Shown: one piece after another, positions 1 through 28,322 of the stretch
How the letters are laid out: each line of letters opens with the position of its first letter
Position numbering within the stretch: the first letter of the stretch is position 1
Virus record (IMG/VR): IMGVR_UViG_2778261641_000008
Strand: one strand, 5' to 3'
Length of the DNA stretch: 28,322 nucleotides
Source of the DNA: a virus
Taxonomy: Duplodnaviria; Heunggongvirae; Uroviricota; Caudoviricetes
Notes under the pieces: generated by a model
What the model saw: the letters and a program-made list of their open reading frames with translations, nothing else
What the model was told of the DNA's origin: nothing
Database searches by the model: none
Made by a program: the position numbers and the translations under genes

Positions 1-992
1 CGAACCAGCCAGACCAGCATCAGGATAATCGCGACTAACAGTATCCACAGCGCGGGACGCGTTGCCATATTTTGCAACGTGTCCATCATCGGTGGAAAAG
101 GATTAAGCAGCGGTTGCATATCACGCGGATCAATCCCTTTAACCCGCCGTTGATAAAGCTGATTAAGAATATCCTCGGCCTGGGCAGAAGAAAGCGATGA
201 TTGCGCAGAAAGGCCATATTTTTGCTGGATATATGCCGATAACGCCGCCAGTTCACTGGCATCTAAAGGTTGTTTTAGCGCCATCTGTAGTGATTCCAGC
301 GTCGGCGTATTTTGCTGGCTTAACGTCTGGCGCGCCTGCAACCAGGTCACCAGATGGTTAAACAGTTTCGCTGGAATTAACTCGCCATCTTTCACCCCGG
401 AAAGTTCCAGCATCGATTGCCAGATCTGTTTGCTGGGTTCCCCCGTTGCCGCCGCAAGTTTGGTCACCAGCTGTTTTAGCGCATTGTGCTCCGCCGGTAA
501 TAAAGGACGGTCGGTCGCCTCGCGCTGCTGTGGTTGCGGAATAACCATCTTCCCTTCCTGCAACAGGGTGAGAATGGTTTTTAATTGCTCCGGTGAGAGC
601 TGATTCAGCGGCGTCTGACCAAAGTTATGACGGATATAATCCGTGACCGCCTGACGATTATTCCCCAGACGTAAATACTCCCCTAATTGCGCTAAAAGCT
701 GGCGGGCAGAATGGCTTTTTTGCGCGGCCAGCAGACGTTGCGCCAGATTATGCTCAGCGGCAGGGAAGTGACGCGAAAGCAGCGGTGAATCTCCCGACAG
801 ACCAATATCGTGCCTGATACCCGCCCACAGTTCTGCTCTTTGTTGTTGCGTCAGTGAGGTCACTTTCGTCATTAAGCTTTCCAGCGAAGTACGTTGCTGA
901 CTGGATAAAGGCTGATTGCCCGCGCCAGACGGCAGGTTATCTCCCTGACCTGGTGGTTGCCCAGGAGGAGGGCCGGAAATAGGTTGTATCAT
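1..992 (-). CDS. flk: Flk-like flagellar regulator with C-terminal membrane anchor; 3' end cut by window edge
   Basis: Minus-strand frame open from the window start to ATG at 992-990, with AAGGA about 8 nt upstream. Translation starts MIQPISGPPPGQPPGQ and ends in a hydrophobic anchor ALWILLVAIILMLVWLV. Recognised from memory, not searched. Confidence 0.55.
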   Translation of the reverse strand, partial: MIQPISGPPPGQPPGQGDNLPSGAGNQPLSSQQRTSLESLMTKVTSLTQQQRAELWAGIRHDIGLSGDSPLLSRHFPAAEHNLAQRLLAAQKSHSARQLLAQLGEYLRLGNNRQAVTDYIRHNFGQTPLNQLSPEQLKTILTLLQEGKMVIPQPQQREATDRPLLPAEHNALKQLVTKLAAATGEPSKQIWQSMLELSGVKDGELIPAKLFNHLVTWLQARQTLSQQNTPTLESLQMALKQPLDASELAALSAYIQQKYGLSAQSSLSSAQAEDILNQLYQRRVKGIDPRDMQPLLNPFPPMMDTLQNMATRPALWILLVAIILMLVWLV

Positions 993-1189
993 TACGTATC
1001 CTTATACCTGAAATCTTCGCAAGTATGCCTGGCCGCGAGATTATGGCACACTTGTCCGGTTAACTCTCGTCTCATACAGGTAACACAAACGTGAAAATCC
1101 TTGTTGATGAAAAAAATGATGATTTAATTTATTGATATAAAAGGATTTATATCAGCACGTGTCCACGTAGTGACCACATTTTCGAGTTA

Positions 1190-1231
1190 CAGATAACACA
1201 AAGCCCGTTTTCACGGGCTTTGTGTTATCTG
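1190..1231. repeat. Perfect inverted repeat, 18-bp arms with 6-nt loop (CAGATAACACAAAGCCCG ttttca CGGGCTTTGTGTTATCTG)
   Basis: Read directly from the sequence. It lies between the flk 5' region and the 3' end of the 1260-2153 gene. No U-tract on either side. Confidence 0.85.
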
Positions 1232-1259
1232 TGATTGTGGCTAAGCCACATGATTTATG

Positions 1260-2153
1260 CTATTTCCAGTTACAAGCAGCTTGAAGTGGTTTTAGCGCGT
1301 TTGACAGGCCGTTTAAATTGAAAGTTGCACTTACAGGACTCTCATTATAAGGAGTTATTTTTGTATACATTTTGTTTGAGTTGGCTAGTTTTCGGATGAA
1401 ATCAATGTCATTACCTTTATAAAAAACAGCCTTTGTATCTGTAGATACTAGCCAGTTTCGCTCAACTGCTTTCTGTTTATCAAGACGATAAAGCATGCTG
1501 GTTTGTTCAAGGCCTAAATATACATCCCAACTAAGAAATACTTCGGTTTTCTTTTCTCGGCAAGCTATAAACAGAGTGGGAGTAACCGCTTCTCCAAATG
1601 GAGTTCTGATATAATCATCACTTTCTAACGATAAAATTACATTTTTCGAATCATCAATTGGCGATGTAGTAATGGATGTGTGCCATTTTCCTACATCTGT
1701 GGCTTTCTCTAATTTTGATTCAGCTTGAACAGCTTTATCCTGTGGGAATAGTTTATCGTAGCAGTTTAGTCTGGCTTCTTTATCATTTTCTGCTCGGCAT
1801 TTAGATATCTCAGAAAGATTTGGTTGCTGAGCCTCTGTTGTTACTGGCTTTTCCGTTTTAGATTTTGAGTTTACAGATGGAGTAAATGTTGGAGAAAAAA
1901 AACGATCATAACAAGATAAACGTCTGTCATCATCTTTCTCATCAGGGCATTGATCTCTGCTTTCGAATTTTTCAGCAACTTTCGTTCGAGTCGGTTGTAT
2001 TGACTTATCGTAACAAGAAAGTCTGTCTTTATTATTTTCTATTGCTCGGCACTGGAGTACTGCATTGAAGTTATTATGTTCAGTTGCTGCGTGAACAGGC
2101 AGTACACTAATTGATATAAATGATGCACCTATAGAAAAAATTATATTTTTCAT
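1260..2153 (-). CDS. Secreted protein with signal peptide and three tandem Cys-containing repeats; unknown function
   Basis: 297-aa ORF. N-terminal signal-like segment MKNIIFSIGASFISISVLPVHA. Motif recurs three times: RLSCYDK, RLSCYDRFF, RLNCYDKLF. AT-rich relative to flanks; immediately downstream of the 2158-2490 gene. Confidence 0.6.
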   Translation of the reverse strand: MKNIIFSIGASFISISVLPVHAATEHNNFNAVLQCRAIENNKDRLSCYDKSIQPTRTKVAEKFESRDQCPDEKDDDRRLSCYDRFFSPTFTPSVNSKSKTEKPVTTEAQQPNLSEISKCRAENDKEARLNCYDKLFPQDKAVQAESKLEKATDVGKWHTSITTSPIDDSKNVILSLESDDYIRTPFGEAVTPTLFIACREKKTEVFLSWDVYLGLEQTSMLYRLDKQKAVERNWLVSTDTKAVFYKGNDIDFIRKLANSNKMYTKITPYNESPVSATFNLNGLSNALKPLQAACNWK

Positions 2154-2157
2154 TTTG

Positions 2158-2490
2158 TTATCCTTTTGGTTTAGTAAGAAATACTAAAATTCCGATAATG
2201 ATATCGCCAATAACCCATAAACTTCCAATGGTAATTAAACCTAAGCCTGTACCAATAACTGCACCGGCTTTTTCGGCATCGGATGTAGCATTATTTATTA
2301 TTTCACTAGTGCCTCCCAGTCCAACTAAAAGCGTATAGATCATAAAAATATTAAATAATATAAATATCCACTTAATGAGCTTTCCAAAAAATGAACGCTT
2401 AAGTTTTTTTATTTGTTTACCGCAAGCAGGGCAATACAATGCTGAATCGCTCACCTCTTTCTGGCATTCAGGACATTTGATTAATGCCAT
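2158..2490 (-). CDS. Small membrane protein with N-terminal zinc ribbon (CPEC-x13-CPAC) and two predicted TM helices
   Basis: 110-aa ORF with strong RBS AAGGAGG upstream of ATG at 2490. Hydrophobic segments IKWIFILFNIFMIYTLLVGL and LITIGSLWVIGDIIIGILVFL. AT-rich. Confidence 0.6.
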   Translation of the reverse strand: MALIKCPECQKEVSDSALYCPACGKQIKKLKRSFFGKLIKWIFILFNIFMIYTLLVGLGGTSEIINNATSDAEKAGAVIGTGLGLITIGSLWVIGDIIIGILVFLTKPKG

Positions 2491-2751
2491 GTAATCCGCC
2501 TCCTTTGGATCAATACGAGTTGATATTTGTTACAAAACATTTTGATTTTATCAGATTTTTTTTTATTGATAAGTGTCAATTGATTAGCTGGTATAGAGTG
2601 AGACATATAGAAGGGCAGATCTGTATCAGTAGTGATGCAAAAATCCCACAGTTTCATGGAATTTTTGCATTTAGAGCCGTGAGATAGGGTGCCTTATCGA
2701 CCTTACCCTGGCAACCGATTGACGGGGGATTACTCCCCCGTCGCGGTTTCC

Positions 2752-2892
2752 TTACTGCTTACACTGTAAGAACGCCGCAAACTCCGCTCCCCAGAAACTC
2801 ATCCGTATTTCGCACAGCGAACCGTGCAACATCCAGATGATGAGGATTACCGTCACGCAGAACGTGATGGCTGTAAGCGATTTTTGCGACAT
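2752..2892 (-). CDS. Hok/Gef family type I toxin (46 aa); absent from the ORF track because it is under 60 aa
   Basis: Hand translation of the minus strand gives MSQKSLTAITFCVTVILIIWMLHGSLCEIRMSFWGAEFAAFLQCKQ, stop TAA at 2754-2752. It has a TM helix followed by the SLCEIR...AAF signature I associate with Hok/Gef peptides. A 7-bp stem-loop at 2723-2740 (CGGGGGA ttac TCCCCCG) sits in the 3' region. Confidence 0.7.
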   Translation of the reverse strand: MSQKSLTAITFCVTVILIIWMLHGSLCEIRMSFWGAEFAAFLQCKQ

Positions 2893-3082
2893 AGCACTTG
2901 CTCCTTTTCCGGAGAGGCGCTAACCTTTCACTTGCTTAGGGTAGACGGTTAGGGCCTCGGTTAAACAAAAGTGTTTTCCGGGGCCTTTCCACATCTGGCC
3001 TTCGGGTATTCCCTCCGACCATCAGCCGAAAGGCACCCGCGCGTAATCTATCGCTTTTTTGTTACTCCGGCAATTCTGCTTG

Positions 3083-3343
3083 TTAATTCTGAGGTAAAGG
3101 CAAACTCATCTGATTGTTTCCCCTGTGTGAAGCTGGTAGCTCATGCCACGGGATACCTTCTGAAGAGTAAACGCCGGAGGCGTGTTTCGATGTGAATTTA
3201 TGGAAAGCTTCCAGTGTTGAGAAGCATACGCCGCATTCCAGATTGTTACACTGGTAATACTTTTGCCGCACGGTGTTTGAATCATTTTCCGGACGACTTG
3301 TGCGGATACGGGCAGATGCGCCACAAAGCGGACAACGGAACAT
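3083..3343 (-). CDS. ogr: Ogr/Delta-type zinc-finger late transcription activator
   Basis: Translation starts MFRCPLCGASARIRTSR...YYQCNNLECGVCFSTLE, the Cys4 pattern and N-terminus characteristic of P2 Ogr. Confidence 0.85.
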   Translation of the reverse strand: MFRCPLCGASARIRTSRPENDSNTVRQKYYQCNNLECGVCFSTLEAFHKFTSKHASGVYSSEGIPWHELPASHRGNNQMSLPLPQN

Positions 3344-3534
3344 AGCGACCTCCCTTAACGTGGTGTTGCCGCTATTCTAGATTGTACGATCCCTAATTCC
3401 AACTAACAGCTCGCTCTGTGCGAAGAGTGAAAATTGAACTTTCAATAGTTGTTGAACTTCCATACATCCAATGTGAAAATTCATACGTTCATAATAGTTA
3501 AAATTTAAAATATTGTATATCAGGTGAATAAAGC

Positions 3535-4557
3535 ATGGGAAGAGATATAACGCTGTACCCTAAAAAAGCAACTAGAAACGAACTTAAAAATTACCTTGAA
3601 AATTTAGGTTTTAAAAGGTGTAAACATTTGTGGGAATGGCCCCAAGGAACGTTGAATTACTCTTGGTTTGATGATACGGACTTCAAATCTACAGATGGAG
3701 TTTCGGCTGATATATATCCTGTTTCAAATGACGAATTACACATATCTGGTAATAAATGGGCATTGCATGTGCGTAATTTATATAGCGCTAGTTGGCATGA
3801 TGTAAAAATGCTTAATGATGTTCTAAAAGGCGCAAGGAGTCTTTTTGGTGGAACACTTATAGGTGATTATGGGAAAAATAGGTACGCTCCTCTATGGAAG
3901 GATTCTAGTAGTCCGATCAGTCGTGGCATTTCTTCAATATTTAATCATGTCCATCATGAGATTTCCGCTGTTAAACATGCCTTACCTGAACCTTCTATTA
4001 AATTAAACCTACCGGAAGATGGCGGTTTATCCGAATACTTTGATTACATGCAATGTATGGATCCCAGTAGAGTTATATATAATGGATTAGTACCTTTTGC
4101 GGTTGCTATGTTTGAATACTTTTTCTCTAGAGCTTTTCAAATACTTATAAAGTACGATCCTTTCGCAATAGCAAAAAGAACATCGTATAAGCAAAAAGTT
4201 GATTTTGACATTCTGCTTGAGATAGAGAAAGGAAATATTTCAATAGAAAGTGTTATTGCAAGAAATTACACTTTTCAAAACTTAACCCACCTAAACAAAG
4301 CATATAAAGAGTGGCTGGATATAGATGTGAGAGCGATTCTTTATAAGAAAAAAAGAATTGGAAAATCAGTTGATTTTCTTGAGAATCGAATTTCTGAAAT
4401 CATACAATATAGACATGGGATAGTTCATCACTTTGAGTTGGATAGGACCTTAAATCGGGATGGATATATTCATATATTAGATGCGATAGAAAAAAGCATA
4501 ATTGAATTTATCCATTACATAGAAGGCAAATACAAATTTAAATTAAATGCGTATTAA
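3535..4557 (+). CDS. Hypothetical AT-rich cargo protein (340 aa) with C-terminal RHGIVH (Rx4H, HEPN-like) motif; candidate abortive-infection or defence protein
   Basis: Single long ORF in a markedly AT-rich island. AGGTGA RBS 7-8 nt before ATG at 3535. Hairpin at 4586-4609 downstream. Not recognisable as any P2 core protein. Motif QYRHGIVHHF near the C-terminus. Confidence 0.6.
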   Translation: MGRDITLYPKKATRNELKNYLENLGFKRCKHLWEWPQGTLNYSWFDDTDFKSTDGVSADIYPVSNDELHISGNKWALHVRNLYSASWHDVKMLNDVLKGARSLFGGTLIGDYGKNRYAPLWKDSSSPISRGISSIFNHVHHEISAVKHALPEPSIKLNLPEDGGLSEYFDYMQCMDPSRVIYNGLVPFAVAMFEYFFSRAFQILIKYDPFAIAKRTSYKQKVDFDILLEIEKGNISIESVIARNYTFQNLTHLNKAYKEWLDIDVRAILYKKKRIGKSVDFLENRISEIIQYRHGIVHHFELDRTLNRDGYIHILDAIEKSIIEFIHYIEGKYKFKLNAY

Positions 4558-4585
4558 GCAATCAACCTTACATAGGGATGACAAA

Positions 4586-4609
4586 GTCCGCTTCTGACAC
4601 GGAGCGGAC
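4586..4609. terminator. Stem-loop between the convergent 3535-4557 gene and D (GTCCGCTTC...GGAGCGGAC)
   Basis: Imperfect 8-9 bp inverted repeat followed by a T-rich stretch; lies between two convergent stop codons. Confidence 0.4.
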
Positions 4610-4677
4610 CGTCGTTTATGTTTAATTCTATACTGTAAACTTGCCAGTTTAAGTTTGAGCTAATATGTCTAAGTTGC

Positions 4678-5787
4678 TCACTCTGTTTCTGCTATCCATT
4701 CCGGGATTTTTGCCTCAAGCTCAAGCTGTGTGGTAAAGCCGCTGTTATCAATGGTGTGCTCGGCTTTCGCAATAATCCAGTCCTGATTATCAATCTCGCT
4801 TTTAAATCCTGTTACCGTGCCATGCATTTCGGGGTAGAGTTCTGCACGTCCACGCACCAGCGTGATGGAAAATAATGCGGCTCCGCGTTGTAGCTGCTGC
4901 CACTTTGCCGCCGCTGCGCGTCTTGCTGCCTGCTCGTTCTGATAAGTCTTGCGTAACACAAACACATTGCCTTCCGCGCCTTCCATATAATCACCTTCAC
5001 GGCTGCTGCTTTTCTCCTTTTTGGGTTTTGGCGGTTTGCGGCGTTTCACGCTGACTTTTTTCTTTTTCCCGTAATTAAGATCAAGCCAGTAAGCGCGTAC
5101 CCCCGTATACGCCTCGCGGTCAGCAATGCGGAACTGATGGCGATCGCCGCTGCTGCGTGTGATGGCGAACGATGGCAACGGCTGGCCCTGTGCGTTCACG
5201 CCACCGCCGGGCATGATGAATAACAGATTACCGCTTTTTACCGTGGTGATTGCGCCCAGCATTTCCGCCATGCGCGTAAGGAAGGACATGTCGCTTTCTT
5301 CAGTCTGGTCGGCGTGGTCGATTTCGATATCCATCAGCATTTCGCTGATTTGCGGTTTCAGGCTGTACCGATGAGCGATGGCGGATACCACACGTTCAAC
5401 GGTCACATCATGCCAGGACGCCTCACGTTTAACATTAAATTCATCCCGAAAATCTGCGCTTCTGGCTGAAACAGTCAGCCTGTCCGGCGGTCCTTCGTGA
5501 GCGATTTCATCAACAATGTAAGTGCCTTTTTCTGTCAGCGGTTCCCCTTTCCAGCCAATGAGAACCGTCAGACGCGCGCCCCGTGGCGGTAGCTGCAACT
5601 GGCCATCGGCATCATCCAGCGTGATGGTGAGCTGGTCCGCCTCAAATCCCCGGTTGTCGGTCAGTGACAGGCTCATCAGGCGTTCTGCCACGCCGGACAG
5701 CGTTTTACCCTCGGCGAGAATATCAAAATCCGGCATTTTCACGGGGTCTGTGCCCTGACTGAGCAATTGCATGGTGGTGTCGGTCAT
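4678..5787 (-). CDS. D: P2 gpD-like tail protein (late control gene D family)
   Basis: ORF track frame 4678-5919. Preferred start is ATG at 5787, preceded by GGGAGGG 5 nt upstream. Protein reads MTDTTMQLLSQGTDPVKMPDFDILAEG, about 369 aa. Confidence 0.85.
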   Translation of the reverse strand: MTDTTMQLLSQGTDPVKMPDFDILAEGKTLSGVAERLMSLSLTDNRGFEADQLTITLDDADGQLQLPPRGARLTVLIGWKGEPLTEKGTYIVDEIAHEGPPDRLTVSARSADFRDEFNVKREASWHDVTVERVVSAIAHRYSLKPQISEMLMDIEIDHADQTEESDMSFLTRMAEMLGAITTVKSGNLLFIMPGGGVNAQGQPLPSFAITRSSGDRHQFRIADREAYTGVRAYWLDLNYGKKKKVSVKRRKPPKPKKEKSSSREGDYMEGAEGNVFVLRKTYQNEQAARRAAAAKWQQLQRGAALFSITLVRGRAELYPEMHGTVTGFKSEIDNQDWIIAKAEHTIDNSGFTTQLELEAKIPEWIAETE

Positions 5788-5944
5788 CTGTTCCCTCCCT
5801 GTGCGGCATGGTCGCATGTGCGTGCGGAGGGGGTTACTGCTTTTTGTTGTCGCCGTGGCGGGAGAATAGCGCAGGGGTGAGATTACGCGCGTGGTGGGTG
5901 ATGATTGTTGCTGAATCATTTAACGGATACAAGGGGCTGAAGCT

Positions 5945-7129
5945 ATGAGTGAAACTCGTTTTCATGGTGCCCGTGTTACGGAAAATACCGACCTGGTAAC
6001 AGCGATTAACGATGTTGATTCCAGCGTTATCGGTATCGTGGCAACGGCGGATGATGCGGACGCGAAGCTGTTCCCGCTGAACAAGCCCACATTGCTGACC
6101 CGCGTCAATGACGTGCTGGGAAAATGCGGAACAACGGGGACGCTTTATCGTGCGCTTAAGGCCATCGCAGACCAGGTGAGCACAAAGGTGATCGTCGTTC
6201 GCGTGGCTGAACACAAAGAAGAAGACGGAAAGACGCAGGATCAACTGGTTATCGGTGGTTCTGAGGATGACGGCAGCTATACGGGGATGTATGCGCTGCT
6301 TGTTGCAGAGCAGGATGAAAGCATCGGATACCGTCCGCGTATTCTGGCCGCGCCGGAGCTGGACACGGAGGCTGTAACAAAATCCCTGTGCGTGATTGCA
6401 GGTAAACTGCGCGCGTTTGTGTATGCCTCATGTCACGGCTGTAACACGATGGCTGAGGCGATTACCTATCGCCAGAAATTCAACGAACGTGAGGTGATGC
6501 TCTTATGGCCGGACTTCATCGCCTACAACCCGAAAAGTGGCAAAAACGAAACGTTCCCCGCGCCTGCCTATGCGTGCGGCCTTCGTGCGTACATTGACCA
6601 TGAGCAGGGGTGGCACAAATCACTGTCCAACGTTCCGGTTAAAAATGTGCTGGGGATGTCGAGGCATGTGTTCTGGTCGTTGCAGGCCGAAGACAGCGAT
6701 GCCAACAGCCTCAACAACAAAGAAATCACGACCATTATTCGTCGCAACGGGTTCCGCTTCTGGGGCAACCGCACACCGGAAACGAACGCCTACATCTTTG
6801 AGGTGTATACCCGAACCGCACAGGTGCTGGCTGATTCAATTGCGGAAGCGCAGTTTGAAACCATCGACAGTCCACTGACGCCTGCGAACGTGAAGGATGT
6901 TATCAGTGCCATCAGGGCAAAACTGGATTCGCTGGTTACTGCCGGGAAACTGATTGGCGCGGAGTGCTGGTATGACGTGGTGGATAACGGCACCACGGAT
7001 TTACGTCAGGGGCGTGTGCGTATTCGCTACAAATATACGCCCGTTCCGCCACTGGAAGACATGGAGCTTTACCAGACGTTTACTGATGAATTCTTTGGTC
7101 CCGCATTTGCGGTGCTGGGAGGTGCCTGA
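5945..7129 (+). CDS. FI: Contractile tail sheath protein (P2 FI)
   Basis: 394 aa; the FPLNKP...GTLY...AIADQ motifs resemble P2 FI. AAGGGG RBS. Stop overlaps the FII start (TGATG). Confidence 0.9.
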   Translation: MSETRFHGARVTENTDLVTAINDVDSSVIGIVATADDADAKLFPLNKPTLLTRVNDVLGKCGTTGTLYRALKAIADQVSTKVIVVRVAEHKEEDGKTQDQLVIGGSEDDGSYTGMYALLVAEQDESIGYRPRILAAPELDTEAVTKSLCVIAGKLRAFVYASCHGCNTMAEAITYRQKFNEREVMLLWPDFIAYNPKSGKNETFPAPAYACGLRAYIDHEQGWHKSLSNVPVKNVLGMSRHVFWSLQAEDSDANSLNNKEITTIIRRNGFRFWGNRTPETNAYIFEVYTRTAQVLADSIAEAQFETIDSPLTPANVKDVISAIRAKLDSLVTAGKLIGAECWYDVVDNGTTDLRQGRVRIRYKYTPVPPLEDMELYQTFTDEFFGPAFAVLGGA

Positions 7130-7641
7130 TGGCTGTACCAAAACATCTTCGCTTTTTTACGTTGTTTGTGGATGGTGAAAACGAAGTGGGTAAAGTGACA
7201 TCCGTCACGCCGCCCAAACTGACGCGCAAAACCGACAGCTATCGTGGTGGTGGCATGATGGGGGCGGTAAGTATTGATCTCGGTCTGGACGACTCCGCGC
7301 TTGATGCGAGTTTTGTTATGGGGGGCGCTGTTCGTGCGCTGTTCCTTAAATATGGCGGCACGATTGACGGCACGCTGCTGCGTTTTGCGGGTGAATACTA
7401 CACCGATGCAGAAAGCGATCTGTATGAAATCGAGATGCGCGGACGTGTGACGGAAATTGATATGGGGGAAGCCAAACAGGGCGAAGCCACATCACACACT
7501 TACGCTGTCAAAAACACCTACTACAAGCTGAGCGTTAACGATCGCCCGCTGTGGGAAATCGACCTGTTGAACCACATCTACCGGAAGGACGGCAAGGACA
7601 TTGTGCCTGACCGTATCCGTTCCGCGCTTGGGCTTGGCTGA
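7129..7641 (+). CDS. FII: Tail tube protein (P2 FII)
   Basis: 170 aa; SVTPPKLTRKTDSYRGGGM...RFAGEY...EIDMGEAKQGE matches my recollection of P2 FII. Confidence 0.9.
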   Translation: MAVPKHLRFFTLFVDGENEVGKVTSVTPPKLTRKTDSYRGGGMMGAVSIDLGLDDSALDASFVMGGAVRALFLKYGGTIDGTLLRFAGEYYTDAESDLYEIEMRGRVTEIDMGEAKQGEATSHTYAVKNTYYKLSVNDRPLWEIDLLNHIYRKDGKDIVPDRIRSALGLG

Positions 7642-7696
7642 TAAGTAATATGCAGGCGGCGCAGTGCGTCGCCTCTGACTGAAAAGGAGACAACTG

Positions 7697-8071
7697 ATGA
7701 AAGACATCGATACTGAAACCCGGAATAACACCGTGGCGGATGATGTGACGGCAGGTGAGGATATGGCTGTCGAACGTGGCGTAAAACTGACCCGACCAAT
7801 TGAGCGTGGTGGCGAAAAAATCACGTATGTGGAGATCACCGGGGCTATTGAGCAGGCTGGATCCCTGCGTGGTCTGTCGCTGTCTGATGTGCTGAATCTG
7901 AAAGCGGATACCATGTTCACGCTGTTGCCTCGCGTGACCTCGCCACGACTGGATGAAGTGATGATTAAAAAAATGTCGTCACGCGATTTTATTCAGTTGT
8001 GCGCTGTGGCTGTAAATTTTATGAGCGAGCCAGACTCTGGCGCGAAGAGCGTGCAGGAGACGGCAGCGTAA
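7697..8071 (+). CDS. E: Tail assembly chaperone (P2 E)
   Basis: 124-aa ORF between tail tube and tape measure, with an overlapping -1 frame ORF downstream. Confidence 0.75.
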   Translation: MKDIDTETRNNTVADDVTAGEDMAVERGVKLTRPIERGGEKITYVEITGAIEQAGSLRGLSLSDVLNLKADTMFTLLPRVTSPRLDEVMIKKMSSRDFIQLCAVAVNFMSEPDSGAKSVQETAA

Positions 8072-8235
8072 TCACCCTGGTGTGCTTTGAGCACATCGAA
8101 GATCTGGTGGCGGATATTGCCGCCATTTTTAACTGGTCGCCCGCCGAAATCTTCATGATGACGCCCGGCGAAGTGGTTAGCTGGCGCGAGCGGGCGGCAC
8201 TTCGCAGCGGGAATGCAGATAATGAAGACTCTTGA
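8017..8235 (+). CDS. E' extension reached by programmed -1 frameshift from E
   Basis: The -1 frame is open from 7969 to the stop at 8233-8235. An in-frame X_XXY_YYZ heptamer A_AAT_TTT lies at 8014-8020. The post-shift reading FYERARLWREE matches the track ORF 7999-8235. Confidence 0.55.
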   Translation, partial: FYERARLWREERAGDGSVITLVCFEHIEDLVADIAAIFNWSPAEIFMMTPGEVVSWRERAALRSGNADNEDS

Positions 8236-11029
8236 TATCCGGGTCGCTTTCAGCGCCGTTGACAGGCTGACCCGGCCTGCCGAAAACGCCCGCCGCCTGA
8301 TGGGGCAGTTTGGTGACTCCATCCAGCGAACGCAGGGGGCGCTCAAAAATCTCGAGCGTCAGGCGCGTTCATTTGAGCGCGCCCGTGACGCTGTCAGTAA
8401 AGCGGATGCGGGCATCGTGAAAGCACGACGCCAGCTTAACGCCCTTAATCAGTTACAACGCACGGGTACAGTGCTCAGCGAAAAACAACAAAAGCTGATG
8501 CAGCAGTTAAGCACCCGGCTTGAACGCCTGAATGAATCGCGCACACGGGAAATTCAAAAAATGCGGGAGCTTGGCGGAGAGCTGAAACGCCACGGCATTT
8601 CCCTGACAGGCAGCGATAACACCATCCAGCAGGCCATCAGACGCACCGAACAGTACAACAACCAGCTTGAACGCGAACGGCAGGCGCTTGCGCGTGTAAC
8701 GCGGGCGCGTGAGCGGTATTCGCGCGCGCAGGAAACAGCGGGAAAACTGAAAACAGGTGGTGCACTGGCAATTGGTGCGGCAGCGGCGGGCGGCTATGCT
8801 GCCGGGCGTTTTTTGCAGCCTGCGATCGGGTTCGGCAAAGAGATGTCCCGCGTTCAGGCACTGACGCGAATCGACAAAAACAGCCCGCAGTTTAAGGCGC
8901 TGCGTGAGCAGGCGTTAAAACTTGGCTCTGAAACACAGTTTACTGCGAGTGATGCCGCCAGTGGGCAGAGCTTTCTGGCAATGGCTGGTTTTACTCCGCA
9001 GGCCATTCAGGCCGCATTGCCCGGTGTTCTTAATATGGCGCTGGCAGGTGGCGTCGAACTCGGCGAGACGGCTGATATAGGCTCCAATATCCTCACACAG
9101 TTCAACCTGACAGCCGATCAAATGGACCGGGTTGGCGATACGCTGACAGCGGCATTCACCCGGACCAATACTGATTTACGCGCGCTGGGCGAAACCATGA
9201 AGTATACCGGTCCGGTTGCCGCAAAACTTGGTATCAGTCTTGAAGAAGCGGCAGCCATGGCCGGGATGCTTGCCAATAATGGTCTTCGCGGAAGCGATGC
9301 TGGTACGGCCATGCGCGCAAGTCTGTCCCGCCTTGCATCACCGCCAAAAGCTGCGGCTGATGCGCTGAAAGAGCTGGGAGTGTCAGTTGCTGACGCCAGA
9401 GGCAAAATGCGCCCGATGGAGGATGTGCTGCTTGATCTCTATAAGGCGACACAAAAATACGGACAGGTGGACCAGGTTTCCTTCTTCAAGGACATCGCCG
9501 GAGAAGAGGCGTTCGTTGGTTTGCAGACGCTTGTTGCGGCGGCTGGTTCAGGAGAGCTGCAAAAACTGACCAGAGAATTGCAGGGGGCAAGGGGAGAGGC
9601 CGATCGCGTCGCAAAAGTAATGGCCGATAATCTTGATGGGGACCTGAAAAATCTCGATAGCGCATGGGAAGGTCTTCGTATTCGCATCAGTGATCTGGTT
9701 GACGGTCCGCTGCGTTCTGTCACGCAGTGGCTCACGCGGGTGCTTGAAAAAAGCACCTCGCTGGCGCAGGCCCATCCGGTACTGACGCGCCAGCTACTGA
9801 TAGCAGGCGGTGCGTTGCTGGCAATGACTGCAACGATTGGCTCGTTGTCGCTGGTTATTGGGGTGCTTTACGGGAAGCTGGCCACCCTGCGTCTTGGTTT
9901 TGACATTCTTACCCGGTCAATGAATGTCGTCAGGGTGTTGCCTGCGCTGTGGGGAATGGTGACGGGTTCCGTTTCTTTGCTGGGAGGCGCTATCGGGGCG
10001 CTGTTCAGTCCGGTTGGTCTTATCGTGGCTGCGCTTGCCGGAGCTGCCGTTCTTATCTGGAAATACTGGGATCCCATCAGGGCATTTTTTGCCGGGGTGT
10101 TCGGCGGGATTATGGAAAGGCTGACCCCGTTGCGTGAAACCTTTGAACGGTTTGGTCCTGTTTTTGACGCAATCGGAAGCGGGATCAGCCAGGTGTTTAA
10201 CTGGTTTAAATCGCTGCTGTCACCGATGGAGTCCAGCAAGGAAACGCTGGATAAATGTACCAGTGCTGGCGAGATATTCGGTAACGTTCTTGGTGGCGCG
10301 CTACAGCTTGTTCTGACGCCTGCAAAAATGTTGCTGGATACGCTGGCGTGGATACTTGAAAAACTCGGTGTGCTTCCGGATGAAGCGGAAAGGGCGAGAA
10401 AGAAAATCGAAGACGCACAGCGTGCGGCCATTCTTCAGGACAAGGTTGCTCTGTTTCAGGGAGACATTGCGAAAATCAATCCGCCGAAGTCTGCGGAAAA
10501 TGGCAATGGCACCGGAGGCGATAAACCCAAAGACAACAAACCGCTCACAGACAGCAATACCGGCACGCTACGCAGACTCAGCAAAATTGCTGATAACACA
10601 GGTAAGCTGGTTGATGAGACAAAAAAACGTATTGGCCCCGGCGATATTGTCTTTAAGAACCTGCCCCGCGCACTTGCTGTTCGTGGGGAGTGGCAGGAGC
10701 GGAAGATTGCGCAGGTCAGTAAGCCTGCTTCCGCAATCAACATCACACCCGTGGTCCCGGCTCTGCTGCCTCCGGCGCTGGTCCCTGTTGTTGCGGCCAG
10801 CTCCCGCCCGGTGGCGGAGGCCATACGATCGCCAGTGGCATCAGTTCCTGCAACTTCCCGTAACCGGGAGCCTGTTGTCTCCGGATTTGGCGGTGAAATT
10901 CATGTTCATCTGCATAACGTTGTTACGCAGAATCCCCGCGAACTGGCGAAACTGGTCGGTGAAATGGTCAGGGCAGAGGTGGAACGGCGTGCTCGTGCCG
11001 GACGTGGCAGTTTTTACGATAAAGATTGA
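8213..11029 (+). CDS. T: Tail tape measure protein (P2 T)
   Basis: 938 aa; coiled-coil N-terminal half, Gly/Ala-rich hydrophobic middle segment, position between E/E' and U. Confidence 0.9.
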   Translation: MQIMKTLDIRVAFSAVDRLTRPAENARRLMGQFGDSIQRTQGALKNLERQARSFERARDAVSKADAGIVKARRQLNALNQLQRTGTVLSEKQQKLMQQLSTRLERLNESRTREIQKMRELGGELKRHGISLTGSDNTIQQAIRRTEQYNNQLERERQALARVTRARERYSRAQETAGKLKTGGALAIGAAAAGGYAAGRFLQPAIGFGKEMSRVQALTRIDKNSPQFKALREQALKLGSETQFTASDAASGQSFLAMAGFTPQAIQAALPGVLNMALAGGVELGETADIGSNILTQFNLTADQMDRVGDTLTAAFTRTNTDLRALGETMKYTGPVAAKLGISLEEAAAMAGMLANNGLRGSDAGTAMRASLSRLASPPKAAADALKELGVSVADARGKMRPMEDVLLDLYKATQKYGQVDQVSFFKDIAGEEAFVGLQTLVAAAGSGELQKLTRELQGARGEADRVAKVMADNLDGDLKNLDSAWEGLRIRISDLVDGPLRSVTQWLTRVLEKSTSLAQAHPVLTRQLLIAGGALLAMTATIGSLSLVIGVLYGKLATLRLGFDILTRSMNVVRVLPALWGMVTGSVSLLGGAIGALFSPVGLIVAALAGAAVLIWKYWDPIRAFFAGVFGGIMERLTPLRETFERFGPVFDAIGSGISQVFNWFKSLLSPMESSKETLDKCTSAGEIFGNVLGGALQLVLTPAKMLLDTLAWILEKLGVLPDEAERARKKIEDAQRAAILQDKVALFQGDIAKINPPKSAENGNGTGGDKPKDNKPLTDSNTGTLRRLSKIADNTGKLVDETKKRIGPGDIVFKNLPRALAVRGEWQERKIAQVSKPASAINITPVVPALLPPALVPVVAASSRPVAEAIRSPVASVPATSRNREPVVSGFGGEIHVHLHNVVTQNPRELAKLVGEMVRAEVERRARAGRGSFYDKD

Positions 11030-11035
11030 GGAGTC

Positions 11036-11530
11036 ATGGCCATGATGATGATCTACGGCATGTTTGTTTTTGAGCTGCGCACATTGCCGCATCAGCAGTT
11101 ACAGCAAAACAAAAGCTGGCGGCATGTGAAAAATGAACGCGTTAACCGTTCAGCAAGCTGGCAGTATATCGGCGCAGGTGATGATCGCATCGTGCTTTCC
11201 GGCGTGCTTTATCCTGAAATTACAGGTGGCGAAGTGTCGCTTTCGTTGCTGACCACACAGGCATATACAGGACGCCCCTGGCCTCTGATTGATGGTGTCG
11301 GGCAGATTTACGGCATGTATGTACTGACTGAAACGAATACGACCCGTTCCGAGTTTGATCGCTACGGTAAGGCGAAAAAGATAGAATTTTCACTGACCCT
11401 TGAACGCTGTGATGAGGATTTGCGGGAGCGTCTGCAATCCTCATCGTTCAGTGATATGCTGTCCGGCTTCAAAGATAAGGTCACATCATCCCTTAACAGC
11501 GCGGCCAGTTCAGTTAAAGGACTGTTCTGA
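11036..11530 (+). CDS. U: Tail protein gpU
   Basis: 164 aa; MAMMMIYGMFVFELRTLPHQ...WRH...GVLYPEITGG..WPL..G resembles P2 gpU. Confidence 0.85.
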   Translation: MAMMMIYGMFVFELRTLPHQQLQQNKSWRHVKNERVNRSASWQYIGAGDDRIVLSGVLYPEITGGEVSLSLLTTQAYTGRPWPLIDGVGQIYGMYVLTETNTTRSEFDRYGKAKKIEFSLTLERCDEDLRERLQSSSFSDMLSGFKDKVTSSLNSAASSVKGLF

Positions 11531-11626
11531 TTTTACATTGCCGCTAATACCCTCATATTGGGTAATGGGCGGCTTGTTGTTATATAATATATCGTAGGTC
11601 CTGATAAAACTGTTGAGGTTTCTACT

Positions 11627-12805
11627 TTATAAAGAATTGCTACTTTCTAATTCTGGGTTTCTGGATCTATTTTTACAACCTAAATCCGAGTGGTAATTCG
11701 GTATATCGTTTGTCAAATCTTGTTTGATAGCATTAATTAAGATCATTATGTCGAATTTATGCATATCGTCGCCCCCTTCAGACCTTAGATGTTCGGATGT
11801 GGTGAGTTGAGTCGCTAATTTGCTGTTTGGCCCCCACACAATATTATTTTCGAATTTTCCTTCATGCATTCTGTTATTATATATACAGTATTGTCTAATG
11901 TTTAATGCACTGGCTAAATGTACAATGGCAGTATCTACAGTTATAACAAAATCAGCATGGCGAACCAATGCAAATGAACATCCGGCATCAGAAAATGGAG
12001 ATAGAGACACATTATCCAATCCATTGTGATTAATCTGTTTTCCCATATTAAAAACTATTGTGTGATATCCCTTAAGGTTATTAAGGTAAGCTAGTACTTT
12101 GTTTATCTGTTCATCAGATAAGGTTCTGCTATTCTGAGAGCCATAAGGGTTAAATATAACTAATTTTTTGTTTTTCTTCCTGAATTCATTTGCAACAATA
12201 TTTGCTGGTTCATATATTTTGTTGTCAAAATTAAGCGCTGCAGCATAATTATTATTTTTTATCTTTAGTAAAGATAAAACTTTTTTCATTCTTTCAGATG
12301 TGTGAATGGAACGATTATCGATTATATTTGTATCAAAAATAGTTACGGCAGGATGATTAAAACAGATAGAGTGTTTAGGTCTAAGTAAATGTAGTGTTTG
12401 CAATCTGGTTATCGCTGTGTTATCAAAATTTGAGAAGTCAACAACAAGATCTACATTCAGTTTTTTTATCTTTGCTTTTAGTTCGTTAAATTTATTTTTC
12501 TCGTAAGATATAAAGGCATCCACGCCAACAATATCAGTAAAGAGGAATGATACTCTTGAAGGTGCTATCACATATACCACCATACCGGATTTTTGAAGTT
12601 GTTTAATAAACCCTGAGGTAACGATGCCGTCACCAATGGCTTGCATGTGCATGAAAATGCACACTGTTTTATAACTATCCGGCTGTAATGATGTTTTCCT
12701 TCTGTATCGCATTTTTAGAAATGCCAGTCTGGCCTTCGTCTTTATCTTTTTTGTTTTAATATTTCGCTGTCTGTTAAGCTGTTTTAATGATGAAATAACA
12801 TTCAT
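11627..12805 (-). CDS. Glycosyltransferase family 9 (LPS heptosyltransferase-like) protein; AT-rich cargo
   Basis: Track ORF is 11627-12865 with a TTG start; ATG candidates at 12835, 12805 and 12712, start unresolved. N-terminal KTVCIFMHMQAIGDGIV and C-terminal FVITVDTAIVHLASALN resemble the WaaC/WaaF-type signatures (SSMGDV and VDTGLSHLAAAL). Confidence 0.65.
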   Translation of the reverse strand: MNVISSLKQLNRQRNIKTKKIKTKARLAFLKMRYRRKTSLQPDSYKTVCIFMHMQAIGDGIVTSGFIKQLQKSGMVVYVIAPSRVSFLFTDIVGVDAFISYEKNKFNELKAKIKKLNVDLVVDFSNFDNTAITRLQTLHLLRPKHSICFNHPAVTIFDTNIIDNRSIHTSERMKKVLSLLKIKNNNYAAALNFDNKIYEPANIVANEFRKKNKKLVIFNPYGSQNSRTLSDEQINKVLAYLNNLKGYHTIVFNMGKQINHNGLDNVSLSPFSDAGCSFALVRHADFVITVDTAIVHLASALNIRQYCIYNNRMHEGKFENNIVWGPNSKLATQLTTSEHLRSEGGDDMHKFDIMILINAIKQDLTNDIPNYHSDLGCKNRSRNPELESSNSL

Positions 12806-12899
12806 AATGGTACCCTGAAATTCCAAATCACACATGTCATCCGAAATGAGCAGGGTACTATACAAAAAACTGGACTACAATGGTTTGAAATGAAAGCCT

Positions 12900-13499
12900 T
12901 TATGCTTGTTTACTCCTTGATTCCACTGGGGAAGCTGGCCACTCAATATCCGGTGCTCTTGATGTATCAACACGGTTCAGCAGCACTCGATACTTCTTCC
13001 AGGCTTCCAGCAACGAGATTTCTTCCTCCGTTGCGATTTCCAGATCTACAGCATCCTGAAGTGGCGCAATATGCTCACTGGCTACCTGCATCAGGCTGTT
13101 TTTTGTTTCTTCTGCCTCCCGGATCCGGAACAGTTTTTCTGCTTCCGTATCCTTCACCCAGGCTGTGCCGTTCCACTTCTGATATTCCCCTCCCGGCGAC
13201 AACCAGGTAACATTTTCCGGTAACGGACCGAGTTCAGAAATAAATAACGCGTCGCCGGAAGCCACGTCATAAACCGTTTTACCACGATGATCTTCAACGA
13301 GATGCCAAGACGCCCCATCACTGTTGAAAACAGCCACGAAGCCAGCTGGAATATCTGGCGGAGCAATATCAGTACTATTTGCAGGCAGACCTGTATGAGG
13401 TGGAATGTATGCATCACCTTCACCAATAAATTCATTGGTTCCGACCAGCAGATTATAAATTTTTATGGTTCGTGGTTGTTCACTCATTCTGAATGCCAT
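12900..13499 (-). CDS. G: Tail fibre assembly protein (P2 G / Tfa family)
   Basis: 199 aa immediately downstream of the tail-fibre fragment; sequence typical of tail-fibre assembly chaperones. Confidence 0.8.
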
Positions 13500-14611
13500 T
13501 ATGCAAGCCTCACAATATAGTTAAATGCGATGTTTTTTACGGTGTTTTCCGCGTTGCCATAAGCGGCAATGGTAATGGTGTGTGTGTGCGAACCAATAGC
13601 GAGCGTATGTGTATGCGCACCTATTGCTACTGTGTGAGTATGAGCTCCTGCGCTTAATACGCGATTACTTGCTGTCTTGCTTGTGTTAGTTGCATGCATT
13701 CCACCACCGGTACCGGGAGTTTCTGCGTATGCTGAAGTATTGTTGTAAGCAAAGTTGTGTGTATGTGCTCCGGTGTTATTTGTGGATTTAGTTCCGTAAT
13801 CAAACGACGATGTGGTTTTCGTCCCCAAATCCGTACTGGATGCGCTGGCGCTGTGGGTGTGCGATTTAATGCCGTCCTGTTCCTGAGACAATACGGCCCG
13901 ACCACTGGCAGGTTTGCCCTTAATCGTCCAGCCACGCATATCAGGGATCACGCCTGACGGATAAGCGACTGCAAGTTTCGGGTAGGCAGATTTGTCAAAA
14001 GTCTGCCCCTGCATCAGGGCATAACCAGACGGAACGGTATCCGATGGCCACGGGATTGGTGCGCCAGGCGGATAAAACTGCTCTGATGGCGTATAGAGTG
14101 AATAAACTGTACCGTCCGTTAACCCTTCCGGCTTATTAGCAGAATATGCTGGTGACGGATGAATCGTTACGCTGGCATTACTGGTATAATCCCATTGAAT
14201 ATTTACACCAGTCGCATAATTTCCGATTGCAACGTAAATATCGTAAGTATCACCAGATGTATTGACCCAGGCAAAATTTGTAAACCCTGCCGATGTGCGC
14301 TGCCATAAAGCACCAGTAATCCCCTTCGGATTACCATTACCTGCACGCAAAACAATTTCAGATATACCTGCCTGTTGAGGTGAACCGACGTTATATCCAG
14401 CGCCACCAATCAACGTAATTGAAACAACAGAACTCGCCTGTGGCATGGTTACCGTTGCTAATTTGAACCAACCAGCACCACCTCTGAATGACATTGTTGT
14501 TGAGTTAAGCGTACCAATATCTTTCGGTGTCAGTGTTATATCCGCTGAAAGCGCCTTACCATTCACCTTACGGGCAGAAGGTAACGGTTTTAAATTTTCG
14601 TGTTGTGGTAC
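13499..14611 (-). pseudogene. H: C-terminal fragment of tail fibre protein (P2 H-like); N-terminal part missing
   Basis: The frame opens at 14611 with no credible start (track start 14566 is GTG). C-terminal GAHTHT repeats ([24 protein letters not shown]). The upstream neighbour is truncated O rather than the baseplate genes. Confidence 0.7.
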
Positions 14612-14958
14612 TCATGCTTAATCGTCCGGATACTGGAATAGATTTTCTTGCCGTCAGCGACAAGCTGCTTCATGCGCTCGGTCGGTTCGATTTCTGCATA
14701 CAGCGCAGTACGTCCGGCCAGCGGGCCTTCCGTAATATCTTCCGTACTCAGCGCGGTGACATCGCCCATTGCGGAAAATTCGCTTGACGGGCATGGCGAG
14801 AGATAGTGCTCAACGTTCACGCGGGCAGCGTAAACATCCGGGTTGAAGTTCTCGGCGGCTTCACGCAGATGTACCGGGCTGATTTCGCGGCCATCAACAG
14901 TTGATCCGGAGACAGCCACGCGAAACTTTTTGCGGAATGTCTTTTTTTCATTAGCCAT
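14590..14958 (-). pseudogene. O: N-terminal fragment of capsid scaffold/protease gpO, about 122 of the roughly 280 aa expected
   Basis: MANEKKTFRKKFRVAVSGSTVDGREISPVHLREAAENFNPDVYAARVNVEHY parallels the P2 gpO N-terminus as I recall it. The ORF ends after KKIYSSI plus 12 unrelated residues, directly beside the tail-fibre fragment. Confidence 0.7.
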
Positions 14959-15112
14959 AGTTTTTGCCCCTCTGACTGGTTCTTCAGTCATGATGGCAAA
15001 GCGTAACAGGCTGATACAAAGGGCTTTTGTTGTAAGAAAACGGCCAGAACAGGGGGTTAAGGAGAACGGTTTCGCGCGCGGGTAATCTTCCTGTAATTAC
15101 TCAGGGGGAGCA

Positions 15113-16864
15113 ATGATTCAGGACGCTTTTGTGCGCCAGCGTGCGCGGCAACTTTACTGGCAGGGTTATCCGCCCGCAGAAATATCACGTCTGATGGGAA
15201 TAAACCCGAACACGATTTATGCGTGGAAAAAACGCGACCAGTGGGATGAAACGCCACCCGTGCAGCGTGTCACGCAGTCCATCGATGCGCGCCTCATCCA
15301 GCTTACTGAAAAACAGAATAAAACAGGCGGTGACTTTAAGGAAATAGACCTGCTGACCCGGCAGCTTAAAAAGCTGCATGATGGCCAGCCGGATGTGATG
15401 GCCGCAGGAAAGAAAGGCCGGGCGAAAAAACTCAAAAATCATTTCACGCCGGAACAGATTGCCGCACTGCGGGAAAAAATCATCAGCAGGCTGGAGTGGC
15501 ATCAGCGGGGCTGGTTTGACTCCCTGACACTTTGCAGGGAAGCCGGGATACGTAACAGGATGATCCTGAAATCCCGACAGATTGGGGCGACCTGGTATTT
15601 TGCACAGGAAGCTCTGCTGATGGCGCTGCGTGACGATGTGGCGCAACCTTACCAGCGTAACCAGATTTTTTTGTCTGCGTCGCGTCGTCAGGCGTTCCAG
15701 TTTAAAAGCATTATTCAGAAGGCCGCGGCTGAAGTTGATGTGGAGCTGAAAGGGGGCGATAAAATCATCCTCTCCAACGGCGCAGAGCTGCATTTTCTCG
15801 GCACTTCTGCTGCGTCGGCACAGTCCTATACGGGCAATTTTTATTTTGATGAATTTTTCTGGGTCAGTCGCTTTGCTGAACTGCGCAAGGTGGCTGGCGC
15901 TATGGCAACCCTCAGCGGACTGCGGCGCACCTACTTCTCCACGCCATCCACCGAAACGCACGAGGCATACGCCTACTGGAACGGCGACCGCTGGAACGAG
16001 AAAAAGGCCTCGCATAAACGCCAGCGTTTTTCTGTGGACAGGAAAACGCTGCATAACGGGCTTATCTGCCCTGACCGGACGTGGCGGCAAATTGTCACGC
16101 TGGAAGATGTGGTTAATCACGGCTGGAAACACACCGATATTGACGAAATCCGTGATGAAAACACCGAAGACGAGTTCCTCAATCTCTATATGTGTGAGTT
16201 TGTTCGCGAAGGGGAATCGGCATTTAACCTGAATATCCTGATTGGCTGCGGTGTTGACGGATACGACGACTGGAAAGACTGGAAACCTTTTGCTCCCCGC
16301 CCGATGGGGAATCGTCCGGTATGGATTGGGTATGACGCAAACGGCAGCAGTGGCAACGGCGACAGCGGCGCTGTGTCCGTGGTGGTTCCTCCGGCTGTTC
16401 CTGGTGGCCGTTTTCGAACGGTGGAGACGCGACGCGTTCAGGGGCTGGAGTTTGAAGAACAGGCCAGAGTCATTGAAGAGTTCACGTATCGTTACAACGT
16501 GGAACACATCGGCATTGATGTGACGGGCGGGAACGGGGAGGCTGTTTATCAGATAGTGAAACGGTTTTTCCCTGCTGCTATTCCGTACACCTTCACGCTG
16601 TCATCAAAACGGTCTCTGGTACTGAAAATGCTGCAAATAATGCGTGCCGGGCGGTGGGAATACGATCGCGCCGAACGCGAGCTGGTCGCGGCCTTTAACG
16701 CCGTGCGTAAGGTGAAAACACCGGGCGGCTTTATCACTTACGAAACGGACCGCGCGAGGGGGATCAGCCACGGCGACCTTGCGTGGGCAACCATGCTTGC
16801 TGTCATTAACGAACCGATTGGCGGCGAAGGAGAAAACGAGCGTTTCACGGTTATGGAGTTCTGA
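15113..16864 (+). CDS. P: Terminase large (ATPase) subunit, P2 gpP
   Basis: 583 aa; divergent from O and followed by the portal gene with an ATGA overlap, as in the P2 Q-P / O arrangement. Confidence 0.9.
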   Translation: MIQDAFVRQRARQLYWQGYPPAEISRLMGINPNTIYAWKKRDQWDETPPVQRVTQSIDARLIQLTEKQNKTGGDFKEIDLLTRQLKKLHDGQPDVMAAGKKGRAKKLKNHFTPEQIAALREKIISRLEWHQRGWFDSLTLCREAGIRNRMILKSRQIGATWYFAQEALLMALRDDVAQPYQRNQIFLSASRRQAFQFKSIIQKAAAEVDVELKGGDKIILSNGAELHFLGTSAASAQSYTGNFYFDEFFWVSRFAELRKVAGAMATLSGLRRTYFSTPSTETHEAYAYWNGDRWNEKKASHKRQRFSVDRKTLHNGLICPDRTWRQIVTLEDVVNHGWKHTDIDEIRDENTEDEFLNLYMCEFVREGESAFNLNILIGCGVDGYDDWKDWKPFAPRPMGNRPVWIGYDANGSSGNGDSGAVSVVVPPAVPGGRFRTVETRRVQGLEFEEQARVIEEFTYRYNVEHIGIDVTGGNGEAVYQIVKRFFPAAIPYTFTLSSKRSLVLKMLQIMRAGRWEYDRAERELVAAFNAVRKVKTPGGFITYETDRARGISHGDLAWATMLAVINEPIGGEGENERFTVMEF

Positions 16865-17910
16865 TGAGCAGAAAAAATAAAAAAGTGCGCATGAGTTCAC
16901 GCATTGATCTCGCTGATGCGCTCAGGAAAGAATCATCGCTCAGTGCATTCACATTTGATGGTCCTTATCGCCTGACCGGGCATGACCTGCTGGACAATAT
17001 GTACTGTGCTGATAACGGGCGGTGGTATGAAACCCCGGTGGACTGGTACGGTCTGGCAAGAGCAGCCCGGCAAACGTCCTGGCATCAGTCTGCGCTTTAC
17101 TTTAAGCGCAATGTATTACTCGGTTGCTACATCCCGCACCCGCTGCTTTCCCGGCAGGATTTCTCGGCGCTGGCGCTGGACTGGTTTGTGTTCGGTAACG
17201 CATTCCTTGAGCTTCGAAGCAATATGCTCGGCGAACCGCTTAAATTACGGCACGCACTGGCGAAATACATGCGACGCGGAAGCGATCTTGAATCATGGTG
17301 GTATGTGCAGGATGGCAAGGACGCGTTTCAGTTTCGCCCTGGCAAAGTGTGCCACCTGATGAATCCGGACATTAACCAGGAAATTTACGGCATGCCGGAA
17401 TATCTTGGCGCATTACTCTCGGCCAGCCTGTCTCATTCGGCGGACATGTTCAGAAAACTGTATTACGACAATGGATCCCACGCCGGGTGCATCATCTACA
17501 TCGGTGCAGCGCAGGTAAACCGCGAAAGCATGGACTCCCTGAAAGAAACGTTACAGGGTGCGCGTGGTAGTGGTGCGTTTAAAAACGTGCTCATCCATGC
17601 GCCCAACGGGGGCAAAGAGGGGGTGCAAATTTTGCCGTTCCAGCAGATCACCGCAAAGGATGAGTTCATGAATGTTAAGGCGGCATCCCGTGATGATGTG
17701 CTGGCTGCGCACCGCGTTCCGCCGCAACTGATGGGGGCGATGCCGGGCGAAAAAAGTGCGTTTGGTGATGTGGAGAAGGCCGCGCGGGTTTACGCAATTA
17801 ACGAGCTGATGCCCGTCATGGAGGCCATGAAGCACATCAATGACTGGCTTGGCGAAGAGGTGATCCGCTTTAACCCTTACGCACTGTTAGACACCCAGTC
17901 CACATCCTGA
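16864..17910 (+). CDS. Q: Portal protein, P2 gpQ
   Basis: 348 aa; position and size as for P2 Q; transcribed toward the expected cos end. Confidence 0.9.
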   Translation: MSRKNKKVRMSSRIDLADALRKESSLSAFTFDGPYRLTGHDLLDNMYCADNGRWYETPVDWYGLARAARQTSWHQSALYFKRNVLLGCYIPHPLLSRQDFSALALDWFVFGNAFLELRSNMLGEPLKLRHALAKYMRRGSDLESWWYVQDGKDAFQFRPGKVCHLMNPDINQEIYGMPEYLGALLSASLSHSADMFRKLYYDNGSHAGCIIYIGAAQVNRESMDSLKETLQGARGSGAFKNVLIHAPNGGKEGVQILPFQQITAKDEFMNVKAASRDDVLAAHRVPPQLMGAMPGEKSAFGDVEKAARVYAINELMPVMEAMKHINDWLGEEVIRFNPYALLDTQSTS

Positions 17911-17937
17911 CGCGCTTCGCTTGTCTGCTGCTTCGCC

Positions 17938-17960
17938 GGGGCATAAAAAATTTATGCCCC
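17938..17960. other. 10-bp-stem hairpin (GGGGCATAAA aaa TTTATGCCCC) just after the portal gene, in the presumed cos-proximal region
   Basis: Read directly from the sequence; no U-tract follows. Confidence 0.6.
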
Positions 17961-18363
17961 GACTCTCCAGCTCCTGTATCAGTCAGATAATTTCACGACG
18001 CCTTCCAGTTTATCGCCACCATCGACAGTCAGACTCTTACGCAATCCCACCGCGTTGACTGCATGTTCTCGCCGTCTCAGTGCGATTTTGACGGCCTTAC
18101 CTTTCACCCCATCAAATCAAAAGCCCTCACGTCTTTTTCACGCTCAGCGTGAGAAATACAACCATTCTGTTGTATCTCTGCGACATCGTTCAAGGAATGC
18201 TATTTACCCCCTGAAACGCGGGCTGTTCCCCCGTCACCTGCGCGCAGAAAAAACGCGTTTTTTTGTGCACGTACGGATCCTTGACGGATCCAGCCACCAC
18301 GCGGGCCGGAAGTACAAAAAGTCGTTCAAAAAAATTGTGCAAACTTGTGCACTATCGTGCAAA

Positions 18364-18388
18364 CAAAAAAAGCGCCTTATCGGCGCTT
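18364..18388 (-). terminator. Rho-independent terminator for the 18397-18666 gene
   Basis: On the minus strand, stem AAGCGCC/GGCGCTT with a 5-nt loop is followed by T7 (complement of A-run 18364-18370). Confidence 0.65.
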
Positions 18389-18396
18389 CAAAAGTA

Positions 18397-18666
18397 TCAA
18401 TTGTTGCTGTGTATTAATCGCCAACCACGAACATATGCTTCATAGGCATCTCTGTGCCTTACAGTTCCAGCCTGGCTAAACGGAATGTTAGCTAAAACTA
18501 AATCATTCTGAGCCATAGCGCGTCCTTCAAGCGCATCTTTTATGCCTAGCTCAAAAGCACAGGCAGCGCATTTGTGCCGACCTTCTTGTCCTTGATATTC
18601 AGGGAGAGACAGAAATGTTGGATTATAACGATGAGGGTTCTTGCAAATACCTGTTTTAGCCCGCAC
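18397..18666 (-). CDS. Hypothetical small protein (89 aa) with its own terminator
   Basis: ORF is followed at once by a terminator. Contains Cys/His residues (CKNPH...HKCAAC). Not recognised; the start codon is uncertain. Confidence 0.45.
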   Translation of the reverse strand: MRAKTGICKNPHRYNPTFLSLPEYQGQEGRHKCAACAFELGIKDALEGRAMAQNDLVLANIPFSQAGTVRHRDAYEAYVRGWRLIHSNN

Positions 18667-18785
18667 TTTATTTACCTCATAGGAAAAATATGCGTGCCTT
18701 TACAGAGGTGCGTGTAAGCAATAAAATATACGACGCACATTTTGATTTACTTCGGAAGGCACGCATATCAGGTTAAGTGAGTCCG

Positions 18786-18815
18786 ACCGAGTTTTACGCC
18801 CCAATAGTTGCTGCT
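18786..18815. repeat. 12-bp-stem perfect hairpin (ACGCCCCAATAG ttgctg CTATTGGGGCGT) followed by TTT
   Basis: Read directly from the sequence; in the noncoding stretch between the 89-aa gene and parR. Confidence 0.6.
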
Positions 18816-19030
18816 ATTGGGGCGTTTTGCATGGACAATGCCGCGCAATTATCTTGTCGCTCACAATGCGAACGATCTTACAAAAAGGCACATTACTGTC
18901 AAGATAATTGATCGTTTTAATCGATAGATAATAGACAATCTATTTGTTTAACAGATCGATTATTGAAGTAAGTGTGCCAAGTGGAATGATACTGTCTCTA
19001 TAAACGTGAGCATTTTTCGCGCAGATGCTT

Positions 19031-19342
19031 TTACTCAGGAAATAACGCCCGGATATTCCCAGCCATCTGGCTGGTTATCTTAGCCACTGGTGCAGACTGT
19101 GCTTCAAACTTTTTTGAGCTGATTTGTGTCACAGGTAACATCTCATCATCAGCCCATGCGGCCAGTCGGTAAGCCTCTGCCGGATTCGTCTTCAGAAGTG
19201 CCAGCCCGGCCAGAAAAGCCACGCGTTGGCCGCTTTTGCGGGCTTCTGGTGTAAGGCTGTCCAGCCAGGCGCATGCTTCTCCTTCGTTCTTGACGGCAGC
19301 TGGCTTCAGATAGAAACTTATCCGTCTGGTTGGTGTTGTCAT
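19031..19342 (-). CDS. parR: ParR-like ribbon-helix-helix centromere-binding adaptor
   Basis: ATG at 19342 with AAGGAG 6 nt upstream, 5 nt after the parM stop. N-terminus MTTPTRRISFYLKPAAV...RVAFLAGLAL resembles my recollection of plasmid R1 ParR. Confidence 0.65.
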   Translation of the reverse strand: MTTPTRRISFYLKPAAVKNEGEACAWLDSLTPEARKSGQRVAFLAGLALLKTNPAEAYRLAAWADDEMLPVTQISSKKFEAQSAPVAKITSQMAGNIRALFPE

Positions 19343-19346
19343 TGGT

Positions 19347-20306
19347 TTACTCCTTGTCCATTGCGTACAGCCCATTAACCAGAGCAAACTGTGGCACCCC
19401 GTCCGCGATGAAAGTCGCATTAACTCCGCAGGCTTCGCGGATAGCGGGTGCCACAATCTCCGCCCCGCCACCGACAACCATCACCCGCCCGTAACCCGAA
19501 AAACCCGCCAGCGCGCGGATCACGCGTTGTTTCAGTGTTTCTTCCTTTTCACGAATAACCACCATCAGGCTGTCGTAATGCGCGTCATTGTGGATGTGCT
19601 GGCGCAGCCAGGCTTCATCATGGCGATGTTCGATAATGGTATTGGCGATGTGGTGACTGGTACGCATACCGTTAGTGGCCATCACCGACAGTACGGCATC
19701 GGCCATCAGGGAAACGCCTACGTGTGGATCGCAAAACACCTGGCTGATACCTGCCAGTTGTCCCTGAACCTTTGCCACATCCAGCGTGGTTCCGCCTAAA
19801 TCCACAATCAGCAGGGATTCAAACGGACTCATGTCAGCCAGTGCTTTAAAGCCAGCCGGAATGGATTCAGGCATAACCCGTACGTTACGGATAGTGAATG
19901 CTTCGCCGTTCTGGTACTCCACCGGGCGCATGACGTTCGCTTTTTTGCGGTTGATGTTGGCCATGTCCGGCTGTGCGTTTGTGTCGAAATATTCGCTCAG
20001 TGGCAGGGTGACAACCACATCCACTTCCTGTGGTGTGATGCCTGATTTGACCAGCGCGTGATGAATGGCAATGACATTCACATCGCTGTACTGGTATTGC
20101 GTGTCGGTCGTCTGGACAAAGCGATCGCTGACCGGATCAAAACCATAGCGCACGCCATCAAGCATGTAGTTCGCGGGCTGCGTGCCACCGAACGGCGCAG
20201 ACCATTCCGACTTGAAGCTGTTCGGGCTGATGGCGTTGCGGCGTTCGCCGTTCTCAGTCCATGCCAGCTTGATGTTGGTGGAGCCGTCATCGATACAAAT
20301 TTTCAT
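19347..20306 (-). CDS. parM: ParM/StbA actin-like segregation ATPase
   Basis: 319 aa with IDDGSTNIKL, ISPNSFK, YSDVNVIAIHHAL, DLGGTTLD, VVGGGAE and LVNGLY, the characteristic ParM motifs in the right order. Confidence 0.85.
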   Translation of the reverse strand: MKICIDDGSTNIKLAWTENGERRNAISPNSFKSEWSAPFGGTQPANYMLDGVRYGFDPVSDRFVQTTDTQYQYSDVNVIAIHHALVKSGITPQEVDVVVTLPLSEYFDTNAQPDMANINRKKANVMRPVEYQNGEAFTIRNVRVMPESIPAGFKALADMSPFESLLIVDLGGTTLDVAKVQGQLAGISQVFCDPHVGVSLMADAVLSVMATNGMRTSHHIANTIIEHRHDEAWLRQHIHNDAHYDSLMVVIREKEETLKQRVIRALAGFSGYGRVMVVGGGAEIVAPAIREACGVNATFIADGVPQFALVNGLYAMDKE

Positions 20307-20338
20307 GTCGCTTTTCCTTATGTTGATTAATTAATCGC

Positions 20339-20373
20339 TTACGGGATTCTGAAATCCCGTTTTTGCCTGTTTT
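20339..20373. repeat. Copy 1 of a 35-bp hairpin element (TTACGGGATTCTGAAATCCCGT + T-rich tail), between A stop and parM start
   Basis: 8-bp stem ACGGGATT/AATCCCGT followed by TTTTTGCCTGTTTT. A perfect 12-bp palindrome GATTAATTAATC at 20325-20336 is adjacent. Confidence 0.8.
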
Positions 20374-20382
20374 ATGCGCGCT

Positions 20383-23205
20383 TCATATATCGCGGCGCGT
20401 TTTTTGCTCATTTACGGGATTTGTGAATCCCGTTTCTGTCTGTTTTTTGTTTCCACTGGTCAGGCCACCCCGCAGCAGGTCTGCTTTGCGGCGGGCGTGT
20501 TCAGTGGTTTCACTGATTCTCTGTGCGTGCTCTGCGTCGCGGATGGCGCGCAGCATGTCAGAAAGCACGGTAACGGGTGTTTTCATGGTGTTCTGGTCCT
20601 GCTGAAGTGTGGATGCCAGGCGTGCGGCGGCTTCGGGGTCTGATGCCCCCAGCTGTTCCAGATAGCTGGCGACCGGGTTATGGCGGATCTCCGTGCTGCT
20701 TACGCCGTGGTTACGGCTCAGGCGCTGCCAGAGCTGCGTGATCCGGCTGTCCGGTCGGGTATCCGGTTTGCGTACAATTTCAAATCCCTGCGGTGCAATG
20801 ATGCTGCCGTCGACGTACAGACTGCCGCCCCGTAACAGGTGCTGCATCTGCTGTTCACCGATATGCAGGCCGAGAGATTCAGCAGACTCCCGCCATTCTT
20901 TAGCGAGTAACTCGTGGTTATCAGGCAAAGGCCGTGGCTGTTTGCGGCTCTGTGTCCAGTTCTGCATTTCATCACTGCTGTTTTTTGCCTGTTTGTCACG
21001 CAGCGAACGCATCAGCGCCCGGCGTTCGTGCCGTTTCAGTGAGCGCATCCATTCATTCACGTCAACGCCGTCAGGAAGCTGCGGCCACGGTGCTGGCCGT
21101 TCTTCCAGCTGTTCTGTCCCGTTGTTGTCCGTTTCCTGTACACGGGGACAGTTATTGCCACGAGTCCAAGGGGCGGCAGGGCCGCCCTGAAGGTCAAAAC
21201 CATTTTCGCGGGCGCTGTCTTCCGCTTCCGGTTTACGTCTTACCAGCTTCCAGTTATCCGGATGTGTGCACACACGGGAAGACTCCCCGATGAGCGGTGA
21301 CCAGATCCCGTAAATCTGTACGCTCTGTTCGCCGTAATCGTTCAGCTCATCTGCGAGGTCGTAGGCGGTGCGAATCAGGTAGTCTTTGCGTGGAACAAGT
21401 ACGCCGCCCTGTTTTTCAATGTAGGAGGCAAAACACCCGGCATCAGCGGCAGCGAGCACTGCATCCATTGCGTCATCCTTCAGTCGTTGCGGGCCTTCCG
21501 GGTTGCGTGCCATCTGGCTGGCAAGGCGGCGCAGTTCACGCCACACCTGACGGGAGGGGATGCCAAAGAACTGGAACTGGCGGACCCGGTGAAGGCGCGC
21601 CCAGCCGATGGCGCGCTCCACGCTCTCGGCCATTGATTTTCCGGTTTCGTGGTCAACGCGTGGCTTGCCCGTTTTCGGGTCGATACCATCCACGGCGCGG
21701 CTGTCCAGGTTCTTTCCGATGTAGGTGGCGATGTAGCTGGTTGGCGTGCCTTTTGAGCCGTCGACGTACTCCGCCTTAAAACGCGGAGTTATGTCATCGC
21801 CCAGCTCGTGGCGGTCTTCCTGAATGGCAATATCGCAGACGTGGGACACGATGGTTTCAATCTCGTCCGGATGTGCAAAGACCATCATATGCCAGTGCAC
21901 AGTGCCGTCATGGTGAGGCTCCACCGTGCGGATGCCATACCAGCGAAGACCGTCGCGGTTCAGTTTTTTGCGGACCGCCGCAAAAAACGTGTTAACCAGG
22001 TAATCGCTGGAGTCGCGCATGGTGGCCCCGTTCCATTTGGGATTCGGATGACCGTTCTCTGTTGTGGCGTGGTATTTTGACGGGCAGGTGACAGTCAGAA
22101 ACACCGCTCTGTCGCCACGGGCTTCGGCCAGAAGTTCCAGTCCCTTCATGGTGGCCATCATTTCTGCCTTACGGTGAACCGGGTTACTTACTCCCGCGTA
22201 ATATACCGTCTCGAGATCAATCGTGAACCCGTCTTCATTTTCCAGCATGAAACTTTTCAGGAAATCGCGTGTTTTCTCGCGCTGTGCGCGAAACTCGCTT
22301 AACGCGTCCTGGCTCAGATAGGGTGATGTTTTTCTGGAAACCAGACAGGCGGCGCGGAGTTGTTCTTCTCTCCACTCGCAACGTAACAGCCACAGTTTGC
22401 GTTTCCACCATTCCGCACAGGTCAGGCGAAGGATTGCGCCCGGCAGCAGCTCCGTGTCCGGTTCGTTCCTCCGGTCTTTGTCTGTTGTCAGTGCGTCATA
22501 ATGTGGAGGCATGGCGTGCAGGTGTAACGCCATGCGGGCCAGCATCTGATACGCCTTCAGCGTTACATCCATGGTCAGTTCGCCATCAGTAGCGCCAAAG
22601 CCATCGCAGAGTTTTTCGAAGGTGCTGCTGAACATCGCCGCCGTCATGGTGGCCAGCGTCTGTATCTGGTGTTTGTTGAGCTGCGGCAGGTAAAGCAAAT
22701 CGTCCAGGCGTTCGCGTCCGGCAAGGGAGCGATAACCCGGTGTCAGCCAGCGGTGATCGGTGCGGTCCAGACGTTCGAATATTTTGCGCAGGGTTCCGCG
22801 CGCGTAGCGTTCCGCCTGCCAGCTCTTTTTGCCTTTCTGACGATCGGCTTCCTGCTTCTTGCGCAGGAAGGAGAGGTGGCGAATAAGCGGATCGCGCAGA
22901 TAGGACGGCAGCAGGCGCAGCGAGGCCATGGCTTCATCCACCGCGCCGCGTGCCTGTTTTCTGGCGTCTCCTGCCAGTGTGATGGTTTTGTCCTGTTTTT
23001 CCTGTGCGTCCAGGCTTTTATTAATCAGGTTGCCCAGCGGCGTGGCGGAGAACGCCGCATCAGCCATTTCCTGGCGGCGCTCGTTCTCTACCCGGTAGGC
23101 ATCCAGCCAGGAGGAAAGCGCGGATTCAGGAGCGGAGATCCCCGTTCCTTCACGCCCCACTGCGTGGCGCGGTTGTTGCCAGTCCCTGATGTACTCTGCC
23201 GTCAT
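20383..23205 (-). CDS. A: Replication initiation endonuclease (P2 A, rolling-circle HUH family)
   Basis: 940 aa with the HUH-type motif TVHWHMMVFAHP; position downstream of the early operon as in P2. Confidence 0.85.
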   Translation of the reverse strand: MTAEYIRDWQQPRHAVGREGTGISAPESALSSWLDAYRVENERRQEMADAAFSATPLGNLINKSLDAQEKQDKTITLAGDARKQARGAVDEAMASLRLLPSYLRDPLIRHLSFLRKKQEADRQKGKKSWQAERYARGTLRKIFERLDRTDHRWLTPGYRSLAGRERLDDLLYLPQLNKHQIQTLATMTAAMFSSTFEKLCDGFGATDGELTMDVTLKAYQMLARMALHLHAMPPHYDALTTDKDRRNEPDTELLPGAILRLTCAEWWKRKLWLLRCEWREEQLRAACLVSRKTSPYLSQDALSEFRAQREKTRDFLKSFMLENEDGFTIDLETVYYAGVSNPVHRKAEMMATMKGLELLAEARGDRAVFLTVTCPSKYHATTENGHPNPKWNGATMRDSSDYLVNTFFAAVRKKLNRDGLRWYGIRTVEPHHDGTVHWHMMVFAHPDEIETIVSHVCDIAIQEDRHELGDDITPRFKAEYVDGSKGTPTSYIATYIGKNLDSRAVDGIDPKTGKPRVDHETGKSMAESVERAIGWARLHRVRQFQFFGIPSRQVWRELRRLASQMARNPEGPQRLKDDAMDAVLAAADAGCFASYIEKQGGVLVPRKDYLIRTAYDLADELNDYGEQSVQIYGIWSPLIGESSRVCTHPDNWKLVRRKPEAEDSARENGFDLQGGPAAPWTRGNNCPRVQETDNNGTEQLEERPAPWPQLPDGVDVNEWMRSLKRHERRALMRSLRDKQAKNSSDEMQNWTQSRKQPRPLPDNHELLAKEWRESAESLGLHIGEQQMQHLLRGGSLYVDGSIIAPQGFEIVRKPDTRPDSRITQLWQRLSRNHGVSSTEIRHNPVASYLEQLGASDPEAAARLASTLQQDQNTMKTPVTVLSDMLRAIRDAEHAQRISETTEHARRKADLLRGGLTSGNKKQTETGFTNPVNEQKTRRDI
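20412..20446. repeat. Copy 2 of the same hairpin element, inside the last codons of gene A
   Basis: TTACGGGATTTGTGAATCCCGTTTCTGTCTGTTTT, about 30 of 35 positions identical to copy 1, spaced 73 bp; it encodes the TGFTNPV residues of the A C-terminus. Confidence 0.8.
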
Positions 23206-23211
23206 AGTGAT

Positions 23212-23577
23212 TTACTTCGTCATGCCATTCAGGGTGTCGCGGCAGACTGTAGCCAGCCGCTGAATTTCCAGCACGGTGTCTTCTGTGTCGGCATGGCGAT
23301 GTGTGATGCGGATGCTGTCGGCAATCACATCGACGATTGCAGAGGATGGGCGCTGGTAAATGCCAATAACGGACGGGGTGCCACCTTCAATGCGGTAAAG
23401 CCTGTAATTTCCCTCGTGGCTGTCAATCATGTAGCGACCATCAATAACAATCTTTCCGTCAGCGAGCTGCGGTACAGGCAGGGATTTCAGGTACATGTCA
23501 TAACGATCACGCACGCGAGCGGCAAGATCACGCTCTGTGTTGAGCAGGTATTCAAGAAAGTCGTTGGCGAGAATCAT
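23212..23577 (-). CDS. Hypothetical early-operon protein (121 aa)
   Basis: ORF immediately upstream of A on the same strand. Confidence 0.55.
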   Translation of the reverse strand: MILANDFLEYLLNTERDLAARVRDRYDMYLKSLPVPQLADGKIVIDGRYMIDSHEGNYRLYRIEGGTPSVIGIYQRPSSAIVDVIADSIRITHRHADTEDTVLEIQRLATVCRDTLNGMTK

Positions 23578-23649
23578 TGCGGCAATCCTCTTGTTACAGA
23601 TGTGCGAAGGCCTCCCGCCGCAAGGTGCAGGAAAGGCCCGGAACAGGAA

Positions 23650-23880
23650 TTAATGGAGTTTGTTTTGCTGCTGGATGAGCTGTTGAAGCTCGTGCAGATC
23701 ATCCGCCAGATAGCTGAAAACAGAGGCGGAATAAATGTTTGATAGTGCGTGGCTGCGCTCATGCAACATATTGATGTGCATGATTTGCGCGACGCGTGAT
23801 GCGCGGGAAAGTCTGCGGTTGATTTCAGTCTGGATGTGACGACGCTCCGCGATAGCGCGGTGTGGTTTGCGGTTTGCCAT
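23650..23880 (-). CDS. Hypothetical basic small protein (76 aa)
   Basis: ATG at 23880 with AAGGGG RBS about 8 nt upstream. Confidence 0.5.
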   Translation of the reverse strand: MANRKPHRAIAERRHIQTEINRRLSRASRVAQIMHINMLHERSHALSNIYSASVFSYLADDLHELQQLIQQQNKLH

Positions 23881-24057
23881 GGTGTGGCCCCTTGTGTAGT
23901 AAGTTGTGAAAACTCACCATCCAGAGCTGCGAAACTGTGGGTGGCGAGACGTACGAGGTTCGCAGTACCGGCTACACAAGAACCCGGCCCGACCGAAGTC
24001 GGCCCCGTACGCCCCGCCATAATTCTGACGCGAAAAAAACGTGGCAATACAGTACGC

Positions 24058-24080
24058 ACAAAAAAACCGCTGGCGCGGTT
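24058..24080 (-). terminator. Rho-independent terminator within the early region
   Basis: Minus-strand stem AACCGC/GCGGTT with loop, followed by T7 (complement of A-run 24059-24066). Confidence 0.5.
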
Positions 24081-24202
24081 GTGCGCTTGTGTAGTCAGCA
24101 GGCTGCGAAACCCGGCACCCGTTTTGTGAGGTGCAGCGGAAATGTAACCTGACTGATTGCGGCATGGCAAGCGGTTTTTTTGTGTGTGCATGTTCTGGTT
24201 TC

Positions 24203-24502
24203 TTAGTGGTTCAGAAAAAAATCAAAAACCTTGTCAATGCGTTGCAGCAGCTCTTGCTGTATTGCTTTCGGCGTTTCCGGTTCGCCTGGCGCCTCCAACG
24301 TCGCGCAGAAATCCTCGATTTCATGACGGAGCGTCAGGCGAATGGCGAGAGGTGTGGTTCTGGCGTGCTCCAGCTCATCCAGCAGCGCCAGCACAGCAGA
24401 CGGCGAGAGCATTGCGCGAAACGCCAGTAATTTTTGAGGCGTTGCCATTCGTTGCAGGTCAGTCGCCAGTTCGCGTAATTCCTGGTGGTTGATGGCGCTC
24501 AT
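24203..24502 (-). CDS. Hypothetical early protein (99 aa)
   Basis: Stop/start overlap with the upstream gene, indicating translational coupling. Confidence 0.55.
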   Translation of the reverse strand: MSAINHQELRELATDLQRMATPQKLLAFRAMLSPSAVLALLDELEHARTTPLAIRLTLRHEIEDFCATLEAPGEPETPKAIQQELLQRIDKVFDFFLNH

Positions 24503-24744
24503 GCTCTGGCTTCCTTCAGTAGCTGGTTAAACGTGTTGGTAAGTGGATTGCCGCACCCGAACGGCATCGGGTTTATCTGGTAAGAAAAGCGACCGCCTGT
24601 TTTGCGCTCTTTTCTTATGACTGAACCGCTGCGCCAGAGTCGGCGTAACTCCGCATTAATGGCTGTGGTTGGGGTATTCAGTGCTGCGGCGATTTCTCCA
24701 CCGCTACACCCCGGATTGGCGGCGATATAGTCCAGAATGGTCAT
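24499..24744 (-). CDS. Hypothetical small protein (81 aa), possibly winged-helix DNA-binding
   Basis: Overlapping stop/start with neighbours on both sides. The DNA-binding call is weak, based only on a helix-turn-like segment. Confidence 0.5.
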   Translation of the reverse strand: MTILDYIAANPGCSGGEIAAALNTPTTAINAELRRLWRSGSVIRKERKTGGRFSYQINPMPFGCGNPLTNTFNQLLKEARA

Positions 24745-24944
24745 CTGCGTGACTCCTGTACCTGTCGGATAAGGTTCACCCGCACCACATTCGTGGCGCA
24801 GAAGTAAGTGCCGTCAGTGAGATAGATGTGATGTGCATCCTTTTCTGAACGGTGTTTGTCGATTGTGGTAATCAGGCGTTCGTCGACTTCGTATTCACGC
24901 CCTCTGGAGGTAAAACGAACGACAGGAAAATGCTTAATTGCCAT
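24741..24944 (-). CDS. Hypothetical early protein (67 aa)
   Basis: Translationally coupled to the downstream gene. Confidence 0.5.
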   Translation of the reverse strand: MAIKHFPVVRFTSRGREYEVDERLITTIDKHRSEKDAHHIYLTDGTYFCATNVVRVNLIRQVQESRR

Positions 24945-25030
24945 TACGCCTCCTTGGCGTGTGCGAATACCTCCGCGAATGCGGATTGTTTTTACATTTT
25001 CTTATTTAATCTGTGGTTTTATTTGCTCTG

Positions 25031-25144
25031 TTATTCGCCAGTGAAAAAGCGTTCAATCTTTTTTATTGAATGAATAATTCGCATAATCCCAATAGCGCAG
25101 GCCACCGAAATAATCAGAACAAGCCATGAGATAAATATACTCAT
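25031..25144 (-). CDS. Small hydrophobic peptide (37 aa, MSIFISWLVLIISVACAIGIMRIIHSIKKIERFFTGE); absent from ORF track
   Basis: Hand translation. Its ATG overlaps the stop of the 80-aa gene as ATGA at 25144-25141; a single TM helix is predicted. Confidence 0.4.
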   Translation of the reverse strand: MSIFISWLVLIISVACAIGIMRIIHSIKKIERFFTGE

Positions 25145-25383
25145 GCGATATTCCCCAGCTCATACGGTTCAATATGTTCCCCGCATTCTGCGGCACAGAT
25201 CAGCTCGGAAAGTTCGTTAAGTGCATCCAGATCATCAGCGTAAAAAGCCACGTCATACAGACTTCGGATTGCTCTGGTCAATGAGTCACGGGCCGCACGT
25301 TCAGCATGAGCGCCTGATGCACTTAAGCGAAAATAAAAGCGCTCAAGTGCTTTGTTAATGAGAGTTTTATATTCTTTGCCCAT
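25141..25383 (-). CDS. Hypothetical early protein (80 aa)
   Basis: ORF in the early operon. Confidence 0.5.
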   Translation of the reverse strand: MGKEYKTLINKALERFYFRLSASGAHAERAARDSLTRAIRSLYDVAFYADDLDALNELSELICAAECGEHIEPYELGNIA

Positions 25384-25394
25384 CGCAACGCCCT

Positions 25395-25682
25395 TTAATC
25401 TGCTTTCTGAATTTCAGTTTCTGAATCCATACAGATAATTTCGATATAGGGTTTATCGCCATTAACCTGACGAGCCTTTTCAGCTTCGCTAATGATTTCG
25501 CGTACGGTCTGGTACGGAAGTTCCACGATCAGTCGCGTGCCGTTCAGATAAACGTAAGTGGCTTCGGCGGCTCCGTTTTTCCCCGCCGGAGCCACTCCAT
25601 CAATAGCGGATGCGCGTAATAACAGTTCACCGCGAAAATCAATAAAGCGGATAAATACACCTTGAGTATGGTCTTTAGTCAT
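25395..25682 (-). CDS. Hypothetical early protein (about 95 aa from ATG at 25682)
   Basis: The track ORF extends to 25742, but that would overlap the upstream gene; the internal start MTKDHTQGVF is preferred. Confidence 0.45.
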   Translation of the reverse strand: MTKDHTQGVFIRFIDFRGELLLRASAIDGVAPAGKNGAAEATYVYLNGTRLIVELPYQTVREIISEAEKARQVNGDKPYIEIICMDSETEIQKAD

Positions 25683-25692
25683 AAAGCACCTG

Positions 25693-26034
25693 TTATAAAT
25701 CAGCCTGTTTAATAAAACTCTGTCCACGCAGCAGACGATCAACCGTGCGAAGCGCTTCGTATAATGTGAAATCCTGCCCGAACTGATTGTCGCCGCTGCT
25801 CAGAGCAAAAATGCGGTTTCCGGTAAACGGATTGCGCGGGCATTTGTGGACCACGATTCCAGCTTTCTCAATCAGCCAGGCATGCTCGCCGATTTGTTTT
25901 ACTGGGTAGCCATCCGGCGTTGCGTGTGTATCACTCAGGCTGTAGCGGATGTTGCTGCGTGATGCACTGGTAGCAAAACGGTTAGCGTGGCGTTCTGCAC
26001 CATTGCGAAAGCGTGAATTACGTTGCTGTTTCAT
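25693..26034 (-). CDS. Hypothetical early protein (113 aa); could be a B-like replication accessory protein, unverified
   Basis: Position between cox and A in the early operon. Confidence 0.5.
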   Translation of the reverse strand: MKQQRNSRFRNGAERHANRFATSASRSNIRYSLSDTHATPDGYPVKQIGEHAWLIEKAGIVVHKCPRNPFTGNRIFALSSGDNQFGQDFTLYEALRTVDRLLRGQSFIKQADL

Positions 26035-26286
26035 GTTAAAGACTCTGTACAGATTTAATTATTCCGGCATAGAGGCCGAACTCAAAATATTTGCGATTAA
26101 ATCGCATCGCATTGTTTTCACGTTTTGCGGACTGCTGGTTCATTTTCGTTTGCCTCCGCACATGAGAATTGCGCCGCTTAAGAGGTAACCGAAGTTAATT
26201 GATAGTATTACAATTAACATAAGGTCCAATTTGTCCATGCCACACATAATTACCCTCATTGCAGTAGTTGTGGGTTGTCAGGTTTC

Positions 26287-26493
26287 TCACCCGATAAACC
26301 AGATAACAAACGCTATCAACATCGCCCCAATAGCTGCCGGGAAAAGTCCTTTGGTATAAGCGGCGATATATTCAATGCTGAGTTCAATAAAGCGTTCTTT
26401 ATGTCCCGTTAACTTGCGAAACAAATAGATCTCTATTACGCCTATCTCAATAAAAACAAGGGTCAGAATGGCGCTGATGATATGGCTGGTCAT
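26287..26493 (-). CDS. Small membrane protein (68 aa, two hydrophobic helices)
   Basis: ATG at 26493 lies 7 nt after the cox stop; hydrophobic segments at both ends. Confidence 0.5.
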   Translation of the reverse strand: MTSHIISAILTLVFIEIGVIEIYLFRKLTGHKERFIELSIEYIAAYTKGLFPAAIGAMLIAFVIWFIG

Positions 26494-26499
26494 TTATGA

Positions 26500-26787
26500 C
26501 TAAAGTCCCAGCCACAACAACCATGCGTCGCGGCGTTCTTTCGGTTGCTCAAAAAACGCTTTGCGCATGCCTTCGTTAAATGCTGGCAGATATACCCAGT
26601 TTTCTGATGCACGCGTCTTTACTGAACCTGGTTTCACAAAGTCAATTGTTGGTAGCTTTGCTGCGTCAATCATGGTTCTGACTGTGGATTCCTTGCGGCC
26701 GATCATCTTGGCGAATAGTTGATATGGCACCGCTTCAAGTGGATATGGTGCTACCTGAATGAACCCCCCAAGCTCTGATTCGCTCAT
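26500..26787 (-). CDS. cox: Cox-like excisionase/early-promoter regulator
   Basis: PYQLFAKMIGRKESTVRTMIDAAKLPTID...ENWVYLPAFNEG...RDAWLLWLGL parallels P2 Cox as I recall it. GGGAG RBS. Confidence 0.8.
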   Translation of the reverse strand: MSESELGGFIQVAPYPLEAVPYQLFAKMIGRKESTVRTMIDAAKLPTIDFVKPGSVKTRASENWVYLPAFNEGMRKAFFEQPKERRDAWLLWLGL

Positions 26788-26862
26788 TGTGGTAATCTCC
26801 CTAATTCGTTCGAATGGCTCAAAATGGCTTATATCGGCTTATTTGAGTGTTTTTATGTTTGT

Positions 26863-26907
26863 GCCCGATGTGGCATGTTGTGATGGAGGATATGCCCGAT
26901 ATGGCAT
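26863..26907. promoter_or_regulatory. Immunity-switch region: 14-bp direct repeat GCCCGAT(G/A)TGGCAT at 26863-26876 and 26894-26907
   Basis: Repeats differ at one position and start 31 bp apart. The second contains the C start codon. They lie between divergent cox and C, where P2-type phages have face-to-face promoters and repressor operators. Confidence 0.4.
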
Positions 26908-27221
26908 CTTTGTCAAGCATGGGTGAAAAATTTCGCCTGATTCGTGAAGCAGAAGGTATGACCCGCCAGGAGTTTGCGGATTGTGTTGGGCTGCCTTATG
27001 GGACGGTAACTAACTATGAGGTGAGGGGGAAGCAAGTAACAGAGGGTGCCTTACTTAAGGTTACGAAACACCCTAAATTTAAGAAGTATGCTTATTGGTT
27101 ATCAACAGATGAAACGATGCCGGAGGTCGGGCAAATTTCTCCGGCTCTCTCTCTTGATGGTTCCTGCAATTCGGAGGGAGATCGCGTTTCAACCGAAACA
27201 ATCCAAAAATTATCCCGCTGA
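26901..27221 (+). CDS. C: Immunity repressor (P2 C-like)
   Basis: ATG at 26901 with GGAGG about 10 nt upstream (track ORF starts at 26847). LIREAEGMTRQEFADCVGLPYGTVTNYE...KHPKFKKYAYWLSTDE...EVGQISPALS parallels P2 C. Confidence 0.8.
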   Translation: MASLSSMGEKFRLIREAEGMTRQEFADCVGLPYGTVTNYEVRGKQVTEGALLKVTKHPKFKKYAYWLSTDETMPEVGQISPALSLDGSCNSEGDRVSTETIQKLSR

Positions 27222-27317
27222 GGCCAGAAAACTGGTTAGACCTGCTTTTTGTCTGGTCTGATTATTGCTGGAAAGAGGCTGGAGAAATTGTAGAGCGGTT
27301 CATTGGAGGGCTTCGTA

Positions 27318-28322
27318 ATGTCGATTAAGAAGCTCGAAGATGGTCGTTATTTGCTGGACATCAGGCCGAACGGACGCAAGGGAAAGCGCGTGCGTAAGGT
27401 ATTTGACAAAAAATCGGTAGCGGTGGCCACTGAACGCTACATCATGGCGAACGCTGAAAAGCGGGAATATATACAGGGCTACCGTGATCGTCGAACGCTA
27501 AATGATTTGCTTGAGTTGTGGTGGATGTATCACGGCCAGCACAGGCGTAAGGCGGAAGAAGACCGAAAACAACTGCGCAACATAATCAATGAGCTTGGCG
27601 CTGATATGCAGGCTGTGGATCTTGATAAGCTGAAAATTATCGCGTGGCGTTCTCAAAAGATAGCTGATGGATTGAAACCGTCATCTGCTAACAGGTACAT
27701 GAATCGGTTATCCGGAATGTTTACCGTGCTGAAAAAAATAGGTCTTTGGGATGCAGAACATCCAGTAAGGGGAATTTCTATTCTTTATGTATCTCCACGA
27801 GAAATGGCGTTCCTGTCACAGAAGGAAGTGGCGCTATTGCTCGATACACTGGAGGGCGACTACTGGCGTGTTGCGCTTTTGTGTTTAAGCACAGGGGCGC
27901 GCTGGAGTGAAGCTTGTAAGCTTCGTGGTGAACAGATAGTTCATAACCGTGTAACGTTTCTTGAAACCAAAAATGGCCGGAAGAGAACAGTGCCAATTTC
28001 GCAGGCAGTTTGTGAGGCGATCAAAACCAGAGAAACAGGCGGCTTGTTTGAGGTGAAGTACCGGGAATTCTGCCTGGCGCTGAAAAGAGTTAAGCCCGAT
28101 TTACCAAAAGGCCAGGCTGCACATGTGCTGCGGCATACGTTCGCCAGCCATTTTGTGATGAACGGAGGAAACATTATTGCGCTTCAGAAGATTCTTGGTC
28201 ACGCAACCATTCAGCAAACAATGGCATATGCGCATTTTGCACCGGATTACCTGCAGGATGCGGTGGCCCTTAATCCGCTGAAAGGTGGCGTAAGTGTCCA
28301 CGCAGTGTCCACGGGGGATTAA
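27318..28322 (+). CDS. int: Tyrosine integrase (P2 Int family)
   Basis: ATG at 27318 with GGAGGG 7 nt upstream. MSIKKLEDGRYLLDIRPNGRKGKR...LSTGARWSEA...HVLRHTFASHF...LGHATIQQTMAYAHFAP parallels P2 Int. The stop codon is the last three bases of the window. Confidence 0.9.
   Translation: MSIKKLEDGRYLLDIRPNGRKGKRVRKVFDKKSVAVATERYIMANAEKREYIQGYRDRRTLNDLLELWWMYHGQHRRKAEEDRKQLRNIINELGADMQAVDLDKLKIIAWRSQKIADGLKPSSANRYMNRLSGMFTVLKKIGLWDAEHPVRGISILYVSPREMAFLSQKEVALLLDTLEGDYWRVALLCLSTGARWSEACKLRGEQIVHNRVTFLETKNGRKRTVPISQAVCEAIKTRETGGLFEVKYREFCLALKRVKPDLPKGQAAHVLRHTFASHFVMNGGNIIALQKILGHATIQQTMAYAHFAPDYLQDAVALNPLKGGVSVHAVSTGD

Follow-up and report, generated by a model that had tools for sequence, protein, structure and literature searches.

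In the 28,322-nucleotide stretch of DNA that we analysed (the window), two adjacent genes, one for a small membrane protein with a zinc ribbon and the other for a VasI/TagO-family protein predicted to be exported, very probably form a two-gene accessory ('moron') operon, lodged in the hok/ogr–attR cargo slot of a P2-like prophage integrated at pdxB. The prophage is of the ΦSM/P88 type (Peduoviridae), belongs to E. coli and has its insertion site within the 5′ end of pdxB. Both genes are read from the minus strand, flanked by flk on the left (..992) and hok on the right (2892..2752), with a gap of 4 nt (2157..2154) between the stop codon of gene 1 and the ATG of gene 2. A first-pass annotation, made from the letters alone, had already described two co-directional AT-rich genes 4 nt apart between flk and hok, and each of these elements was read again in the sequence; its placement of the pair was right as to the flk–hok interval, but the genes lie inside the prophage, just before attR, and not outside it. 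The features of the locus are as follows:

1092..1113, plus strand: attR junction, made up of codons 1–7 of pdxB from the host (GTGAAAATCCTTGTTGATGAAAA), placed by the end of homology to prophage-free genomes and closing the cargo slot
1190..1231, minus strand: perfect hairpin of ~19 bp, 29 nt past the gene 2 stop codon, predicted by RNA folding
2153..1260, minus strand: gene 2 (open reading frame), 297 aa, predicted exported VasI/TagO-family protein
2490..2158, minus strand: gene 1 (open reading frame), 110 aa, predicted zinc-ribbon/two-TM (transmembrane) inner-membrane protein
2499..2505, minus strand: Shine–Dalgarno sequence AAGGAGG, 8 nt ahead of the ATG at 2490, read from the sequence
2545..2572, minus strand: candidate sigma-70-like promoter from a consensus scan, TTATCA, 16-nt spacer, TG-extended TAAAAT

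The base composition of the pair is atypical, as expected for moron cargo (0.34–0.36 against 0.53–0.54), with a GC fraction of 0.342 for gene 1 and 0.362 for gene 2 compared with 0.525 for flk and 0.542 for gpD. Across both genes dN/dS was 0.07–0.38, similar to that of gpD (0.16–0.38 for the 110-aa gene), and both are under purifying selection; these ratios and the many homologs rule out chance open reading frames. The candidate promoter lies ~55 nt upstream of the first ATG. Gene 2 has an AAGGA 7 nt ahead of its ATG, within or next to the end of gene 1, and is probably translationally coupled to gene 1 because of the 4-nt gap. Folding of the RNA from 1150–1262 (minus strand) gave −55.5 kcal/mol (z=−9.5 compared with shuffles), and the predicted 3′ hairpin, which has no U tract, is likely to be a transcript end or stabiliser.

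The pair is downstream of the late genes gpD and ogr and is read in their direction, and in some other phages VasI-fold genes stand among the tail genes, as might be expected of a lytic-cycle accessory for lysis, tail assembly or DNA entry rather than lysogenic conversion. However, no P2 late-promoter dyad (TGT-N12-ACA) was found anywhere near the pair, and the two genes were kept in a defective prophage from which ~11 kb with capsid, lysis and baseplate genes has been lost; together with the extended −10 candidate, this argues that the pair is not late-expressed. The atypical GC content, the many P2-like phages that do without the pair, its replacement by unrelated cargo in a sibling phage and an architecture with neither a lipobox (none was seen on direct reading of the 297-aa sequence) nor spanin-like parts also speak against a lytic role, which we consider highly improbable. 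A spanin or holin was likewise rejected on the absence of a lipobox, the variability of the cargo and the presence of true lysis genes elsewhere in sibling prophages.

The cargo status of the pair was evident from comparison with other genomes. E. coli genomes without the prophage match the window from 1 to 1113, a stretch running into pdxB, and in them flk abuts pdxB; ΦSM has been reported to integrate via a 17-bp core at the 5′ end of the same gene (PMC6456863). The pair was carried by 237 of the 5426 complete E. coli genomes and is not a core locus. The order D–ogr–(hok)–pair–attR was shared by phages 500465-2, ΦSM, PhiR44_2, P884B11 and Klebsiella 3LV2017, in the last of which the annotated attR lies 180 bp downstream of the pair, and the ogr–attR end also carries the pair in P2-like phages from Escherichia, Citrobacter and Klebsiella. 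In a sibling prophage at the pdxB site, whose Hok and Ogr proteins are identical, the slot contains Com and a DNA methyltransferase instead. The pair thus has conserved phage genes on one side and the att site on the other, and unrelated genes replace it in a sibling, which is how moron cargo is recognized; the genome counts, the empty site and the swap bear out the initial suggestion that envelope-associated cargo was acquired horizontally at the end of the prophage.

P2-like phages hold anti-phage cargo in such hotspots (PMC9122126; bioRxiv 10.64898/2026.02.27.708500). Like the tin/old and Z/fun hotspots (Rousset et al. 2022, PMC9122126), the present slot is a variable low-GC locus at a fixed position, with conserved phage genes on either side and content that differs between related phages. 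However, the ogr–attR slot is neither of these two classical P2 hotspots and the pair matches no known defence family: in PADLOC-DB v2, no family matched either protein at E values up to 1, and nothing was returned for hok or the 340-aa open reading frame. Moreover, Com plus a methyltransferase is not an exclusion system, and guilt by association from the slot is therefore weak. The adjacent D–ogr slot carries a HEPN-like, PIN or hydrolase gene, and hok/sok is neighbouring cargo.

The 110-aa protein consists of an N-terminal zinc ribbon, a basic linker and a two-helix TM hairpin, and ends in ...LTKPKG. The ribbon (CPEC...CPACG, residues 6–23) has its cysteine residues at C6, C9, C20 and C23, and residues 5–26 matched Pfam Zn_Ribbon_1 with 31.2 bits (gathering score 25); the protein as a whole matched PHROG 6586 at 7e-43. 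Kyte–Doolittle peaks and AF2 helices gave two predicted TM segments, the AF2 model comprising the zinc ribbon and helices at 34–66 and 71–105, and the earlier description of a zinc ribbon followed by two TM helices was thus upheld by Pfam, hydropathy and AF2 alike. Nine Lys/Arg residues precede TM1, two lie beyond TM2 and the loop at residues 60–77 is acidic, a distribution consistent with both termini, and with them the zinc ribbon, lying in the cytoplasm (N-in/C-in); the short conserved loop between the helices, SDAEKAGA, is predicted to be periplasmic. The 110-aa length is common to 36 homologs.

A possible relative of the TM hairpin is DrpB (YedR), which is also a small inner-membrane two-helix hairpin, similar to the 110-aa protein weakly but along its full length, although DrpB has no zinc ribbon. 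Residues 28–109 aligned with positions 2–84 of the 86-position NCBIfam DrpB/YedR model (NF038392) at an E value of 1.4e-4, several homologs carried weak PF28000 DrpB flags, and hhalign of the 110-aa family against E. coli DrpB covered 77 columns, including a shared C-terminal TRPK/TRPR (probability 16%, E 0.0016). As multicopy DrpB switches on Rcs through the periplasmic domain of RcsC (PMC11709261), one could imagine that the hairpin and zinc ribbon, alone or with the partner, activate Rcs (capsule) or contact the divisome and so alter the lysogen surface. However, every DrpB similarity is below threshold (22.1 bits against the NF038392 cut-off of 50, and the 16% of hhalign), TM segments are prone to spurious matches and no connection between VasI and Rcs was found. 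We therefore take DrpB homology as a weak lead only, and such envelope-stress signalling as very unlikely. A TM2 domain (Pfam PF05154) was rejected for this hairpin, since in alignment with a prophage zinc-ribbon plus TM2 protein the zinc ribbons alone matched.

The 297-aa protein is built from a predicted signal peptide, three cysteine hairpins on low-complexity linkers and an IalB-like β-domain:

2088..2153, minus strand: predicted Sec signal peptide, codons 1–22 (MKNIIFSIGASFISISVLPVHA, then ATEH), read from the sequence
1992..2075, minus strand: repeat A, residues ~27–54, C35 and C47 (CRAIENNKDRLSCYD), from the motif and AF2 helices 29–35 and 41–51
1890..1973, minus strand: repeat B, residues ~61–88, C69 and C81 (CPDEKDDDRRLSCYDRFF), from the motif, AF2 and a conserved signature
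1740..1823, minus strand: repeat C, residues ~111–138, C119 and C131 (CRAENDKEARLNCYDKLF), from the motif and AF2 helices 113–120 and 125–135
1263..1691, minus strand: C-terminal β-rich domain, residues 155–297, IalB-like fold

Hydropathy analysis gave a single hydrophobic segment, centred on residues 13–14. The motif C-x8-R-L-x-C-Y-D starts at residues 35 (CRAIENNKDRLSCYD), 69 (CPDEKDDDRRLSCYD) and 119 (CRAENDKEARLNCYD), and its spacing was fixed in 91/91 homologs carrying it; judged by these alignments, the three repeats are real, far beyond chance. Repeat A is a helix–turn–helix hairpin, and B and C are likewise hairpins. The position-specific signature of repeat A was kept in all three-repeat homologs, although copy number among homologs was one, two or three. 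Repeat C is the copy common to all VasI-family members, and the Pfam VasI model begins there; C119, R128, L129, C131 and D133 are invariant in the family. In the C-terminal domain C198 is invariant and C294 nearly so, suggesting a fourth disulfide and giving four conserved cysteine pairs in all. The repeats are thus conserved in homologs. A signal-peptide protein with three cysteine repeats had been correctly read in the first-pass annotation, and only its dimensions changed: the copies are not a uniform ~40 residues apart but 34 and 50, the proposed ending RL(S/N)CYD(K/R)(L/F)F does not hold for the first copy, which ends ...CYDKSI, and the C-terminal domain has ~143 aa (residues 155–297) rather than ~150.

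In an exhaustive search of representatives, the C-x8-RLxCYD hairpin was also found fused to phospholipase A1, TonB_C and Sel1-repeat proteins, all of them envelope proteins. Thus the disulfide-stapled hairpin recurs on unrelated envelope proteins, and it has no Pfam family of its own.

Although the pair had been left unrecognized at first, profile and structure searches placed the larger protein in Pfam VasI (PF11319) and gave its C-terminal domain the IalB fold. Residues 118–296 matched VasI positions 1–184 of 184 with 89.6 bits (gathering score 26.5), and the RefSeq/PGAP name is "T6SS-associated protein TagO". With 75.9 bits the protein missed the cut-off of the NCBIfam TIGR03360 VasI equivalog (124.2 bits), and is therefore a member of the VasI family but, by the NCBI threshold, not a T6SS (type VI secretion system) VasI equivalog. 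It also fell below the gathering score of the IalB family PF06776 (20.6 against 22.1 bits). IalB itself (invasion-associated locus B, Bartonella; PDB 3DTD; PF06776) shares the fold of the C-terminal domain but, unlike the 297-aa protein, has no cysteine hairpin array and no known phage context or membrane partner. The BFVD fold search returned only uncharacterized phage proteins with the same fold. When the family profile was run against PDB sequences, only spurious, coiled-coil-like matches came back (ATP synthase subunit d and TIM21), and these were discarded.

The 297-aa protein has family membership and export in common with VasI/TagO proteins (PF11319, formerly DUF3121; TIGR03360; e.g. 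V. cholerae VCA0118), and in these one C-x8-RLxCYD hairpin likewise stands directly ahead of the same β-domain. It differs in having two additional N-terminal hairpins, a zinc-ribbon membrane partner and a gene in a prophage cargo slot rather than in a T6SS cluster. A 99% identical protein is encoded by ORF1 of ΦSM, a P88-type cargo gene (Magaziner et al. 2019, PMC6456863); as prophage type and pdxB site are the same, the two loci are in effect one, found in different hosts. The ΦSM paper lists the protein by annotation only, as putative virulence cargo, and omits the membrane partner, the repeats, the variability of the slot and any phenotype. No functional study was found in the literature on phage-borne VasI, and a 2026 review gives the function of VasI/TagO as 'Unknown'.

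Membership in PF11319 and the name TagO raise the question of whether the protein supplements or modifies a host T6SS for better effector delivery, as a fitness or virulence factor. Such a role would agree with the listing of ΦSM ORF1 as 'T6SS VasI family protein, virulence' (PMC6456863) and with V. cholerae VasI (VCA0118), the only VasI with genetic data on its T6SS contribution, without which V. cholerae still secretes Hcp but no longer kills amoebae and E. coli to the full extent (PMC3166118). However, the score is below the equivalog cut-off, and the window carries no T6SS genes, the neighbours being flk, hok, ogr, gpD and tail genes. The close homologs whose context was examined were in P2-like prophages or were orphans, with none in a T6SS cluster, and the constant partner, a membrane protein with a zinc ribbon, is no known T6SS component. 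VasI-fold proteins also occur in Brucella and Pasteurella phages and in lytic T4-like phages. To our knowledge, neither these hosts nor the lytic T4-like lifestyle involve a T6SS, and we know of none in K-12. K-12 strains are among those lysogenized by ΦSM (PMC6456863). We consider the role of a T6SS helper unlikely.

The pairing of the two genes recurs widely. Among 80 IMG/VR contigs with a VasI homolog, 66 had the 110-aa gene directly upstream and co-directional, and prophages of Enterobacter and Klebsiella that use a different integration site have the same pair, with the genes overlapping by 4 nt. In an E. coli prophage at the ytfP site, a two-repeat VasI homolog stands beside a different, 98-aa protein with a zinc ribbon and a TM2 domain, i.e. 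the same architecture with a different TM module. Such zinc-ribbon plus TM2 proteins share the small two-helix plan and stand in for the 110-aa protein there, although the TM hairpins have no significant similarity. The two families are nevertheless separable. Some P2-like prophages carry VasI alone (loci L148-150 and L173/174). Conversely, of 30 full-length membrane-protein homologs from other Proteobacteria, 26 had no VasI gene within 6 kb, and in many Proteobacteria the gene for this 110-aa protein is solitary and strongly conserved amid housekeeping genes, as in Haemophilus, where it lies between uvrB and a dehydrogenase gene. Frameshifts of tagO beside an intact membrane gene, present in several alleles, also count against joint action of the two.

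These solitary genes also bear on abortive infection, in which the zinc-ribbon/two-TM protein would be a toxin-like effector perturbing the inner membrane when triggered, with the periplasmic protein as its sensor or restrainer. Small two-TM effectors are frequent in defence systems, hok/sok and a HEPN-like gene are direct neighbours of the slot, tagO was frameshifted in several alleles in which the membrane gene remained intact, and defence genes are abundant in P2-like hotspots (PMC9122126). However, a conserved solitary gene among housekeeping genes is unlike a toxin, no PADLOC match was obtained and no antitoxin-like partner is evident. On balance, we regard abortive infection as rather improbable.

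Our best guess, which we hold only tentatively, is that the pair is an envelope module expressed in the lysogen for exclusion or protection; the signalling or exclusion pair suggested at first is likewise a reasonable guess. An envelope location is argued for by the signal peptide, the four cysteine pairs, the positive-inside topology and the occurrence of the hairpin on envelope proteins. The operon would be transcribed in the lysogen from its own sigma-70-type promoter and not from an Ogr-dependent late promoter. The product of gene 1 would reside in the inner membrane with its zinc ribbon toward the cytoplasm and only the short conserved loop in the periplasm, whereas that of gene 2 would be exported by Sec to the periplasm, where three disulfide-stapled hairpins on flexible Pro/Thr/Lys-rich linkers would precede the IalB-fold domain. 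The two may work together at the envelope, possibly in physical contact, with the membrane protein anchoring, positioning or regulating its periplasmic partner. The hairpins and β-domain could attach to some structure of the envelope or to a machine on its way in across it (a phage tail tip, tailocin or T6SS spike). Phage and host would both gain envelope protection or exclusion, without the pair serving as a structural component of a T6SS.

A more far-reaching version, which we think doubtful, is that the pair represents a previously undescribed and widespread envelope system of Peduoviridae, acting either as an interceptor of contractile injection machines (phages, tailocins and T6SS) or as a DrpB-like trigger of envelope stress or capsule. 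If true, this would assign a function to the VasI/IalB fold and to the C-x8-RLxCYD hairpin module for the first time. For VasI/TagO and IalB, both long-established families, no function is known. The whole VasI clade described here is phage cargo in tight linkage with a small membrane protein that bears a zinc ribbon, and this offers a two-gene handle on the function of the VasI fold that requires no host T6SS. Should the pair protect lysogens at the envelope, it would be a new class in the accessory repertoire of P2-like phages; should it confer no phenotype, it would be one further annotated moron. P2-like phages abound in E. coli, Klebsiella and Salmonella. In a later GenBank record of ΦSM, the tagO label is placed on a 333-bp gene.

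The two AT-rich, co-directional genes described in the first-pass annotation were confirmed as ORFs spaced 4 nt apart, with GC contents of 0.34 (small, zinc-ribbon gene) and 0.36 (large, tagO-like gene) against 0.53 for flk and 0.54 for gpD; that description was correct except for the strand and minor details of the repeats. To the right of the pair lie, in order, hok, a match to the sok antitoxin (Rfam, 2879-3038, 51.9 bits, slightly under the gathering score of 59), ogr, a 340-aa AT-rich ORF, gpD and the tail genes. The features of this end are as follows:

1190-1231, perfect 19-bp hairpin (inverted repeat) just past the second stop codon, between cargo and attR; RNA fold z = -9.5 (prediction only)
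2153..1260, minus strand, 297-aa gene (ORF)
2490..2158, minus strand, 110-aa gene (ORF)
2572..2545, minus strand, extended -10 promoter candidate (prediction only)
8 nt ahead of the first ATG, minus strand, strong AAGGAGG (prediction only)
ahead of the second ATG, minus strand, AAGGA (prediction only)
2892..2752, minus strand, hok/mokW-type toxin gene (PHROG 251, 2.5e-23)
3535-4557, plus strand, 340-aa AT-rich ORF (GC 0.34) between ogr and gpD

The 72 bp downstream of hok (2679-2750) were also found in hundreds of E. coli genomes without the pair. Neither strand of the inverted repeat at 1190-1231 has a T tract, and the repeat may be a transcript-end hairpin or be linked to the att arm. The TGT-N12-ACA dyad of P2 late promoters marks Ogr-dependent promoters. 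No such element occurs near the pair, and a role as a lytic-cycle accessory is the least probable of the readings that we weighed.

In prophage-free genomes of the host, E. coli, the match to the window covered 1-1113 and stopped within the opening codons of pdxB (1092-1113). The same gene order was found in predicted phage 500465-2, ΦSM, PhiR44_2, Xuanwuvirus P884B11 and Klebsiella phage 3LV2017. The large protein was 99% identical to that of ΦSM, an active temperate phage of Citrobacter rodentium, and 64% identical to that of 3LV2017, in which the annotated attR lies 180 bp past the gene. ΦSM is a P88/P2-like phage that integrates at a 17-bp core at the 5' end of pdxB in K-12, and its ORF1 was entered as cargo, a 'T6SS VasI family protein' (Magaziner et al., PMC6456863). 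Thus the pdxB boundary, the shared gene arrangement and the ΦSM integration data show that the pair is the final cargo ahead of attR in a ΦSM-type prophage. The pair was present in only 237 of 5426 complete E. coli genomes, and so is not a core locus; together with the different genes that a pdxB-site sibling prophage has in this slot, this bore out the earlier proposal of horizontally acquired cargo at the prophage flank. Insertion joins the first seven pdxB codons to phage sequence (1092-1136, plus strand), giving MKILVDEKNDDLIY*, and a new pdxB start is supplied by the phage at the opposite end, outside the window (PMC6456863). The gene annotation of phage Shae_phiSM (OR565851.1, 3664-4894) is apparently swapped.

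In a same-site sibling prophage with identical Hok and Ogr proteins, the pair's slot held Com and a DNA methyltransferase, and the next slot held a PIN protein in place of the 340-aa ORF. There are two variable cargo slots at this prophage end. The 340-aa ORF carries an R-x4-H motif (RHGIVH) and gave a weak HEPN_RiboL-PSP match (22.5 bits, under the gathering score of 28.4); its position is taken in sibling prophages by a PIN_12 protein or an alpha/beta hydrolase. The ogr-gpD interval is the second slot, possibly with Abi-like genes there. Placed beside such cargo, the pair might itself be a membrane abortive-infection effector, which we consider quite unlikely. Divergence in some phages is greater for the cargo genes than for hok, ogr and gpD on their flank, suggesting that cargo is exchanged between phages.

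The pair had been noted as unrecognized. This does not hold for the large protein, which belongs to a named family, VasI, and the locus is already annotated and mentioned in the literature. The profile search gave a match to the full Pfam VasI model (PF11319, 89.6 bits) beginning at the third hairpin repeat, and a match to PHROG 1848 (function unassigned). Near its N-terminus the protein has a hydrophobic segment that ends in VHA|A and lacks a lipobox; its C-terminal domain is ~143 residues long. No solved structure was detectable by sequence search. In an AF2 model built on a 59-sequence alignment, the repeats were helix-turn-helix hairpins and the C-terminal domain a beta sandwich (pLDDT >90); Foldseek against viral models matched uncharacterized phage proteins only, some from T4-like phages. 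C119, R128, L129, C131, D133 and C198 were invariant and C294 nearly so, and from these cysteine residues we infer one disulfide in each hairpin and one in the domain, as would fit a periplasmic protein.

Vibrio cholerae VCA0118 (VasI/TagO) shares the Pfam family of the window protein, but the latter scored 75.9 bits on the NCBIfam VasI equivalog, under the cut-off of 124.2. VCA0118 was dispensable for secreting Hcp and VgrG-1, and required for fully effective killing of amoebae and E. coli (PMC3166118); a 2026 review gives the TagO/VasI role as 'Unknown' (PMC13584744). That the pair is a T6SS helper appears unlikely.

The three cysteine repeats (C-x8-R-L-x-C-Y-D, starting at residues 35, 69 and 119) proved to be conserved. 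Homologs form three length classes, with one hairpin at ~210 aa, two at ~250 aa and three at ~297 aa, and each position has a conserved signature of its own. The domain-adjacent copy is ancestral, and some two-repeat homologs look like recombinants of the second and third hairpins. A search of 1.84 billion representative proteins with a hairpin profile gave 328 matches (E ≤ 0.001), some of them proteins with nothing else in common that bear up to four copies in an array at one or the other terminus. Pfam scanning of 79 proteins of at least 140 aa, among the matches listed, found VasI in 53, Sel1 repeats in six, phospholipase A1 and pentapeptide repeats in two each and TonB_C in one. Tandem hairpins (two to four copies) occur in the phospholipase A1, Sel1-repeat, TonB_C and pentapeptide-repeat proteins, and in some proteins, the longest of 1061 aa, the hairpin is C-terminal. 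Pfam has no separate family for it, and one copy is included in the VasI model. These arrays and families mark the hairpin as a small, mobile envelope module.

The small protein, with the N-terminus MALIKCPECQKEVSDSALYCPACG, matched Pfam Zn_Ribbon_1 over the gathering score and PHROG 6586 (function unassigned), and AF2 gave two hydrophobic helices (34-66 and 71-105). With nine K/R residues before the first helix and two after the second, and an acidic loop (60-77), the zinc ribbon is predicted to be cytoplasmic, in agreement with the topology first proposed. Similarity of the helical hairpin to DrpB stayed below threshold, and DrpB-like envelope-stress signalling is a very improbable role. Both the length and the sequence of the family are strongly conserved.

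Co-occurrence of the two genes was common: the 110-aa gene lay directly upstream in 66 of 80 IMG/VR contigs encoding a VasI homolog, the gene order being gpD, ogr, hok in some contigs, and the pair at the end of the contig. At another integration site in Enterobacter and Klebsiella, the pair includes a one-repeat VasI, and the stop codon of one gene overlaps the start codon of the next. In an E. coli prophage at the ytfP site, a two-repeat homolog is convergent with a 98-aa zinc-ribbon and TM2-domain protein, the architecture being the same but the TM hairpin unrelated. VasI lacks the partner in some P2-like prophages, and no VasI lay within 6 kb of 26 of 30 full-length 110-aa homologs (alpha-, beta-, gamma- and epsilon-proteobacteria). 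Such solitary genes, one of them among housekeeping genes, frequently come after a longer paralog that is also a zinc-ribbon membrane protein. The link is therefore consistent but not obligate. In Pseudoalteromonas, Photorhabdus, Aeromonadaceae and others, the paralog (166-235 aa, N-terminus M(G/P)SESLF..C..CGK) directly precedes the 110-aa gene in a chromosomal two-gene arrangement without VasI (L022 5477-5977, L028 5284-5991, L049 5460-5975; also L026, L029 and L042).

In comparisons with E. coli alleles 87-98% identical in nucleotide sequence, dN/dS was 0.07-0.34 for the tagO-like gene, 0.16-0.38 for the zinc-ribbon gene and 0.07-0.17 for gpD. Indels of 1-2 nt break the large gene in several alleles (L118, L125-L129 and, on plasmid p602354_148, L016 5143-6053), with the small gene intact. 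In that 148-kb plasmid a copy of the ogr-hok-pair block lies beside a group II intron and IS110. The window prophage lacks ~11.1 kb held by a 98%-identical sibling of E. coli A8 (junction at 14080-14628, against L179 5689-16805), comprising most of the capsid scaffold gene, the major capsid, small terminase, head completion, holin, endolysin, spanin and baseplate genes and a portion of the tail-fibre genes. This loss makes the prophage defective, yet its cargo genes are intact.

What is secure is the identity of the locus: a phage accessory operon, with one gene for an inner-membrane protein and one for a periplasmic protein. As to mechanism, we tentatively favour, as possible rather than probable, that the pair is expressed in the lysogen as an envelope module, which would protect against or exclude incoming envelope-crossing machines. 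Pointing this way are the variable slot, with hok/sok and HEPN/PIN-type cargo as neighbours, the predicted envelope location of both products, the retention of the pair in a defective prophage and its independence of T6SS context. In the literature we found no work on phage-borne VasI or the 110-aa protein, and studies of P2-like hotspots mention neither gene. New here are the steady partnership of a VasI-like protein with a zinc-ribbon two-helix membrane protein, the one- to three-copy hairpin module with its wider distribution, and the definition of the ogr-attR cargo slot. Elsewhere in the prophage, a glycosyltransferase family 9 gene (~11627-12805, minus strand; annotation from a sibling prophage) has gpU on one side and the tail-fibre assembly gene on the other and, since the LPS core is the ΦSM receptor, could alter the receptor in lysogens.

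Follow-up and report, generated by a model that had tools for sequence, protein, structure and literature searches.

The window, i.e., the whole stretch of 28,322 nucleotides analysed here, carries between positions 2687 and 3073 a short toxin gene with a set of RNA elements on the minus strand and, facing them on the plus strand, a predicted antisense RNA gene. The toxin gene, hok (2752–2892, minus strand), lies beside ogr, the late-gene activator of a P2-like prophage (3083–3343, minus strand; Pfam Ogr_Delta, 52.4 bits), which is located 190 nt upstream of the hok ATG, in agreement with the neighbourhood given in a preliminary description of this DNA. Between hok and attR there are two cargo genes, for a zinc-ribbon membrane protein (2158–2490) and for a TagO/VasI-like protein (1260–2153).

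The position of attR follows from two boundaries. Homology common to all 5426 E. coli chromosomes, comprising the 3′ end of flk and the flk–pdxB spacer, stops at approximately position 1113 of the window, and two phage records, PhiR44_2 and phiSM, extend to approximately 1090–1097; hence, attR is placed at ~1090–1113. A candidate attR at ~2680, where P88-like homology breaks, was rejected, as PhiR44_2, phiSM, and P884B11 carry the zinc-ribbon and TagO-like genes beyond it, and it is further excluded by the end of the all-E. coli chromosomal homology at ~1113. The suggestion that hok marks the prophage end holds only loosely for the window, as attR is 1.6 kb away and both cargo genes lie in between. 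Judging from these boundaries, the module is carried as cargo by a P2-like (Peduoviridae) prophage inserted between flk and pdxB, where it lies between ogr and attR. As a side observation, a plasmid-borne relative shows the order D–ogr–hok–integrase, and in relatives with the integrase directly after hok the suggestion about the prophage end is nearer the truth.

The ORF listing of the window contains at 2752–2892 (minus strand) an ATG-initiated frame of 46 codons plus TAA, with the product MSQKSLTAITFCVTVILIIWMLHGSLCEIRMSFWGAEFAAFLQCKQ. The SLCEIR...AAF pattern reported earlier for this frame is indeed present, at residues 25–30 and 39–41. The peptide matches Pfam PF01848 (HOK_GEF) with 30.1 bits (cutoff 22; E = 3.7e-7), PHROG 251 along its entire 46 residues (E = 2.5e-23), and Hok of plasmid R1 in a BLASTP comparison (E = 2e-7); the R1 query is 100% identical to more than 2,600 plasmid records. 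The NCBIfam models HokA (35.8 bits) and Hok (23.6 bits) score under their equivalog and subfamily cutoffs, respectively, and hence we regard the peptide as a member of the family and not as HokA.

Alignment to Hok/Gef proteins, which the preliminary description had proposed as a check, points in the same direction. Eight columns (M1, C12, T14, C27, E28, E37, A39, and F41) are invariant among the window peptide, R1 Hok, K-12 HokC, and three subfamily members. Positions conserved at more than 80% in the catalogue of Hok homologues (Escalera-Maurer et al.; logo positions M1, C16, T18, L30, C31, E32, and E41) are all found with a constant offset of 4, as M1, C12, T14, L26, C27, E28, and E37; C44 satisfies, with the same offset, the logo requirement of C or Y at position 48. 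Given these family matches together with the R1 Hok and HokC alignments, the ORF is predicted with confidence to encode a toxin of the Hok/Gef family. It had been called unannotated, which is true for the ORF track used at that time but not for public databases: RefSeq holds an identical protein (WP_000078920.1, "Hok/Gef family protein"), and phage records label the same gene "MokW-like host killing".

Relatives of the module were retrieved in two ways, by BLAST and, for a larger set, by a pattern that fixes AGGTTAGCGCCTC and ATGNCGCAAAA; since the pattern fixes these two short boxes, invariance of boxes is judged from the 12 BLAST-retrieved sequences. Eleven of the 12 sequences found by BLAST, with DNA identities as low as 75%, keep the length of the ORF with zero indels, and many indels are seen in their leaders versus none in the coding sequence. 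A 46–47-aa ORF is kept in 87 of 88 pattern-retrieved modules. Pairwise dN/dS for the hok coding sequence ranges from 0.06 to 0.68, and these values indicate that the toxin ORF is under purifying selection.

In Stx-converting phages the match is confined to positions 2687–3059 of the window, at ~82% identity, and this span defines a mobile unit of 373 bp. Among 5426 complete E. coli genomes, 1750 (about one third) carry the unit together with its promoter, in up to nine copies per genome. In P2-like prophages it has ogr on one side and the attachment site or integrase on the other; in lambdoid prophages, beside lom and also between J and the tail-fibre gene; on the chromosome, beside serS or ykgM; and on plasmids, in the IncI1 and IncF types. 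A pattern scan of IMG/VR and GTDB adds 128 further occurrences, of which 78 have an ogr homologue directly upstream, 69 of them at the same distance as in the window.

The hok mRNA promoter, as read from the sequence, occupies 3073–3045 on the minus strand (−35 TTGCCG, 3073–3068; 17-nt spacer; −10 TAGATT, 3050–3045), with the predicted transcript start at ~3040–3038, where the match to the Rfam model RF01794 (see below) has its first position as well. Its ATTGC...TA-A-T blocks are retained in BLAST-retrieved relatives down to 75% identity. A consensus promoter scan of the region called neither this promoter nor the predicted promoter of the antisense RNA described below; hence, the support for both assignments comes from their conservation and from homologous positions in R1 and hokC.

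The elements of the predicted mRNA are given here in the 5′ to 3′ direction of the minus strand. The 5′ end is formed by tac (3038–3024, GGGUGCCUUUCGGCU), predicted to pair with either fbi or ucb: its first bases, GGGUGCCUU (3038–3030), are a perfect 9-nt complement of AAGGCACCC (2695–2687), and tac is 90% complementary to GAAAGGCCCC (2989–2980). The ucb box (2992–2983, GUGGAAAGGC) would pair with tac after removal of the 3′ end; in the full-length fold, bases overlapping ucb are paired with the GAGG region instead. The predicted Sok-target hairpin (2958–2914) appears in the fold of the truncated RNA, with GAGGCCCUAACC (2958–2947) paired to GGUUAGCGCCUC (2925–2914). The hok Shine–Dalgarno (SD) sequence AAGGAG (2906–2901) sits 8 nt before the ATG, with a local anti-SD CUCC at 2914–2911, and the start codon region of the coding sequence (2892–2883) is predicted to pair with 2781–2772.

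Ten nucleotides past the stop codon there is a perfect 9-bp hairpin, GACGGGGGA-GUAA-UCCCCCGUC (2742–2734 with 2729–2721; whole element 2742–2721), 99.9% paired in 77 relatives and with four compensatory pairs; it is the 3′ stem-loop of the preliminary description. By analogy with R1 (PMC9841398), this hairpin likely blocks 3′ exonuclease trimming and would thus set the 3′ end of the active truncated mRNA. Further downstream, fbi (2702–2687, GGUCGAUAAGGCACCC) is predicted to pair with tac, closing the full-length mRNA; the Stx-phage homology stops exactly at the fbi end, at 2687. No canonical intrinsic terminator was found downstream of fbi, and a local terminator hairpin around fbi was rejected, as its fold is no better than that of shuffled sequence (z = −0.1). 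Outside the conserved module, a 14-bp hairpin at 2670–2635 (minus strand; −20.5 kcal/mol, z = −4.8) might end transcription of the hok mRNA in the window context, although it lacks a U tract on the minus strand.

At gathering thresholds, Rfam yields zero matches in the region; only in the E-value mode does RF01794 surface, spanning 3038–2879 end to end on the hok-sense strand (51.9 bits, E = 1.7e-10; gathering score 59). As the model matches the hok-sense leader and not the Sok strand, it supports homology of the leader, not the presence of Sok. The same model yields 118 bits for K-12 hokC, 87 for the R1-type locus, and 35.6–57 for four subfamily relatives; since the scores of the subfamily fall below the gathering score, standard RNA annotation overlooks it.

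The 360-nt mRNA-sense RNA (3040–2681) folds with −160.3 kcal/mol (z = −7.4), which agrees with the structured leader noted previously. In the closed fold, tac (3038–3024) and fbi (2702–2687) form a 5′–3′ helix of 15 pairs; SD nucleotides GGAG (2904–2901) pair with CUCC (2914–2911) within a wider helix of 2922–2911 with 2904–2892; and the hok AUG is paired (2892–2883 with 2781–2772). When the last 35 nt are removed, the RNA adopts a new minimum-energy fold (z = −6.6): in this open form tac pairs with ucb (2992–2983), the target hairpin 2958–2914 is formed, and the SD is mostly unpaired.

Both folds were assessed on an alignment of 78 sequences, 77 of them distinct. In the full-length fold 90.4% of cells are paired, and in the truncated fold 90.6%, versus 38–45% with partners slid by 1–3 columns, a control in which the tested structures are favoured by having been derived from the window sequence itself. 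Pairs changed on both sides number 31 in the full-length fold and 28 in the truncated one, and the observed values are reached by none of 500 shuffles. Among the individual helices (77 sequences each), tac/fbi is 90.8% paired, with four pairs changed on both sides, tac/ucb 98.7%, the target hairpin 95.7%, and the SD/anti-SD helix 94.2%; in a long-range helix between the variable leader (2943–2928) and the 3′ UTR (2718–2704), both partners are changed in 6 of 13 pairs. These data show two predicted, mutually exclusive, and evolutionarily maintained folds of the mRNA-sense strand.

On the plus strand, the predicted Sok promoter (2898–2926) has its −35 box TTGCTC (2898–2903) opposite the hok SD and, after a 17-nt spacer, the −10 box TAACCT (2921–2926). 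Both hexamers are invariant in the 12 BLAST-retrieved relatives (to 75% identity), each fitting the consensus at only three of six positions. Transcription is predicted to start at ~2930–2934 and to yield a Sok RNA of ~60 nt (~2930–2992) composed of a short 5′ region and the hairpin GGGCCUCGG...CCGGGGCCU, followed by UUU (−24.0 kcal/mol, z = −2.6). The interval is collinear with the annotated 59-nt SokC of K-12 and has a similar hairpin shape. The antisense RNA had been expected at ~2893–3000, and the predicted gene falls inside this interval. The invariant TTGCTC-17-TAACCT has an R1-like layout, but the consensus scan does not call it as a promoter. Taken together, a conserved candidate promoter and a terminator-like hairpin make the prediction of a ~60-nt Sok RNA well supported.

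We consider it highly probable that positions 2687–3073 comprise a complete type I toxin–antitoxin module of the hok/sok type, carried as cargo of a P2-like prophage and belonging to the 46-aa Hok lineage known as cluster 72. By analogy, its mechanism is very probably that of classical hok/sok. Under the R1 paradigm, the full-length hok mRNA would be stable and translationally inert, and slow 3′ trimming back to the hairpin 2742–2721 would activate it; the short-lived Sok would pair with the leader at 2934–2990, leading to decay by RNase III. If Sok synthesis stopped, be it on loss of the prophage, on host shut-off by an infecting phage, or on prophage induction, Hok would be translated, insert into the inner membrane, and kill or lyse the cell. 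Here, hok would be translated from its own strong SD AAGGAG, gated directly by refolding and with no mok.

Several biological roles are compatible with such a module. It may be active and yet serve in abortive-infection defence or as a lysis helper at induction, not in stabilisation of the prophage; this is a genuine possibility, to which we give distinctly less than even weight. R1 hok/sok lowers the plating of T4, and hokW/sokW of prophage Sp5 raises phage release approximately 2-fold after mitomycin C (PMC8621323). On the other hand, the sequence separates none of these roles, and HokW is a different Hok of 51 aa, so that its phenotype is not simply transferable. With respect to defence in particular, the catalogue (bioRxiv 10.1101/2025.08.07.668861) reports no enrichment of hok near defence systems, and PADLOC offers no matching model for Hok or for the adjacent cargo genes.

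The lack of a mok frame is the sole unusual point of the module. The preliminary description had proposed to look for such a frame, and it is absent from the window copy and not conserved in the subfamily. No ORF in the window with an ATG, GTG, or TTG start begins before the hok SD and reaches it. Only two ATGs occur in the leader. The ORF from ATG 3022 has 28 codons and ends with TAA 2938–2936, 46 nt before the hok ATG; the one from ATG 2994 shares the hok frame, has 24 codons, and ends with TAG 2922–2920, 28 nt before the hok ATG. As the complement of the Sok −10 box, this TAG is invariant. Both ORFs were rejected as mok candidates, being not conserved and stopping short of the SD, as was GTG AAA GGT TAG (three codons) for the same reasons; a GTG located 5 nt ahead of the hok ATG was likewise rejected, being already past the SD. 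The mok-SD-like GAGG (2958–2955) is kept, with no start codon after it. The mok ATG of hokC and R1 aligns opposite CTAACCGTC of the window, and a start codon at this position is absent from the window and from the relatives examined.

Longer leader frames do occur elsewhere. A copy on an ETEC plasmid (94.7% identity) has a 70-codon ORF that runs from the ATG equivalent to 3022 across the hok start; in another relative an ORF of 61 codons begins at the ATG equivalent to 2994; and, in general, some close relatives have ORFs of 61–92 codons that begin at one of these two ATGs and span the hok start. However, an ORF of at least 42 codons across the hok start is found in only ~26 of 77 distinct modules, with heterogeneous starts, and its state varies even among modules with identical Hok peptides.

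As no mok frame reaches the hok ribosome-binding site, we infer that hok is translated from its own SD, gated by refolding. Our tentative proposal, which we hold at slightly short of an even chance, is that the whole cluster 72 lineage is mok-free hok/sok, in which the switch from tac/fbi to tac/ucb gates hok, and Sok acts via decay or refolding. Refolding would free the hok SD from its CUCC anti-SD; Sok would work by RNA decay or refolding, and not by blocking the ribosome-binding site of a leader peptide; and the indel-rich stretch from ucb to the invariant AGGTTAGCGCCTC box might diversify as the specificity determinant of Sok and its target.

The same observations could be read as decay. 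In R1, hok expression needs translation of mok as far as the hok SD, and premature mok stops abolish Hok synthesis and toxicity (PMC9841398); because of this, a copy devoid of mok could be translationally silent. The window module would then be a decaying copy, its mok cut by TAA 2938–2936 and TAG 2922–2920, that hitch-hikes on the prophage, and the 70- and 61-codon ORFs of the relatives, whose window equivalents stop 46 and 28 nt early, agree with this. We consider such silencing unlikely. The long leader ORF is a minority state with differing starts, and the mok start position of hokC and R1 is devoid of a start codon in the relatives examined as well. The Hok ORF, moreover, is intact and under purifying selection in lineages that have no leader ORF: dN/dS is 0.19 for the window versus the serS copy and also 0.19 for the two most divergent copies, which have no long leader ORF; and the regulatory elements are invariant. 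On balance, mok-independent regulation via direct gating of the SD is favoured over a silent copy, although we would not put it quite at even chances.

Finally, one might take the ORF for a fortuitous reading frame within an untranslated, structured RNA or a terminator region following ogr, an idea for which its mere 46 codons and the strong structure of the region might speak. This idea is refuted, and left with a negligible probability, by the Pfam, PHROG 251, and BLASTP matches and by the conservation pattern: dN/dS stays under 1, indels are absent, and 87 of 88 copies keep the ORF. A near-identical peptide, in addition, belongs to a toxicity panel and is absent from its non-toxic list.

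The 390 bp that separate ogr from the next gene are thus accounted for by a type I toxin–antitoxin module, most often joined to ogr of P2-like prophages and found in approximately one third of complete E. coli genomes. If the mok-free reading is true, the module would provide a natural counter-example to mok translational coupling as a requirement for hok expression, and a simpler model in which to study the gating of a toxin by nothing but mRNA refolding. This would be a modest refinement of a well-known paradigm and not a new kind of system.

The locus itself is already known from the RefSeq annotation, public phage records, and cluster 72 of the catalogue. Peptide 72_1621 of this cluster is identical to the window Hok save for one residue (V15A), and peptide 72_1589 is the lom-linked variant of Stx phages. 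Both represent a high-abundance cluster and are among 45 homologues tested by arabinose induction; 42 of the 45 are toxic, and the three named non-toxic ones include neither 72_1621 nor 72_1589 (bioRxiv 10.1101/2025.08.07.668861). An enrichment of hok in prophages is a further finding of the catalogue; for it, the coding sequence alone was expressed behind a fixed SD, and Mok, Sok, and mRNA structure were explicitly left out (bioRxiv 10.1101/2025.08.07.668861). The ogr–att context is not described there.

For hokW/sokW of the Stx2 prophage Sp5, a toxin and an RNA antitoxin have been shown experimentally (Takada et al., 2021, PMC8621323). It is likewise a prophage-borne type I toxin–antitoxin system, and PHROG 251 is named after MokW ("MokW-like host killing"). 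The RefSeq/PHROG label might suggest identity with hokW of Sp5; this was rejected, as HokW, which has 51 aa and resembles HokC/HokD, is a distinct peptide, whose cloning primer begins with ATGAAGCAGCAAAAGGCGATG (PMC8621323). The Stx-phage relatives of the window module, in turn, form a separate locus beside lom.

The 373 bp around hok of the window align collinearly with the K-12 hokC/sokC and R1-type hok/sok leaders. With hokC (gef)/mokC/sokC of K-12 the module shares, in collinear order, the GGGUGC 5′ end, AGCCCCG...TAACC...GAGGC, and AAGGAG-N8-ATG. The two differ in that mokC is an in-frame N-terminal extension of 19 codons, whereas the corresponding frame of the window is closed by TAG 2922–2920; protein identity is only 24%.

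The R1-type hok/sok locus used for comparison was taken from pMTY1886_IncFII. The window toxin is shorter (46 versus 52 aa). There is no mok ATG after GAGG, while in R1 and hokC it follows GAGG by 8 nt, and the hok ATG of the window is preceded, at a distance of 27 nt, by an in-frame TAG that is invariant. The window also has 8 nt less between the Sok −10 box and the hok ATG, the RF01794 score of the leader is lower (51.9 versus 87 bits), and a separate U-tract terminator hairpin after fbi is lacking. Still, the Hok proteins share the C-x-T...LCE...E...AAF signature (33% identity over the alignment), and the antisense promoter TTGCGC-17-TATCCT of R1 has the same layout as TTGCTC-17-TAACCT of the window. 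The elements reported for the hok mRNA of R1 (tac, fbi, ucb, target hairpin, and protective 3′ hairpin; PMC9841398) recur in the window, and both loci show the same order: promoter, tac, ucb, GAGG target hairpin, SD, hok, post-stop hairpin, and fbi.

The Rfam model RF01794, named "sok antitoxin", matches the window at 2879-3038 on the minus strand, which is the hok-sense strand, and its match (below the gathering score) runs from the 5' end of the mRNA to the hok start codon. The match has the same strand and the same extent in K-12 hokC and in the R1-type locus. As the match lies on the hok-sense strand in all three loci, RF01794 is a model of the hok leader rather than of the Sok RNA strand.

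In some genomes and viral contigs (L007, L033, L117), the hok module occurs as tandem pairs, with approximately 460-720 bp between the copies. Exact matches to the module pattern are also seen in genome contigs labeled Xanthomonas pisi, Planococcaceae (a MAG), and Vagococcus sp. (L136, L137, and L139). L136 and L137 are short contigs of 857 and 4211 bp, and the Vagococcus match lies inside a 226-kb contig; these labels likely reflect enterobacterial contamination or misassembly, not true hosts.

Beyond the hok module, two genes lie on the minus strand at 1260-2490: one encodes a TagO/VasI-like protein, which scores 89.6 bits with Pfam VasI, and the other a zinc-ribbon protein whose C-terminal half is hydrophobic. 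These genes are phage cargo, not chromosome. Both are also carried by phages PhiR44_2, phiSM, and P884B11, and on an ETEC plasmid they adjoin hok as well. The consensus scan yields a sole sigma-70-type match in the region scanned, at 2545-2572 on the minus strand (TTATCA and TAAAAT, 16 nt apart, and an extended TG). As this match is immediately upstream of the zinc-ribbon gene, that gene probably has a promoter of its own, following the 2635-2670 hairpin.

The stretch homologous to all E. coli chromosomes (the flk-pdxB spacer) stops at approximately 1113 of the window, and homology to phage records starts at approximately 1090-1097; judging by these breakpoints, the segment at ~1090-1113 probably forms the core of the prophage's attR.

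The interval from ogr to the tail gene D contains a 340-aa ORF (3535-4557) in the opposite orientation, on the plus strand. Its Pfam match to RiboL-PSP-HEPN (22.5 bits) is under the cutoff of 28.4, and searches of PHROG, PADLOC, and NCBIfam gave no match. This ORF is a possible second cargo or defence gene; among the 128 sampled occurrences of the hok module, only two are accompanied by it.

The annotation of a close relative, NZ_CP025892.1 (99.9% identity to the window over the stretches compared, window 940-3400), points to a possible rearrangement or defect of the prophage. There, the block of tail genes spanning sheath to gpU (equivalent to ~5200-11500 of the window) is on the strand opposite to gene D and ogr, and a recombinase (invertase) gene adjoins this block; the annotated gene D is shorter than that of phage 500465-2, and the replication endonuclease contains an internal stop.

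Elsewhere in the window, three Rfam matches above the gathering score are found on the minus strand, at 23937-24134 and 12958-13156: C4 antisense RNA (83.2 bits), isrK (64.1 bits), directly adjoining C4, and IS009 (218.5 bits). Taken together, C4 and isrK suggest an antisense immunity region of the P1/P7 type in this P2-like prophage.

Follow-up and report, generated by a model that had tools for sequence, protein, structure and literature searches.

The 28,322-nucleotide stretch of DNA analysed here (the window) is very probably best read as a P88-type (Peduoviridae, Xuanwuvirus) defective prophage in an E. coli chromosome, in which gene D on the minus strand and FI through U on the plus strand represent the normal order of the lineage, the product of an ancient inversion, with a predicted late promoter between D and FI. 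The gene order itself is an ordinary, already known architecture.

Gene identities were assigned by PHROGs and Pfam profile matches. Both sets of calls agree with the initial annotation that FI through U lie on the plus strand, whereas D, G and the fragments of H and O lie on the minus strand. Gene D (4678–5787; phrog_52, E = 4e-164; Pfam Phage_GPD) encodes an intact baseplate hub of 369 aa occupying its full ORF, 99% identical to P88 D; its true ATG is at 5787, and a ribosome-binding site, GGGAGGG, is found at 5793–5799. Facing it are the tail sheath gene FI (5945–7129; phrog_23, E = 1e-125), the tail tube gene FII (7129–7641; phrog_55; major tail tube protein in the E. coli H1 annotation), the tail assembly chaperone pair at 7697–8235 (E, 7697–8071, and the E' frame, 8080–8235; phrog_103; the corresponding position in E. 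coli H1 carries the annotation of a GpE family protein), the tape measure gene T (8213–11029; phrog_28, E = 1e-217) and the tail protein gene U (11036–11530; phrog_76, E = 5e-75), the last of the operon. An intact gene for the late-gene activator Ogr (3083–3343, minus strand; Pfam Ogr_Delta, E = 5e-14; cysteine motif CX2C-X24-CX4C) is located downstream of D, the position it has in P2 and P88, with a low-GC insert between the two genes.

Homology to P88 stops 7 nt past the U stop codon. At this variable spot P88 carries an invertase gene and an invertible fibre segment, P2 carries fun(Z), and the window carries a gene for a family 9 glycosyltransferase (GT9; 11627–12865, minus strand; Pfam Glyco_transf_9; RefSeq annotation in E. 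coli H1). With a GC content of about 33%, the GT9 gene is low-GC extra cargo acquired at the variable spot adjoining U. The minus strand continues with the tail fibre assembly gene G (12900–13499; phrog_105, E = 3e-99), a remnant of the tail fibre gene H (13499–14615; a C-terminal ORF of 355 aa at 13499–14566 plus about 11 N-terminal codons; phrog_295, profile positions 443–794) and an N-terminal fragment of the scaffold gene O (about 14633–14958; phrog_73 and phrog_11933, profile positions 2–119), whose start was set by colinearity with P88 O.

Comparison with a close intact relative, which had been proposed as a check on the inversion, shows that window positions 4668–11537 (D plus FI through U) align with P88 34443–27593 as one colinear block of 6.9 kb with 92.9% identity. 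In the P88 annotation, O to G are on the plus strand, U-T-E-FII-FI on the minus strand and D-ogr on the plus strand; the relative strands are those of the window, which thus has the gene order of P88-like phages (Xuanwuvirus, Peduoviridae). The aligned total is about 18.3 kb at 92–97% identity, deletions and cargo replacements precluding a whole-genome value. P88 forms plaques, its burst size is about 65 and its virions have been seen in electron micrographs (PMC5285337). Citrobacter phage PhiSM also forms plaques and lysogenises K-12 (PMC6456863). Both share with the window the order and strands of ogr, D, FI-FII-E/E'-T-U, the fibre genes, O, P, Q, A and the early region; their common parts are 92–97% identical in DNA, and the D–FI spacer has equal length (157 bp) and 98% identity. 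Relative to both, the window lacks about 7.9 kb between the middle of O and the I/H junction as well as about 1 kb within H, and has a low-GC ORF of 340 aa inserted between ogr and D. It differs from P88 also in having the GT9 gene in place of the invertase and invertible fibre segment, and in its integrase/attachment region, where identity is about 72% over 193 nt only.

The starting point for regarding this order as unusual was P2, in which, as the annotation of its record confirms, FI-FII-E-T-U-D form a single operon that runs in the same direction as the O and V operons. Because direct DNA alignment of the window with P2 gave only three short matches of about 70% identity, the two were compared at the level of genes and annotation. 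The P2 F operon (pF-FI-FII-E-E'-T-U-D) agrees with the window in its genes and their internal order, with an Ogr-type activator gene after D. However, D is its last gene, directly downstream of U, whereas in the window FI through U are inverted and D stands alone on the opposite strand, facing FI across 157 bp. The P2-type order is taken as ancestral, and the direction of change comes in part from general knowledge of other P2-like phages.

The divergent arrangement is widespread. The junction between the D and FI starts was found at 94% identity or more in eight phages (13 records), and at least 80% of window positions 4500–13600, which span the block, occurs in one piece in 378 of 5,426 complete E. 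coli genomes. Divergent D/FI junctions are also present in Klebsiella phage 3LV2017 (Reginaelenavirus), Serratia phage KSP20 and Salmonella phages SEN4 and SEN5, although these have other hosts and cargo genes and D proteins only 63–73% identical to that of the window, an indication of the great age of the arrangement. The spacers of 3LV2017 and KSP20 contain a perfect TGT-N12-ACA dyad, and SEN4 and SEN5 hold the junction of a related Salmonella locus (L034) whose dyad is also perfect. Among 80 species-representative loci, FI and D are divergent in 41 (about 23 genera) and D follows U as in P2 in 37; these loci are the best matches to the D of the window, so that the true limits of the branch, too, are drawn partly from general knowledge of other P2-like phages. 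The divergent set coincides with the classifiable loci in which D reaches 61% identity or more to that of the window. A neighbour-joining tree of D proteins separated the two arrangements cleanly: all 45 branch members had one orientation, and the P2-type loci all fell on the other side. Judged from these sequence comparisons, the divergent order is the mark of a deep branch within the P2-like phages of Enterobacterales. A description of this branch-wide split was not found in the searchable literature, and the xenorhabdicin paper does not discuss gene orientation.

The initial annotation had interpreted the inversion as an old rearrangement in a decaying prophage. The segment is indeed inverted with respect to P2, and old. 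The degenerative part of that interpretation, a one-off event that uncoupled D from its operon, might seem natural in a defective prophage with fragments of O and H, no genes from N to I and a gene order unlike that of P2. It is nevertheless highly improbable, since plaque-forming P88 and PhiSM carry exactly this orientation with a nearly identical spacer, the arrangement recurs across the genera and E. coli genomes counted above, and none of the genes D, FI, FII, E, T, U and ogr is disrupted; we rejected it on the existence of viable phages with the same order. Misorientation of the block during assembly, the other possibility raised at the outset, found no support and is the least credible of all the explanations considered: both junctions agree in independent complete genomes and phage records, which come from many laboratories and were sequenced on many platforms, and this concurrence led us to reject it.

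The DNA invertase gene directly beside U in P88 invites a further explanation, namely that FI through U are flipped reversibly by a site-specific invertase, like the neighbouring fibre segment of that phage. The repeats of the P88 invertible segment, however, border the fibre segment only. As the initial annotation had stated, no inverted repeats flank the breakpoints in the window; the best pairs (25 nt at 80% and 17 nt at 82%) sit within the coding sequences of D and U and are at chance level. The search for recombinase sites that it had suggested returned no Hin/Gin-type crossover core (AAACCNNGGTTT-type, up to one mismatch allowed) in the window. Neither the window nor 3LV2017 contains an invertase ORF, and the 45 branch members show a single orientation. 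A programmed switch therefore has very little to recommend it, and the arrangement is better regarded as a fixed feature of the lineage.

The window is nonetheless a defective prophage of the P88 type and not a viable phage. Its set of virion genes is incomplete: it lacks N, M, L, X, R, S, V, W, J, I and the lysis genes, and has only fragments of O and H. Comparison with E. coli strain 165 shows that H has lost about 995 bp internally, out of frame, near 14582. A second junction, at 14629–14632, joins O (at about codon 110) to the I/H boundary through a GATA microhomology, with about 7.9 kb of P88 (14636–22544) missing; none of the complete E. coli genomes searched has this junction. The defectiveness thus stems from these two deletions, the internal one in H and that running from O to the I/H junction; both are private to the strain and separate from the inversion.

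It had been argued that D, being divergent from FI, would need its own promoter between 5788 and 5944. The divergence is confirmed, and a conserved promoter-like architecture is present: the 157-bp spacer resembles a late promoter that would depend on Ogr and act in both directions. P2 late promoters have a TGT-N12-ACA consensus and depend on Ogr (PMC3931495). In promoters of this type the centre of the dyad lies about 55 nt upstream of the transcription start. The spacer contains a predicted Ogr-type activator dyad, TGTCGCCGTGGCGGGAGA (TGT-N12-AGA; 5848–5865), that would be common to both divergent promoters; it has five of the six P2 consensus positions, and 27 of 42 related spacers are perfect at the same place. 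On the D strand, the predicted −10-like hexamer GACCAT (5808–5813) lies 44–49 nt from the dyad centre, with a start near 5801 and a predicted leader of only about 14 nt. On the FI strand, the predicted −10-like hexamer is GATGAT (5900–5905), with a start near 5912. A −10-like element lacking a −35 consensus, as in P2-type late promoters, is found on both strands. A scan of 5788–5944 for sigma-70 consensus promoters returned no match, a result that fits an activator-dependent promoter and is uninformative taken alone.

Comparison of 42 spacers from the branch, in which conservation is inflated by common ancestry of related sequences, returned the dyad as TGT-N12-ACA in 27, TGT-N12-AGA in 13 and TCT-N12-AGA in two, always 78.5–88.5 nt from the start codon of FI; a perfect dyad arose in just 2.9% of shuffled spacers. 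On the FI strand, nAnnAT occurs 44–49 nt from the centre in all 42 (A45, A48 and T49 being invariant). On the D strand, the same element (A45, T49) occurs in 38, and in all 42 if a shift of 1 nt is allowed; the hexamer on this side is weaker in some lineages, e.g., GATCCT. The background at other offsets is 0–9 of 42. The 3LV2017 genome has only three perfect palindromic sites, two of which are those between P and O and between FI and D.

The geometry of the D–FI site matches that of pP, pO and pF in P2, three promoters for which the P2 record gives the transcription starts. At pP/pO of P2, one palindromic TGT-N12-ACA-type site lies midway between divergent genes, as in the D–FI spacer, with −10-like hexamers 44–49 nt from the centre on each side and no −35 consensus; the differences are that the P2 starts are annotated in the record whereas the D/FI pair is predicted from sequence, and that the dyad in the window is the TGT-N12-AGA variant. 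At P2 pF, the dyad lies about 83–88 nt upstream of FI and the −10 element 44–50 nt from its centre, as in the window. The pP/pO region of the window provides an internal reference: its activator dyad, TGTAAGAAAACGGCCAGA (15031–15048), is the identical TGT-N12-AGA variant, and its −10-like elements, TAATCT towards P and CATCAT towards O, lie 44–50 nt from the centre. The literature searched yielded no transcript mapping for any phage of this branch, for which reason the D promoter is a prediction, and no description of the D promoter or of this gene order.

The arrangement could also be a lineage feature in which the dyad serves pF alone and D is transcribed from an unrelated promoter in the spacer, constitutive or otherwise regulated. 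The distance from the dyad to FI is tighter than that to the D ATG (55–82 nt, with one outlier), and the hexamer on the D side is less uniform. Against this stand the −10-like element found at 44–49 nt on the D strand in 38–42 of the 42 spacers over a near-zero background elsewhere, the likeness to P2 pP/pO and the lack of a sigma-70 consensus promoter in the spacer scan. We consider a dyad dedicated to pF unlikely, although less so than the explanations weighed above.

The history of the arrangement can be pictured as follows. The segment from pF through U was very probably inverted in an ancestor common to many P2-like phages of Enterobacterales, one breakpoint lying immediately before pF and the other between U and D. 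The inversion became fixed and gave the order D (minus), FI-FII-E/E'-T-U (plus), a variable cargo gene and G-H through O (minus); phages that have it assemble infectious virions. It would also have left D about 70 nt away from the Ogr-binding palindrome of pF. From then on, the single dyad at 5848–5865 could activate transcription both ways, rightward from pF (−10 at 5900–5905, start near 5912) and leftward from a D promoter (−10 at 5813–5808, start near 5801), much as one site in P2 serves divergent pP and pO. The FI-through-U transcript would end at a hairpin behind U, and D would form a one-gene late transcript. The candidate terminator (11540–11583, plus strand) consists of a hairpin at 11540–11573 with a T-rich tail, a fold of −21.2 kcal/mol and a weak z score of −1.9. 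P88 has a hairpin at the equivalent spot, between U and the invertase gene; the hairpin behind U was absent from the predictions listed by a terminator scan. We see about an even chance that a single ancient inversion, tolerated thanks to the palindromic Ogr site, defines the branch, created a second bidirectional late promoter (pD/pF) on the pattern of pP/pO and gave D dosage control apart from that of sheath and tube.

The significance of these results is chiefly that of a correction: a gene order departing from that of P2 is no evidence that a prophage has decayed, and annotators or prophage-completeness tools templated on P2 would wrongly flag the whole branch. The D/FI junction is a simple marker dividing two deep lineages of P2-like phages. 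The arrangement also leads to the prediction that, in many enterobacterial phages and tailocin-like loci, D and FI would be transcribed from divergent late promoters under a single Ogr dyad.

The gene orientations reported in the initial annotation are borne out by gene calls based on PHROGs and Pfam. FI (5945-7129), FII (7129-7641), E (7697-8071, with the E' frame to 8235), T (8213-11029) and U (11036-11530) lie on the plus strand, as do P (15113-16864) and Q (16864-17910). The minus strand carries ogr (3083-3343), D (4678-5787), G (12900-13499), a C-terminal fragment of H (13499-14566), an N-terminal fragment of O (about 14633-14958) and replication gene A (20383-23205). The P2 record also agrees that FI-FII-E-E'-T-U-D form a single operon in that phage, transcribed in the same direction as the O and V operons. 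The window starts in E. coli chromosome (flk, 1-992, 99.8% identity to E. coli H1) and continues as P2-like prophage, including ParM/partition genes and an early region, up to an integrase (27303-28322) that runs off its end.

The initial annotation interpreted the arrangement as a degenerative inversion in a decaying prophage, which does not hold when close intact relatives are considered. By BLASTN, window 4668-11537, spanning D, the D-FI spacer and FI through U, forms one colinear alignment of 92.9% identity with positions 34443-27593 of Escherichia phage P88 (NC_026014.1; Xuanwuvirus, Peduoviridae). P88 is annotated as O..H-G (+), an alternative fibre segment plus invertase, U-T-E'-E-FII-FI (-) and D (+), exactly the arrangement of the window viewed on the opposite strand. 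When window 5450-6300, which covers the starts of D and FI, was used as a query for the junction, it was found in one piece at at least 94% identity in 13 records from eight phages (P88, P884B11, 500465-2, 520873, 503458, Shae_phiSM, PhiR44_2 and Chuche), and at lower identity in Klebsiella phage 3LV2017, 12 related Kp48xx records and Serratia phage KSP20. Salmonella phages SEN4 and SEN5 carry the junction as it occurs in a more distantly related sub-branch. P88 is plaque-forming: its latent period is 20 min, its burst about 65, and its virions have been imaged by electron microscopy (PMC5285337). PhiSM also forms plaques, lysogenises K-12 strains and was recovered as phage from transfected DNA (PMC6456863). 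Plaque-forming phages of this exact orientation are what the initial annotation itself had named as refuting a degenerative inversion. Assembly error is excluded, because the junction occurs in independent phage records and at least 80% of window 4500-13600 is present in a single place in 378 of 5,426 complete E. coli genomes.

GTDB representatives (one genome per species) were scanned with a D protein alignment, and the best 80 loci were classified by tblastn with FI, FII, T, U, D and Ogr. FI was divergent from D in 41 of these 80, comprising every classifiable locus with D at least 61% identical to that of the window; 37 had the P2 order, U lying immediately upstream of D, and two were unclear. 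The FI-divergent loci represent about 23 genera (Salmonella, Edwardsiella, Erwinia, Citrobacter, Enterobacter, Mixta, Pantoea, Kosakonia, Brenneria, Izhakiella, Chania, Serratia, Klebsiella, Raoultella, Xenorhabdus, Photorhabdus, Providencia, Rouxiella, Dryocola, Hafnia, Yersinia, Morganella and Pectobacterium). A further D/FI locus (L007) comes from a contig assigned to the Gram-positive genus Vagococcus (Vagococcus sp.) and shares 97% identity with the E. coli locus; its label is probably due to contamination or mislabelling of the assembly. ogr lies downstream of D in both locus types. A neighbor-joining tree of D proteins separates the FI-divergent and P2-order types cleanly (45 vs 38), which fits one ancient inversion. 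The P2 order is taken as ancestral, from more distant P2-like phages.

Relative to P2, the inverted piece begins just upstream of pF and extends through the end of U, in agreement with the limits first proposed (5788-11626). No meaningful inverted repeats flank FI..U, as had been noted, and a search for recombinase sites found no Hin/Gin-type crossover core. P88 homology ends 7 nt past the U stop codon, and U is followed by a weakly supported hairpin with a T-rich tail (11540-11583; z = -1.9), also present at the equivalent place in P88. The side adjoining U is a variable cargo spot: fun(Z) adjoins FI there in P2, and an invertase and invertible fibre segment adjoin U in P88, whereas the window carries a heptosyltransferase-like GT9 gene (11627-12865, minus strand, about 33% GC) between U and G. 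This is probably a cargo gene modifying host LPS, and it lies within window 4500-13600, of which the 378 genomes carry at least 80% in one piece.

Further genes were also observed. ParM-type plasmid segregation genes (19031-20306) are shared with P88 (gp17, gp18) and are unusual for P2. Low-GC genes between flk and the P88-like part encode a VasI/TagO-like protein (type VI secretion associated) and a zinc-ribbon protein; these and a Hok/Gef region occupy 1260-2490 and about 2750-2890, with the Hok/Gef toxin gene adjoining ogr inside the P88-homologous part. A low-GC (about 34%) 340-aa ORF at 3535-4557 (+), absent from P88, is inserted between ogr and D. It had no PHROG match and a sub-threshold Pfam HEPN_RiboL-PSP hit (22.5 bits vs a cut-off of 28.4), and may be a defence-type cargo gene.

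No co-directional gene precedes D, and we therefore agree with the initial reasoning that it requires its own promoter within the 157-bp spacer at 5788-5944. In P2 late promoters, Ogr binds a TGT-N12-ACA dyad (PMC3931495), and the divergent pP and pO share a single annotated P2 site, both with annotated starts 55.5 nt from its centre. The D-FI spacer of the window contains the dyad TGTCGCCGTGGCGGGAGA at 5848-5865, and the same variant, TGTAAGAAAACGGCCAGA, is found in the P/O spacer at 15031-15048. Across 42 distinct D-FI spacers (the window plus the 41 loci), the dyad was a perfect TGT-N12-ACA in 27, TGT-N12-AGA in 13 and TCT-N12-AGA in two; a perfect dyad appeared anywhere in only 2.9% of shuffled spacers. 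The distance from the dyad centre to the ATG is always 78.5-88.5 nt for FI and mostly 66-82 nt for D. In 3LV2017, the P/O and FI/D spacers hold two of the genome's only three fully palindromic TTGT-N12-ACAA sites. The two TCT-N12-AGA dyads belong to Providencia loci (L028 and L037), where both half-sites are altered symmetrically, which suggests that the site co-evolved with the DNA specificity of its activator.

When the 42 spacers were anchored at the dyad centre, an nAnnAT hexamer was found exactly 44-49 nt out on the FI strand in all of them. On the D strand, A45 and T49 occurred in 38/42, or 42/42 with a 1-nt shift allowed; the A-N3-T pattern was present in 0-9/42 at other offsets. In P2, the pO (GAAACT) and pP (TAGCCT) hexamers are both at 44-49 nt and that of pF (GAAAAT) at 45-50 nt, with annotated starts of the three at 55.5-58.5 nt. 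A sigma-70 consensus scan of 5788-5944 found no promoter, as expected for activator-dependent promoters, and the window Ogr is intact. Together with the dyad and hexamer geometry, this predicts that the D-FI spacer is a bidirectional late promoter, pD/pF, and D is probably expressed from this Ogr-type site. The predicted pF would have its -10 (GATGAT) at 5900-5905 and start near 5912; pD would use GACCAT at 5813-5808 (minus strand) and start near 5801, giving a D leader of about 14 nt that includes a GGGAGGG ribosome-binding site.

Real decay takes the form of deletions, mapped by comparison with P88 and a related prophage of E. coli strain 165 (NZ_CP020509.1). One, of about 995 bp and out of frame, lies inside H near 14582; the other, of about 7.9 kb, runs from about codon 110 of O to the I/H boundary and is joined at 14629-14632 via GATA microhomology. 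The O-I/H junction was common to none of the collection's complete E. coli genomes, and both deletions (14582-14632) are private to the window genome. With its head, lysis, tail-completion and baseplate genes deleted, the prophage is unable to make virions; D, FI-U, G and ogr are still intact. The closely related GT9-bearing prophage of strain 165, at another chromosomal site (ihfA-btuC), has an independent deletion fusing N' to 'I (30945-31919), and in E. coli H1 a different deletion again ends at an IS1 element. Central head, lysis and baseplate genes are repeatedly lost, with D, FI-U, GT9, G and H kept. In both strains RefSeq calls D only as a 266-aa "VgrG/Pvc8 family" protein (H1, 20179-20979; strain 165, 20020-20820) beside a spurious 93-nt pseudogene. 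Since both carry the complete 369-aa D ORF intact, the short call is an annotation artefact.

The window represents a known phage genus in defective form, its FI..U/D gene order can already be read from annotated public genomes of characterised phages, and the finding as a whole is ordinary. No discussion of the FI..U inversion or of a D promoter was found in the literature searched, and the predicted bidirectional pD/pF would thus be a small new addition, not a new kind of system.

Follow-up and report, generated by a model that had tools for sequence, protein, structure and literature searches.

Among the described prophage functions that alter lipopolysaccharide (LPS), the seroconverting modules (gtrABC of P22 and the Shigella Sf phages, the O-acetylases, and iap/wzy-beta of D3) are non-essential, LPS-modifying cargo thought to change the phage's own receptor. 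These modules mostly work at the periplasmic face via bactoprenol-linked sugars, and seroconversion as known targets the O-antigen. In P2, the position right past the tail-fibre-assembly gene G is occupied by fun(Z), which is also non-essential and variable cargo, namely an abortive-infection gene lying on the opposite strand between a terminator and the F promoter. The receptor of P2 is the LPS core of E. coli K-12 (PMC8594841), in agreement with the adsorption to LPS core mentioned in a preliminary description of the present locus. Moreover, glycosyltransferases in the tail-fibre region of the xenorhabdicin P2-like loci have been proposed to modify LPS for self-resistance (PMC13280938). Four glycosyltransferases of family GT9 take part in core assembly in K-12, of which WaaC, WaaF, and WaaQ are needed for the inner core. 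The fourth, WaaU (formerly RfaK), attaches HepIV to the third outer-core glucose of K-12, a heptose that serves as the attachment point for the O-antigen (PMC13293308); the K-12 record labels WaaU as a "putative" ADP-heptose:LPS heptosyltransferase IV.

The present study revealed an intact low-GC gene for a WaaU-related GT9 enzyme in a defective P2-type prophage of E. coli, located directly past the tail-fibre genes. The window, i.e., the whole stretch of DNA that was analysed, comprises 28,322 nucleotides of the IMG/VR record IMGVR_UViG_2778261641_000008. The features of the gene and its surroundings are as follows.

11036..11530, plus strand: tail gene U, the final gene of the FI-U operon (Pfam Phage_P2_GpU, E 5.5e-39).
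11627..12805, minus strand: WaaU-like GT9 glycosyltransferase gene, 392 codons and a stop, 33% GC (ORF, RefSeq, Pfam, AlphaFold2, and Foldseek).
11630..11695, minus strand: disordered C-terminal tail, residues 371-392 (pLDDT <50; absent from most relatives).
11903..11938, minus strand: residues 290-301, VDTAIVHLASAL, the GT9 nucleotide-sugar binding signature (HMM alignment, invariant columns, and MAFFT).
12125..12151, minus strand: residues 219-227, NPYGSQNSR, at the beginning of the C-terminal Rossmann domain, with N219, P220, and R227 invariant.
12629..12634, minus strand: invariant G58-D59 (34-sequence alignment), aligned with the GD motif of WaaC, WaaF, WaaQ, and WaaU.
12707..12802, minus strand: basic N-terminal helix, residues 2-33, LNRQRNIKTKKIK... 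(model helix, conservation, BLASTP, and MAFFT).
12806..12899, minus strand: 94-bp spacer from the stop of the assembly gene to the GT9 start codon, its coding strand without a predicted consensus promoter or terminator.
12900..13499, minus strand: tail-fibre-assembly gene, the P2 G equivalent and upstream neighbour (Pfam Caudo_TAP, E 8.9e-44).
13499..14566, minus strand: truncated tail-fibre gene H', C-terminal 355 aa (Pfam Collar and Phage_fiber).

The minus-strand open reading frame spans 11627-12865 and could encode 412 aa from a TTG start, while the ATG at 12805 was preferred as the start codon, giving 392 aa; RefSeq holds an identical 1179-nt coding sequence annotated as "glycosyltransferase family 9 protein" (WP_001100987.1). 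At 33.1%, the GC content of the gene is lower than that of the window as a whole (49.6%), of the tail-fibre-assembly gene (47.8%), and of U (49.3%), bearing out its earlier description as AT-rich. Searches elsewhere placed the protein in a single unannotated PHROGs family without known function (phrog_36326) and returned no match to deposited phage genomes by megablast.

The assignment to GT9 made in the preliminary description was confirmed by the profile search, and the fold and motifs agree with it. The Pfam model PF01075 (Glyco_transf_9) matched with 26.9 bits (E 3.7e-6; gathering cut-off 22), the match being confined to residues 206-312 in the C-terminal half, and the protein fell far under the cut-offs of the NCBIfam heptosyltransferase models. 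Sequence searches of the PDB with the family profile gave merely marginal matches (E about 0.07 to WaaC), so a fold search was needed. The AlphaFold2 model (pLDDT 90.1, pTM 0.86) had the GT9 structure 3tov as its top Foldseek match in the PDB (E 5.5e-14), followed by WaaC and WaaF at TM-scores of about 0.6-0.7; nine of the first 11 matches were GT9 enzymes (3tov, the WaaC entries 6dfe, 2h1h, 2h1f, and 2gt1, and the WaaF entry 1psw; E 5e-14 to 7e-11), whereas other GT-B families appeared at E 6e-7 or weaker. The two signature motifs noticed earlier were located at residues 49-62 (CIFMHMQAIGDGIV) and 290-301, and they align by MAFFT to G12-D13 and to D261/T262/H266 of WaaC. Residues G58, D59, R227, D291, T292, and H296 are invariant in an alignment of 34 relatives, and the catalytic residues are unchanged in relatives as distant as 38% identity. 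In the MAFFT alignment, G58-D59 corresponds to G12-D13, R227 to K192, and D291/T292/H296 to D261/T262/H266 of WaaC, the last correspondence being also recovered by HMM alignment to the WaaC chains 6dfe and 2gt1; D59 thus aligns with D13, the proposed catalytic base of WaaC. In summary, the protein is a genuine but divergent GT9 glycosyltransferase.

Among the four K-12 GT9 enzymes, the prophage protein is specifically WaaU-like by sequence. The family profile scored WaaU with 118.4 bits (E 1e-37), compared with 23.4 for WaaQ, 15.1 for WaaC, and 9.3 for WaaF, and about 118 representative clusters in a library of 1.84 billion proteins reached E 1e-30 or better. BLASTP aligned the protein to K-12 WaaU over 334 aa (23% identity, E 3e-17) from query residue 24 and WaaU residue 16, i.e., with the N-terminal extension included. 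The two proteins share family GT9, a basic N-terminal extension ahead of the GD motif, and a VDTAxVHxAxA signature (MAFFT). They also resemble each other in genomic setting, since K-12 waaU closes its waaQ operon and a 55%-identical homologue of the prophage gene (P0009) closes a waaQ-type operon just ahead of waaA. The differences are that the prophage gene lies past tail-fibre genes instead of in a waa locus and carries an extra disordered tail of about 22 aa; moreover, the identity of only 23% means that the prophage enzyme is not a WaaU orthologue, and no characterised homologue closer than WaaU was found. NCBIfam has no equivalog for either protein, both of which give weak HepI and RfaQ matches. 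WaaC, WaaF, and WaaQ (2h1h, 6dfe, and 1psw) share with the prophage protein the GT-B fold (TM-score 0.6-0.7), the GD motif, the K/R position, and DTxxxH, but reach only 9-23 bits with the family profile, lack the basic N-terminal helix, and serve the inner core, whereas the prophage gene is accessory. The WaaK enzyme of the R2 and Salmonella cores, a GlcNAc transferase, was considered as a WaaU homologue that would leave heptose or GlcNAc as donor; this proved wrong, as WaaK of strain CFSAN061772 resembled neither WaaU nor the family profile.

The two ends of the protein differed from the earlier account. A strongly basic, conserved helix at residues 2-33 of the model was overlooked there and is a real peculiarity of the protein; WaaU has such a helix and WaaC, WaaF, and WaaQ do not, and N11, R12, N15, K19, and K22 are at least 90% conserved in the alignment of relatives. 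This helix is probably a peripheral membrane or LPS-binding element. The enzyme is predicted to be a soluble or peripheral GT-B protein; no hydrophobic segment was evident in its sequence, and the model has only the basic helix at its N-terminus. At the other end, the C-terminal extension of about 80 aa that had been claimed does not exist as such, as residues 313-365 are folded and conserved among the relatives and match the regular C-terminal part of WaaF, WaaQ, and WaaU in the alignment. The only true extension is the disordered stretch of about 22 aa at residues 371-392, and most homologues stop about 20-27 residues earlier than the E. coli protein.

Regarding its location, the GT9 gene lies 94 bp downstream of the tail-fibre-assembly gene on the same strand, and on the other side it faces the 3' end of U. 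The neighbouring assembly gene had been recognised correctly, as shown by its Caudo_TAP match. The equation with the Z/fun position stands in that the gene is directly downstream of G, and fails in that it is co-oriented with G, whereas fun(Z) of P2 is on the opposite strand. Nor is this the G-FI junction, as had been supposed; the gene borders the 3' end of U, and the FI-U operon converges on G in this large P2-like lineage of E. coli. The same layout, with the FI-U operon converging on the 3' end of the GT9 gene, was seen in the E. coli copies inspected; in strain L6-21, U is a pseudogene. A reading of this convergence as a private inversion crippling the prophage was rejected, since the same order recurs in UTI89, CT265, O157:H7, and AF14, tail genes of this P2-like type occur in 1405 genomes, and D is full-length (49% identical to P2 gpD). 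A search for inverted repeats as traces of an insertion or inversion gave only short matches of chance quality. The suggestion of a variable cargo site held, as in different E. coli prophages the slot contains the GT9 gene, a hexapeptide acetyltransferase, or a DNA invertase together with an alternative fibre tip; the cargo other than GT9 likewise has a link to receptors or surface glycans. The truncated H' corresponds to residues 349-703 of full-length H in strain 165 and is 100% identical to those residues of H in L001.

The coding strand of the interval separating the GT9 gene from the assembly gene yielded no predicted sigma-70-like promoter or terminator, and consensus promoter scans performed no better than on shuffled sequence. 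Likewise, promoter-like sites upstream of the Providencia copies were no commoner than in shuffled sequence, and the copies of E. coli and Providencia had no conserved promoter or upstream element in common, their spacers not being conserved between them. The GT9 gene may accordingly be transcribed chiefly as part of the late fibre operon, a timing ill suited to protection of the lysogen. Given also the co-orientation with G, the expression in the lysogen that superinfection exclusion would require is not evident.

The gene was detected in P2-like prophages of 49 of the 5426 complete E. coli genomes (about 1%) and on 15 IMG/VR contigs, the carriers including STEC, ETEC, and carbapenem-resistant clinical strains. 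Its relatives with 45-58% identity occur in two settings: one (55%) belongs to a true waa core operon, and others directly follow tail-fibre or assembly genes in Providencia prophages of no fewer than three further kinds. For the LPS loci, the homologue P0009 is the final gene of a true waa operon with the order WaaL, WaaQ, GT4, Kdo-kinase family, GT4, GT8, GT8, homologue, followed by WaaA, CoaD, and MutM; the WaaQ of this operon scored 525 bits against a cut-off of 467. Judging by eye from N-terminal motifs alone, the Gilliamella and Orbus copies lie among GT8 and GT2 glycosyltransferase ORFs, and the Vibrio copy, assigned by eye from N-termini alone, lies among CoaD, WaaA, and WaaF ORFs. The Citrobacter copies are situated between asmA and galF, adjoining the O-antigen cluster. 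For the prophage setting, the gene directly follows the fibre/assembly genes in P. stuartii prophages with an E217/Pam3-type baseplate and in prophages of P. alcalifaciens and Providencia sp., and in a P. rettgeri prophage with a Mu-type baseplate it comes after the fibre/assembly genes, paired with a GT2 gene and followed by DinI and an integrase. One prophage copy follows the portal gene instead of a fibre gene, and an orphan copy without phage genes is present at the yfhL site of P. rettgeri.

The gene is under purifying selection and has been retained in decayed prophages. The dN/dS between E. coli alleles was 0.09-0.29, and the ORF was intact in 48 of the 49 carrier genomes. In strain L6-21 it is intact while the neighbouring U and assembly gene are pseudogenes, and the deletions in the prophages of strain 165 and of the window have likewise left it intact. 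By contrast, the prophage of another natural carrier, strain 94-3024, looks complete.

Taken together, it is probable, with modest confidence, that the prophage encodes an active WaaU-like GT9 enzyme that was captured from an LPS/LOS core locus, became single-gene cargo past the tail-fibre module, and alters the outer core. The gene probably changes the surface of the carrier cell, modification of the LPS core is the best-supported function, and receptor masking is plausible. The enzyme would act at the cytoplasmic face of the inner membrane, probably anchored via its basic N-terminal helix, and would add a single sugar to the outer core while lipid A-core is still nascent and awaits export. 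Precedent within the family makes heptose, supplied as ADP-heptose, the likeliest donor; since ADP-heptose is already produced by every enterobacterial host, one gene would suffice. The altered core on the carrier could then mask or change the receptor for core-binding phages and tailocins, possibly including the phage's own relatives, and may affect the O-antigen attachment site. The donor, the acceptor, the time of expression, and any effect on phage adsorption are inferences. A core change followed by an adsorption block, as envisaged in the preliminary description, has the standing of a hypothesis that is now backed by homologues in true LPS-core loci.

It is also conceivable, albeit unlikely, that the LPS core is changed to the benefit of the host without any role for a phage receptor, e.g., by changing or blocking the O-antigen ligation site, or by altering resistance to serum, bile, or antimicrobial peptides or gut colonisation, with the prophage serving only as a vehicle. 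The persistence of an intact gene in decayed prophages and the survival of the orphan copy without phage genes are as expected of a host-beneficial gene, and the role of the WaaU product as the O-antigen attachment site in K-12 and the location of the Citrobacter homologues beside O-antigen clusters point in the same direction. However, such a benefit leaves unexplained why four kinds of prophage place the gene precisely past the receptor-binding module and why the same slot otherwise holds fibre-switching cassettes.

Glycosylation of the tail fibre or another virion protein, comparable to that of autotransporters by the GT9-related heptosyltransferases Aah and TibC, would involve late expression together with the fibre. 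The gene is indeed on the same strand as H and G, only 94 bp downstream and with no terminator or promoter predicted in between, the fibre contains Ser/Thr-rich repeats, protein-heptosylating GT9-type enzymes exist (NCBIfam TIGR04414, the Aah/TibC family), and the BFVD includes an Aah/TibC-annotated protein from an uncultured phage. Nevertheless, the GT9 protein had no match to TIGR04414 at E 0.01 or better and, in contrast to the situation of Aah/TibC (BAHT), there is no autotransporter gene near it; its nearest relatives are found in waa and LOS loci without fibre genes, it stays intact where the fibre or assembly gene is lost or a pseudogene, and its basic N-terminal helix is common to the LPS enzyme WaaU. 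A virion target is consequently regarded as improbable.

An equally small likelihood is attached to the gene being a neutral passenger or a horizontally acquired low-GC gene that is silent in E. coli, perhaps through H-NS, and is carried along with the fibre module without a function there. Its 33% GC amid host DNA of about 50%, the lack of a predicted promoter, and its rarity (49 of the approximately 1405 genomes with this P2-like type of tail genes) are in line with such a passenger, whereas the low dN/dS across the E. coli alleles, the intact ORF in all but one of the carriers beside decaying phage genes, and the invariance of the catalytic residues in relatives down to 38% identity argue against it. 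Lastly, an intracellular anti-phage defence gene that glycosylates phage DNA or proteins or drains a sugar nucleotide is very improbable, for although the P2-like locus downstream of G is a defence-enriched hotspot with fun(Z) and three PD-T4/PD-lambda systems (PMC9519451; 10.1101/2024.10.15.618418), PADLOC gave no match for the GT9 gene, the similarity is specifically to WaaU with 55%-identical homologues within a core-LPS operon, and the single gene has no sensor or effector partner.

Compared with the described systems, an LPS-core enzyme would resemble the seroconverting modules as non-essential prophage cargo, and the Providencia homologues lie at the prophage end beside the integrase, as gtr does. 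It differs from the Gtr modules in that one gene encodes a single GT-B enzyme, predicted to be cytoplasmic and belonging to a core-assembly family, and has no gtrA, gtrB, or gtrC neighbours in the window. Unlike fun(Z), to which it is unrelated in sequence, it borders the 3' end of U instead of the F promoter and FI. [quoted passage not shown] A GT9 or LPS-core enzyme as cargo of P2-type prophages is not described in the hotspot papers or their supplements; glycosyltransferases and LPS are not mentioned in the main text and supplements of Rousset 2022 or in that of the 2026 P2/P4 hotspot paper in NAR (main text).

More broadly, WaaU-like GT9 genes may, as a tentative extension, be recurrent and so far unrecognised single-gene modules for prophage conversion that act on the LPS core instead of the O-antigen and draw on the ADP-heptose of the host. 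They would have been swapped between unrelated P2-, E217/Pam3-, and Mu-type myovirus prophages of E. coli and Providencia, with or behind the fibre/assembly module, would cap the outer core against cognate or related phages and tailocins, and would be of enough use to outlast the decay of the prophage. By remodelling the surface, prophage genes set the sensitivity of a strain to phages, tailocins, and immune factors. If core capping is true, it would represent a one-gene receptor change for many core-binding phages (P2 and T-even types) and possibly a change at the O-antigen ligation site, and it would bear on why slots beside receptor-binding genes are cargo hotspots. It would also bear on the host range in phage therapy and on LPS core typing, which would miss a prophage-encoded core change because typing looks only at the waa locus.

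Furthermore, all GT9 carriers have one class of fibre tip and assembly protein (Stf/Tfa). A specific coupling of this fibre type to the GT9 cargo was considered and rejected, as the class is near-universal (5006 of the 5426 E. coli genomes) and is also found alongside the acetyltransferase cargo. Because the fibre tip is of the Stf/Tfa class, the receptor of P2 cannot simply be assumed for these prophages, and their receptor need not be the LPS core. The assembly protein of the window is 44% identical to the one preceding the P. stuartii homologue.

The interval 11531-12899 contains one minus-strand gene, listed here with its immediate neighbours.

11627-12865, minus strand: mechanical open reading frame, TTG start, 412 aa
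11627-12805, minus strand: GT9 coding sequence starting from the ATG at 12805, 392 aa, as in the RefSeq annotation of identical copies (WP_001100987.1, "glycosyltransferase family 9 protein")
12900-13499, minus strand: tail-fibre-assembly gene G, upstream of the GT9 gene beyond a 94-bp spacer (Caudo_TAP, E 9e-44)
upstream of G, same strand as the GT9 gene: truncated tail-fibre gene H
11036-11530, plus strand: tail gene U, downstream of and convergent on the GT9 gene (GpU, E 5.5e-39)

The GC content of the GT9 gene is 33.1%, compared with 47.8% and 49.3% in the flanking phage genes and 49.6% in the window. Both motifs quoted in the preliminary description are present, CIFMHMQAIGDGIV at residues 49-62 and VDTAIVHLASAL at residues 290-301. 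The stretch from the assembly gene to the GT9 gene had no predicted promoter or terminator, so the GT9 gene may be read chiefly as part of the late fibre operon, a poor fit with protection of a lysogen. Promoter-like sites 5' of the Providencia copies were no more frequent than expected by chance.

The Pfam Glyco_transf_9 profile matched the protein at 26.9 bits (gathering score 22) over residues 206-312 only, and the NCBIfam heptosyltransferase models scored far under their cut-offs, so that sequence alone yields a "divergent GT9". An AlphaFold2 model built from 34 relatives was confident (pLDDT 90.1, pTM 0.86), and its closest solved structures were the GT9 enzymes 3tov, WaaC, and WaaF (E 5e-14 to 7e-11, TM-score ~0.6-0.7), with other GT-B families appearing only at E 6e-7 or weaker. 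The family alignment revealed that G58-D59, N219-P220, R227, D291-T292, and H296 are invariant, and MAFFT alignment to the K-12 enzymes places the invariant residues on WaaC G12-D13, K192, D261-T262, and H266, the proposed catalytic base and nucleotide-sugar-binding residues of that enzyme. Because of this match, the enzyme looks catalytically competent. Profile, fold, and motifs bear out the earlier assignment to GT9, which can be sharpened to WaaU-like. The supposed 80-aa C-terminal extension, by contrast, is mostly normal C-terminal fold, conserved in the family and aligning with WaaF, WaaQ, and WaaU; residues 371-392 are the sole disordered C-terminal stretch specific to the E. coli protein. 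The unusual feature is instead N-terminal, a highly basic conserved helix at residues 2-33.

Among the K-12 enzymes, the family profile matched WaaU at 118 bits (E 1e-37), compared with 23, 15, and 9 bits for WaaQ, WaaC, and WaaF, respectively. BLASTP aligned the GT9 protein with WaaU at 23% identity over 334 residues (E 3e-17), an alignment that takes in the N-terminal extension common to both; WaaU is thus the nearest named enzyme, yet a distant one. WaaK, the R2/Salmonella GlcNAc transferase, was rejected as a homologue because it showed no similarity when tested, and therefore the sole named relative is a heptosyltransferase. WaaU is heptosyltransferase IV, which attaches the fourth heptose of K-12 at the third glucose of the outer core; O-antigen is in turn attached at this heptose (PMC13293308). 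An exhaustive profile search returned ~118 representative clusters at E ≤ 1e-30 and 748 at E ≤ 1e-10; WaaU-like GT9s are a modest subfamily.

Close relatives comprised only 34 clusters (38-98% identity) in a collection of 5.8 billion proteins, chiefly from Providencia, and their contexts formed two groups, LPS loci and prophages. In the former, a 55%-identical homologue (P0009) closes a textbook waa operon as its last gene, in the order WaaL, WaaQ, GT4, Kdo-kinase-family protein, GT4, GT8, GT8, homologue, WaaA, CoaD, MutM, rpmG, and rpmB, with a genuine WaaQ (525 bits, cut-off 467). Judged from N-terminal motifs only, the Gilliamella, Orbus, and Schmidhempelia copies (33-43%) lie amid putative GT8 and GT2 reading frames, often adjoining a paralogue, and a Vibrio relative (26%) lies amid putative coaD, waaA, and waaF frames. 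Citrobacter-type copies occupy the asmA/galF interval adjoining the O-antigen cluster; two 47%-identity homologues (L006 5971-7089 and L087 8001-9101) occur singly in this interval, where that cluster begins, which gives the family a third type of site. The GC content of the gene is low (26-33%) in nearly all hosts examined, the exception being the Citrobacter-type locus L087 (41%), and this range resembles the GC native to the Orbaceae loci.

The linkage of the gene to tail-fibre modules is repeated and notable. All 15 E. coli IMG/VR contigs showed the order H, G, GT9, followed by U, T ... FI in the reverse direction. P. stuartii prophages whose baseplate is of the E217/Pam3 type end with a fibre gene, an assembly gene, and then the homologue. 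The homologue comes directly after the fibre in P. alcalifaciens and Providencia sp. PROV039, the latter having an integrase gene ~1 kb downstream, and a P. rettgeri prophage carrying a Mu-type baseplate shows the order fibre, assembly gene, homologue, GT2, DinI, and integrase. In this last locus (L085 8001-10118), the homologue and the convergent GT2 (weak NCBIfam PRK10073 match), followed by DinI and integrase, resemble a surface-modification module of two enzymes placed where the prophage ends. One further copy follows a portal gene, another lies near DinI and SocA, and an orphan P. rettgeri copy occupies the yfhL/tadA interval without phage genes. The yfhL-adjacent site is common to the copies of E. 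coli L6-21 (L090 19690-23175), inside a composite prophage remnant, and P. rettgeri (L095, L096 7275-9535), suggesting that yfhL is a shared integration hotspot at which the gene was retained after prophage decay.

In P2, G is followed by a terminator, fun(Z) on the opposite strand, the F promoter, and then FI ... U and D. In the window and a very large E. coli P2-like lineage, the FI-U operon has the reverse of its P2 orientation, which makes U converge on G. The inverted operon, FI-FII-E-T-U (4678-11530), diverges from D and converges on G as in the loci of UTI89, CT265, O157:H7, and AF14 (L097-L100), which rules out a private rearrangement, and of the 5426 complete E. coli genomes, 1405 have tail genes of the window type. 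D is full-length: the reading frame aligns with P2 gpD from residue 15 on (49% identity), the RefSeq annotation giving only 267 aa. The slot between U and G carries a DNA invertase along with an alternative fibre tip and an assembly protein in UTI89 and AF14, a hexapeptide-repeat acetyltransferase in CT265 and O157:H7, and the GT9 gene as a third cargo type. The acetyltransferase (LbH; L098 10020-10565, L099 4988-5560), annotated "transferase" or "serine O-acetyltransferase", occurs in 184 genomes, with 57 of its places on plasmids, and may be another surface-glycan-modifying cargo gene. The position earlier called Z/fun-equivalent is therefore a variable cargo slot after G, but its neighbour is U rather than FI and its strand is that of G, opposite to fun(Z). 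The Z/fun locus itself is described in the literature as a second defence-enriched hotspot and a site of receptor-binding-protein swaps (PMC9519451; 10.1101/2024.10.15.618418); neither GT9 nor any LPS enzyme is mentioned in these two sources or in Rousset 2022, supplements included.

GT9 DNA was detected in 49 of the 5426 genomes, chromosomal in every case, and was not found among deposited phage genomes; carriers included human clinical and mouse isolates, bovine STEC, ETEC, and environmental strains. The gene lies inside an apparently complete P2-type prophage in strain 94-3024 (O104:H21) and in deleted derivatives in strain 165 and the window. At the window junction (13499-14991), 24 bp separate residues 349-703 of H, its C-terminal 355 aa, from the N-terminal 133 aa of capsid scaffold protein O; baseplate, lysis, and head genes are therefore deleted and the prophage is defective. 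The deletion in strain 165 differs, joining partial I to partial N, and in L6-21 the GT9 gene is intact beside pseudogenes of U and the assembly gene. Given this integrity beside pseudogenes and deletions, and a dN/dS of 0.09-0.29 between E. coli alleles, selection maintains the gene even where the phage is not maintained.

In the reading with the best support, an LPS locus was the source of a WaaU-like core glycosyltransferase, which is now carried behind a tail-fibre module and would add an outer-core sugar; LPS core modification is well supported by context. The enzyme would work on the cytoplasmic side of the inner membrane, with the basic helix (residues 2-33) as a plausible anchor to the membrane or lipid A-core, and would add a single sugar to the outer core ahead of export, probably heptose from the ADP-heptose pool present in every enterobacterial host. 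The carrier's core would then depart from that set by its own waa locus. Such a core could mask receptors, since P2-type fibres (PMC8594841) and many other phages use the core, and could affect O-antigen attachment, since the WaaU product is the O-antigen ligation site. Receptor-level exclusion could follow; the same role has been proposed for glycosyltransferases of P2-like xenorhabdicin loci (PMC13280938). A core-level prophage enzyme would be a variation on a known theme, and the gene product is a new, uncharacterised member of two known groups, GT9 core enzymes and prophage LPS-modifying cargo.

Retention after prophage decay also fits a benefit to the host unrelated to phage. Glycosylation of the fibre or another virion protein would agree with the co-orientation of the gene with the fibre genes, but homologues reside in waa loci, the NCBIfam search of the protein gave no Aah/TibC match, and the gene persists where the fibre is gone. 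An intracellular defence role is suggested by the hotspot context, against which PADLOC returned no match for the gene. Purifying selection (the dN/dS range above) argues against a neutral passenger.

The published use of the LPS core by P2-type fibres agrees with the preliminary description. In the window, however, the fibre tip and assembly protein are of the Stf/Tfa class, found in nearly all E. coli genomes, and the receptor may therefore be other than the core. The corresponding DNA (12900-13700) has counterparts of 90-95% identity in 5006 of the 5426 E. coli genomes; the class is that of cryptic lambdoid prophages, so this P2-type phage shares its fibre tip with lambdoid side tail fibres and would find recombination partners in nearly every host. 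With a class so near-universal, specific fibre-cargo coupling cannot be claimed.

Other features of the window were also noted. A low-GC (32-36%) plus-strand reading frame of 340 aa (3535-4557) between ogr and D, at the third P2 hotspot of the iLund4u preprint, is a candidate defence gene, with a sub-threshold RiboL-PSP-HEPN match (22.5 vs 28.4 bits) and no PADLOC match. Two low-GC minus-strand frames at the prophage edge (1260-2490), encoding a VasI/TagO-like protein (Pfam VasI, E 2.6e-25) and a zinc-ribbon protein, may be either phage cargo or host DNA flanking it; in strain 94-3024 the same pair adjoins hok/gef and ogr. Moreover, a plasmid-type partition pair of ParM-like and StbB/Plasmid_stab_B genes (19031-20306, minus strand) lies between replication gene A and portal gene Q, the old/tin hotspot, in agreement with a published figure of roughly one in four P2-like phages having a system of this kind (PMC9122126).

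Follow-up and report, generated by a model that had tools for sequence, protein, structure and literature searches.

A P88-like Escherichia coli prophage very probably disabled by two short-homology deletions, one of them ending at a one-sided deletion hot spot in a tail-fibre module

The 28,322-nt stretch of DNA analysed here in full (the window; IMG/VR record IMGVR_UViG_2778261641_000008) very probably holds a P88-like prophage at the pdxB–flk locus that was made defective by two illegitimate deletions at short homologies (Δ1 and Δ2), the second of which ended at a position that is not random. This position, the module-side end of Δ2 (hereafter hot spot X), is a nucleotide-precise, one-sided deletion hot spot in prophages that carry the same Stf-type tail-fibre module: at least 22 junction classes, that of the window and 21 others from lambdoid and P2-like prophages, share it, and all of them keep the Stf C-terminal/Tfa module and have upstream late genes deleted. 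Taken alone, the junction between O and H represents one more decaying prophage and is ordinary; the recurrent, directional breakpoint of Δ2 is the part worth following.

A P88-like prophage between pdxB and flk

Judged by its sequence, the element is a P88-like E. coli prophage (Peduoviridae, Xuanwuvirus) inserted between pdxB and flk, and the left flank of the window was 99.9% identical to E. coli chromosomes with a prophage at that site. It belongs to the P2 family by its divergent Q–P/O late head genes, P2-type tail genes, Ogr, gpA, Cox, C and integrase; Pfam matches in the window were to Phage_GPO, Terminase_6N/6C, Phage_portal, Phage_sheath, Phage_GPD, Phage_GPA, Phage_Cox and Phage_integrase. 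A reading made earlier from the letters of the window (the sequence-only reading) had taken P2 as its reference. The proper one is P88: amino-acid identity to P2 proteins was only 31–54% (tblastn), whereas the window aligned to P88 in collinear blocks of 92–97% nucleotide identity, which places it in Xuanwuvirus. The P88 homologues that were retained are all full length, with 75–100% amino-acid identity (for example Q 348/348, P 583/583 and A 940/940 residues; also FI, FII, E', T, U, D and ParM). Phage P88 itself (NC_026014) is mitomycin-inducible and plaque-forming (PMC5285337).

From its left end, the window carries the host genes flk, TagO and a Zn-ribbon gene (1–2490; ORF listing and Pfam), followed by hok and ogr and then a low-GC, HEPN-like ORF (3535–4557). 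The tail genes (4678–11530) comprise D on the minus strand and FI, FII, E, E', T and U on the plus strand (5945–11530); they are full length or nearly so and 75–99% identical in amino acids to P88 gp44–gp51. The orientation of FI–U on the opposite strand was first taken for an inversion that had broken the prophage. That idea was rejected, as this is the native P88 order: the divergent D/FI junction of the window was 98.5% identical to that of P88 and was present in 1,373 of 5,426 complete E. coli genomes. On the minus strand there follow a family-9 glycosyltransferase (GT9) cargo gene of 33% GC (11627–12865; Pfam Glyco_transf_9), an intact tfa or G-like tail-fibre assembly gene (12900–13499; Pfam Caudo_TAP, E = 9e-44) and an Stf-like tail-fibre C-terminal module (13499–14581) that corresponds to codons ~344–703 of the H gene of the TH9F11 type.

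Beyond the scar lies the native 5' part of the scaffold/protease gene O (14629–14958, minus strand), which covers codons 1–110 of 278 and is 99.1% identical in amino acids to residues 1–110 of P88 gp25. The divergent O/P late-promoter region (14992–15112), positioned by analogy with the P2 pO/pP annotation and collinear with P88, is retained, as are full-length plus-strand genes for the large terminase P (583 aa) and the portal Q (348 aa) (15113–17910; Pfam, and 97.6% and 99.4% amino-acid identity to P88 gp24 and gp23). The remainder (19031–28322) encodes ParR/ParM-like proteins, the replication gene A (940 aa), small early genes, cox, C and int, assigned by Pfam and by tblastn with P88 and P2 proteins; int starts at 27303 and runs off the end of the window. 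With this layout, the truncated O gene (O'), the H remnant, tfa and GT9 would now lie downstream of the predicted O promoter; a scan of the Ogr-box pattern TGT-N12-ACA gave no enrichment.

The window and P88 thus share their gene order, including FI–U on the opposite strand, ParMR, A, Q/P and D/hok. They differ in that the window is without P88 nt ~14636–22544 (O' through I) and most of H, and has another fibre C-terminal module, another int/C/cox region and another attachment site; by comparison with the P88 map, GT9 replaces the invertible fibre cassette and invertase and occupies their site. The prophages of E. coli A8 and ETEC 503025, also at pdxB–flk, have the same flanking genes (flk, TagO and the Zn-ribbon gene), and their hok-ogr-HEPN-D segment was 99.9% identical to that of the window. 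They differ in having kept O through I; in addition, the A8 H gene has an IS3 element and 503025 has an invertase cassette.

Two deletions separated by a native island

The stretch from O to the tail fibre contains two deletions separated by a 45–51-nt island (14582–14632). Alignments of the window with TH9F11, A8 and P88 were interrupted by only two gaps, one on either side of the 51-nt island, and on the gene (minus) strand the junction reads …AAGAAAATCTATTCCAG-TATC-CGGACGATTAAGC-ATGAGTACCACAACACGAAAATTTAAAACCGT-TA-CCTTCTGCCCGTAAGGTGAATGG…. The breakpoint alignment that had been proposed along with the earlier reading, made here with P88, A8 and TH9F11, places the junctions at 14629–14632 and 14582–14583.

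The junction of Δ1 is a TATC microhomology (14629–14632) common to O nt 327–330 and the 3' end of gene I on the gene strand; the alignment of the window to P88 ends in O at P88 nt 14635. Δ1 measures 7,913 bp in P88 coordinates and ~8.1 kb in A8, and it removed O codons 111–278, N, M, L, X, the holin and endolysin genes, LysB/C, R, S, V, W and J, together with all of I but its last 15 nt. The island on its other side (14582–14632, minus strand) consists of the last 15 nt of I including its stop (14618–14632), a 2-nt spacer, the H start (14615–14613) and H codons 1–11. It was identical at 51/51 positions to TH9F11 (locus L001, 16578–16628) and to a further locus (L009), and 96% identical to P88 22545–22595. 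A foreign or IS origin of the 45-nt filler was considered and rejected: such searches gave no match, and the filler is simply the end of I and the start of H.

Δ2 lies within H. Relative to the TH9F11 H gene, 995 bp are missing (L001 15585–16579) at a TA microhomology; H codons 12–343 are lost, and H nt 32–34 are joined out of frame to codon ~343. The TA of this junction (14582–14583; plus strand …CACCTTACGGGCAGAAGG|TA) is hot spot X, the module-side or distal endpoint of Δ2, which can also be written …GCAGAAGG|TA at 14581–14583. Both scars have the features of microhomology-mediated illegitimate deletion (TATC at Δ1 and TA at Δ2, with 0–8 nt in the other classes at X), and we infer that mechanism for the two of them. 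One illegitimate deletion, at the shared TATC, would have brought codon 110 of O next to the final five codons of I; the other, at the TA shared within H, would have broken the reading frame. Intermediates with only Δ1 or only Δ2 were not found in IMG/VR or in JGI metagenomes, and the two deletions may have arisen in either order or in one complex event.

The fibre module in related prophages

The module region has a near-identical counterpart in a P88-like prophage at another locus, ihfA–btuC, in strains TH9F11 and ET791. The segment from U through GT9 and tfa to the fibre C-terminal module (window 11000–14583) was 99.9–100% identical to this prophage, or 99.6–100% in each bin when taken in steps of 500 nt, and the neighbouring tail genes were 75–98% identical; GT9, tfa and the fibre module were therefore recently exchanged between prophages at different loci. 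Measured otherwise, the fibre module to the end of H together with tfa and GT9 was 99.9% identical to TH9F11 over 3,054 nt, and the module alone (13499–14581) had 99.9% nucleotide identity to L001 14500–15584. Its identity to stf and tfa of lambdoid phages was ~91–94% at the nucleotide level.

Like the window, the ihfA–btuC prophage is defective through internal deletions, and it differs from the window in its attachment site, integrase and deletions. It represents an independent, nested decay: TH9F11 has an N'::I' deletion, to which ET791 adds an H'::Q' deletion and another that links a truncated A to an early DNA-binding gene. The H'::Q' junction of ET791 coincides to the nucleotide with the module-side end of Δ2, so that here, too, X was used. 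The same nucleotides (…AAGG|TA) recur in two finished genomes, RM10410 (DLP12 locus) and I4 (Qin locus), in which the fibre module directly follows a truncated terminase or noh gene; these prophages are lambdoid rather than P2-family, and their deletions are much larger. The X motif is absent from the K-12 DLP12 and Qin junctions.

A nucleotide-precise, one-sided deletion hot spot

We scanned IMG/VR with the 23-mer on the module side of X, CCATTCACCTTACGGGCAGAAGG, which returned 127 loci. The parental continuation TACCCGACC… was present in 103 of them, and the other 24 (20 classes) switched to unrelated sequence within 0–6 nt; these 20 classes, the window and ET791 make up the 22. Roughly one in five copies of the module in IMG/VR thus lies at a deletion junction within the same 7 nt and on the same side. 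To guard against ascertainment bias, a second sample was drawn with an anchor placed 400 nt into the module (124 loci). Divergence began at positions +1 to +7 of X in 23 of these 124 loci (19 classes), compared with ~20 classes over the other ~1,600 nt, several of which are shared natural alleles or repeat-number variants. Per nucleotide, this is an enrichment at X of roughly two orders of magnitude.

End positions at X peak after GGTA and spread from 0 to +6. All partners that could be identified were upstream late genes, oriented as a plain deletion would leave them (nu1, A, portal, tape measure, L, J, lom, the Stf N-terminal domain, P88-like H or I, and Q), and the resulting fusions were mostly out of frame. 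The N-terminal side of X was found without the module in 0 of 58–61 loci. Unrearranged partner sequences were recovered from other loci of the set for 18 classes, or 19 counting the window, and 14 of these 19 have TA exactly at the exchange point. In the other five, the partner has CA or TG and the products carry either the dinucleotide of X or that of the partner. Identity flanking the junctions ranged from 0 to 8 nt (for example GGTACCCG, GGTACC and GGTAC), and a lambda-type J site (ccggTA|CATGC) was reused three times among 143 loci. Single classes are rare, two of them occurring in 11 and 6 of 5,426 genomes; the deletion events are therefore recurrent and recent. A literature search for a described deletion hot spot in fibre genes returned none.

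Possible causes of the hot spot

One possible cause of the hot spot, which we hold tentatively, is a sequence-specific enzyme that acts at …GCAGAAGG-TA-CC…; the junctions at X (Δ2 and the 21 other classes) would then be its products and not those of random illegitimate recombination. Its activity could take the form of conservative strand exchange over 2 bp (TA) of the serine-recombinase type acting on quasi-sites, of a site-specific nuclease, or of a protein-protected DNA end. Such an enzyme refines the two-deletion explanation and does not replace it. In its favour are the crowding of continuations at X (19 within 7 nt), the partner TA in 14 of 19 cases with mixed products at CA and TG that fit a 2-bp staggered exchange, the strict one-sidedness, the confinement of identifiable partners to upstream late genes in deletion orientation, and the rarity of each class, which points to recurrent and recent events. 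Up to 8 nt of flanking identity in some classes, however, also fits ordinary microhomology joining, the sequence at X forms no significant DNA hairpin (z-scores 0.3–0.6), and no candidate enzyme was found.

The gix, cix and pix crossover sites of serine invertases resemble X in being sited in tail-fibre genes and in exchanging strands at a 2-bp core, and the outer part of the e14 pix site, CCTTCTCCCA, resembles the module edge, CCTTCTGCCC. Inversion of the e14 P segment is driven by PinQ, and cryptic Stf fragments can be functional (PMC12529663). We searched for a 26-bp site with AAACC-NN-GGTTT round its core and a paired inverted copy beside an invertase gene. The motif was absent from the window and from loci L001, L008 and L011; its sole occurrence in L012 was ~1.2 kb from X, outside the fibre gene and not beside pinQ. 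The genuine invertase sites of P88, 503025 and e14 were readily recognised by the same scan. At X, the AAACC-NN-GGTTT core is absent, the exchange point falls at the outer edge of the pix-like stretch, there is no inverted partner site, and only deletions are seen. A pin-like gene adjoined the module in 5/11 junction loci against 11/42 parental loci, which is no clear association. With motif scans and inverted-repeat searches negative and the pin association weak, a gix/pix-type invertase site at X was rejected. Chi, a lambda cosN-like pseudo-site and KpnI (GGTACC) were compared by eye with X from their consensus sequences, and none fits the distribution of ends.

A DNA end that is fixed or protected at …GGTA, with microhomology joining it to its partners, would fit the data equally well. 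Selection alone cannot make a 7-nt spike with sparse regions on either side. A more specific proposal is that …CACCTTACGGGCAGAAGG|TA|CC… is the target of a dedicated, directional breaking or strand-exchange activity with a 2-bp TA overlap that deletes upstream late genes; this we consider doubtful, if possible. The same proposed activity would have to account for deletions from 0.3 kb to ~20 kb, reaching back to nu1 or the portal gene in lambdoid and P2-family prophages alike, with fibre-C/Tfa spared each time. If it is correct, X would mark an undescribed route of prophage disarmament that spares a possibly useful receptor-binding module. An enzyme at X would explain why E. coli prophages repeatedly lose killing and structural genes with fibre and chaperone modules kept, and would provide a tractable means of assaying how illegitimate or site-specific deletions form; were a passive sequence effect responsible, X would rank among the sharpest hot spots for natural deletions in bacterial genomes.

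Loss of function and retention of the remnant

The sequence-only reading had listed capsid, small terminase, head completion, lysis and baseplate genes as absent and had concluded that the prophage is defective, and both points hold within the window. Searches with P2 and P88 proteins (tblastn) found no homologue of N, M, L, X, Y, K, the holin, the endolysin, LysB/C, R, S, V, W, J or I in the window, and O and H are truncated, so that particle and lysis genes have been lost. In P2, the missing set is essential for the capsid, DNA packaging, tail completion, the baseplate and lysis. Because the lost genes are essential by established P2 genetics, the element would by itself be unable to form particles or lyse its host. 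The same-locus comparison suggested with the earlier reading agrees with a loss, as the A8 and 503025 prophages carry all of the missing genes. Without a baseplate, the remnant would not form a tailocin either: baseplate genes, lysis genes and the fibre N-terminus, as required for an R-type tailocin, are deleted. Nor is it a phage satellite of the P4-like or PICI-like kind, being a collinear subset of P88 that includes sheath, tube, portal and terminase; no satellite hallmark domains were among the Pfam matches in the window. A second P88-like prophage in the source genome might supply the lost functions in trans, and E. coli genomes have up to three P88-like copies. In annotation, the locus is best recorded as a defective P88-like prophage in which O and H are pseudogenes.

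The remnant keeps its integrase, repressor, Cox, replication gene, ParMR, large terminase, portal, sheath, tube, tape measure, U, D and Ogr, as well as the fibre C-terminal module with its chaperone and the low-GC cargo genes. That these persist through domestication or parasitism, the module, Tfa, GT9 and cargo benefiting the host (through receptor masking, for instance, or surface modification) or the DNA being packaged by a helper P88-like phage, seems unlikely to us, although several observations agree with it. Of 23 junction loci, 22 had an intact module ORF, and tfa was intact in 16 of 16; a chimeric Stf fragment of the cryptic prophage e14 blocks T2 adsorption (PMC12529663); the GT9 gene and the HEPN-like ORF are morons of low GC content whose positions vary; and the GT9-tfa-fibre module has also outlasted the stepwise decay of the ihfA–btuC prophage in TH9F11 and ET791. 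Since the module and tfa frames are nearly all intact and a cryptic Stf fragment can block adsorption, retention of the module may be advantageous, which we offer as conjecture. Against selection in the window, the fibre fragment has no in-frame start, and its possible starts have no evident ribosome-binding site; sheath, tube, tape measure and portal, useless without a baseplate, are equally intact, which favours recency instead; the junctions are private to one strain; and the cargo proteins had no PADLOC matches. NCBIfam searches on the cargo proteins likewise gave nothing above curated cut-offs, with sub-threshold heptosyltransferase matches for GT9 only.

As for a helper, the region downstream of the portal gene is kept and collinear with P88. 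The cos site of P2 lies downstream of the portal gene, and from this collinearity a cos site would be expected in the remnant as well; the P2 cos 19-mer is absent from the window, and the P88 cos site was not located, which weighs against packaging in trans.

A recent, still-neutral deletion accounts for the data without selection being invoked. The exact 122-aa O' protein was encoded only on GCA_002513175.1 (NLVW01000001.1) and in the Logan assembly of SRR3957065, and both Δ1 and Δ2 junctions were absent from the 5,426 complete E. coli genomes, IMG/VR and JGI metagenomes. Both junctions are thus restricted to the assemblies of this strain, and the deletions are probably recent because the retained ORFs are intact and the junctions are rare.

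Reading frames and assemblies across the scar

The scar was at first seen as a single deletion that fused O directly to the C-terminus of a tail fibre. There is indeed a deletion scar here, and at low resolution the two frames lie only 24 nt apart; no fusion exists, however, as the 51 nt between the frames match the I-end and H-start of relatives exactly, in native order and orientation, and two different short homologies mark two junctions, so that a single deletion joining O directly to the fibre is very improbable.

That the junction is an assembly artefact is equally hard to credit. E. coli genomes carry the fibre module as a multi-copy repeat, within which the Logan contig breaks off. Both junctions are nonetheless crossed identically by the NCBI contig (345 kb) and the Logan contig (21 kb), two differently built assemblies (though possibly from the same reads) that matched the window at 100% identity across 20.4 kb and 10.9 kb; the sequence at the junction is unique, homologies of 2–4 nt cannot give de Bruijn mis-joins, and analogous junctions at X occur in the finished genomes ET791, RM10410 and I4.

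The frames themselves were largely as the sequence-only reading had described them. The truncated gpO ORF (14590–14958, minus strand) ends after 122 codons and matches positions 2–103 of 268 of the Pfam Phage_GPO profile (E = 1e-40); after the 110 residues that are 99% identical to P88 gpO, it runs through the island for 12 frameshifted codons and a TAA (14590–14628). The adjacent minus-strand frame (13499–14583) encodes only the C-terminal part (~360 codons) of a tail fibre of 703 codons and has Pfam Collar and Phage_fiber (fibre-repeat) domains. It was said to have no credible start, which is right for the C-terminal frame, where no native start is in frame and only GTG 14566 or ATG 14446 could serve. 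The fibre gene, in contrast, has kept its native ATG at 14615, from which a 15-codon ORF offset from the C-terminal frame (14568–14615, minus strand) reads 11 H codons, TFCP and a stop (TAA, 14570–14568).

Recurrent deletion at the start of the tail-fibre module

The opening of the Stf-type tail-fibre module carries a deletion hot spot at 14564-14583 of the window (+ strand, CACCTTACGGGCAGAAGG/TA), and deletions end at the same hot spot at position 15582 of L008 (ET791), at ~4151 in both L011 and L012, and at 24 IMG/VR loci. Junctions at this site are one-sided and precise to the nucleotide, they fall into 22 independent classes in which the exchange point is mostly TA, and in all 22 the upstream late genes have been deleted. 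The Stf-type module that bears the hot spot is itself widespread. Besides this site, a lambda-type J-gene site, ccggTA/CATGCTGCACGG (e.g. in L036, L136 and L245), which also contains GTAC, is the upstream endpoint of three different deletion junctions among 143 loci and may be a second, weaker deletion hot spot.

Nested decay and probable exchange among P88-like prophages

Across 11000-14583, which spans the end of U, the family-9 glycosyltransferase (GT9) gene, the tail-fibre assembly gene tfa and the C-terminal fibre module, the window was 99.6-100% identical per 500-nt bin to prophages of TH9F11 (L001) and ET791 that occupy another chromosomal locus, ihfA-btuC. Adjoining tail genes, in contrast, were only 75-98% identical to the same prophages, and this difference in sequence identity points to recent recombination between prophages. 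The ihfA-btuC prophage, a P88-like relative, also shows nested, stepwise decay from TH9F11 to ET791: an N'::I' deletion is present in TH9F11, and later deletions in ET791 produced H'::Q' and fused an early DNA-binding gene to what is left of A. Still in place are GT9, ParMR, int and the module that runs from sheath to fibre.

Variable cargo slots and maintenance genes

The window GT9 gene (11627-12865, - strand, 33% GC), encoding a heptosyltransferase-like protein, looks like a surface-modifying moron, and its slot is held instead by an invertible fibre cassette with invertase in the inducible P2-family phage P88 and by a serine O-acetyltransferase in RM8426. The position between ogr and D is variable, with other genes in relatives (e.g. 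a PIN-domain protein in RM8426); in the window it holds a 340-aa ORF (3535-4557, + strand, 34% GC) that matches HEPN (RiboL-PSP) only weakly, below the threshold, and has no match in PADLOC. A second variable cargo slot is the 1.1-kb portal-ParR interval (17911-19030), which has only small unannotated ORFs in the window, PIN and HTH genes in TH9F11, and a hypothetical and an Ead-like gene in the same-locus relative A8; cos probably lies within it.

The window prophage and P88 both carry ParM/ParR-like partition genes (19031-20306, - strand) and a hok/gef toxin gene (2755-2892, - strand), plasmid-like maintenance functions borne by a phage in the integrated state. On the host side, between flk and the prophage end, the neighbouring genes (1260-2490, - strand) are low in GC (36%); their annotations are TagO (VasI-like, type VI secretion-associated) and zinc-ribbon protein.

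Follow-up and report, generated by a model that had tools for sequence, protein, structure and literature searches.

The parM, parR and gene A region

The 28,322-nucleotide stretch of DNA analysed here (the 28-kb window) is an integrated, partly deleted P2-family prophage of the P88-like type (Xuanwuvirus). We found an integrase, an HTH (helix-turn-helix) protein, Cox, gene A, terminase and portal, bearing out the first-pass annotation, which had described an integrative P2-family prophage with a partition cassette located between gene A and cos. Genes for head, baseplate and lysis functions, about 10 kb in all, are missing, making this prophage a deletion derivative. With capsid, baseplate and lysis genes absent from the window's own prophage, parMR would be unable to serve a productive phage cycle here. 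The features are as follows.

18362–19030, minus strand: variable cargo segment from parR to cos, outside the partition module and not aligned with the related locus L009
18389–18369: terminator in the cargo segment
18397–18666: orphan ORF of 89 aa in the cargo segment (PHROG 3941, function unknown)
18902–18875: promoter-like site in the cargo segment
19031–19342, minus strand: parR, encoding an adaptor of 103 aa in which a variable linker joins the N-terminal DNA-binding domain to a conserved C-terminal helix (Plasmid_stab_B)
19347–20306, minus strand: parM, encoding a partition ATPase of 319 aa with the actin fold, an R1/StbA-family member from a phage-specific clade (Pfam, PDB and PHROG matches)
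20323–20331, minus strand: ATTAATCAA box, followed by an AAGGA ribosome-binding site at 20315–20319 (sequence read directly)
20339–20376, minus strand: proximal 38-nt repeat, with the box ACGGGATT-N4-AATCCCGT at 20341–20360, its centre about 52 nt 5' of the parM start codon
20412–20449, minus strand: distal 38-nt repeat, with a palindromic box at 20414–20433, within the last codons at the 3' end of gene A
20383–23205, minus strand: gene A, encoding a 940-aa rolling-circle replication initiator (Pfam Phage_GPA, 2e-129)
27303–28322: integrase
C repressor position: HTH protein

The gene A product is 31% identical to P2 gpA, and its gene is the neighbour directly upstream of parM. As originally noted, parM and parR share the strand of gene A, and no intrinsic terminator was predicted on the minus strand from gene A to parM. 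The parM stop codon and the parR ATG are separated by 4 nt rather than the 5 nt first counted.

The full ParM motif set seen at first pass survived a real alignment: the R1 ParM structures 1mwk/4a62 match the window ParM from end to end (residues 2–316, E = 1.6e-92). Consistent with this, the parM product matches Pfam StbA_N (1.8e-82), the ParM C-terminal domain (2.9e-68) and PHROG 691, 'partition protein' (4.7e-90), and BLASTP aligns it with R100 ParM from end to end at 47% identity. Both domains of a type II (ParMRC, R1/StbAB) ATPase are thus present, and all nucleotide-binding motifs (DDGSTNIK, MPESIPAG, DLGGTTLD and GGGAE) are intact. The gene is under strong purifying selection (dN/dS 0.02–0.2), and 85 of 86 related loci have an intact 319-aa ORF.

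Directly 3' of parM, as in type II partition systems, lies the small adaptor gene of the ParR family. Its product matches Pfam Plasmid_stab_B (9.8e-24) and PHROG 2515 (2.3e-59), and its 56 N-terminal residues are 34% identical to R100 ParR, so the resemblance first noted at the N terminus is real. Residues R6, F10, L12, P14, R40, A42, G46 and N96 are invariant in the alignment with R100 ParR, in which the C-terminal NIRALFPE aligns to KKNAMKLIN of R100, with N96 as the invariant position; the C-terminal motif N-I/A-x-x-L/F-F-P is kept in all ParRs of the phage clade. A PDB sequence search with ParR gave no match, and a low-confidence AF2 monomer model (pLDDT 56.7) predicts helices at residues 20–29, 32–52, 54–61 and 87–100, with disorder at 63–85. 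ParR shows unusual polymorphism: the 86 loci encode 46 sequences, which fall into at least three allele families. The β-strand RRISFYLKP is identical across all 46 alleles; dN/dS is 0.04–0.33 in the N-terminal domain and near neutral (0.8–0.9) in the linker.

Palindromic repeats upstream of parM

The hairpin-containing repeats reported upstream of parM proved to be two 38-nt copies. These share 82% identity at a spacing of 73 bp, and each contains a perfect 8+8 palindrome, ACGGGATT-N4-AATCCCGT. A search of the window for this palindrome, allowing up to three mismatches, returned two matches only, both upstream of parM, against a chance expectation of 0.16. Judging from sequence and position, the proximal repeat is a candidate ParR operator or centromere half, possibly overlapping a −35 element, and the distal repeat is a candidate second centromere half; together, they probably form a small centromere. 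The ATTAATCAA box is possibly a −10 element, and the Plesiomonas and Hafnia loci share the ATTAATCAA..TAAGGA string. A consensus promoter scan missed the known parM promoter of R100 and is therefore uninformative on the parM promoter.

A layout of two GGG-N10-CCC boxes recurs in diverged relatives, the ParMs of which are about 62% identical to that of the window. Measured from the parM ATG, the boxes lie at −125/−52 in the window, −131/−59 in Plesiomonas and −128/−55 in Hafnia, giving spacings of 73, 72 and 73 bp, and the 72–73 bp spacing is kept in loci L002 and L003. The distal box of Hafnia falls within a different upstream ORF, which indicates that the box moves together with parM rather than gene A. 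The boxes are polymorphic among loci; we found no clear extra conservation of the boxes over their flanks and no compensatory changes.

The label 'R1-type' given at first pass is only partly apt. The R1-family ParM/ParR pair is genuine, but this ParM is only 47% identical to that of R1 and belongs to a phage-only clade, and the window repeats are unlike the 11-bp C/A-rich iterons of R1/R100 parC; compared directly, the R100 iterons and the window boxes are unrelated in sequence.

Conservation of parMR behind gene A

The first-pass annotation had called for a survey of P2-family prophages for parMR at this position; in six genera we found it following gene A. All ParMs that share at least 54% identity with that of the window are encoded after gene A in integrase-bearing P2-like prophages, the genera being Escherichia, Salmonella, Plesiomonas, Hafnia, Serratia and Enterobacter. 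Between gene A and parMR there are zero to two small ORFs in every relative examined, and the order int-C-cox-...-A-parM-parR-cargo-portal is shared by Plesiomonas, Hafnia, Serratia, Enterobacter, E. albertii and Salmonella. In a neighbour-joining tree, all ParMs linked to gene A group as a single clade of 21 tips out of 127, and no plasmid or ICE ParM falls within it; the plasmid and ICE ParMs are at most 53% identical to the window ParM. On the strength of these comparisons, we conclude that P88-like phages (Xuanwuvirus) and the temperate P2-family phages related to them share parMR as a conserved core module.

The module is also abundant. About 1,300 of 5,426 complete E. coli genomes match, about a quarter, and the two main protein clusters hold about 5,600 member sequences. 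Some database copies are truncated. The parMR-bearing branch of the P2 family also occurs in several other Enterobacterales beyond E. coli.

Possible roles of the cassette and related systems

We think it somewhat better than an even chance (probability about 0.55) that parMR, an intact type II (actin-type) cassette, partitions or positions extrachromosomal phage circles replicated by gene A, on the model of srpMRC in SXT/R391 ICEs and AlpAC in prophage CGP3. In P2, the rolling-circle initiator encoded by gene A yields monomeric double-stranded circles. Gene A of the window would make such circles during an extrachromosomal phase, and is the likely source of the circles on which the cassette would act. 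The cassette would be active only while the phage genome is extrachromosomal, either between infection and integration or following excision or induction; parM and parR come immediately after gene A on its strand, and no terminator is predicted in between. ParR dimers would bind the two boxes to form the small centromere, probably also repressing a local promoter, and the conserved C-terminal helix of ParR would capture the ends of ParM filaments. Filament growth would then push sister circles apart, so that circles spread through the cell and reach both daughters instead of being lost or clumping. What we infer are the binding of ParR to the boxes, when the cassette is expressed and how the phage gains from it. 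Counting against partition, there are only two boxes here as opposed to the ten iterons of R1 parC, to which they are unrelated in sequence. Moreover, in P2-type immunity the repressor turns gene A off; a non-integrated circle in an immune cell would thus go unreplicated, leaving nothing to partition.

The same position right behind the replication gene could equally suit a cassette that works in the lytic phase only, with ParM filaments positioning or dispersing replicating circles for replication and packaging and having no role in inheritance or lysogen stability. P2-type replication gives monomeric circles, the packaging substrate; P88 and PhiSM are active, inducible phages; and AlpAC of CGP3 provides a precedent. 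However, most P2-family phages, including P2, replicate well without parMR, and just 14 of the 384 phage records encoding a GPA-type replication protein have a ParM of this type; we regard a purely lytic role as rather unlikely. An episomal stage, or another DNA-positioning role, is a reasonable proposal from the sequence. The episomal idea is not new: a screen for phage-plasmids by Pfeifer et al. 2021 retrieved P88, and these authors flagged its partition genes and suggested that it has episomal and integrated states (PMC7969092). It could then be that P88-like phages persist for many generations as low-copy plasmids maintained by parMRC, as that screen and one plasmid-labelled record, pZ1323PEC0009-2 (a circular, complete P88-like genome of 34,461 bp with an integrase gene), might suggest. 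That record is the sole exception: the remaining small 'plasmid' or 'phage' records are linear fragments or contigs with host genes, and induced, replicating phage DNA could equally yield a circular contig. In complete E. coli genomes, 1,450 of 1,452 matches are chromosomal, so any episomal phase is transient or rare, and every full context examined, like the window, has an integrase. The carrier is an integrated, integrase-bearing prophage rather than a low-copy autonomous replicon or a phage-plasmid, the latter being extrachromosomal and usually without an integrase. We consider long-term plasmid maintenance improbable.

In P2, tin and old occupy the stretch from gene A to cos, and the first-pass annotation had implied that parMR is accessory cargo of this kind, with exclusion of incoming replicons among its possible functions. 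Apart from the position, the polymorphism of ParR would fit a defence or exclusion role, for example through partition incompatibility with incoming replicons. By contrast, parMR is conserved after gene A across diverged phages, and it is the adjoining parR–portal interval that varies, measuring 1.0–4.2 kb across 72 loci and containing HicAB, a KAP NTPase or orphan ORFs; the cargo segment of the window is covered in only 166 of the approximately 1,300 matching E. coli genomes. PADLOC matched neither ParM nor ParR, and parMR thus has neither the variable presence nor the similarity to defence proteins that mark hotspot cargo. The DNA-reading strand of ParR and the boxes show no diversification, and ParR and the boxes are unrelated to their counterparts on IncF plasmids. 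The tin/old reading therefore fails, exclusion of incoming replicons finds no support, and a defence function of any such kind is very improbable. It is harder still to credit that parMR is a decaying relic of an old plasmid–phage recombination with no current function. The window's prophage is defective and truncated copies exist among database entries, but the selection on parM, the near-universal intact ORF and a linkage kept across genera down to about 54% protein identity contradict this reading.

Returning to an active partition or positioning cassette, we put at even odds the broader view that ParMRC is a long-standing core function of this whole P2-family branch, providing either an actively partitioned episomal phase or bacterial actin filaments that organise rolling-circle products, with a minimal two-palindrome centromere unlike any characterised parC. 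Partition genes count as a hallmark of plasmids, and programs that classify plasmids and phage-plasmids use them as markers. The ParM/ParR clade described here is linked to integrating P2-family phages and is very common, and in practice P88-like parMR should not be taken to signal either a plasmid or defence cargo. Should the cassette prove active, integrative temperate phages would be investing in segregating a transient circle, as SXT/R391 ICEs do, and P88 or PhiSM would offer a simple E. coli system for actin-driven positioning of phage DNA, together with a very small natural centromere to study.

The parMR genes of P88-like phages are already annotated and in the literature: RefSeq labels them 'plasmid segregation protein ParM' and 'partition protein', and they were noted in PMC7969092 and PMC6456863. 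P88, PhiSM (Citrobacter) and other Xuanwuvirus members (Peduoviridae) have ParMs 98–99% identical to that of the window, in the same position after gene A and with the same boxes, whereas the window copy lies in a deletion derivative with different cargo after parR. Among other phage records, only D6, a P1-like phage-plasmid, has a ParM of the R1/StbA family; this ParM is 47.8% identical, but D6 is a 91-kb plasmid prophage and its ParM groups with those of plasmids, outside the P2-linked clade. ParMRC (StbAB) of R1/R100 shares with the window the protein families, gene order, ParM ATPase motifs and repeats upstream of parM, and the N-terminal domain and C-terminal ParM-binding motif of its ParR can be aligned to the window ParR, which lacks the middle segment of R1 ParR. 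R100 parC, however, is made up of C/A-rich direct iterons of 11 bp, grouped in two clusters around a TTGACA promoter, whereas the window has two 20-bp palindromes, and the R1/R100 host is a low-copy plasmid rather than an integrating phage with a phage-specific ParM clade.

Closer in lifestyle are two systems of integrated elements. The srpMRC system of SXT/R391 stabilises the excised ICE, is expressed only around excision and has a centromere, srpC, of only four 13-bp repeats (PMC4489591). Like the window cassette, it is an actin-type system with a small centromere on a normally integrated element that uses a rolling-circle (HUH-type) initiator when excised. It differs in having proteins, SrpM and SrpR, that are only remote relatives of ParM and ParR, and in being carried by an ICE instead of a phage; moreover, srpMRC forms an operon with int under SetCD control, whereas the window cassette follows the replication gene. 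AlpAC/alpS of the Corynebacterium prophage CGP3 likewise pairs an actin-like protein with a DNA-binding adaptor in an integrated prophage; the adaptor binds upstream of its own operon, expression comes early after induction and the target is the excised circle (PMC4446434, PMC5539076). This early-induced pair is required for efficient replication of the CGP3 circle (PMC4446434), a role shown experimentally, whereas P88-like parMR is known here from its sequence; the actin-like family, host phylum and phage type also differ. By sequence, the architecture and context of the window fit the partition systems of integrative elements, of the srpMRC and AlpAC kinds.

The partition cassette and its prophage

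Directly behind gene A of the prophage, we found an actin-type partition cassette, parM and parR, encoded as follows.

20383-23205, minus strand: gene A, 940 aa; Pfam Phage_GPA, 2e-129
19347-20306, minus strand: parM, 319-aa ORF; Pfam StbA_N, 1.8e-82, and ParM C-terminal domain, 2.9e-68
19031-19342, minus strand: parR, 103-aa ORF; Pfam Plasmid_stab_B, 9.8e-24

The minus-strand gene order is gene A, parM and parR, with gaps of 76 nt and 4 nt respectively; the first-pass annotation had the adjacency right and the second gap, given as 5 nt, trivially wrong. Solved R1 ParM structures match residues 2-316 of the window ParM at E 1.6e-92, and R100 ParM is 47% identical to it, with every nucleotide-binding motif retained, so the similarity to R1-type ParM survives a real alignment. 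An NCBIfam search gave ParM matches below threshold only. R100 ParR is 34% identical to the N-terminal domain of the window ParR over 56 aa. The Pfam, structural and R100 matches, together with the unique repeats upstream of parM (two 38-nt copies with perfect palindromes), therefore confirm the earlier observation of a full ParM motif set, a ParR-like protein on the strand of gene A and hairpin-containing repeats upstream.

Across the 2.2-kb region, identity to Escherichia phage P88, Citrobacter phage PhiSM and other Xuanwuvirus (Peduoviridae) is 95-100%, and ParM and the partition protein are existing annotations in those phage records. The region occurs in about 1300 of the 5426 complete E. 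coli genomes, and 1450 of its 1452 locations there are on the chromosome. Copies returned by an IMG/VR scan, used for allele statistics, were all 99% identical and are not informative on diversity. P88-like parM, parR and gene A also lie inside very large 'plasmid' records of 228 kb to 1.4 Mb (NZ_CP110658.1, NZ_MK439959.1, NZ_CP114132.1, CP054248.1 and CP061244.1), which represent either prophage insertions into megaplasmids or chromosome segments wrongly labelled as plasmids.

The window also encodes an integrase, Cox, terminase, portal and a helix-turn-helix protein at the C repressor position, and the element is an integrated P2-family prophage. Relative to L009, which is complete, about 10 kb is missing (window 14053 to 14629 corresponds to L009 10711 to 20670), which removes most of the tail fibre, baseplate, tail completion, lysis and head completion genes, as well as the small terminase, capsid and part of the scaffold. 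This copy is defective; gene A, parM, parR, integrase, terminase and portal are still intact. Two cargo islands have a low GC content (0.33-0.40), at 1260-4557 and 11627-12865, and include the following features, listed with one further match.

1260-2153: VasI-family (T6SS-associated) protein; a VasI-family ORF is also listed for PhiSM (PMC6456863)
2158-2490: zinc-ribbon protein
3535-4557: 340-aa protein, weak RiboL-PSP HEPN match
11627-12865: 412-aa protein, weak glycosyltransferase-9 match, adjoining the tail operon
12958-13156: Rfam IS009 match, inside the tail-fibre assembly gene

The sheath-tube-tape-measure operon of P88-like phages lies on the strand opposite the other late genes (5945-11530 versus 12900-14991 in the window; also in the related loci L001, L009 and L010), and a DNA invertase is found at the junction together with inverted tail-fibre segments.

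The cassette is real, yet it had already been annotated and interpreted alike. Pfeifer et al. (2021) noted the partition genes of P88 and suggested episomal and integrated states (PMC7969092), and in Magaziner et al. (2019) the PhiSM gene appears as a plasmid stability/partitioning protein (PMC6456863). The P88 paper reports induction of P88 from the chromosome by mitomycin C and does not discuss the partition genes, and our literature searches found no functional study of P88-type parMR. We add a clade-level picture in which parMR is core rather than cargo, the architecture and allele mosaicism of ParR, and a conserved two-box candidate centromere. The parMR of P88-like phages is a reasonable experimental lead.

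Conservation of parMR and variation of ParR

The closest plasmid ParMs are at most 53% identical to the window protein, and the sole other phage with this ParM family is the P1-like phage-plasmid D6 (47.8%). Relatives at 54-63% identity, from Plesiomonas, Hafnia, Serratia and Enterobacter, all lie within P2-like prophages and share the order int-C-cox-...-A-(0-2 small ORFs)-parM-parR-cargo-(ogr)-portal-terminase. Across 28 scanned loci, a GPA gene adjoined every ParM of at least 53.6% identity and no ParM at or below 52%; the latter sit in an ICE, an integrated plasmid or plasmid-like contigs. The gene-A-linked ParMs formed one clade in a neighbour-joining tree (21 of 127 tips), without any plasmid or ICE sequence. 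parM is under purifying selection (dN/dS 0.02-0.2) and, in 85 of the 86 E. coli-type loci, encodes an intact protein of 319 aa. Synteny, a single ParM clade and purifying selection agree that parMR is a core module at clade level. Its placement at the tin/old position as accessory cargo was not borne out: parMR is kept after gene A, and the equivalent of that hotspot is the parR-portal interval, which varies from 1.0 to 4.2 kb and contains HicAB, a KAP NTPase or orphan ORFs depending on the phage. Across P2-family prophages, parMR follows gene A in relatives from several genera; of 384 phage records that encode a GPA-type replication protein, only 14, all P88-like, carry this ParM. Gene A itself is diverged, with only about 31% identity to P2 gpA and a product of 940 aa versus 785-907 aa in diverged parMR-bearing relatives.

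The window carries the following features in its cargo segment.

18362-19030: cargo segment after parR
18397-18666: 89-aa orphan ORF, PHROG 3941
18902-18875: promoter-like site
18699-18727: promoter-like site, strand opposite the 89-aa ORF
18796-18830: strong hairpin after that site, same strand, 12-bp stem and T-run

The last two features could specify an RNA of roughly 100 nt antisense to the 5' leader of the 89-aa ORF. A protein search with this ORF returned just two clusters, each 99% identical to it, and PADLOC gave no match to the ORF, to ParM or ParR, or to gene A.

In all phage-clade ParRs, an N-terminal RR(I/V)SFYLKP strand precedes helices, the linker is hypervariable and the C terminus carries a motif, N-(I/A)-x-x-(L/F)-F-P, that aligns with KKNAMKLIN at the C terminus of R100 ParR. 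In R1, the C-terminal end of ParR is the ParM-binding peptide. An AF2 monomer model, of too low confidence for a fold search (pLDDT 56.7) and used for secondary structure alone, places helices at 20-29, 32-52 and 54-61, disorder at 63-85 and a C-terminal helix at 87-100. Among 86 loci (L001, L009-L013 and L031-L110), we found 46 ParR sequences in at least three allele families beside ParMs that are 97-99% identical. The DNA-reading N-terminal strand is invariant across these loci, purifying selection acts on the N-terminal domain (dN/dS 0.04-0.33) and the linker evolves nearly neutrally. One allele family has a dS of about 0.8-0.9, versus 0.11 in the adjacent parM, and therefore recombination at the parM/parR border exchanges alleles.

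Paired palindromes upstream of parM

Two 38-nt repeats, 82% identical and 73 bp apart, lie upstream of parM.

20339-20376: proximal repeat
20412-20449: distal repeat, its box overlapped by the last ~22 codons of gene A

A perfect palindrome, ACGGGATT-N4-AATCCCGT, is present in both; apart from these two boxes the window has no such site (chance expectation 0.16). Plesiomonas and Hafnia relatives, with ParM about 62% and gene A 33-55% identical, have exactly two GGG-N10-CCC boxes each, at -131/-59 and -128/-55 from the ATG (-125/-52 in the window) and spaced by 72 and 73 bp (73 bp in the window). The inner box sequences vary between the three groups, and a ATTAATCAA..TAAGGA string after the proximal box is kept in all of them. 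The distal Hafnia box is situated in a different upstream ORF, and therefore the boxes move with parM, not with gene A. A different inverted repeat is present in the Serratia/Enterobacter group.

The boxes are polymorphic within the E. coli group, and we rejected an RNA or DNA stem-loop requirement because changes in the arms are uncompensated across 84 loci; the RNA fold z-score of the region, -4.7, is an automatic outcome of repeated palindromes. The palindromes are terminator-like on the plus strand only, where nothing needs terminating. Comparison of these loci thus favours the boxes as candidate protein-binding sites. As a control, R100 parC showed two clusters of C/A-rich 11-bp direct iterons flanking its TTGACA promoter, whereas the window has no such clusters and two palindromes instead. 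The experimentally defined srpC centromere of SXT/R391 has only four 13-bp repeats (PMC4489591), and a two-palindrome (four half-site) centromere is therefore plausible but unproven.

Expression, lifestyle and known systems

A consensus promoter scan gave no site upstream of parM, but the same scan misses the known R100 parC promoter and hence was not used. Upstream of gene A, two Rfam matches in the early region suggest that early-gene control is not simply P2-like.

23937-24024, minus strand: C4 antisense RNA, a family known from P1/P7 immunity, 83 bits
24060-24134, minus strand: isrK Hfq-binding sRNA, 64 bits

A stable existence as a plasmid is unlikely for these phages, given that every context examined includes an integrase and that the matches lie almost entirely in chromosomes. 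One complete circular P88-like genome has been deposited as a plasmid. Two other candidate episomes proved to be linear: 'Escherichia phage 520873' is a contig that includes host yecA and IS100, and a Shigella boydii 26.7-kb 'plasmid' is a prophage fragment. A search for attP junctions in E. coli genomes was uninformative, since circular records are cut open where they start.

On the best-supported reading, the cassette would act on the phage genome in its extrachromosomal, circular form. The products of P2-type replication are monomeric circles, which gene A, as the rolling-circle initiator, would make here. parMR lies behind gene A on the same strand; no terminator is predicted between them, and the first good one (18389-18369) lies downstream of the 89-aa ORF. 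ParR bound to the boxes would couple the circles to ParM filaments, which would push them apart. The sequence data fit either of two benefits: like srpMRC of SXT/R391 ICEs (PMC4489591), the cassette could secure inheritance of the circle before integration or after excision; alternatively, like AlpAC of the Corynebacterium prophage CGP3 (PMC4446434), it could aid efficient replication and positioning during lytic growth.

Follow-up and report, generated by a model that had tools for sequence, protein, structure and literature searches.

The stretch of viral DNA analysed here (the window, 28.3 kb) is a P88-like prophage of E. coli (Xuanwuvirus, P2-family). On its minus strand the genes A, parM and parR follow one another in this order, and a cassette consisting of a candidate parC site, parM and parR spans positions ~19031–20448 (Table 1). 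Judged by their protein sequences, both parM and parR are genuine members of the R1 family. ParM matched actin-like profiles over its entire 319 aa (PF06406 StbA_N, 1.8e-82; PF21523, 2.9e-68) and was 46–52% identical to plasmid ParMs, while ParR, the start of which lies 4 nt past the parM stop, matched PF10784 (Plasmid_stab_B, 9.8e-24). No match to the ParR sequence was found in the PDB, so its RHH fold, which we assume from knowledge of the StbB/ParR family, rests on this knowledge and on the Pfam family. The N-terminal segment RRISFYLKP was identical in all 10 full-length ParR variants among the matches listed, despite overall identities of 42–98%. The locus has the components of a type II ParMRC system, namely an actin-like ParM, a small ParR directly downstream, and a repeated site in cis of two 38-nt units within the 142 bp 5′ of parM, this last in terms of presence and conservation rather than function.

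Table 1. Features of the gene A–parM–parR region (window coordinates).
Feature	Position	Strand	Description
Gene A	20383..23205	-	Stop codon 20383–20385, between the repeat copies
Last 21 codons of A plus stop	20383..20448	-	KKQTETGFTNPVNEQKTRRDI and stop; read from cassette (parC-candidate) DNA, not ancestral A sequence
Upstream repeat copy	20412..20449	-	Within the 3′-terminal part of gene A; dyad 20414–20433; core GGG-N10-CCC 20416–20431
Central core	20377..20411	-	35 bp; A stop, imperfect GC-rich inverted repeat CGCGC...GCGCG, most of the third 17-mer (20398–20414)
Downstream repeat copy	20339..20376	-	A–parM intergenic; dyad 20341–20360; core GGG-N10-CCC 20343–20358
AT-rich box	20323..20336	-	Palindrome GATTAATTAATC 20325–20336 overlapping conserved ATTAATCAA 20323–20331
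parM	19347..20306	-	319 aa, actin-like segregation ATPase
parR	19031..19342	-	103 aa; R1 StbB/ParR family; presumed centromere-binding adaptor

A repeat search of the window recovered one direct repeat family with two copies around the end of gene A, 82% identical and 73 bp apart from start to start. Each copy contains a dyad with 8-bp arms and a 4-nt loop, ACGGGATT-TGTG-AATCCCGT in the upstream and ACGGGATT-CTGA-AATCCCGT in the downstream copy. The pattern ACGGGATTNNNNAATCCCGT, with up to two mismatches allowed, had two sites in the window, which were the two copies, and none in 100 shuffles; the two-copy ACGGGATT-N4-AATCCCGT repeat is real, with none expected by chance. These searches bore out the duplicated hairpin element described in an earlier note on this DNA, including its spacing and the placement of one copy in the intergenic region and the other in the coding sequence for the end of A. 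The unit is 38 nt long instead of the 35 bp given there, and the degenerate consensus given for it is slightly off, the two loops being CTGA and TGTG. An A-rich 17-mer recurs in the same region, with a third copy between the two repeat copies (family D2, starts at 20358, 20398, and 20431). AA/TT tracts were phased at ~10–10.5 bp (P ~0.003 against mononucleotide shuffles, which do not preserve dinucleotides). Since 73 bp is about seven helical turns, the two dyads lie on the same face of the DNA and flank the 35-bp core. On the parM sense strand an A-rich tract stands 5′ of the dyad with the 16-bp GGG-N10-CCC core of the upstream copy. When ACGGGATTNNNNAATCCCGT was scanned as an exact pattern against the genomes of 185,579 species, a search space for which it is too short, most matches were unrelated chance hairpins from many phyla, and the same element was found only in a Vagococcus-labelled contig; a match in Trabulsiella proved unrelated to the repeat element.

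The AT-rich box lies between the downstream copy and parM, with GATTAATTAATC directly 5′ of the parM RBS (AAGGA, 20315–20319; parM start codon 20304–20306). The position of this perfect 12-bp palindrome was as previously described, but such palindromes occurred at chance level (five in the window against a mean of 7.2 in shuffles) and this one was lost in Hafnia; it was consequently rejected as a conserved operator. By contrast with the palindrome, ATTAATCAA and an AAGG RBS were kept in three of four lineages, with a Hafnia locus (L218) retaining only ATTAAT and the RBS. The AT-rich box is possibly a -10 or leader element. A sigma-70 scan of positions 20300–20460, which include the core, predicted no promoter, and candidates picked by eye (TTCAGA-16-ATTAAT, and TATATG/TATAAG-like -10 sequences in the core) were weak and inconsistently conserved, so that none is claimed. 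The core could hold a par promoter by analogy with R1, and transcription of parMR may simply be read-through of the early operon.

The location of the repeat pair relative to gene A was also considered with respect to replication. A P2-type origin was rejected as an identity for the copies, the homologue of the nick site being ~700 bp away: the P2 nick site GCGCCTCGG/AGTCCTGTCAATAAC (...APRSPVNNC...) aligns with A residues ~676–686 (...AAPWTRGNNC...) at window positions ~21150–21185. The upstream copy encodes the ...TGFTNPV... segment of A, and the terminal tail of A is shared by other upstream ORFs in different loci, whereas A genes without neighbouring parMR have other endings. Over the same DNA, A ended in three ways, as ...TGFTNPVNEQKTRRDI, as the frame-shifted ...NGIHKSRK (L223), and as ...KQKRDS in the Hafnia locus L218, where the A stop codon falls in the hairpin loop; the last residues of A additionally differed between variants of the core (RRDI versus CHKT or RHKT). 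The DNA of the upstream copy is thus retained although the peptide that it encodes varies between three frames or stops, a pattern by which selection evidently acts on the DNA and not on the peptide. The cassette abuts gene A, so the A frame continues into the upstream half of the putative parC until the first stop codon of the core ends it. The earlier suggestion of a remodelled A C-terminus therefore stands insofar as the last 21 residues come from cassette DNA, but the cause is this read-in and not the duplication itself.

Comparison with related loci showed what the copies are inherited with. In two IMG/VR loci (L166 and L176) with other upstream genes, homology to the window set in at ~20448, exactly where the upstream copy has its outer edge, and continued through parM. 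Related prophages lacking parMR had been proposed in the earlier note as the informative comparison, and in three such P88-like prophages (L224, L225, and L226), in which A was 92.6–95.7% identical at the DNA level, both copies were absent, apart from a decayed relic that the upstream copy had left in L224. The more distant 186-like A homologues were also devoid of the copies. On these alignments, both copies travel with parMR, into other contexts as well, which favours a centromere or operator role. The decayed relic in a prophage that lost parMR implies that the copies are under selection only when parMR is present. A functionless footprint of the arrival of the cassette, that is, a duplication or insertion scar, had been raised as an explanation, and it would agree with a mobile unit whose upstream boundary is the end of one copy and with an old duplication at 82% identity. 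However, both copies lie upstream of parM, on one side of parMR only and within the moving unit, and no copy follows parR, so they are not flanking target-site duplications; this, the relic, and the retention of cores and spacing described below where the surrounding sequence differs make a scar very improbable.

Exactly two GGG-N10-CCC dyads, 72–73 bp apart and at fixed distances from the parM ATG, were conserved across four lineages. The dyads were at -125/-52, -124/-51, -131/-59, and -128/-55 for loci with ParM identities of 100, 94, 63, and 62%, respectively, compared to a background rate of 0.18 GGG-N10-CCC per kb, and the sequences surrounding the cores were otherwise not visibly alike across the lineages. 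The persistence of the cores and spacing at 62–63% ParM identity again favours a parC-like site or ParR operator. In a Serratia relative (ParM 58%), the ParR segment was RKISFYLKP and the dyads were of a GCCG type, 55 bp apart; with a similar ParR segment but different dyads, a simple match of segment to site fails. Within the population, single uncompensated changes occurred in the dyad arms in roughly 40–45% of loci per copy, indicating that the outer arm positions are tolerant.

In the window, RNA from either strand of each copy folded at about -10 to -12 kcal/mol, and both copies were picked up by a terminator scan on the plus strand, consistent with the terminator-like look remarked upon earlier, so far as the window sequence goes. 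The copies might accordingly be plus-strand intrinsic terminators that stop antisense transcripts running through parR–parM before they reach gene A, such transcripts arising from read-through of the late terminase–portal operon across cos, or from cargo genes. As in a Rho-independent terminator, the plus-strand stem of each copy, 8 bp long and including four G-C pairs, closes a 4-nt loop and is succeeded by a T-rich tail. From the portal stop (17910) up to the copies, the scan predicted no other strong plus-strand terminator, and all common variants of the upstream copy retained plus-strand pairing via G-U. Nevertheless, no plus-strand gene ends within 2.4 kb of the copies, the portal gene being the nearest; the T tail is the complement of phased A-tracts that also occur in other parC regions; and a tandem pair exactly seven helical turns apart and linked to a cassette is not predicted for terminators. 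The downstream hairpin reached only -3.3 kcal/mol on the plus strand in 14 of 84 loci. At the equivalent sites in Plesiomonas and Hafnia (ParM 62–63%; L229 and L230), the dyads had neither a stable hairpin nor a T tail, with plus-strand folds of -4.1 to -5.1 kcal/mol in three of four cases and -8.4 kcal/mol in one, all with 10-nt loops, and only 3–7 T in the 15 nt past the stem, while cores and spacing were kept. The absence of hairpin and T tail in two distant lineages implies that the terminator look is lineage-specific. In the window sequence the stem-loop and U tract of an intrinsic terminator were present, but neither a co-oriented 3′ end nor conservation in orthologues accompanied them; antisense termination is an unlikely primary function, with a secondary, lineage-specific role possible.

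The copies could instead act as RNA structures in the minus-strand A–parM–parR transcript. As a stabiliser, or as a target for RNase III or RNase E processing, they would uncouple the parMR mRNA from that of A; as a switch, they would alternate between local hairpins and a long-range pairing of one copy with the other around the A stop codon. Folding of the sense strand lends itself to this, as single copies had z-scores of -4.5 and -2.5, the 149-nt region folded at -36.8 kcal/mol (z = -5.4) with the copies paired with each other, and common variants of the downstream copy retained sense-strand pairing via G-U (-8.8 to -11 kcal/mol). Yet among the 84 loci (66 unique sequences), covariation analysis revealed single transitions only, with zero compensatory double changes, and the sense-strand stem is weaker in the commonest upstream-copy variant, a T to C change present in 32 of 84 loci. 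The strand preference of G-U pairs across these loci was inconsistent, favouring the plus strand in the upstream copy and the sense strand in the downstream copy, so that variation within the lineage speaks neither for nor against an RNA structure. Plesiomonas and Hafnia lose hairpin potential but keep the dyad cores, and neither hairpin touches the parM RBS. An RNA function is thus quite improbable.

The best reading, to which we assign a probability of about 0.65 from sequence comparison, is that the repeat pair is a bipartite parC-type candidate site for ParR binding, serving as centromere and operator of the ParM/ParR cassette. Its place, immediately 5′ of parM, is that of parC in R1-like, IncL/M, IncI-gamma, and phage D6 loci, although alignment against the parC regions of these four revealed no similarity beyond the RBS region. 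Plasmid R1 has a curved parC whose two parts flank a 39-bp promoter core (PMC2241845). The element here likewise lies directly upstream of a homologous parM (46.5% identity) and parR (PF10784), is of comparable size (~142 bp against 159 bp in R1), has repeats on either side of a core (35 bp here, within a 35–39 bp range), and shares an A-rich parM sense strand, helical phasing and, by implication, curvature; such phasing of A-tracts is also found in R1-like and IncL/M parC regions. It differs in that R1 has ten 11-bp direct iterons, five per side with one ParR dimer each, whereas the element here consists of two 38-nt units with a GGG-N10-CCC dyad at the centre of each, and the repeat search of the window reported no family of 11-bp iterons. 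Moreover, the coding sequence of gene A takes in the upstream half of the element, and the core promoter documented in R1 has no predicted counterpart.

Two further systems show partial likeness. An actin-like filament, AlpAC, with an adaptor and cis sites (alpS) in the Corynebacterium prophage CGP3 is reportedly proposed to move or position phage DNA. Like the present locus, it is prophage-encoded and comprises a filament of an actin-like protein, an adaptor that binds DNA, and sites in cis. Both of its proteins are, however, distant and not of the R1 family, they come from a different host and another type of phage, and the sequences of the alpS sites are unrelated to the copies. The srpC site of the SXT/R391 elements contains direct and inverted 13-bp repeats bound by SrpR as pairs (PMC4489591). 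Like the present cassette, srpMRC is a type II partition locus on a normally chromosome-integrated element, and it has a few direct-plus-inverted repeats, which its own adaptor binds stably only as pairs. By contrast, SrpR is unrelated in sequence to R1-type ParR, the four 13-bp repeats are distributed over 251 bp, and the carrier is an ICE instead of a phage; srpC was demonstrated by EMSA and plasmid stabilisation, while the present site is proposed from sequence.

Under the parC-type reading, we infer ParR binding, centromere activity, and autoregulation at the repeat pair. The two copies would be the halves of the site, each a GC-clamped dyad preceded by A-tracts, with a GGG-N10-CCC dyad that is extended in the lineage of the window to ACGGGATT-N4-AATCCCGT. 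Each dyad would be bound by ParR as paired dimers, with probable spreading over the phased A-tracts, and bending of the DNA by ParR would then yield a compact complex able to capture the ends of ParM filaments. ParR binding would also repress or modulate parMR expression, as at R1 parC, an autoregulation that is conjecture, as the sigma-70 scan yielded no promoter in the core or close to it. The hairpin and terminator look would be a by-product of dyad symmetry and flanking A-tracts.

DNA of the parMR junction was present at ≥90% identity in 1372 of 5426 complete E. coli genomes, including O157:H7, ETEC, and ExPEC lineages, and P2-like prophages of Hafnia, Plesiomonas, and Serratia carried related cassettes in the corresponding slot. 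A locus search with the single ParM retrieved near-identical loci only, and the distant relatives were reached through homologous proteins and the contigs encoding them. In the literature, no study of a P88-like parMR system was found, nor data on its ParR binding, stability, or incompatibility. By analogy with srpMRC of SXT/R391, for which such a role was shown, and AlpAC of CGP3, for which it is proposed, it is conceivable, though rather doubtful, that P88-like phages, despite integrating, use ParMRC and its two-dyad centromere to position or segregate an excised or replicating circular genome, with feedback from ParR occupancy. Such use could be in a plasmid-like carrier state, or in partition at the establishment or induction of lysogeny.

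That the tail of A is read from candidate centromere DNA offers an explanation for the variable A C-terminus among near-identical prophages. The two GGG-N10-CCC dyads 73 bp apart also provide a concrete, mutable target for asking why a phage that integrates should retain segregation machinery of the plasmid kind. If the parC-type reading is true, a compact two-dyad architecture would join the known range of type II centromeres. Finally, because the region in which the replication initiator gene A stops is shared with the candidate centromere, occupancy by ParR could affect expression or termination of the early operon, and such feedback, if real, would couple replication of the phage genome to its partition.

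The two hairpin repeats upstream of parM form, with a probability of about two in three, a ParR-binding centromere and operator. The repeat search reported them as one direct family of two 38-nt copies, 82% identical and 73 bp apart. Each copy contained the dyad ACGGGATT-N4-AATCCCGT, which was confined to these two places across the whole window and did not occur in 100 shuffles, and a third copy of an A-rich 17-mer lay within the 35-bp spacer (the core). The stop codon of A, the GPA replication endonuclease gene, fell between the copies, so the earlier note was right to describe a duplicated hairpin straddling it. Folding energies of both copies were about -10 to -12 kcal/mol whichever strand was taken, and a terminator scan scored both as terminator-like on the + strand, which bears out, for the window sequence, their likeness to intrinsic terminators. 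The adjacent 12-bp perfect palindrome, GATTAATTAATC, is indeed present directly 5' of the parM RBS, but by itself is not unusual, as the window held 5 such palindromes against 7.2 expected, and it was lost in a Hafnia cassette (L218). The core also contained a GC-rich imperfect inverted repeat (CGCGC...GCGCG), whose changes in variants and Hafnia, few events in all, left the parM sense strand able to pair through G-U (CGTGC/GTGCG; CACGTGC/GTGCGTG).

Features of the window, and positions of the GGG-N10-CCC motifs in four lineages
Feature	Position	Strand	Basis or content
Terminase and portal	portal end 17910	+	B7A annotation
Stretch without annotated gene, between portal and parR	17911-19030		1.1 kb; B7A annotation
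parR	19031-19342	minus	B7A annotation; Pfam PF10784 (R1 StbB/ParR family)
parR 3' half	19031-19290	minus	C-terminal half of ParR
parM	19347-20306	minus	B7A annotation; Pfam PF06406 + PF21523
AT-rich box and RBS	20307-20338		32 bp
Palindrome	20325-20336		12 bp
Downstream copy	20339-20376		38 nt
Core	20377-20411		35 bp
A stop codon	20383-20385	minus	
A, replication endonuclease	20383-23205	minus	B7A annotation; Pfam GPA PF05840
Upstream copy	20412-20449		38 nt
P2 nick-site homologue	~21150-21185	minus	A residues ~676-686, encoded by GCCGCCCCTTGGACTCGTGGCAATAACTGT
Remaining early genes, then cox	beyond A	minus	B7A annotation
Repressor and integrase	after cox	+	B7A annotation
Motifs, window (E. 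coli, P88-like)	-125 / -52 from parM ATG		ParM 100%
Motifs, Hafnia L218	-124 / -51 from parM ATG		ParM 94%
Motifs, Plesiomonas L229	-131 / -59 from parM ATG		ParM 63%
Motifs, Hafnia L230	-128 / -55 from parM ATG		ParM 62%

Judged from sequence comparisons, the copies belong to parMR and not to A, and four results agree on this. Of 80 IMG/VR loci that share this ParM, two differed in upstream context: in L166 A was shorter and an additional 155-aa ORF came after it, and in L176 A was of a different subtype. At both loci homology to the window started abruptly at ~20448, where the upstream copy has its outer end, and ran through parM. A junction-centred search of E. coli genomes yielded three P88-like prophages without parMR, in which A matched the window at 92.6-95.7% DNA identity only down to ~20430-20491, and which carried instead a KAP NTPase (L224), Dam and an AAA ATPase (L225) or hypothetical genes (L226). 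The two copies were absent from all three, with only a decayed relic, AAACGGAGTTTGAAAATCAAATGA, in L224. This comparison of A 3' ends, proposed in the earlier note along with a parC-like or ParR-site role, favours a function linked to parMR. Nothing similar was found after A in distant parMR-less A homologues (186-like Klebsiella phages and phage Cartapus; <=42% identity).

The A peptide read from the upstream copy varied although the DNA was kept. The window A ended in ...KKQTETGFTNPVNEQKTRRDI and core variants in ...TRHKT; at another locus (L223) a 1-bp deletion upstream of the copy put it in another frame, giving ...RNGIHKSRK, and in the Hafnia relative the upstream dyad had a TGA in its loop, at which A stopped after ...NNKQKRDS. 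With the copies assigned to parMR, the last 21 residues of the window A are a read-in to cassette DNA. The suggestion that a duplication had remodelled the A C-terminus thus holds in that these residues are foreign to ancestral A, but their source is the cassette, and A genes without parMR end differently, the proteins of L224, L225 and L226 diverging after ~...ARRKA. The copies were also considered as a P2-type ori nick site and rejected; the nick-site homologue lies ~700 bp away, inside A, where the P2 sequence GCGCCTCGG/AGTCCTGTCAATAAC (...APRSPVNNC...) aligns with ...GGPAAPWTRGNNC... and likely marks the nick region of the replication origin.

In the Hafnia L218 cassette (ParM 94%, ParR 75% identical), GGGATT-N4-AATCCC was kept in both copies at the 73-bp spacing, while the outer ACG/CGT pairs were lost, with an identical G-to-A change in both. 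ParM relatives of 62-63% identity occupied the GPA-to-portal slot of P2-like prophages in Plesiomonas (L229) and Hafnia (L230). In 4/4 lineages the GGG-N10-CCC motif occurred exactly twice in the 200 bp before parM, at a spacing of 72-73 bp, against a background of 0.18 per kb in the window. The inner 10 nt of the L229 and L230 motifs were non-palindromic, the folds, all with 10-nt loops, were mostly weak (-4.1 to -5.1 kcal/mol, one + strand fold reaching -8.4), and the antisense strand lacked a T-rich tail, with 3-7 T in 15 nt. What is conserved is thus a GC-clamped dyad pair, seven helical turns apart and at a fixed distance from parM, retained with its spacing where hairpin and T tail were lost; this layout is the signature of a protein-binding architecture rather than of a hairpin or terminator. 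In a Serratia relative (ParM 58%) the two dyads were different, GC-cored and 55 bp apart.

A + strand terminator, which the scan and folds of the window sequence fit, is missing at the orthologous positions in L229 and L230, is weakened in 14/84 loci and is without a co-oriented gene to terminate; the terminator role put forward earlier is not favoured on these grounds, and termination may be a lineage-specific side effect or secondary use. Action at the RNA level within the A-parMR transcript would suit the good folding of the copies, but is supported neither by covariation nor by deep conservation. The insertion scar, also raised earlier, is excluded by geometry (the position of the copies relative to the cassette) and by conservation of the dyad pair across lineages.

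The parC of R1 is a strongly curved 159-bp site, in which two sets of five 11-bp iterons, each bound by about one ParR dimer, flank a 39-bp promoter core repressed by ParR (PMC2241845). The prophage element, taken from the cassette edge as far as the parM ATG, measured 142 bp, comprising repeat, core, repeat and the segment with AT-rich box and RBS. Its AA/TT tracts were phased at ~10-10.5 bp (P ~0.003 vs mononucleotide shuffles), like the regions upstream of R1-like, IncL/M and IncI-gamma parM genes, although plasmid parC sequences cannot be aligned with it, and a repeat search detected no R1-type 11-bp iteron family within it. That a centromere can consist of few dyad sites has a useful precedent in srpC of SXT/R391, a normally integrated element, in which direct and inverted 13-bp repeats bind the adaptor stably only as pairs (PMC4489591).

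Identity among ParR homologues ranged from 98% down to 42%. The N-terminal RRISFYLKP was kept in 10/10 full-length variants compared; the C-terminal half was hypervariable between prophages with ParM 98-99% identical, and the last residues (...NIRALFPE and variants) were kept, being ...NIRALFPE wherever ParM was of the P88 type. In several phage genomes DNA homology to the window ended at ~19288, inside parR, and the sequences suggest frequent recombination within this gene. Directly after parR, some E. coli prophages (L220/L221, 4309-4437) had an ORF of 42 aa that weakly matched StbA_N (ParM N-terminal) and seems to be what is left of a second parM gene.

Window 18900-20900 was 99.9% identical to the E. 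coli B7A chromosome, onto whose annotation the gene order was mapped, and shared 96-98% identity with the genomes of phage P88 and further Xuanwuvirus (P2-family) members; this DNA occurred at 1543 places, in 1372/5426 complete E. coli genomes. Between parR and portal, here and in L214-L232, lies a variable cargo slot, which in relatives contained a KAP P-loop NTPase, Dam and AAA ATPase, HicAB, an Rrf2 regulator, SSB, an HTH/M78 peptidase pair, an ASCH protein or an Ogr/Delta gene. It resembles the known tin/old hotspot of P2, where accessory and defence genes sit. At ~3100-6650, the B7A annotation has a recombinase-family (invertase-like) gene adjoining oppositely oriented tail-fibre and tail-fibre-assembly genes, with two tail-protein pseudogene fragments, an arrangement suggestive of an invertible tail-fibre (host-range) segment. 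A P88-like prophage whose ParM was 97% identical to that of E. coli was present on a 226-kb contig labelled Vagococcus sp. WN89Y (L079/L125, NZ_JBQPOM010000071.1), which is probably a contaminated or mislabelled assembly, not a Gram-positive host. The circular 'plasmid' of E. coli Z1323PEC0009 (L228, NZ_CP148288.1, whole record) is a complete P88-like genome of 34,461 bp that extends from integrase to the Com/methyltransferase end, includes A-parM-parR and is joined at the att ends. This is consistent with an excised or episomal form, for which partition would be of importance, or alternatively the record could be an assembly of induced phage DNA.

At the proposed centromere and operator, ParR dimers would occupy each dyad, probably extending over the phased A-tracts; two ParR-DNA clusters on one helix face would fold the DNA and offer ParR C-termini to ParM filaments, and dyad occupancy may also regulate parMR expression. 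A sigma-70 scan gave no assignable promoter for parMR, whose transcripts may begin in the early operon and pass through A, or may start at a weak promoter close to the ATTAATCAA box, which is conserved. A literature search found no publication on P88-type parMRC or its cis site. A repeated site upstream of a parMR operon was already expected; what is new is the two-dyad architecture of the predicted centromere, its overlap with gene A, to which it donates a tail, and the fact that integrating P2-like prophages of a widespread family have conserved it.
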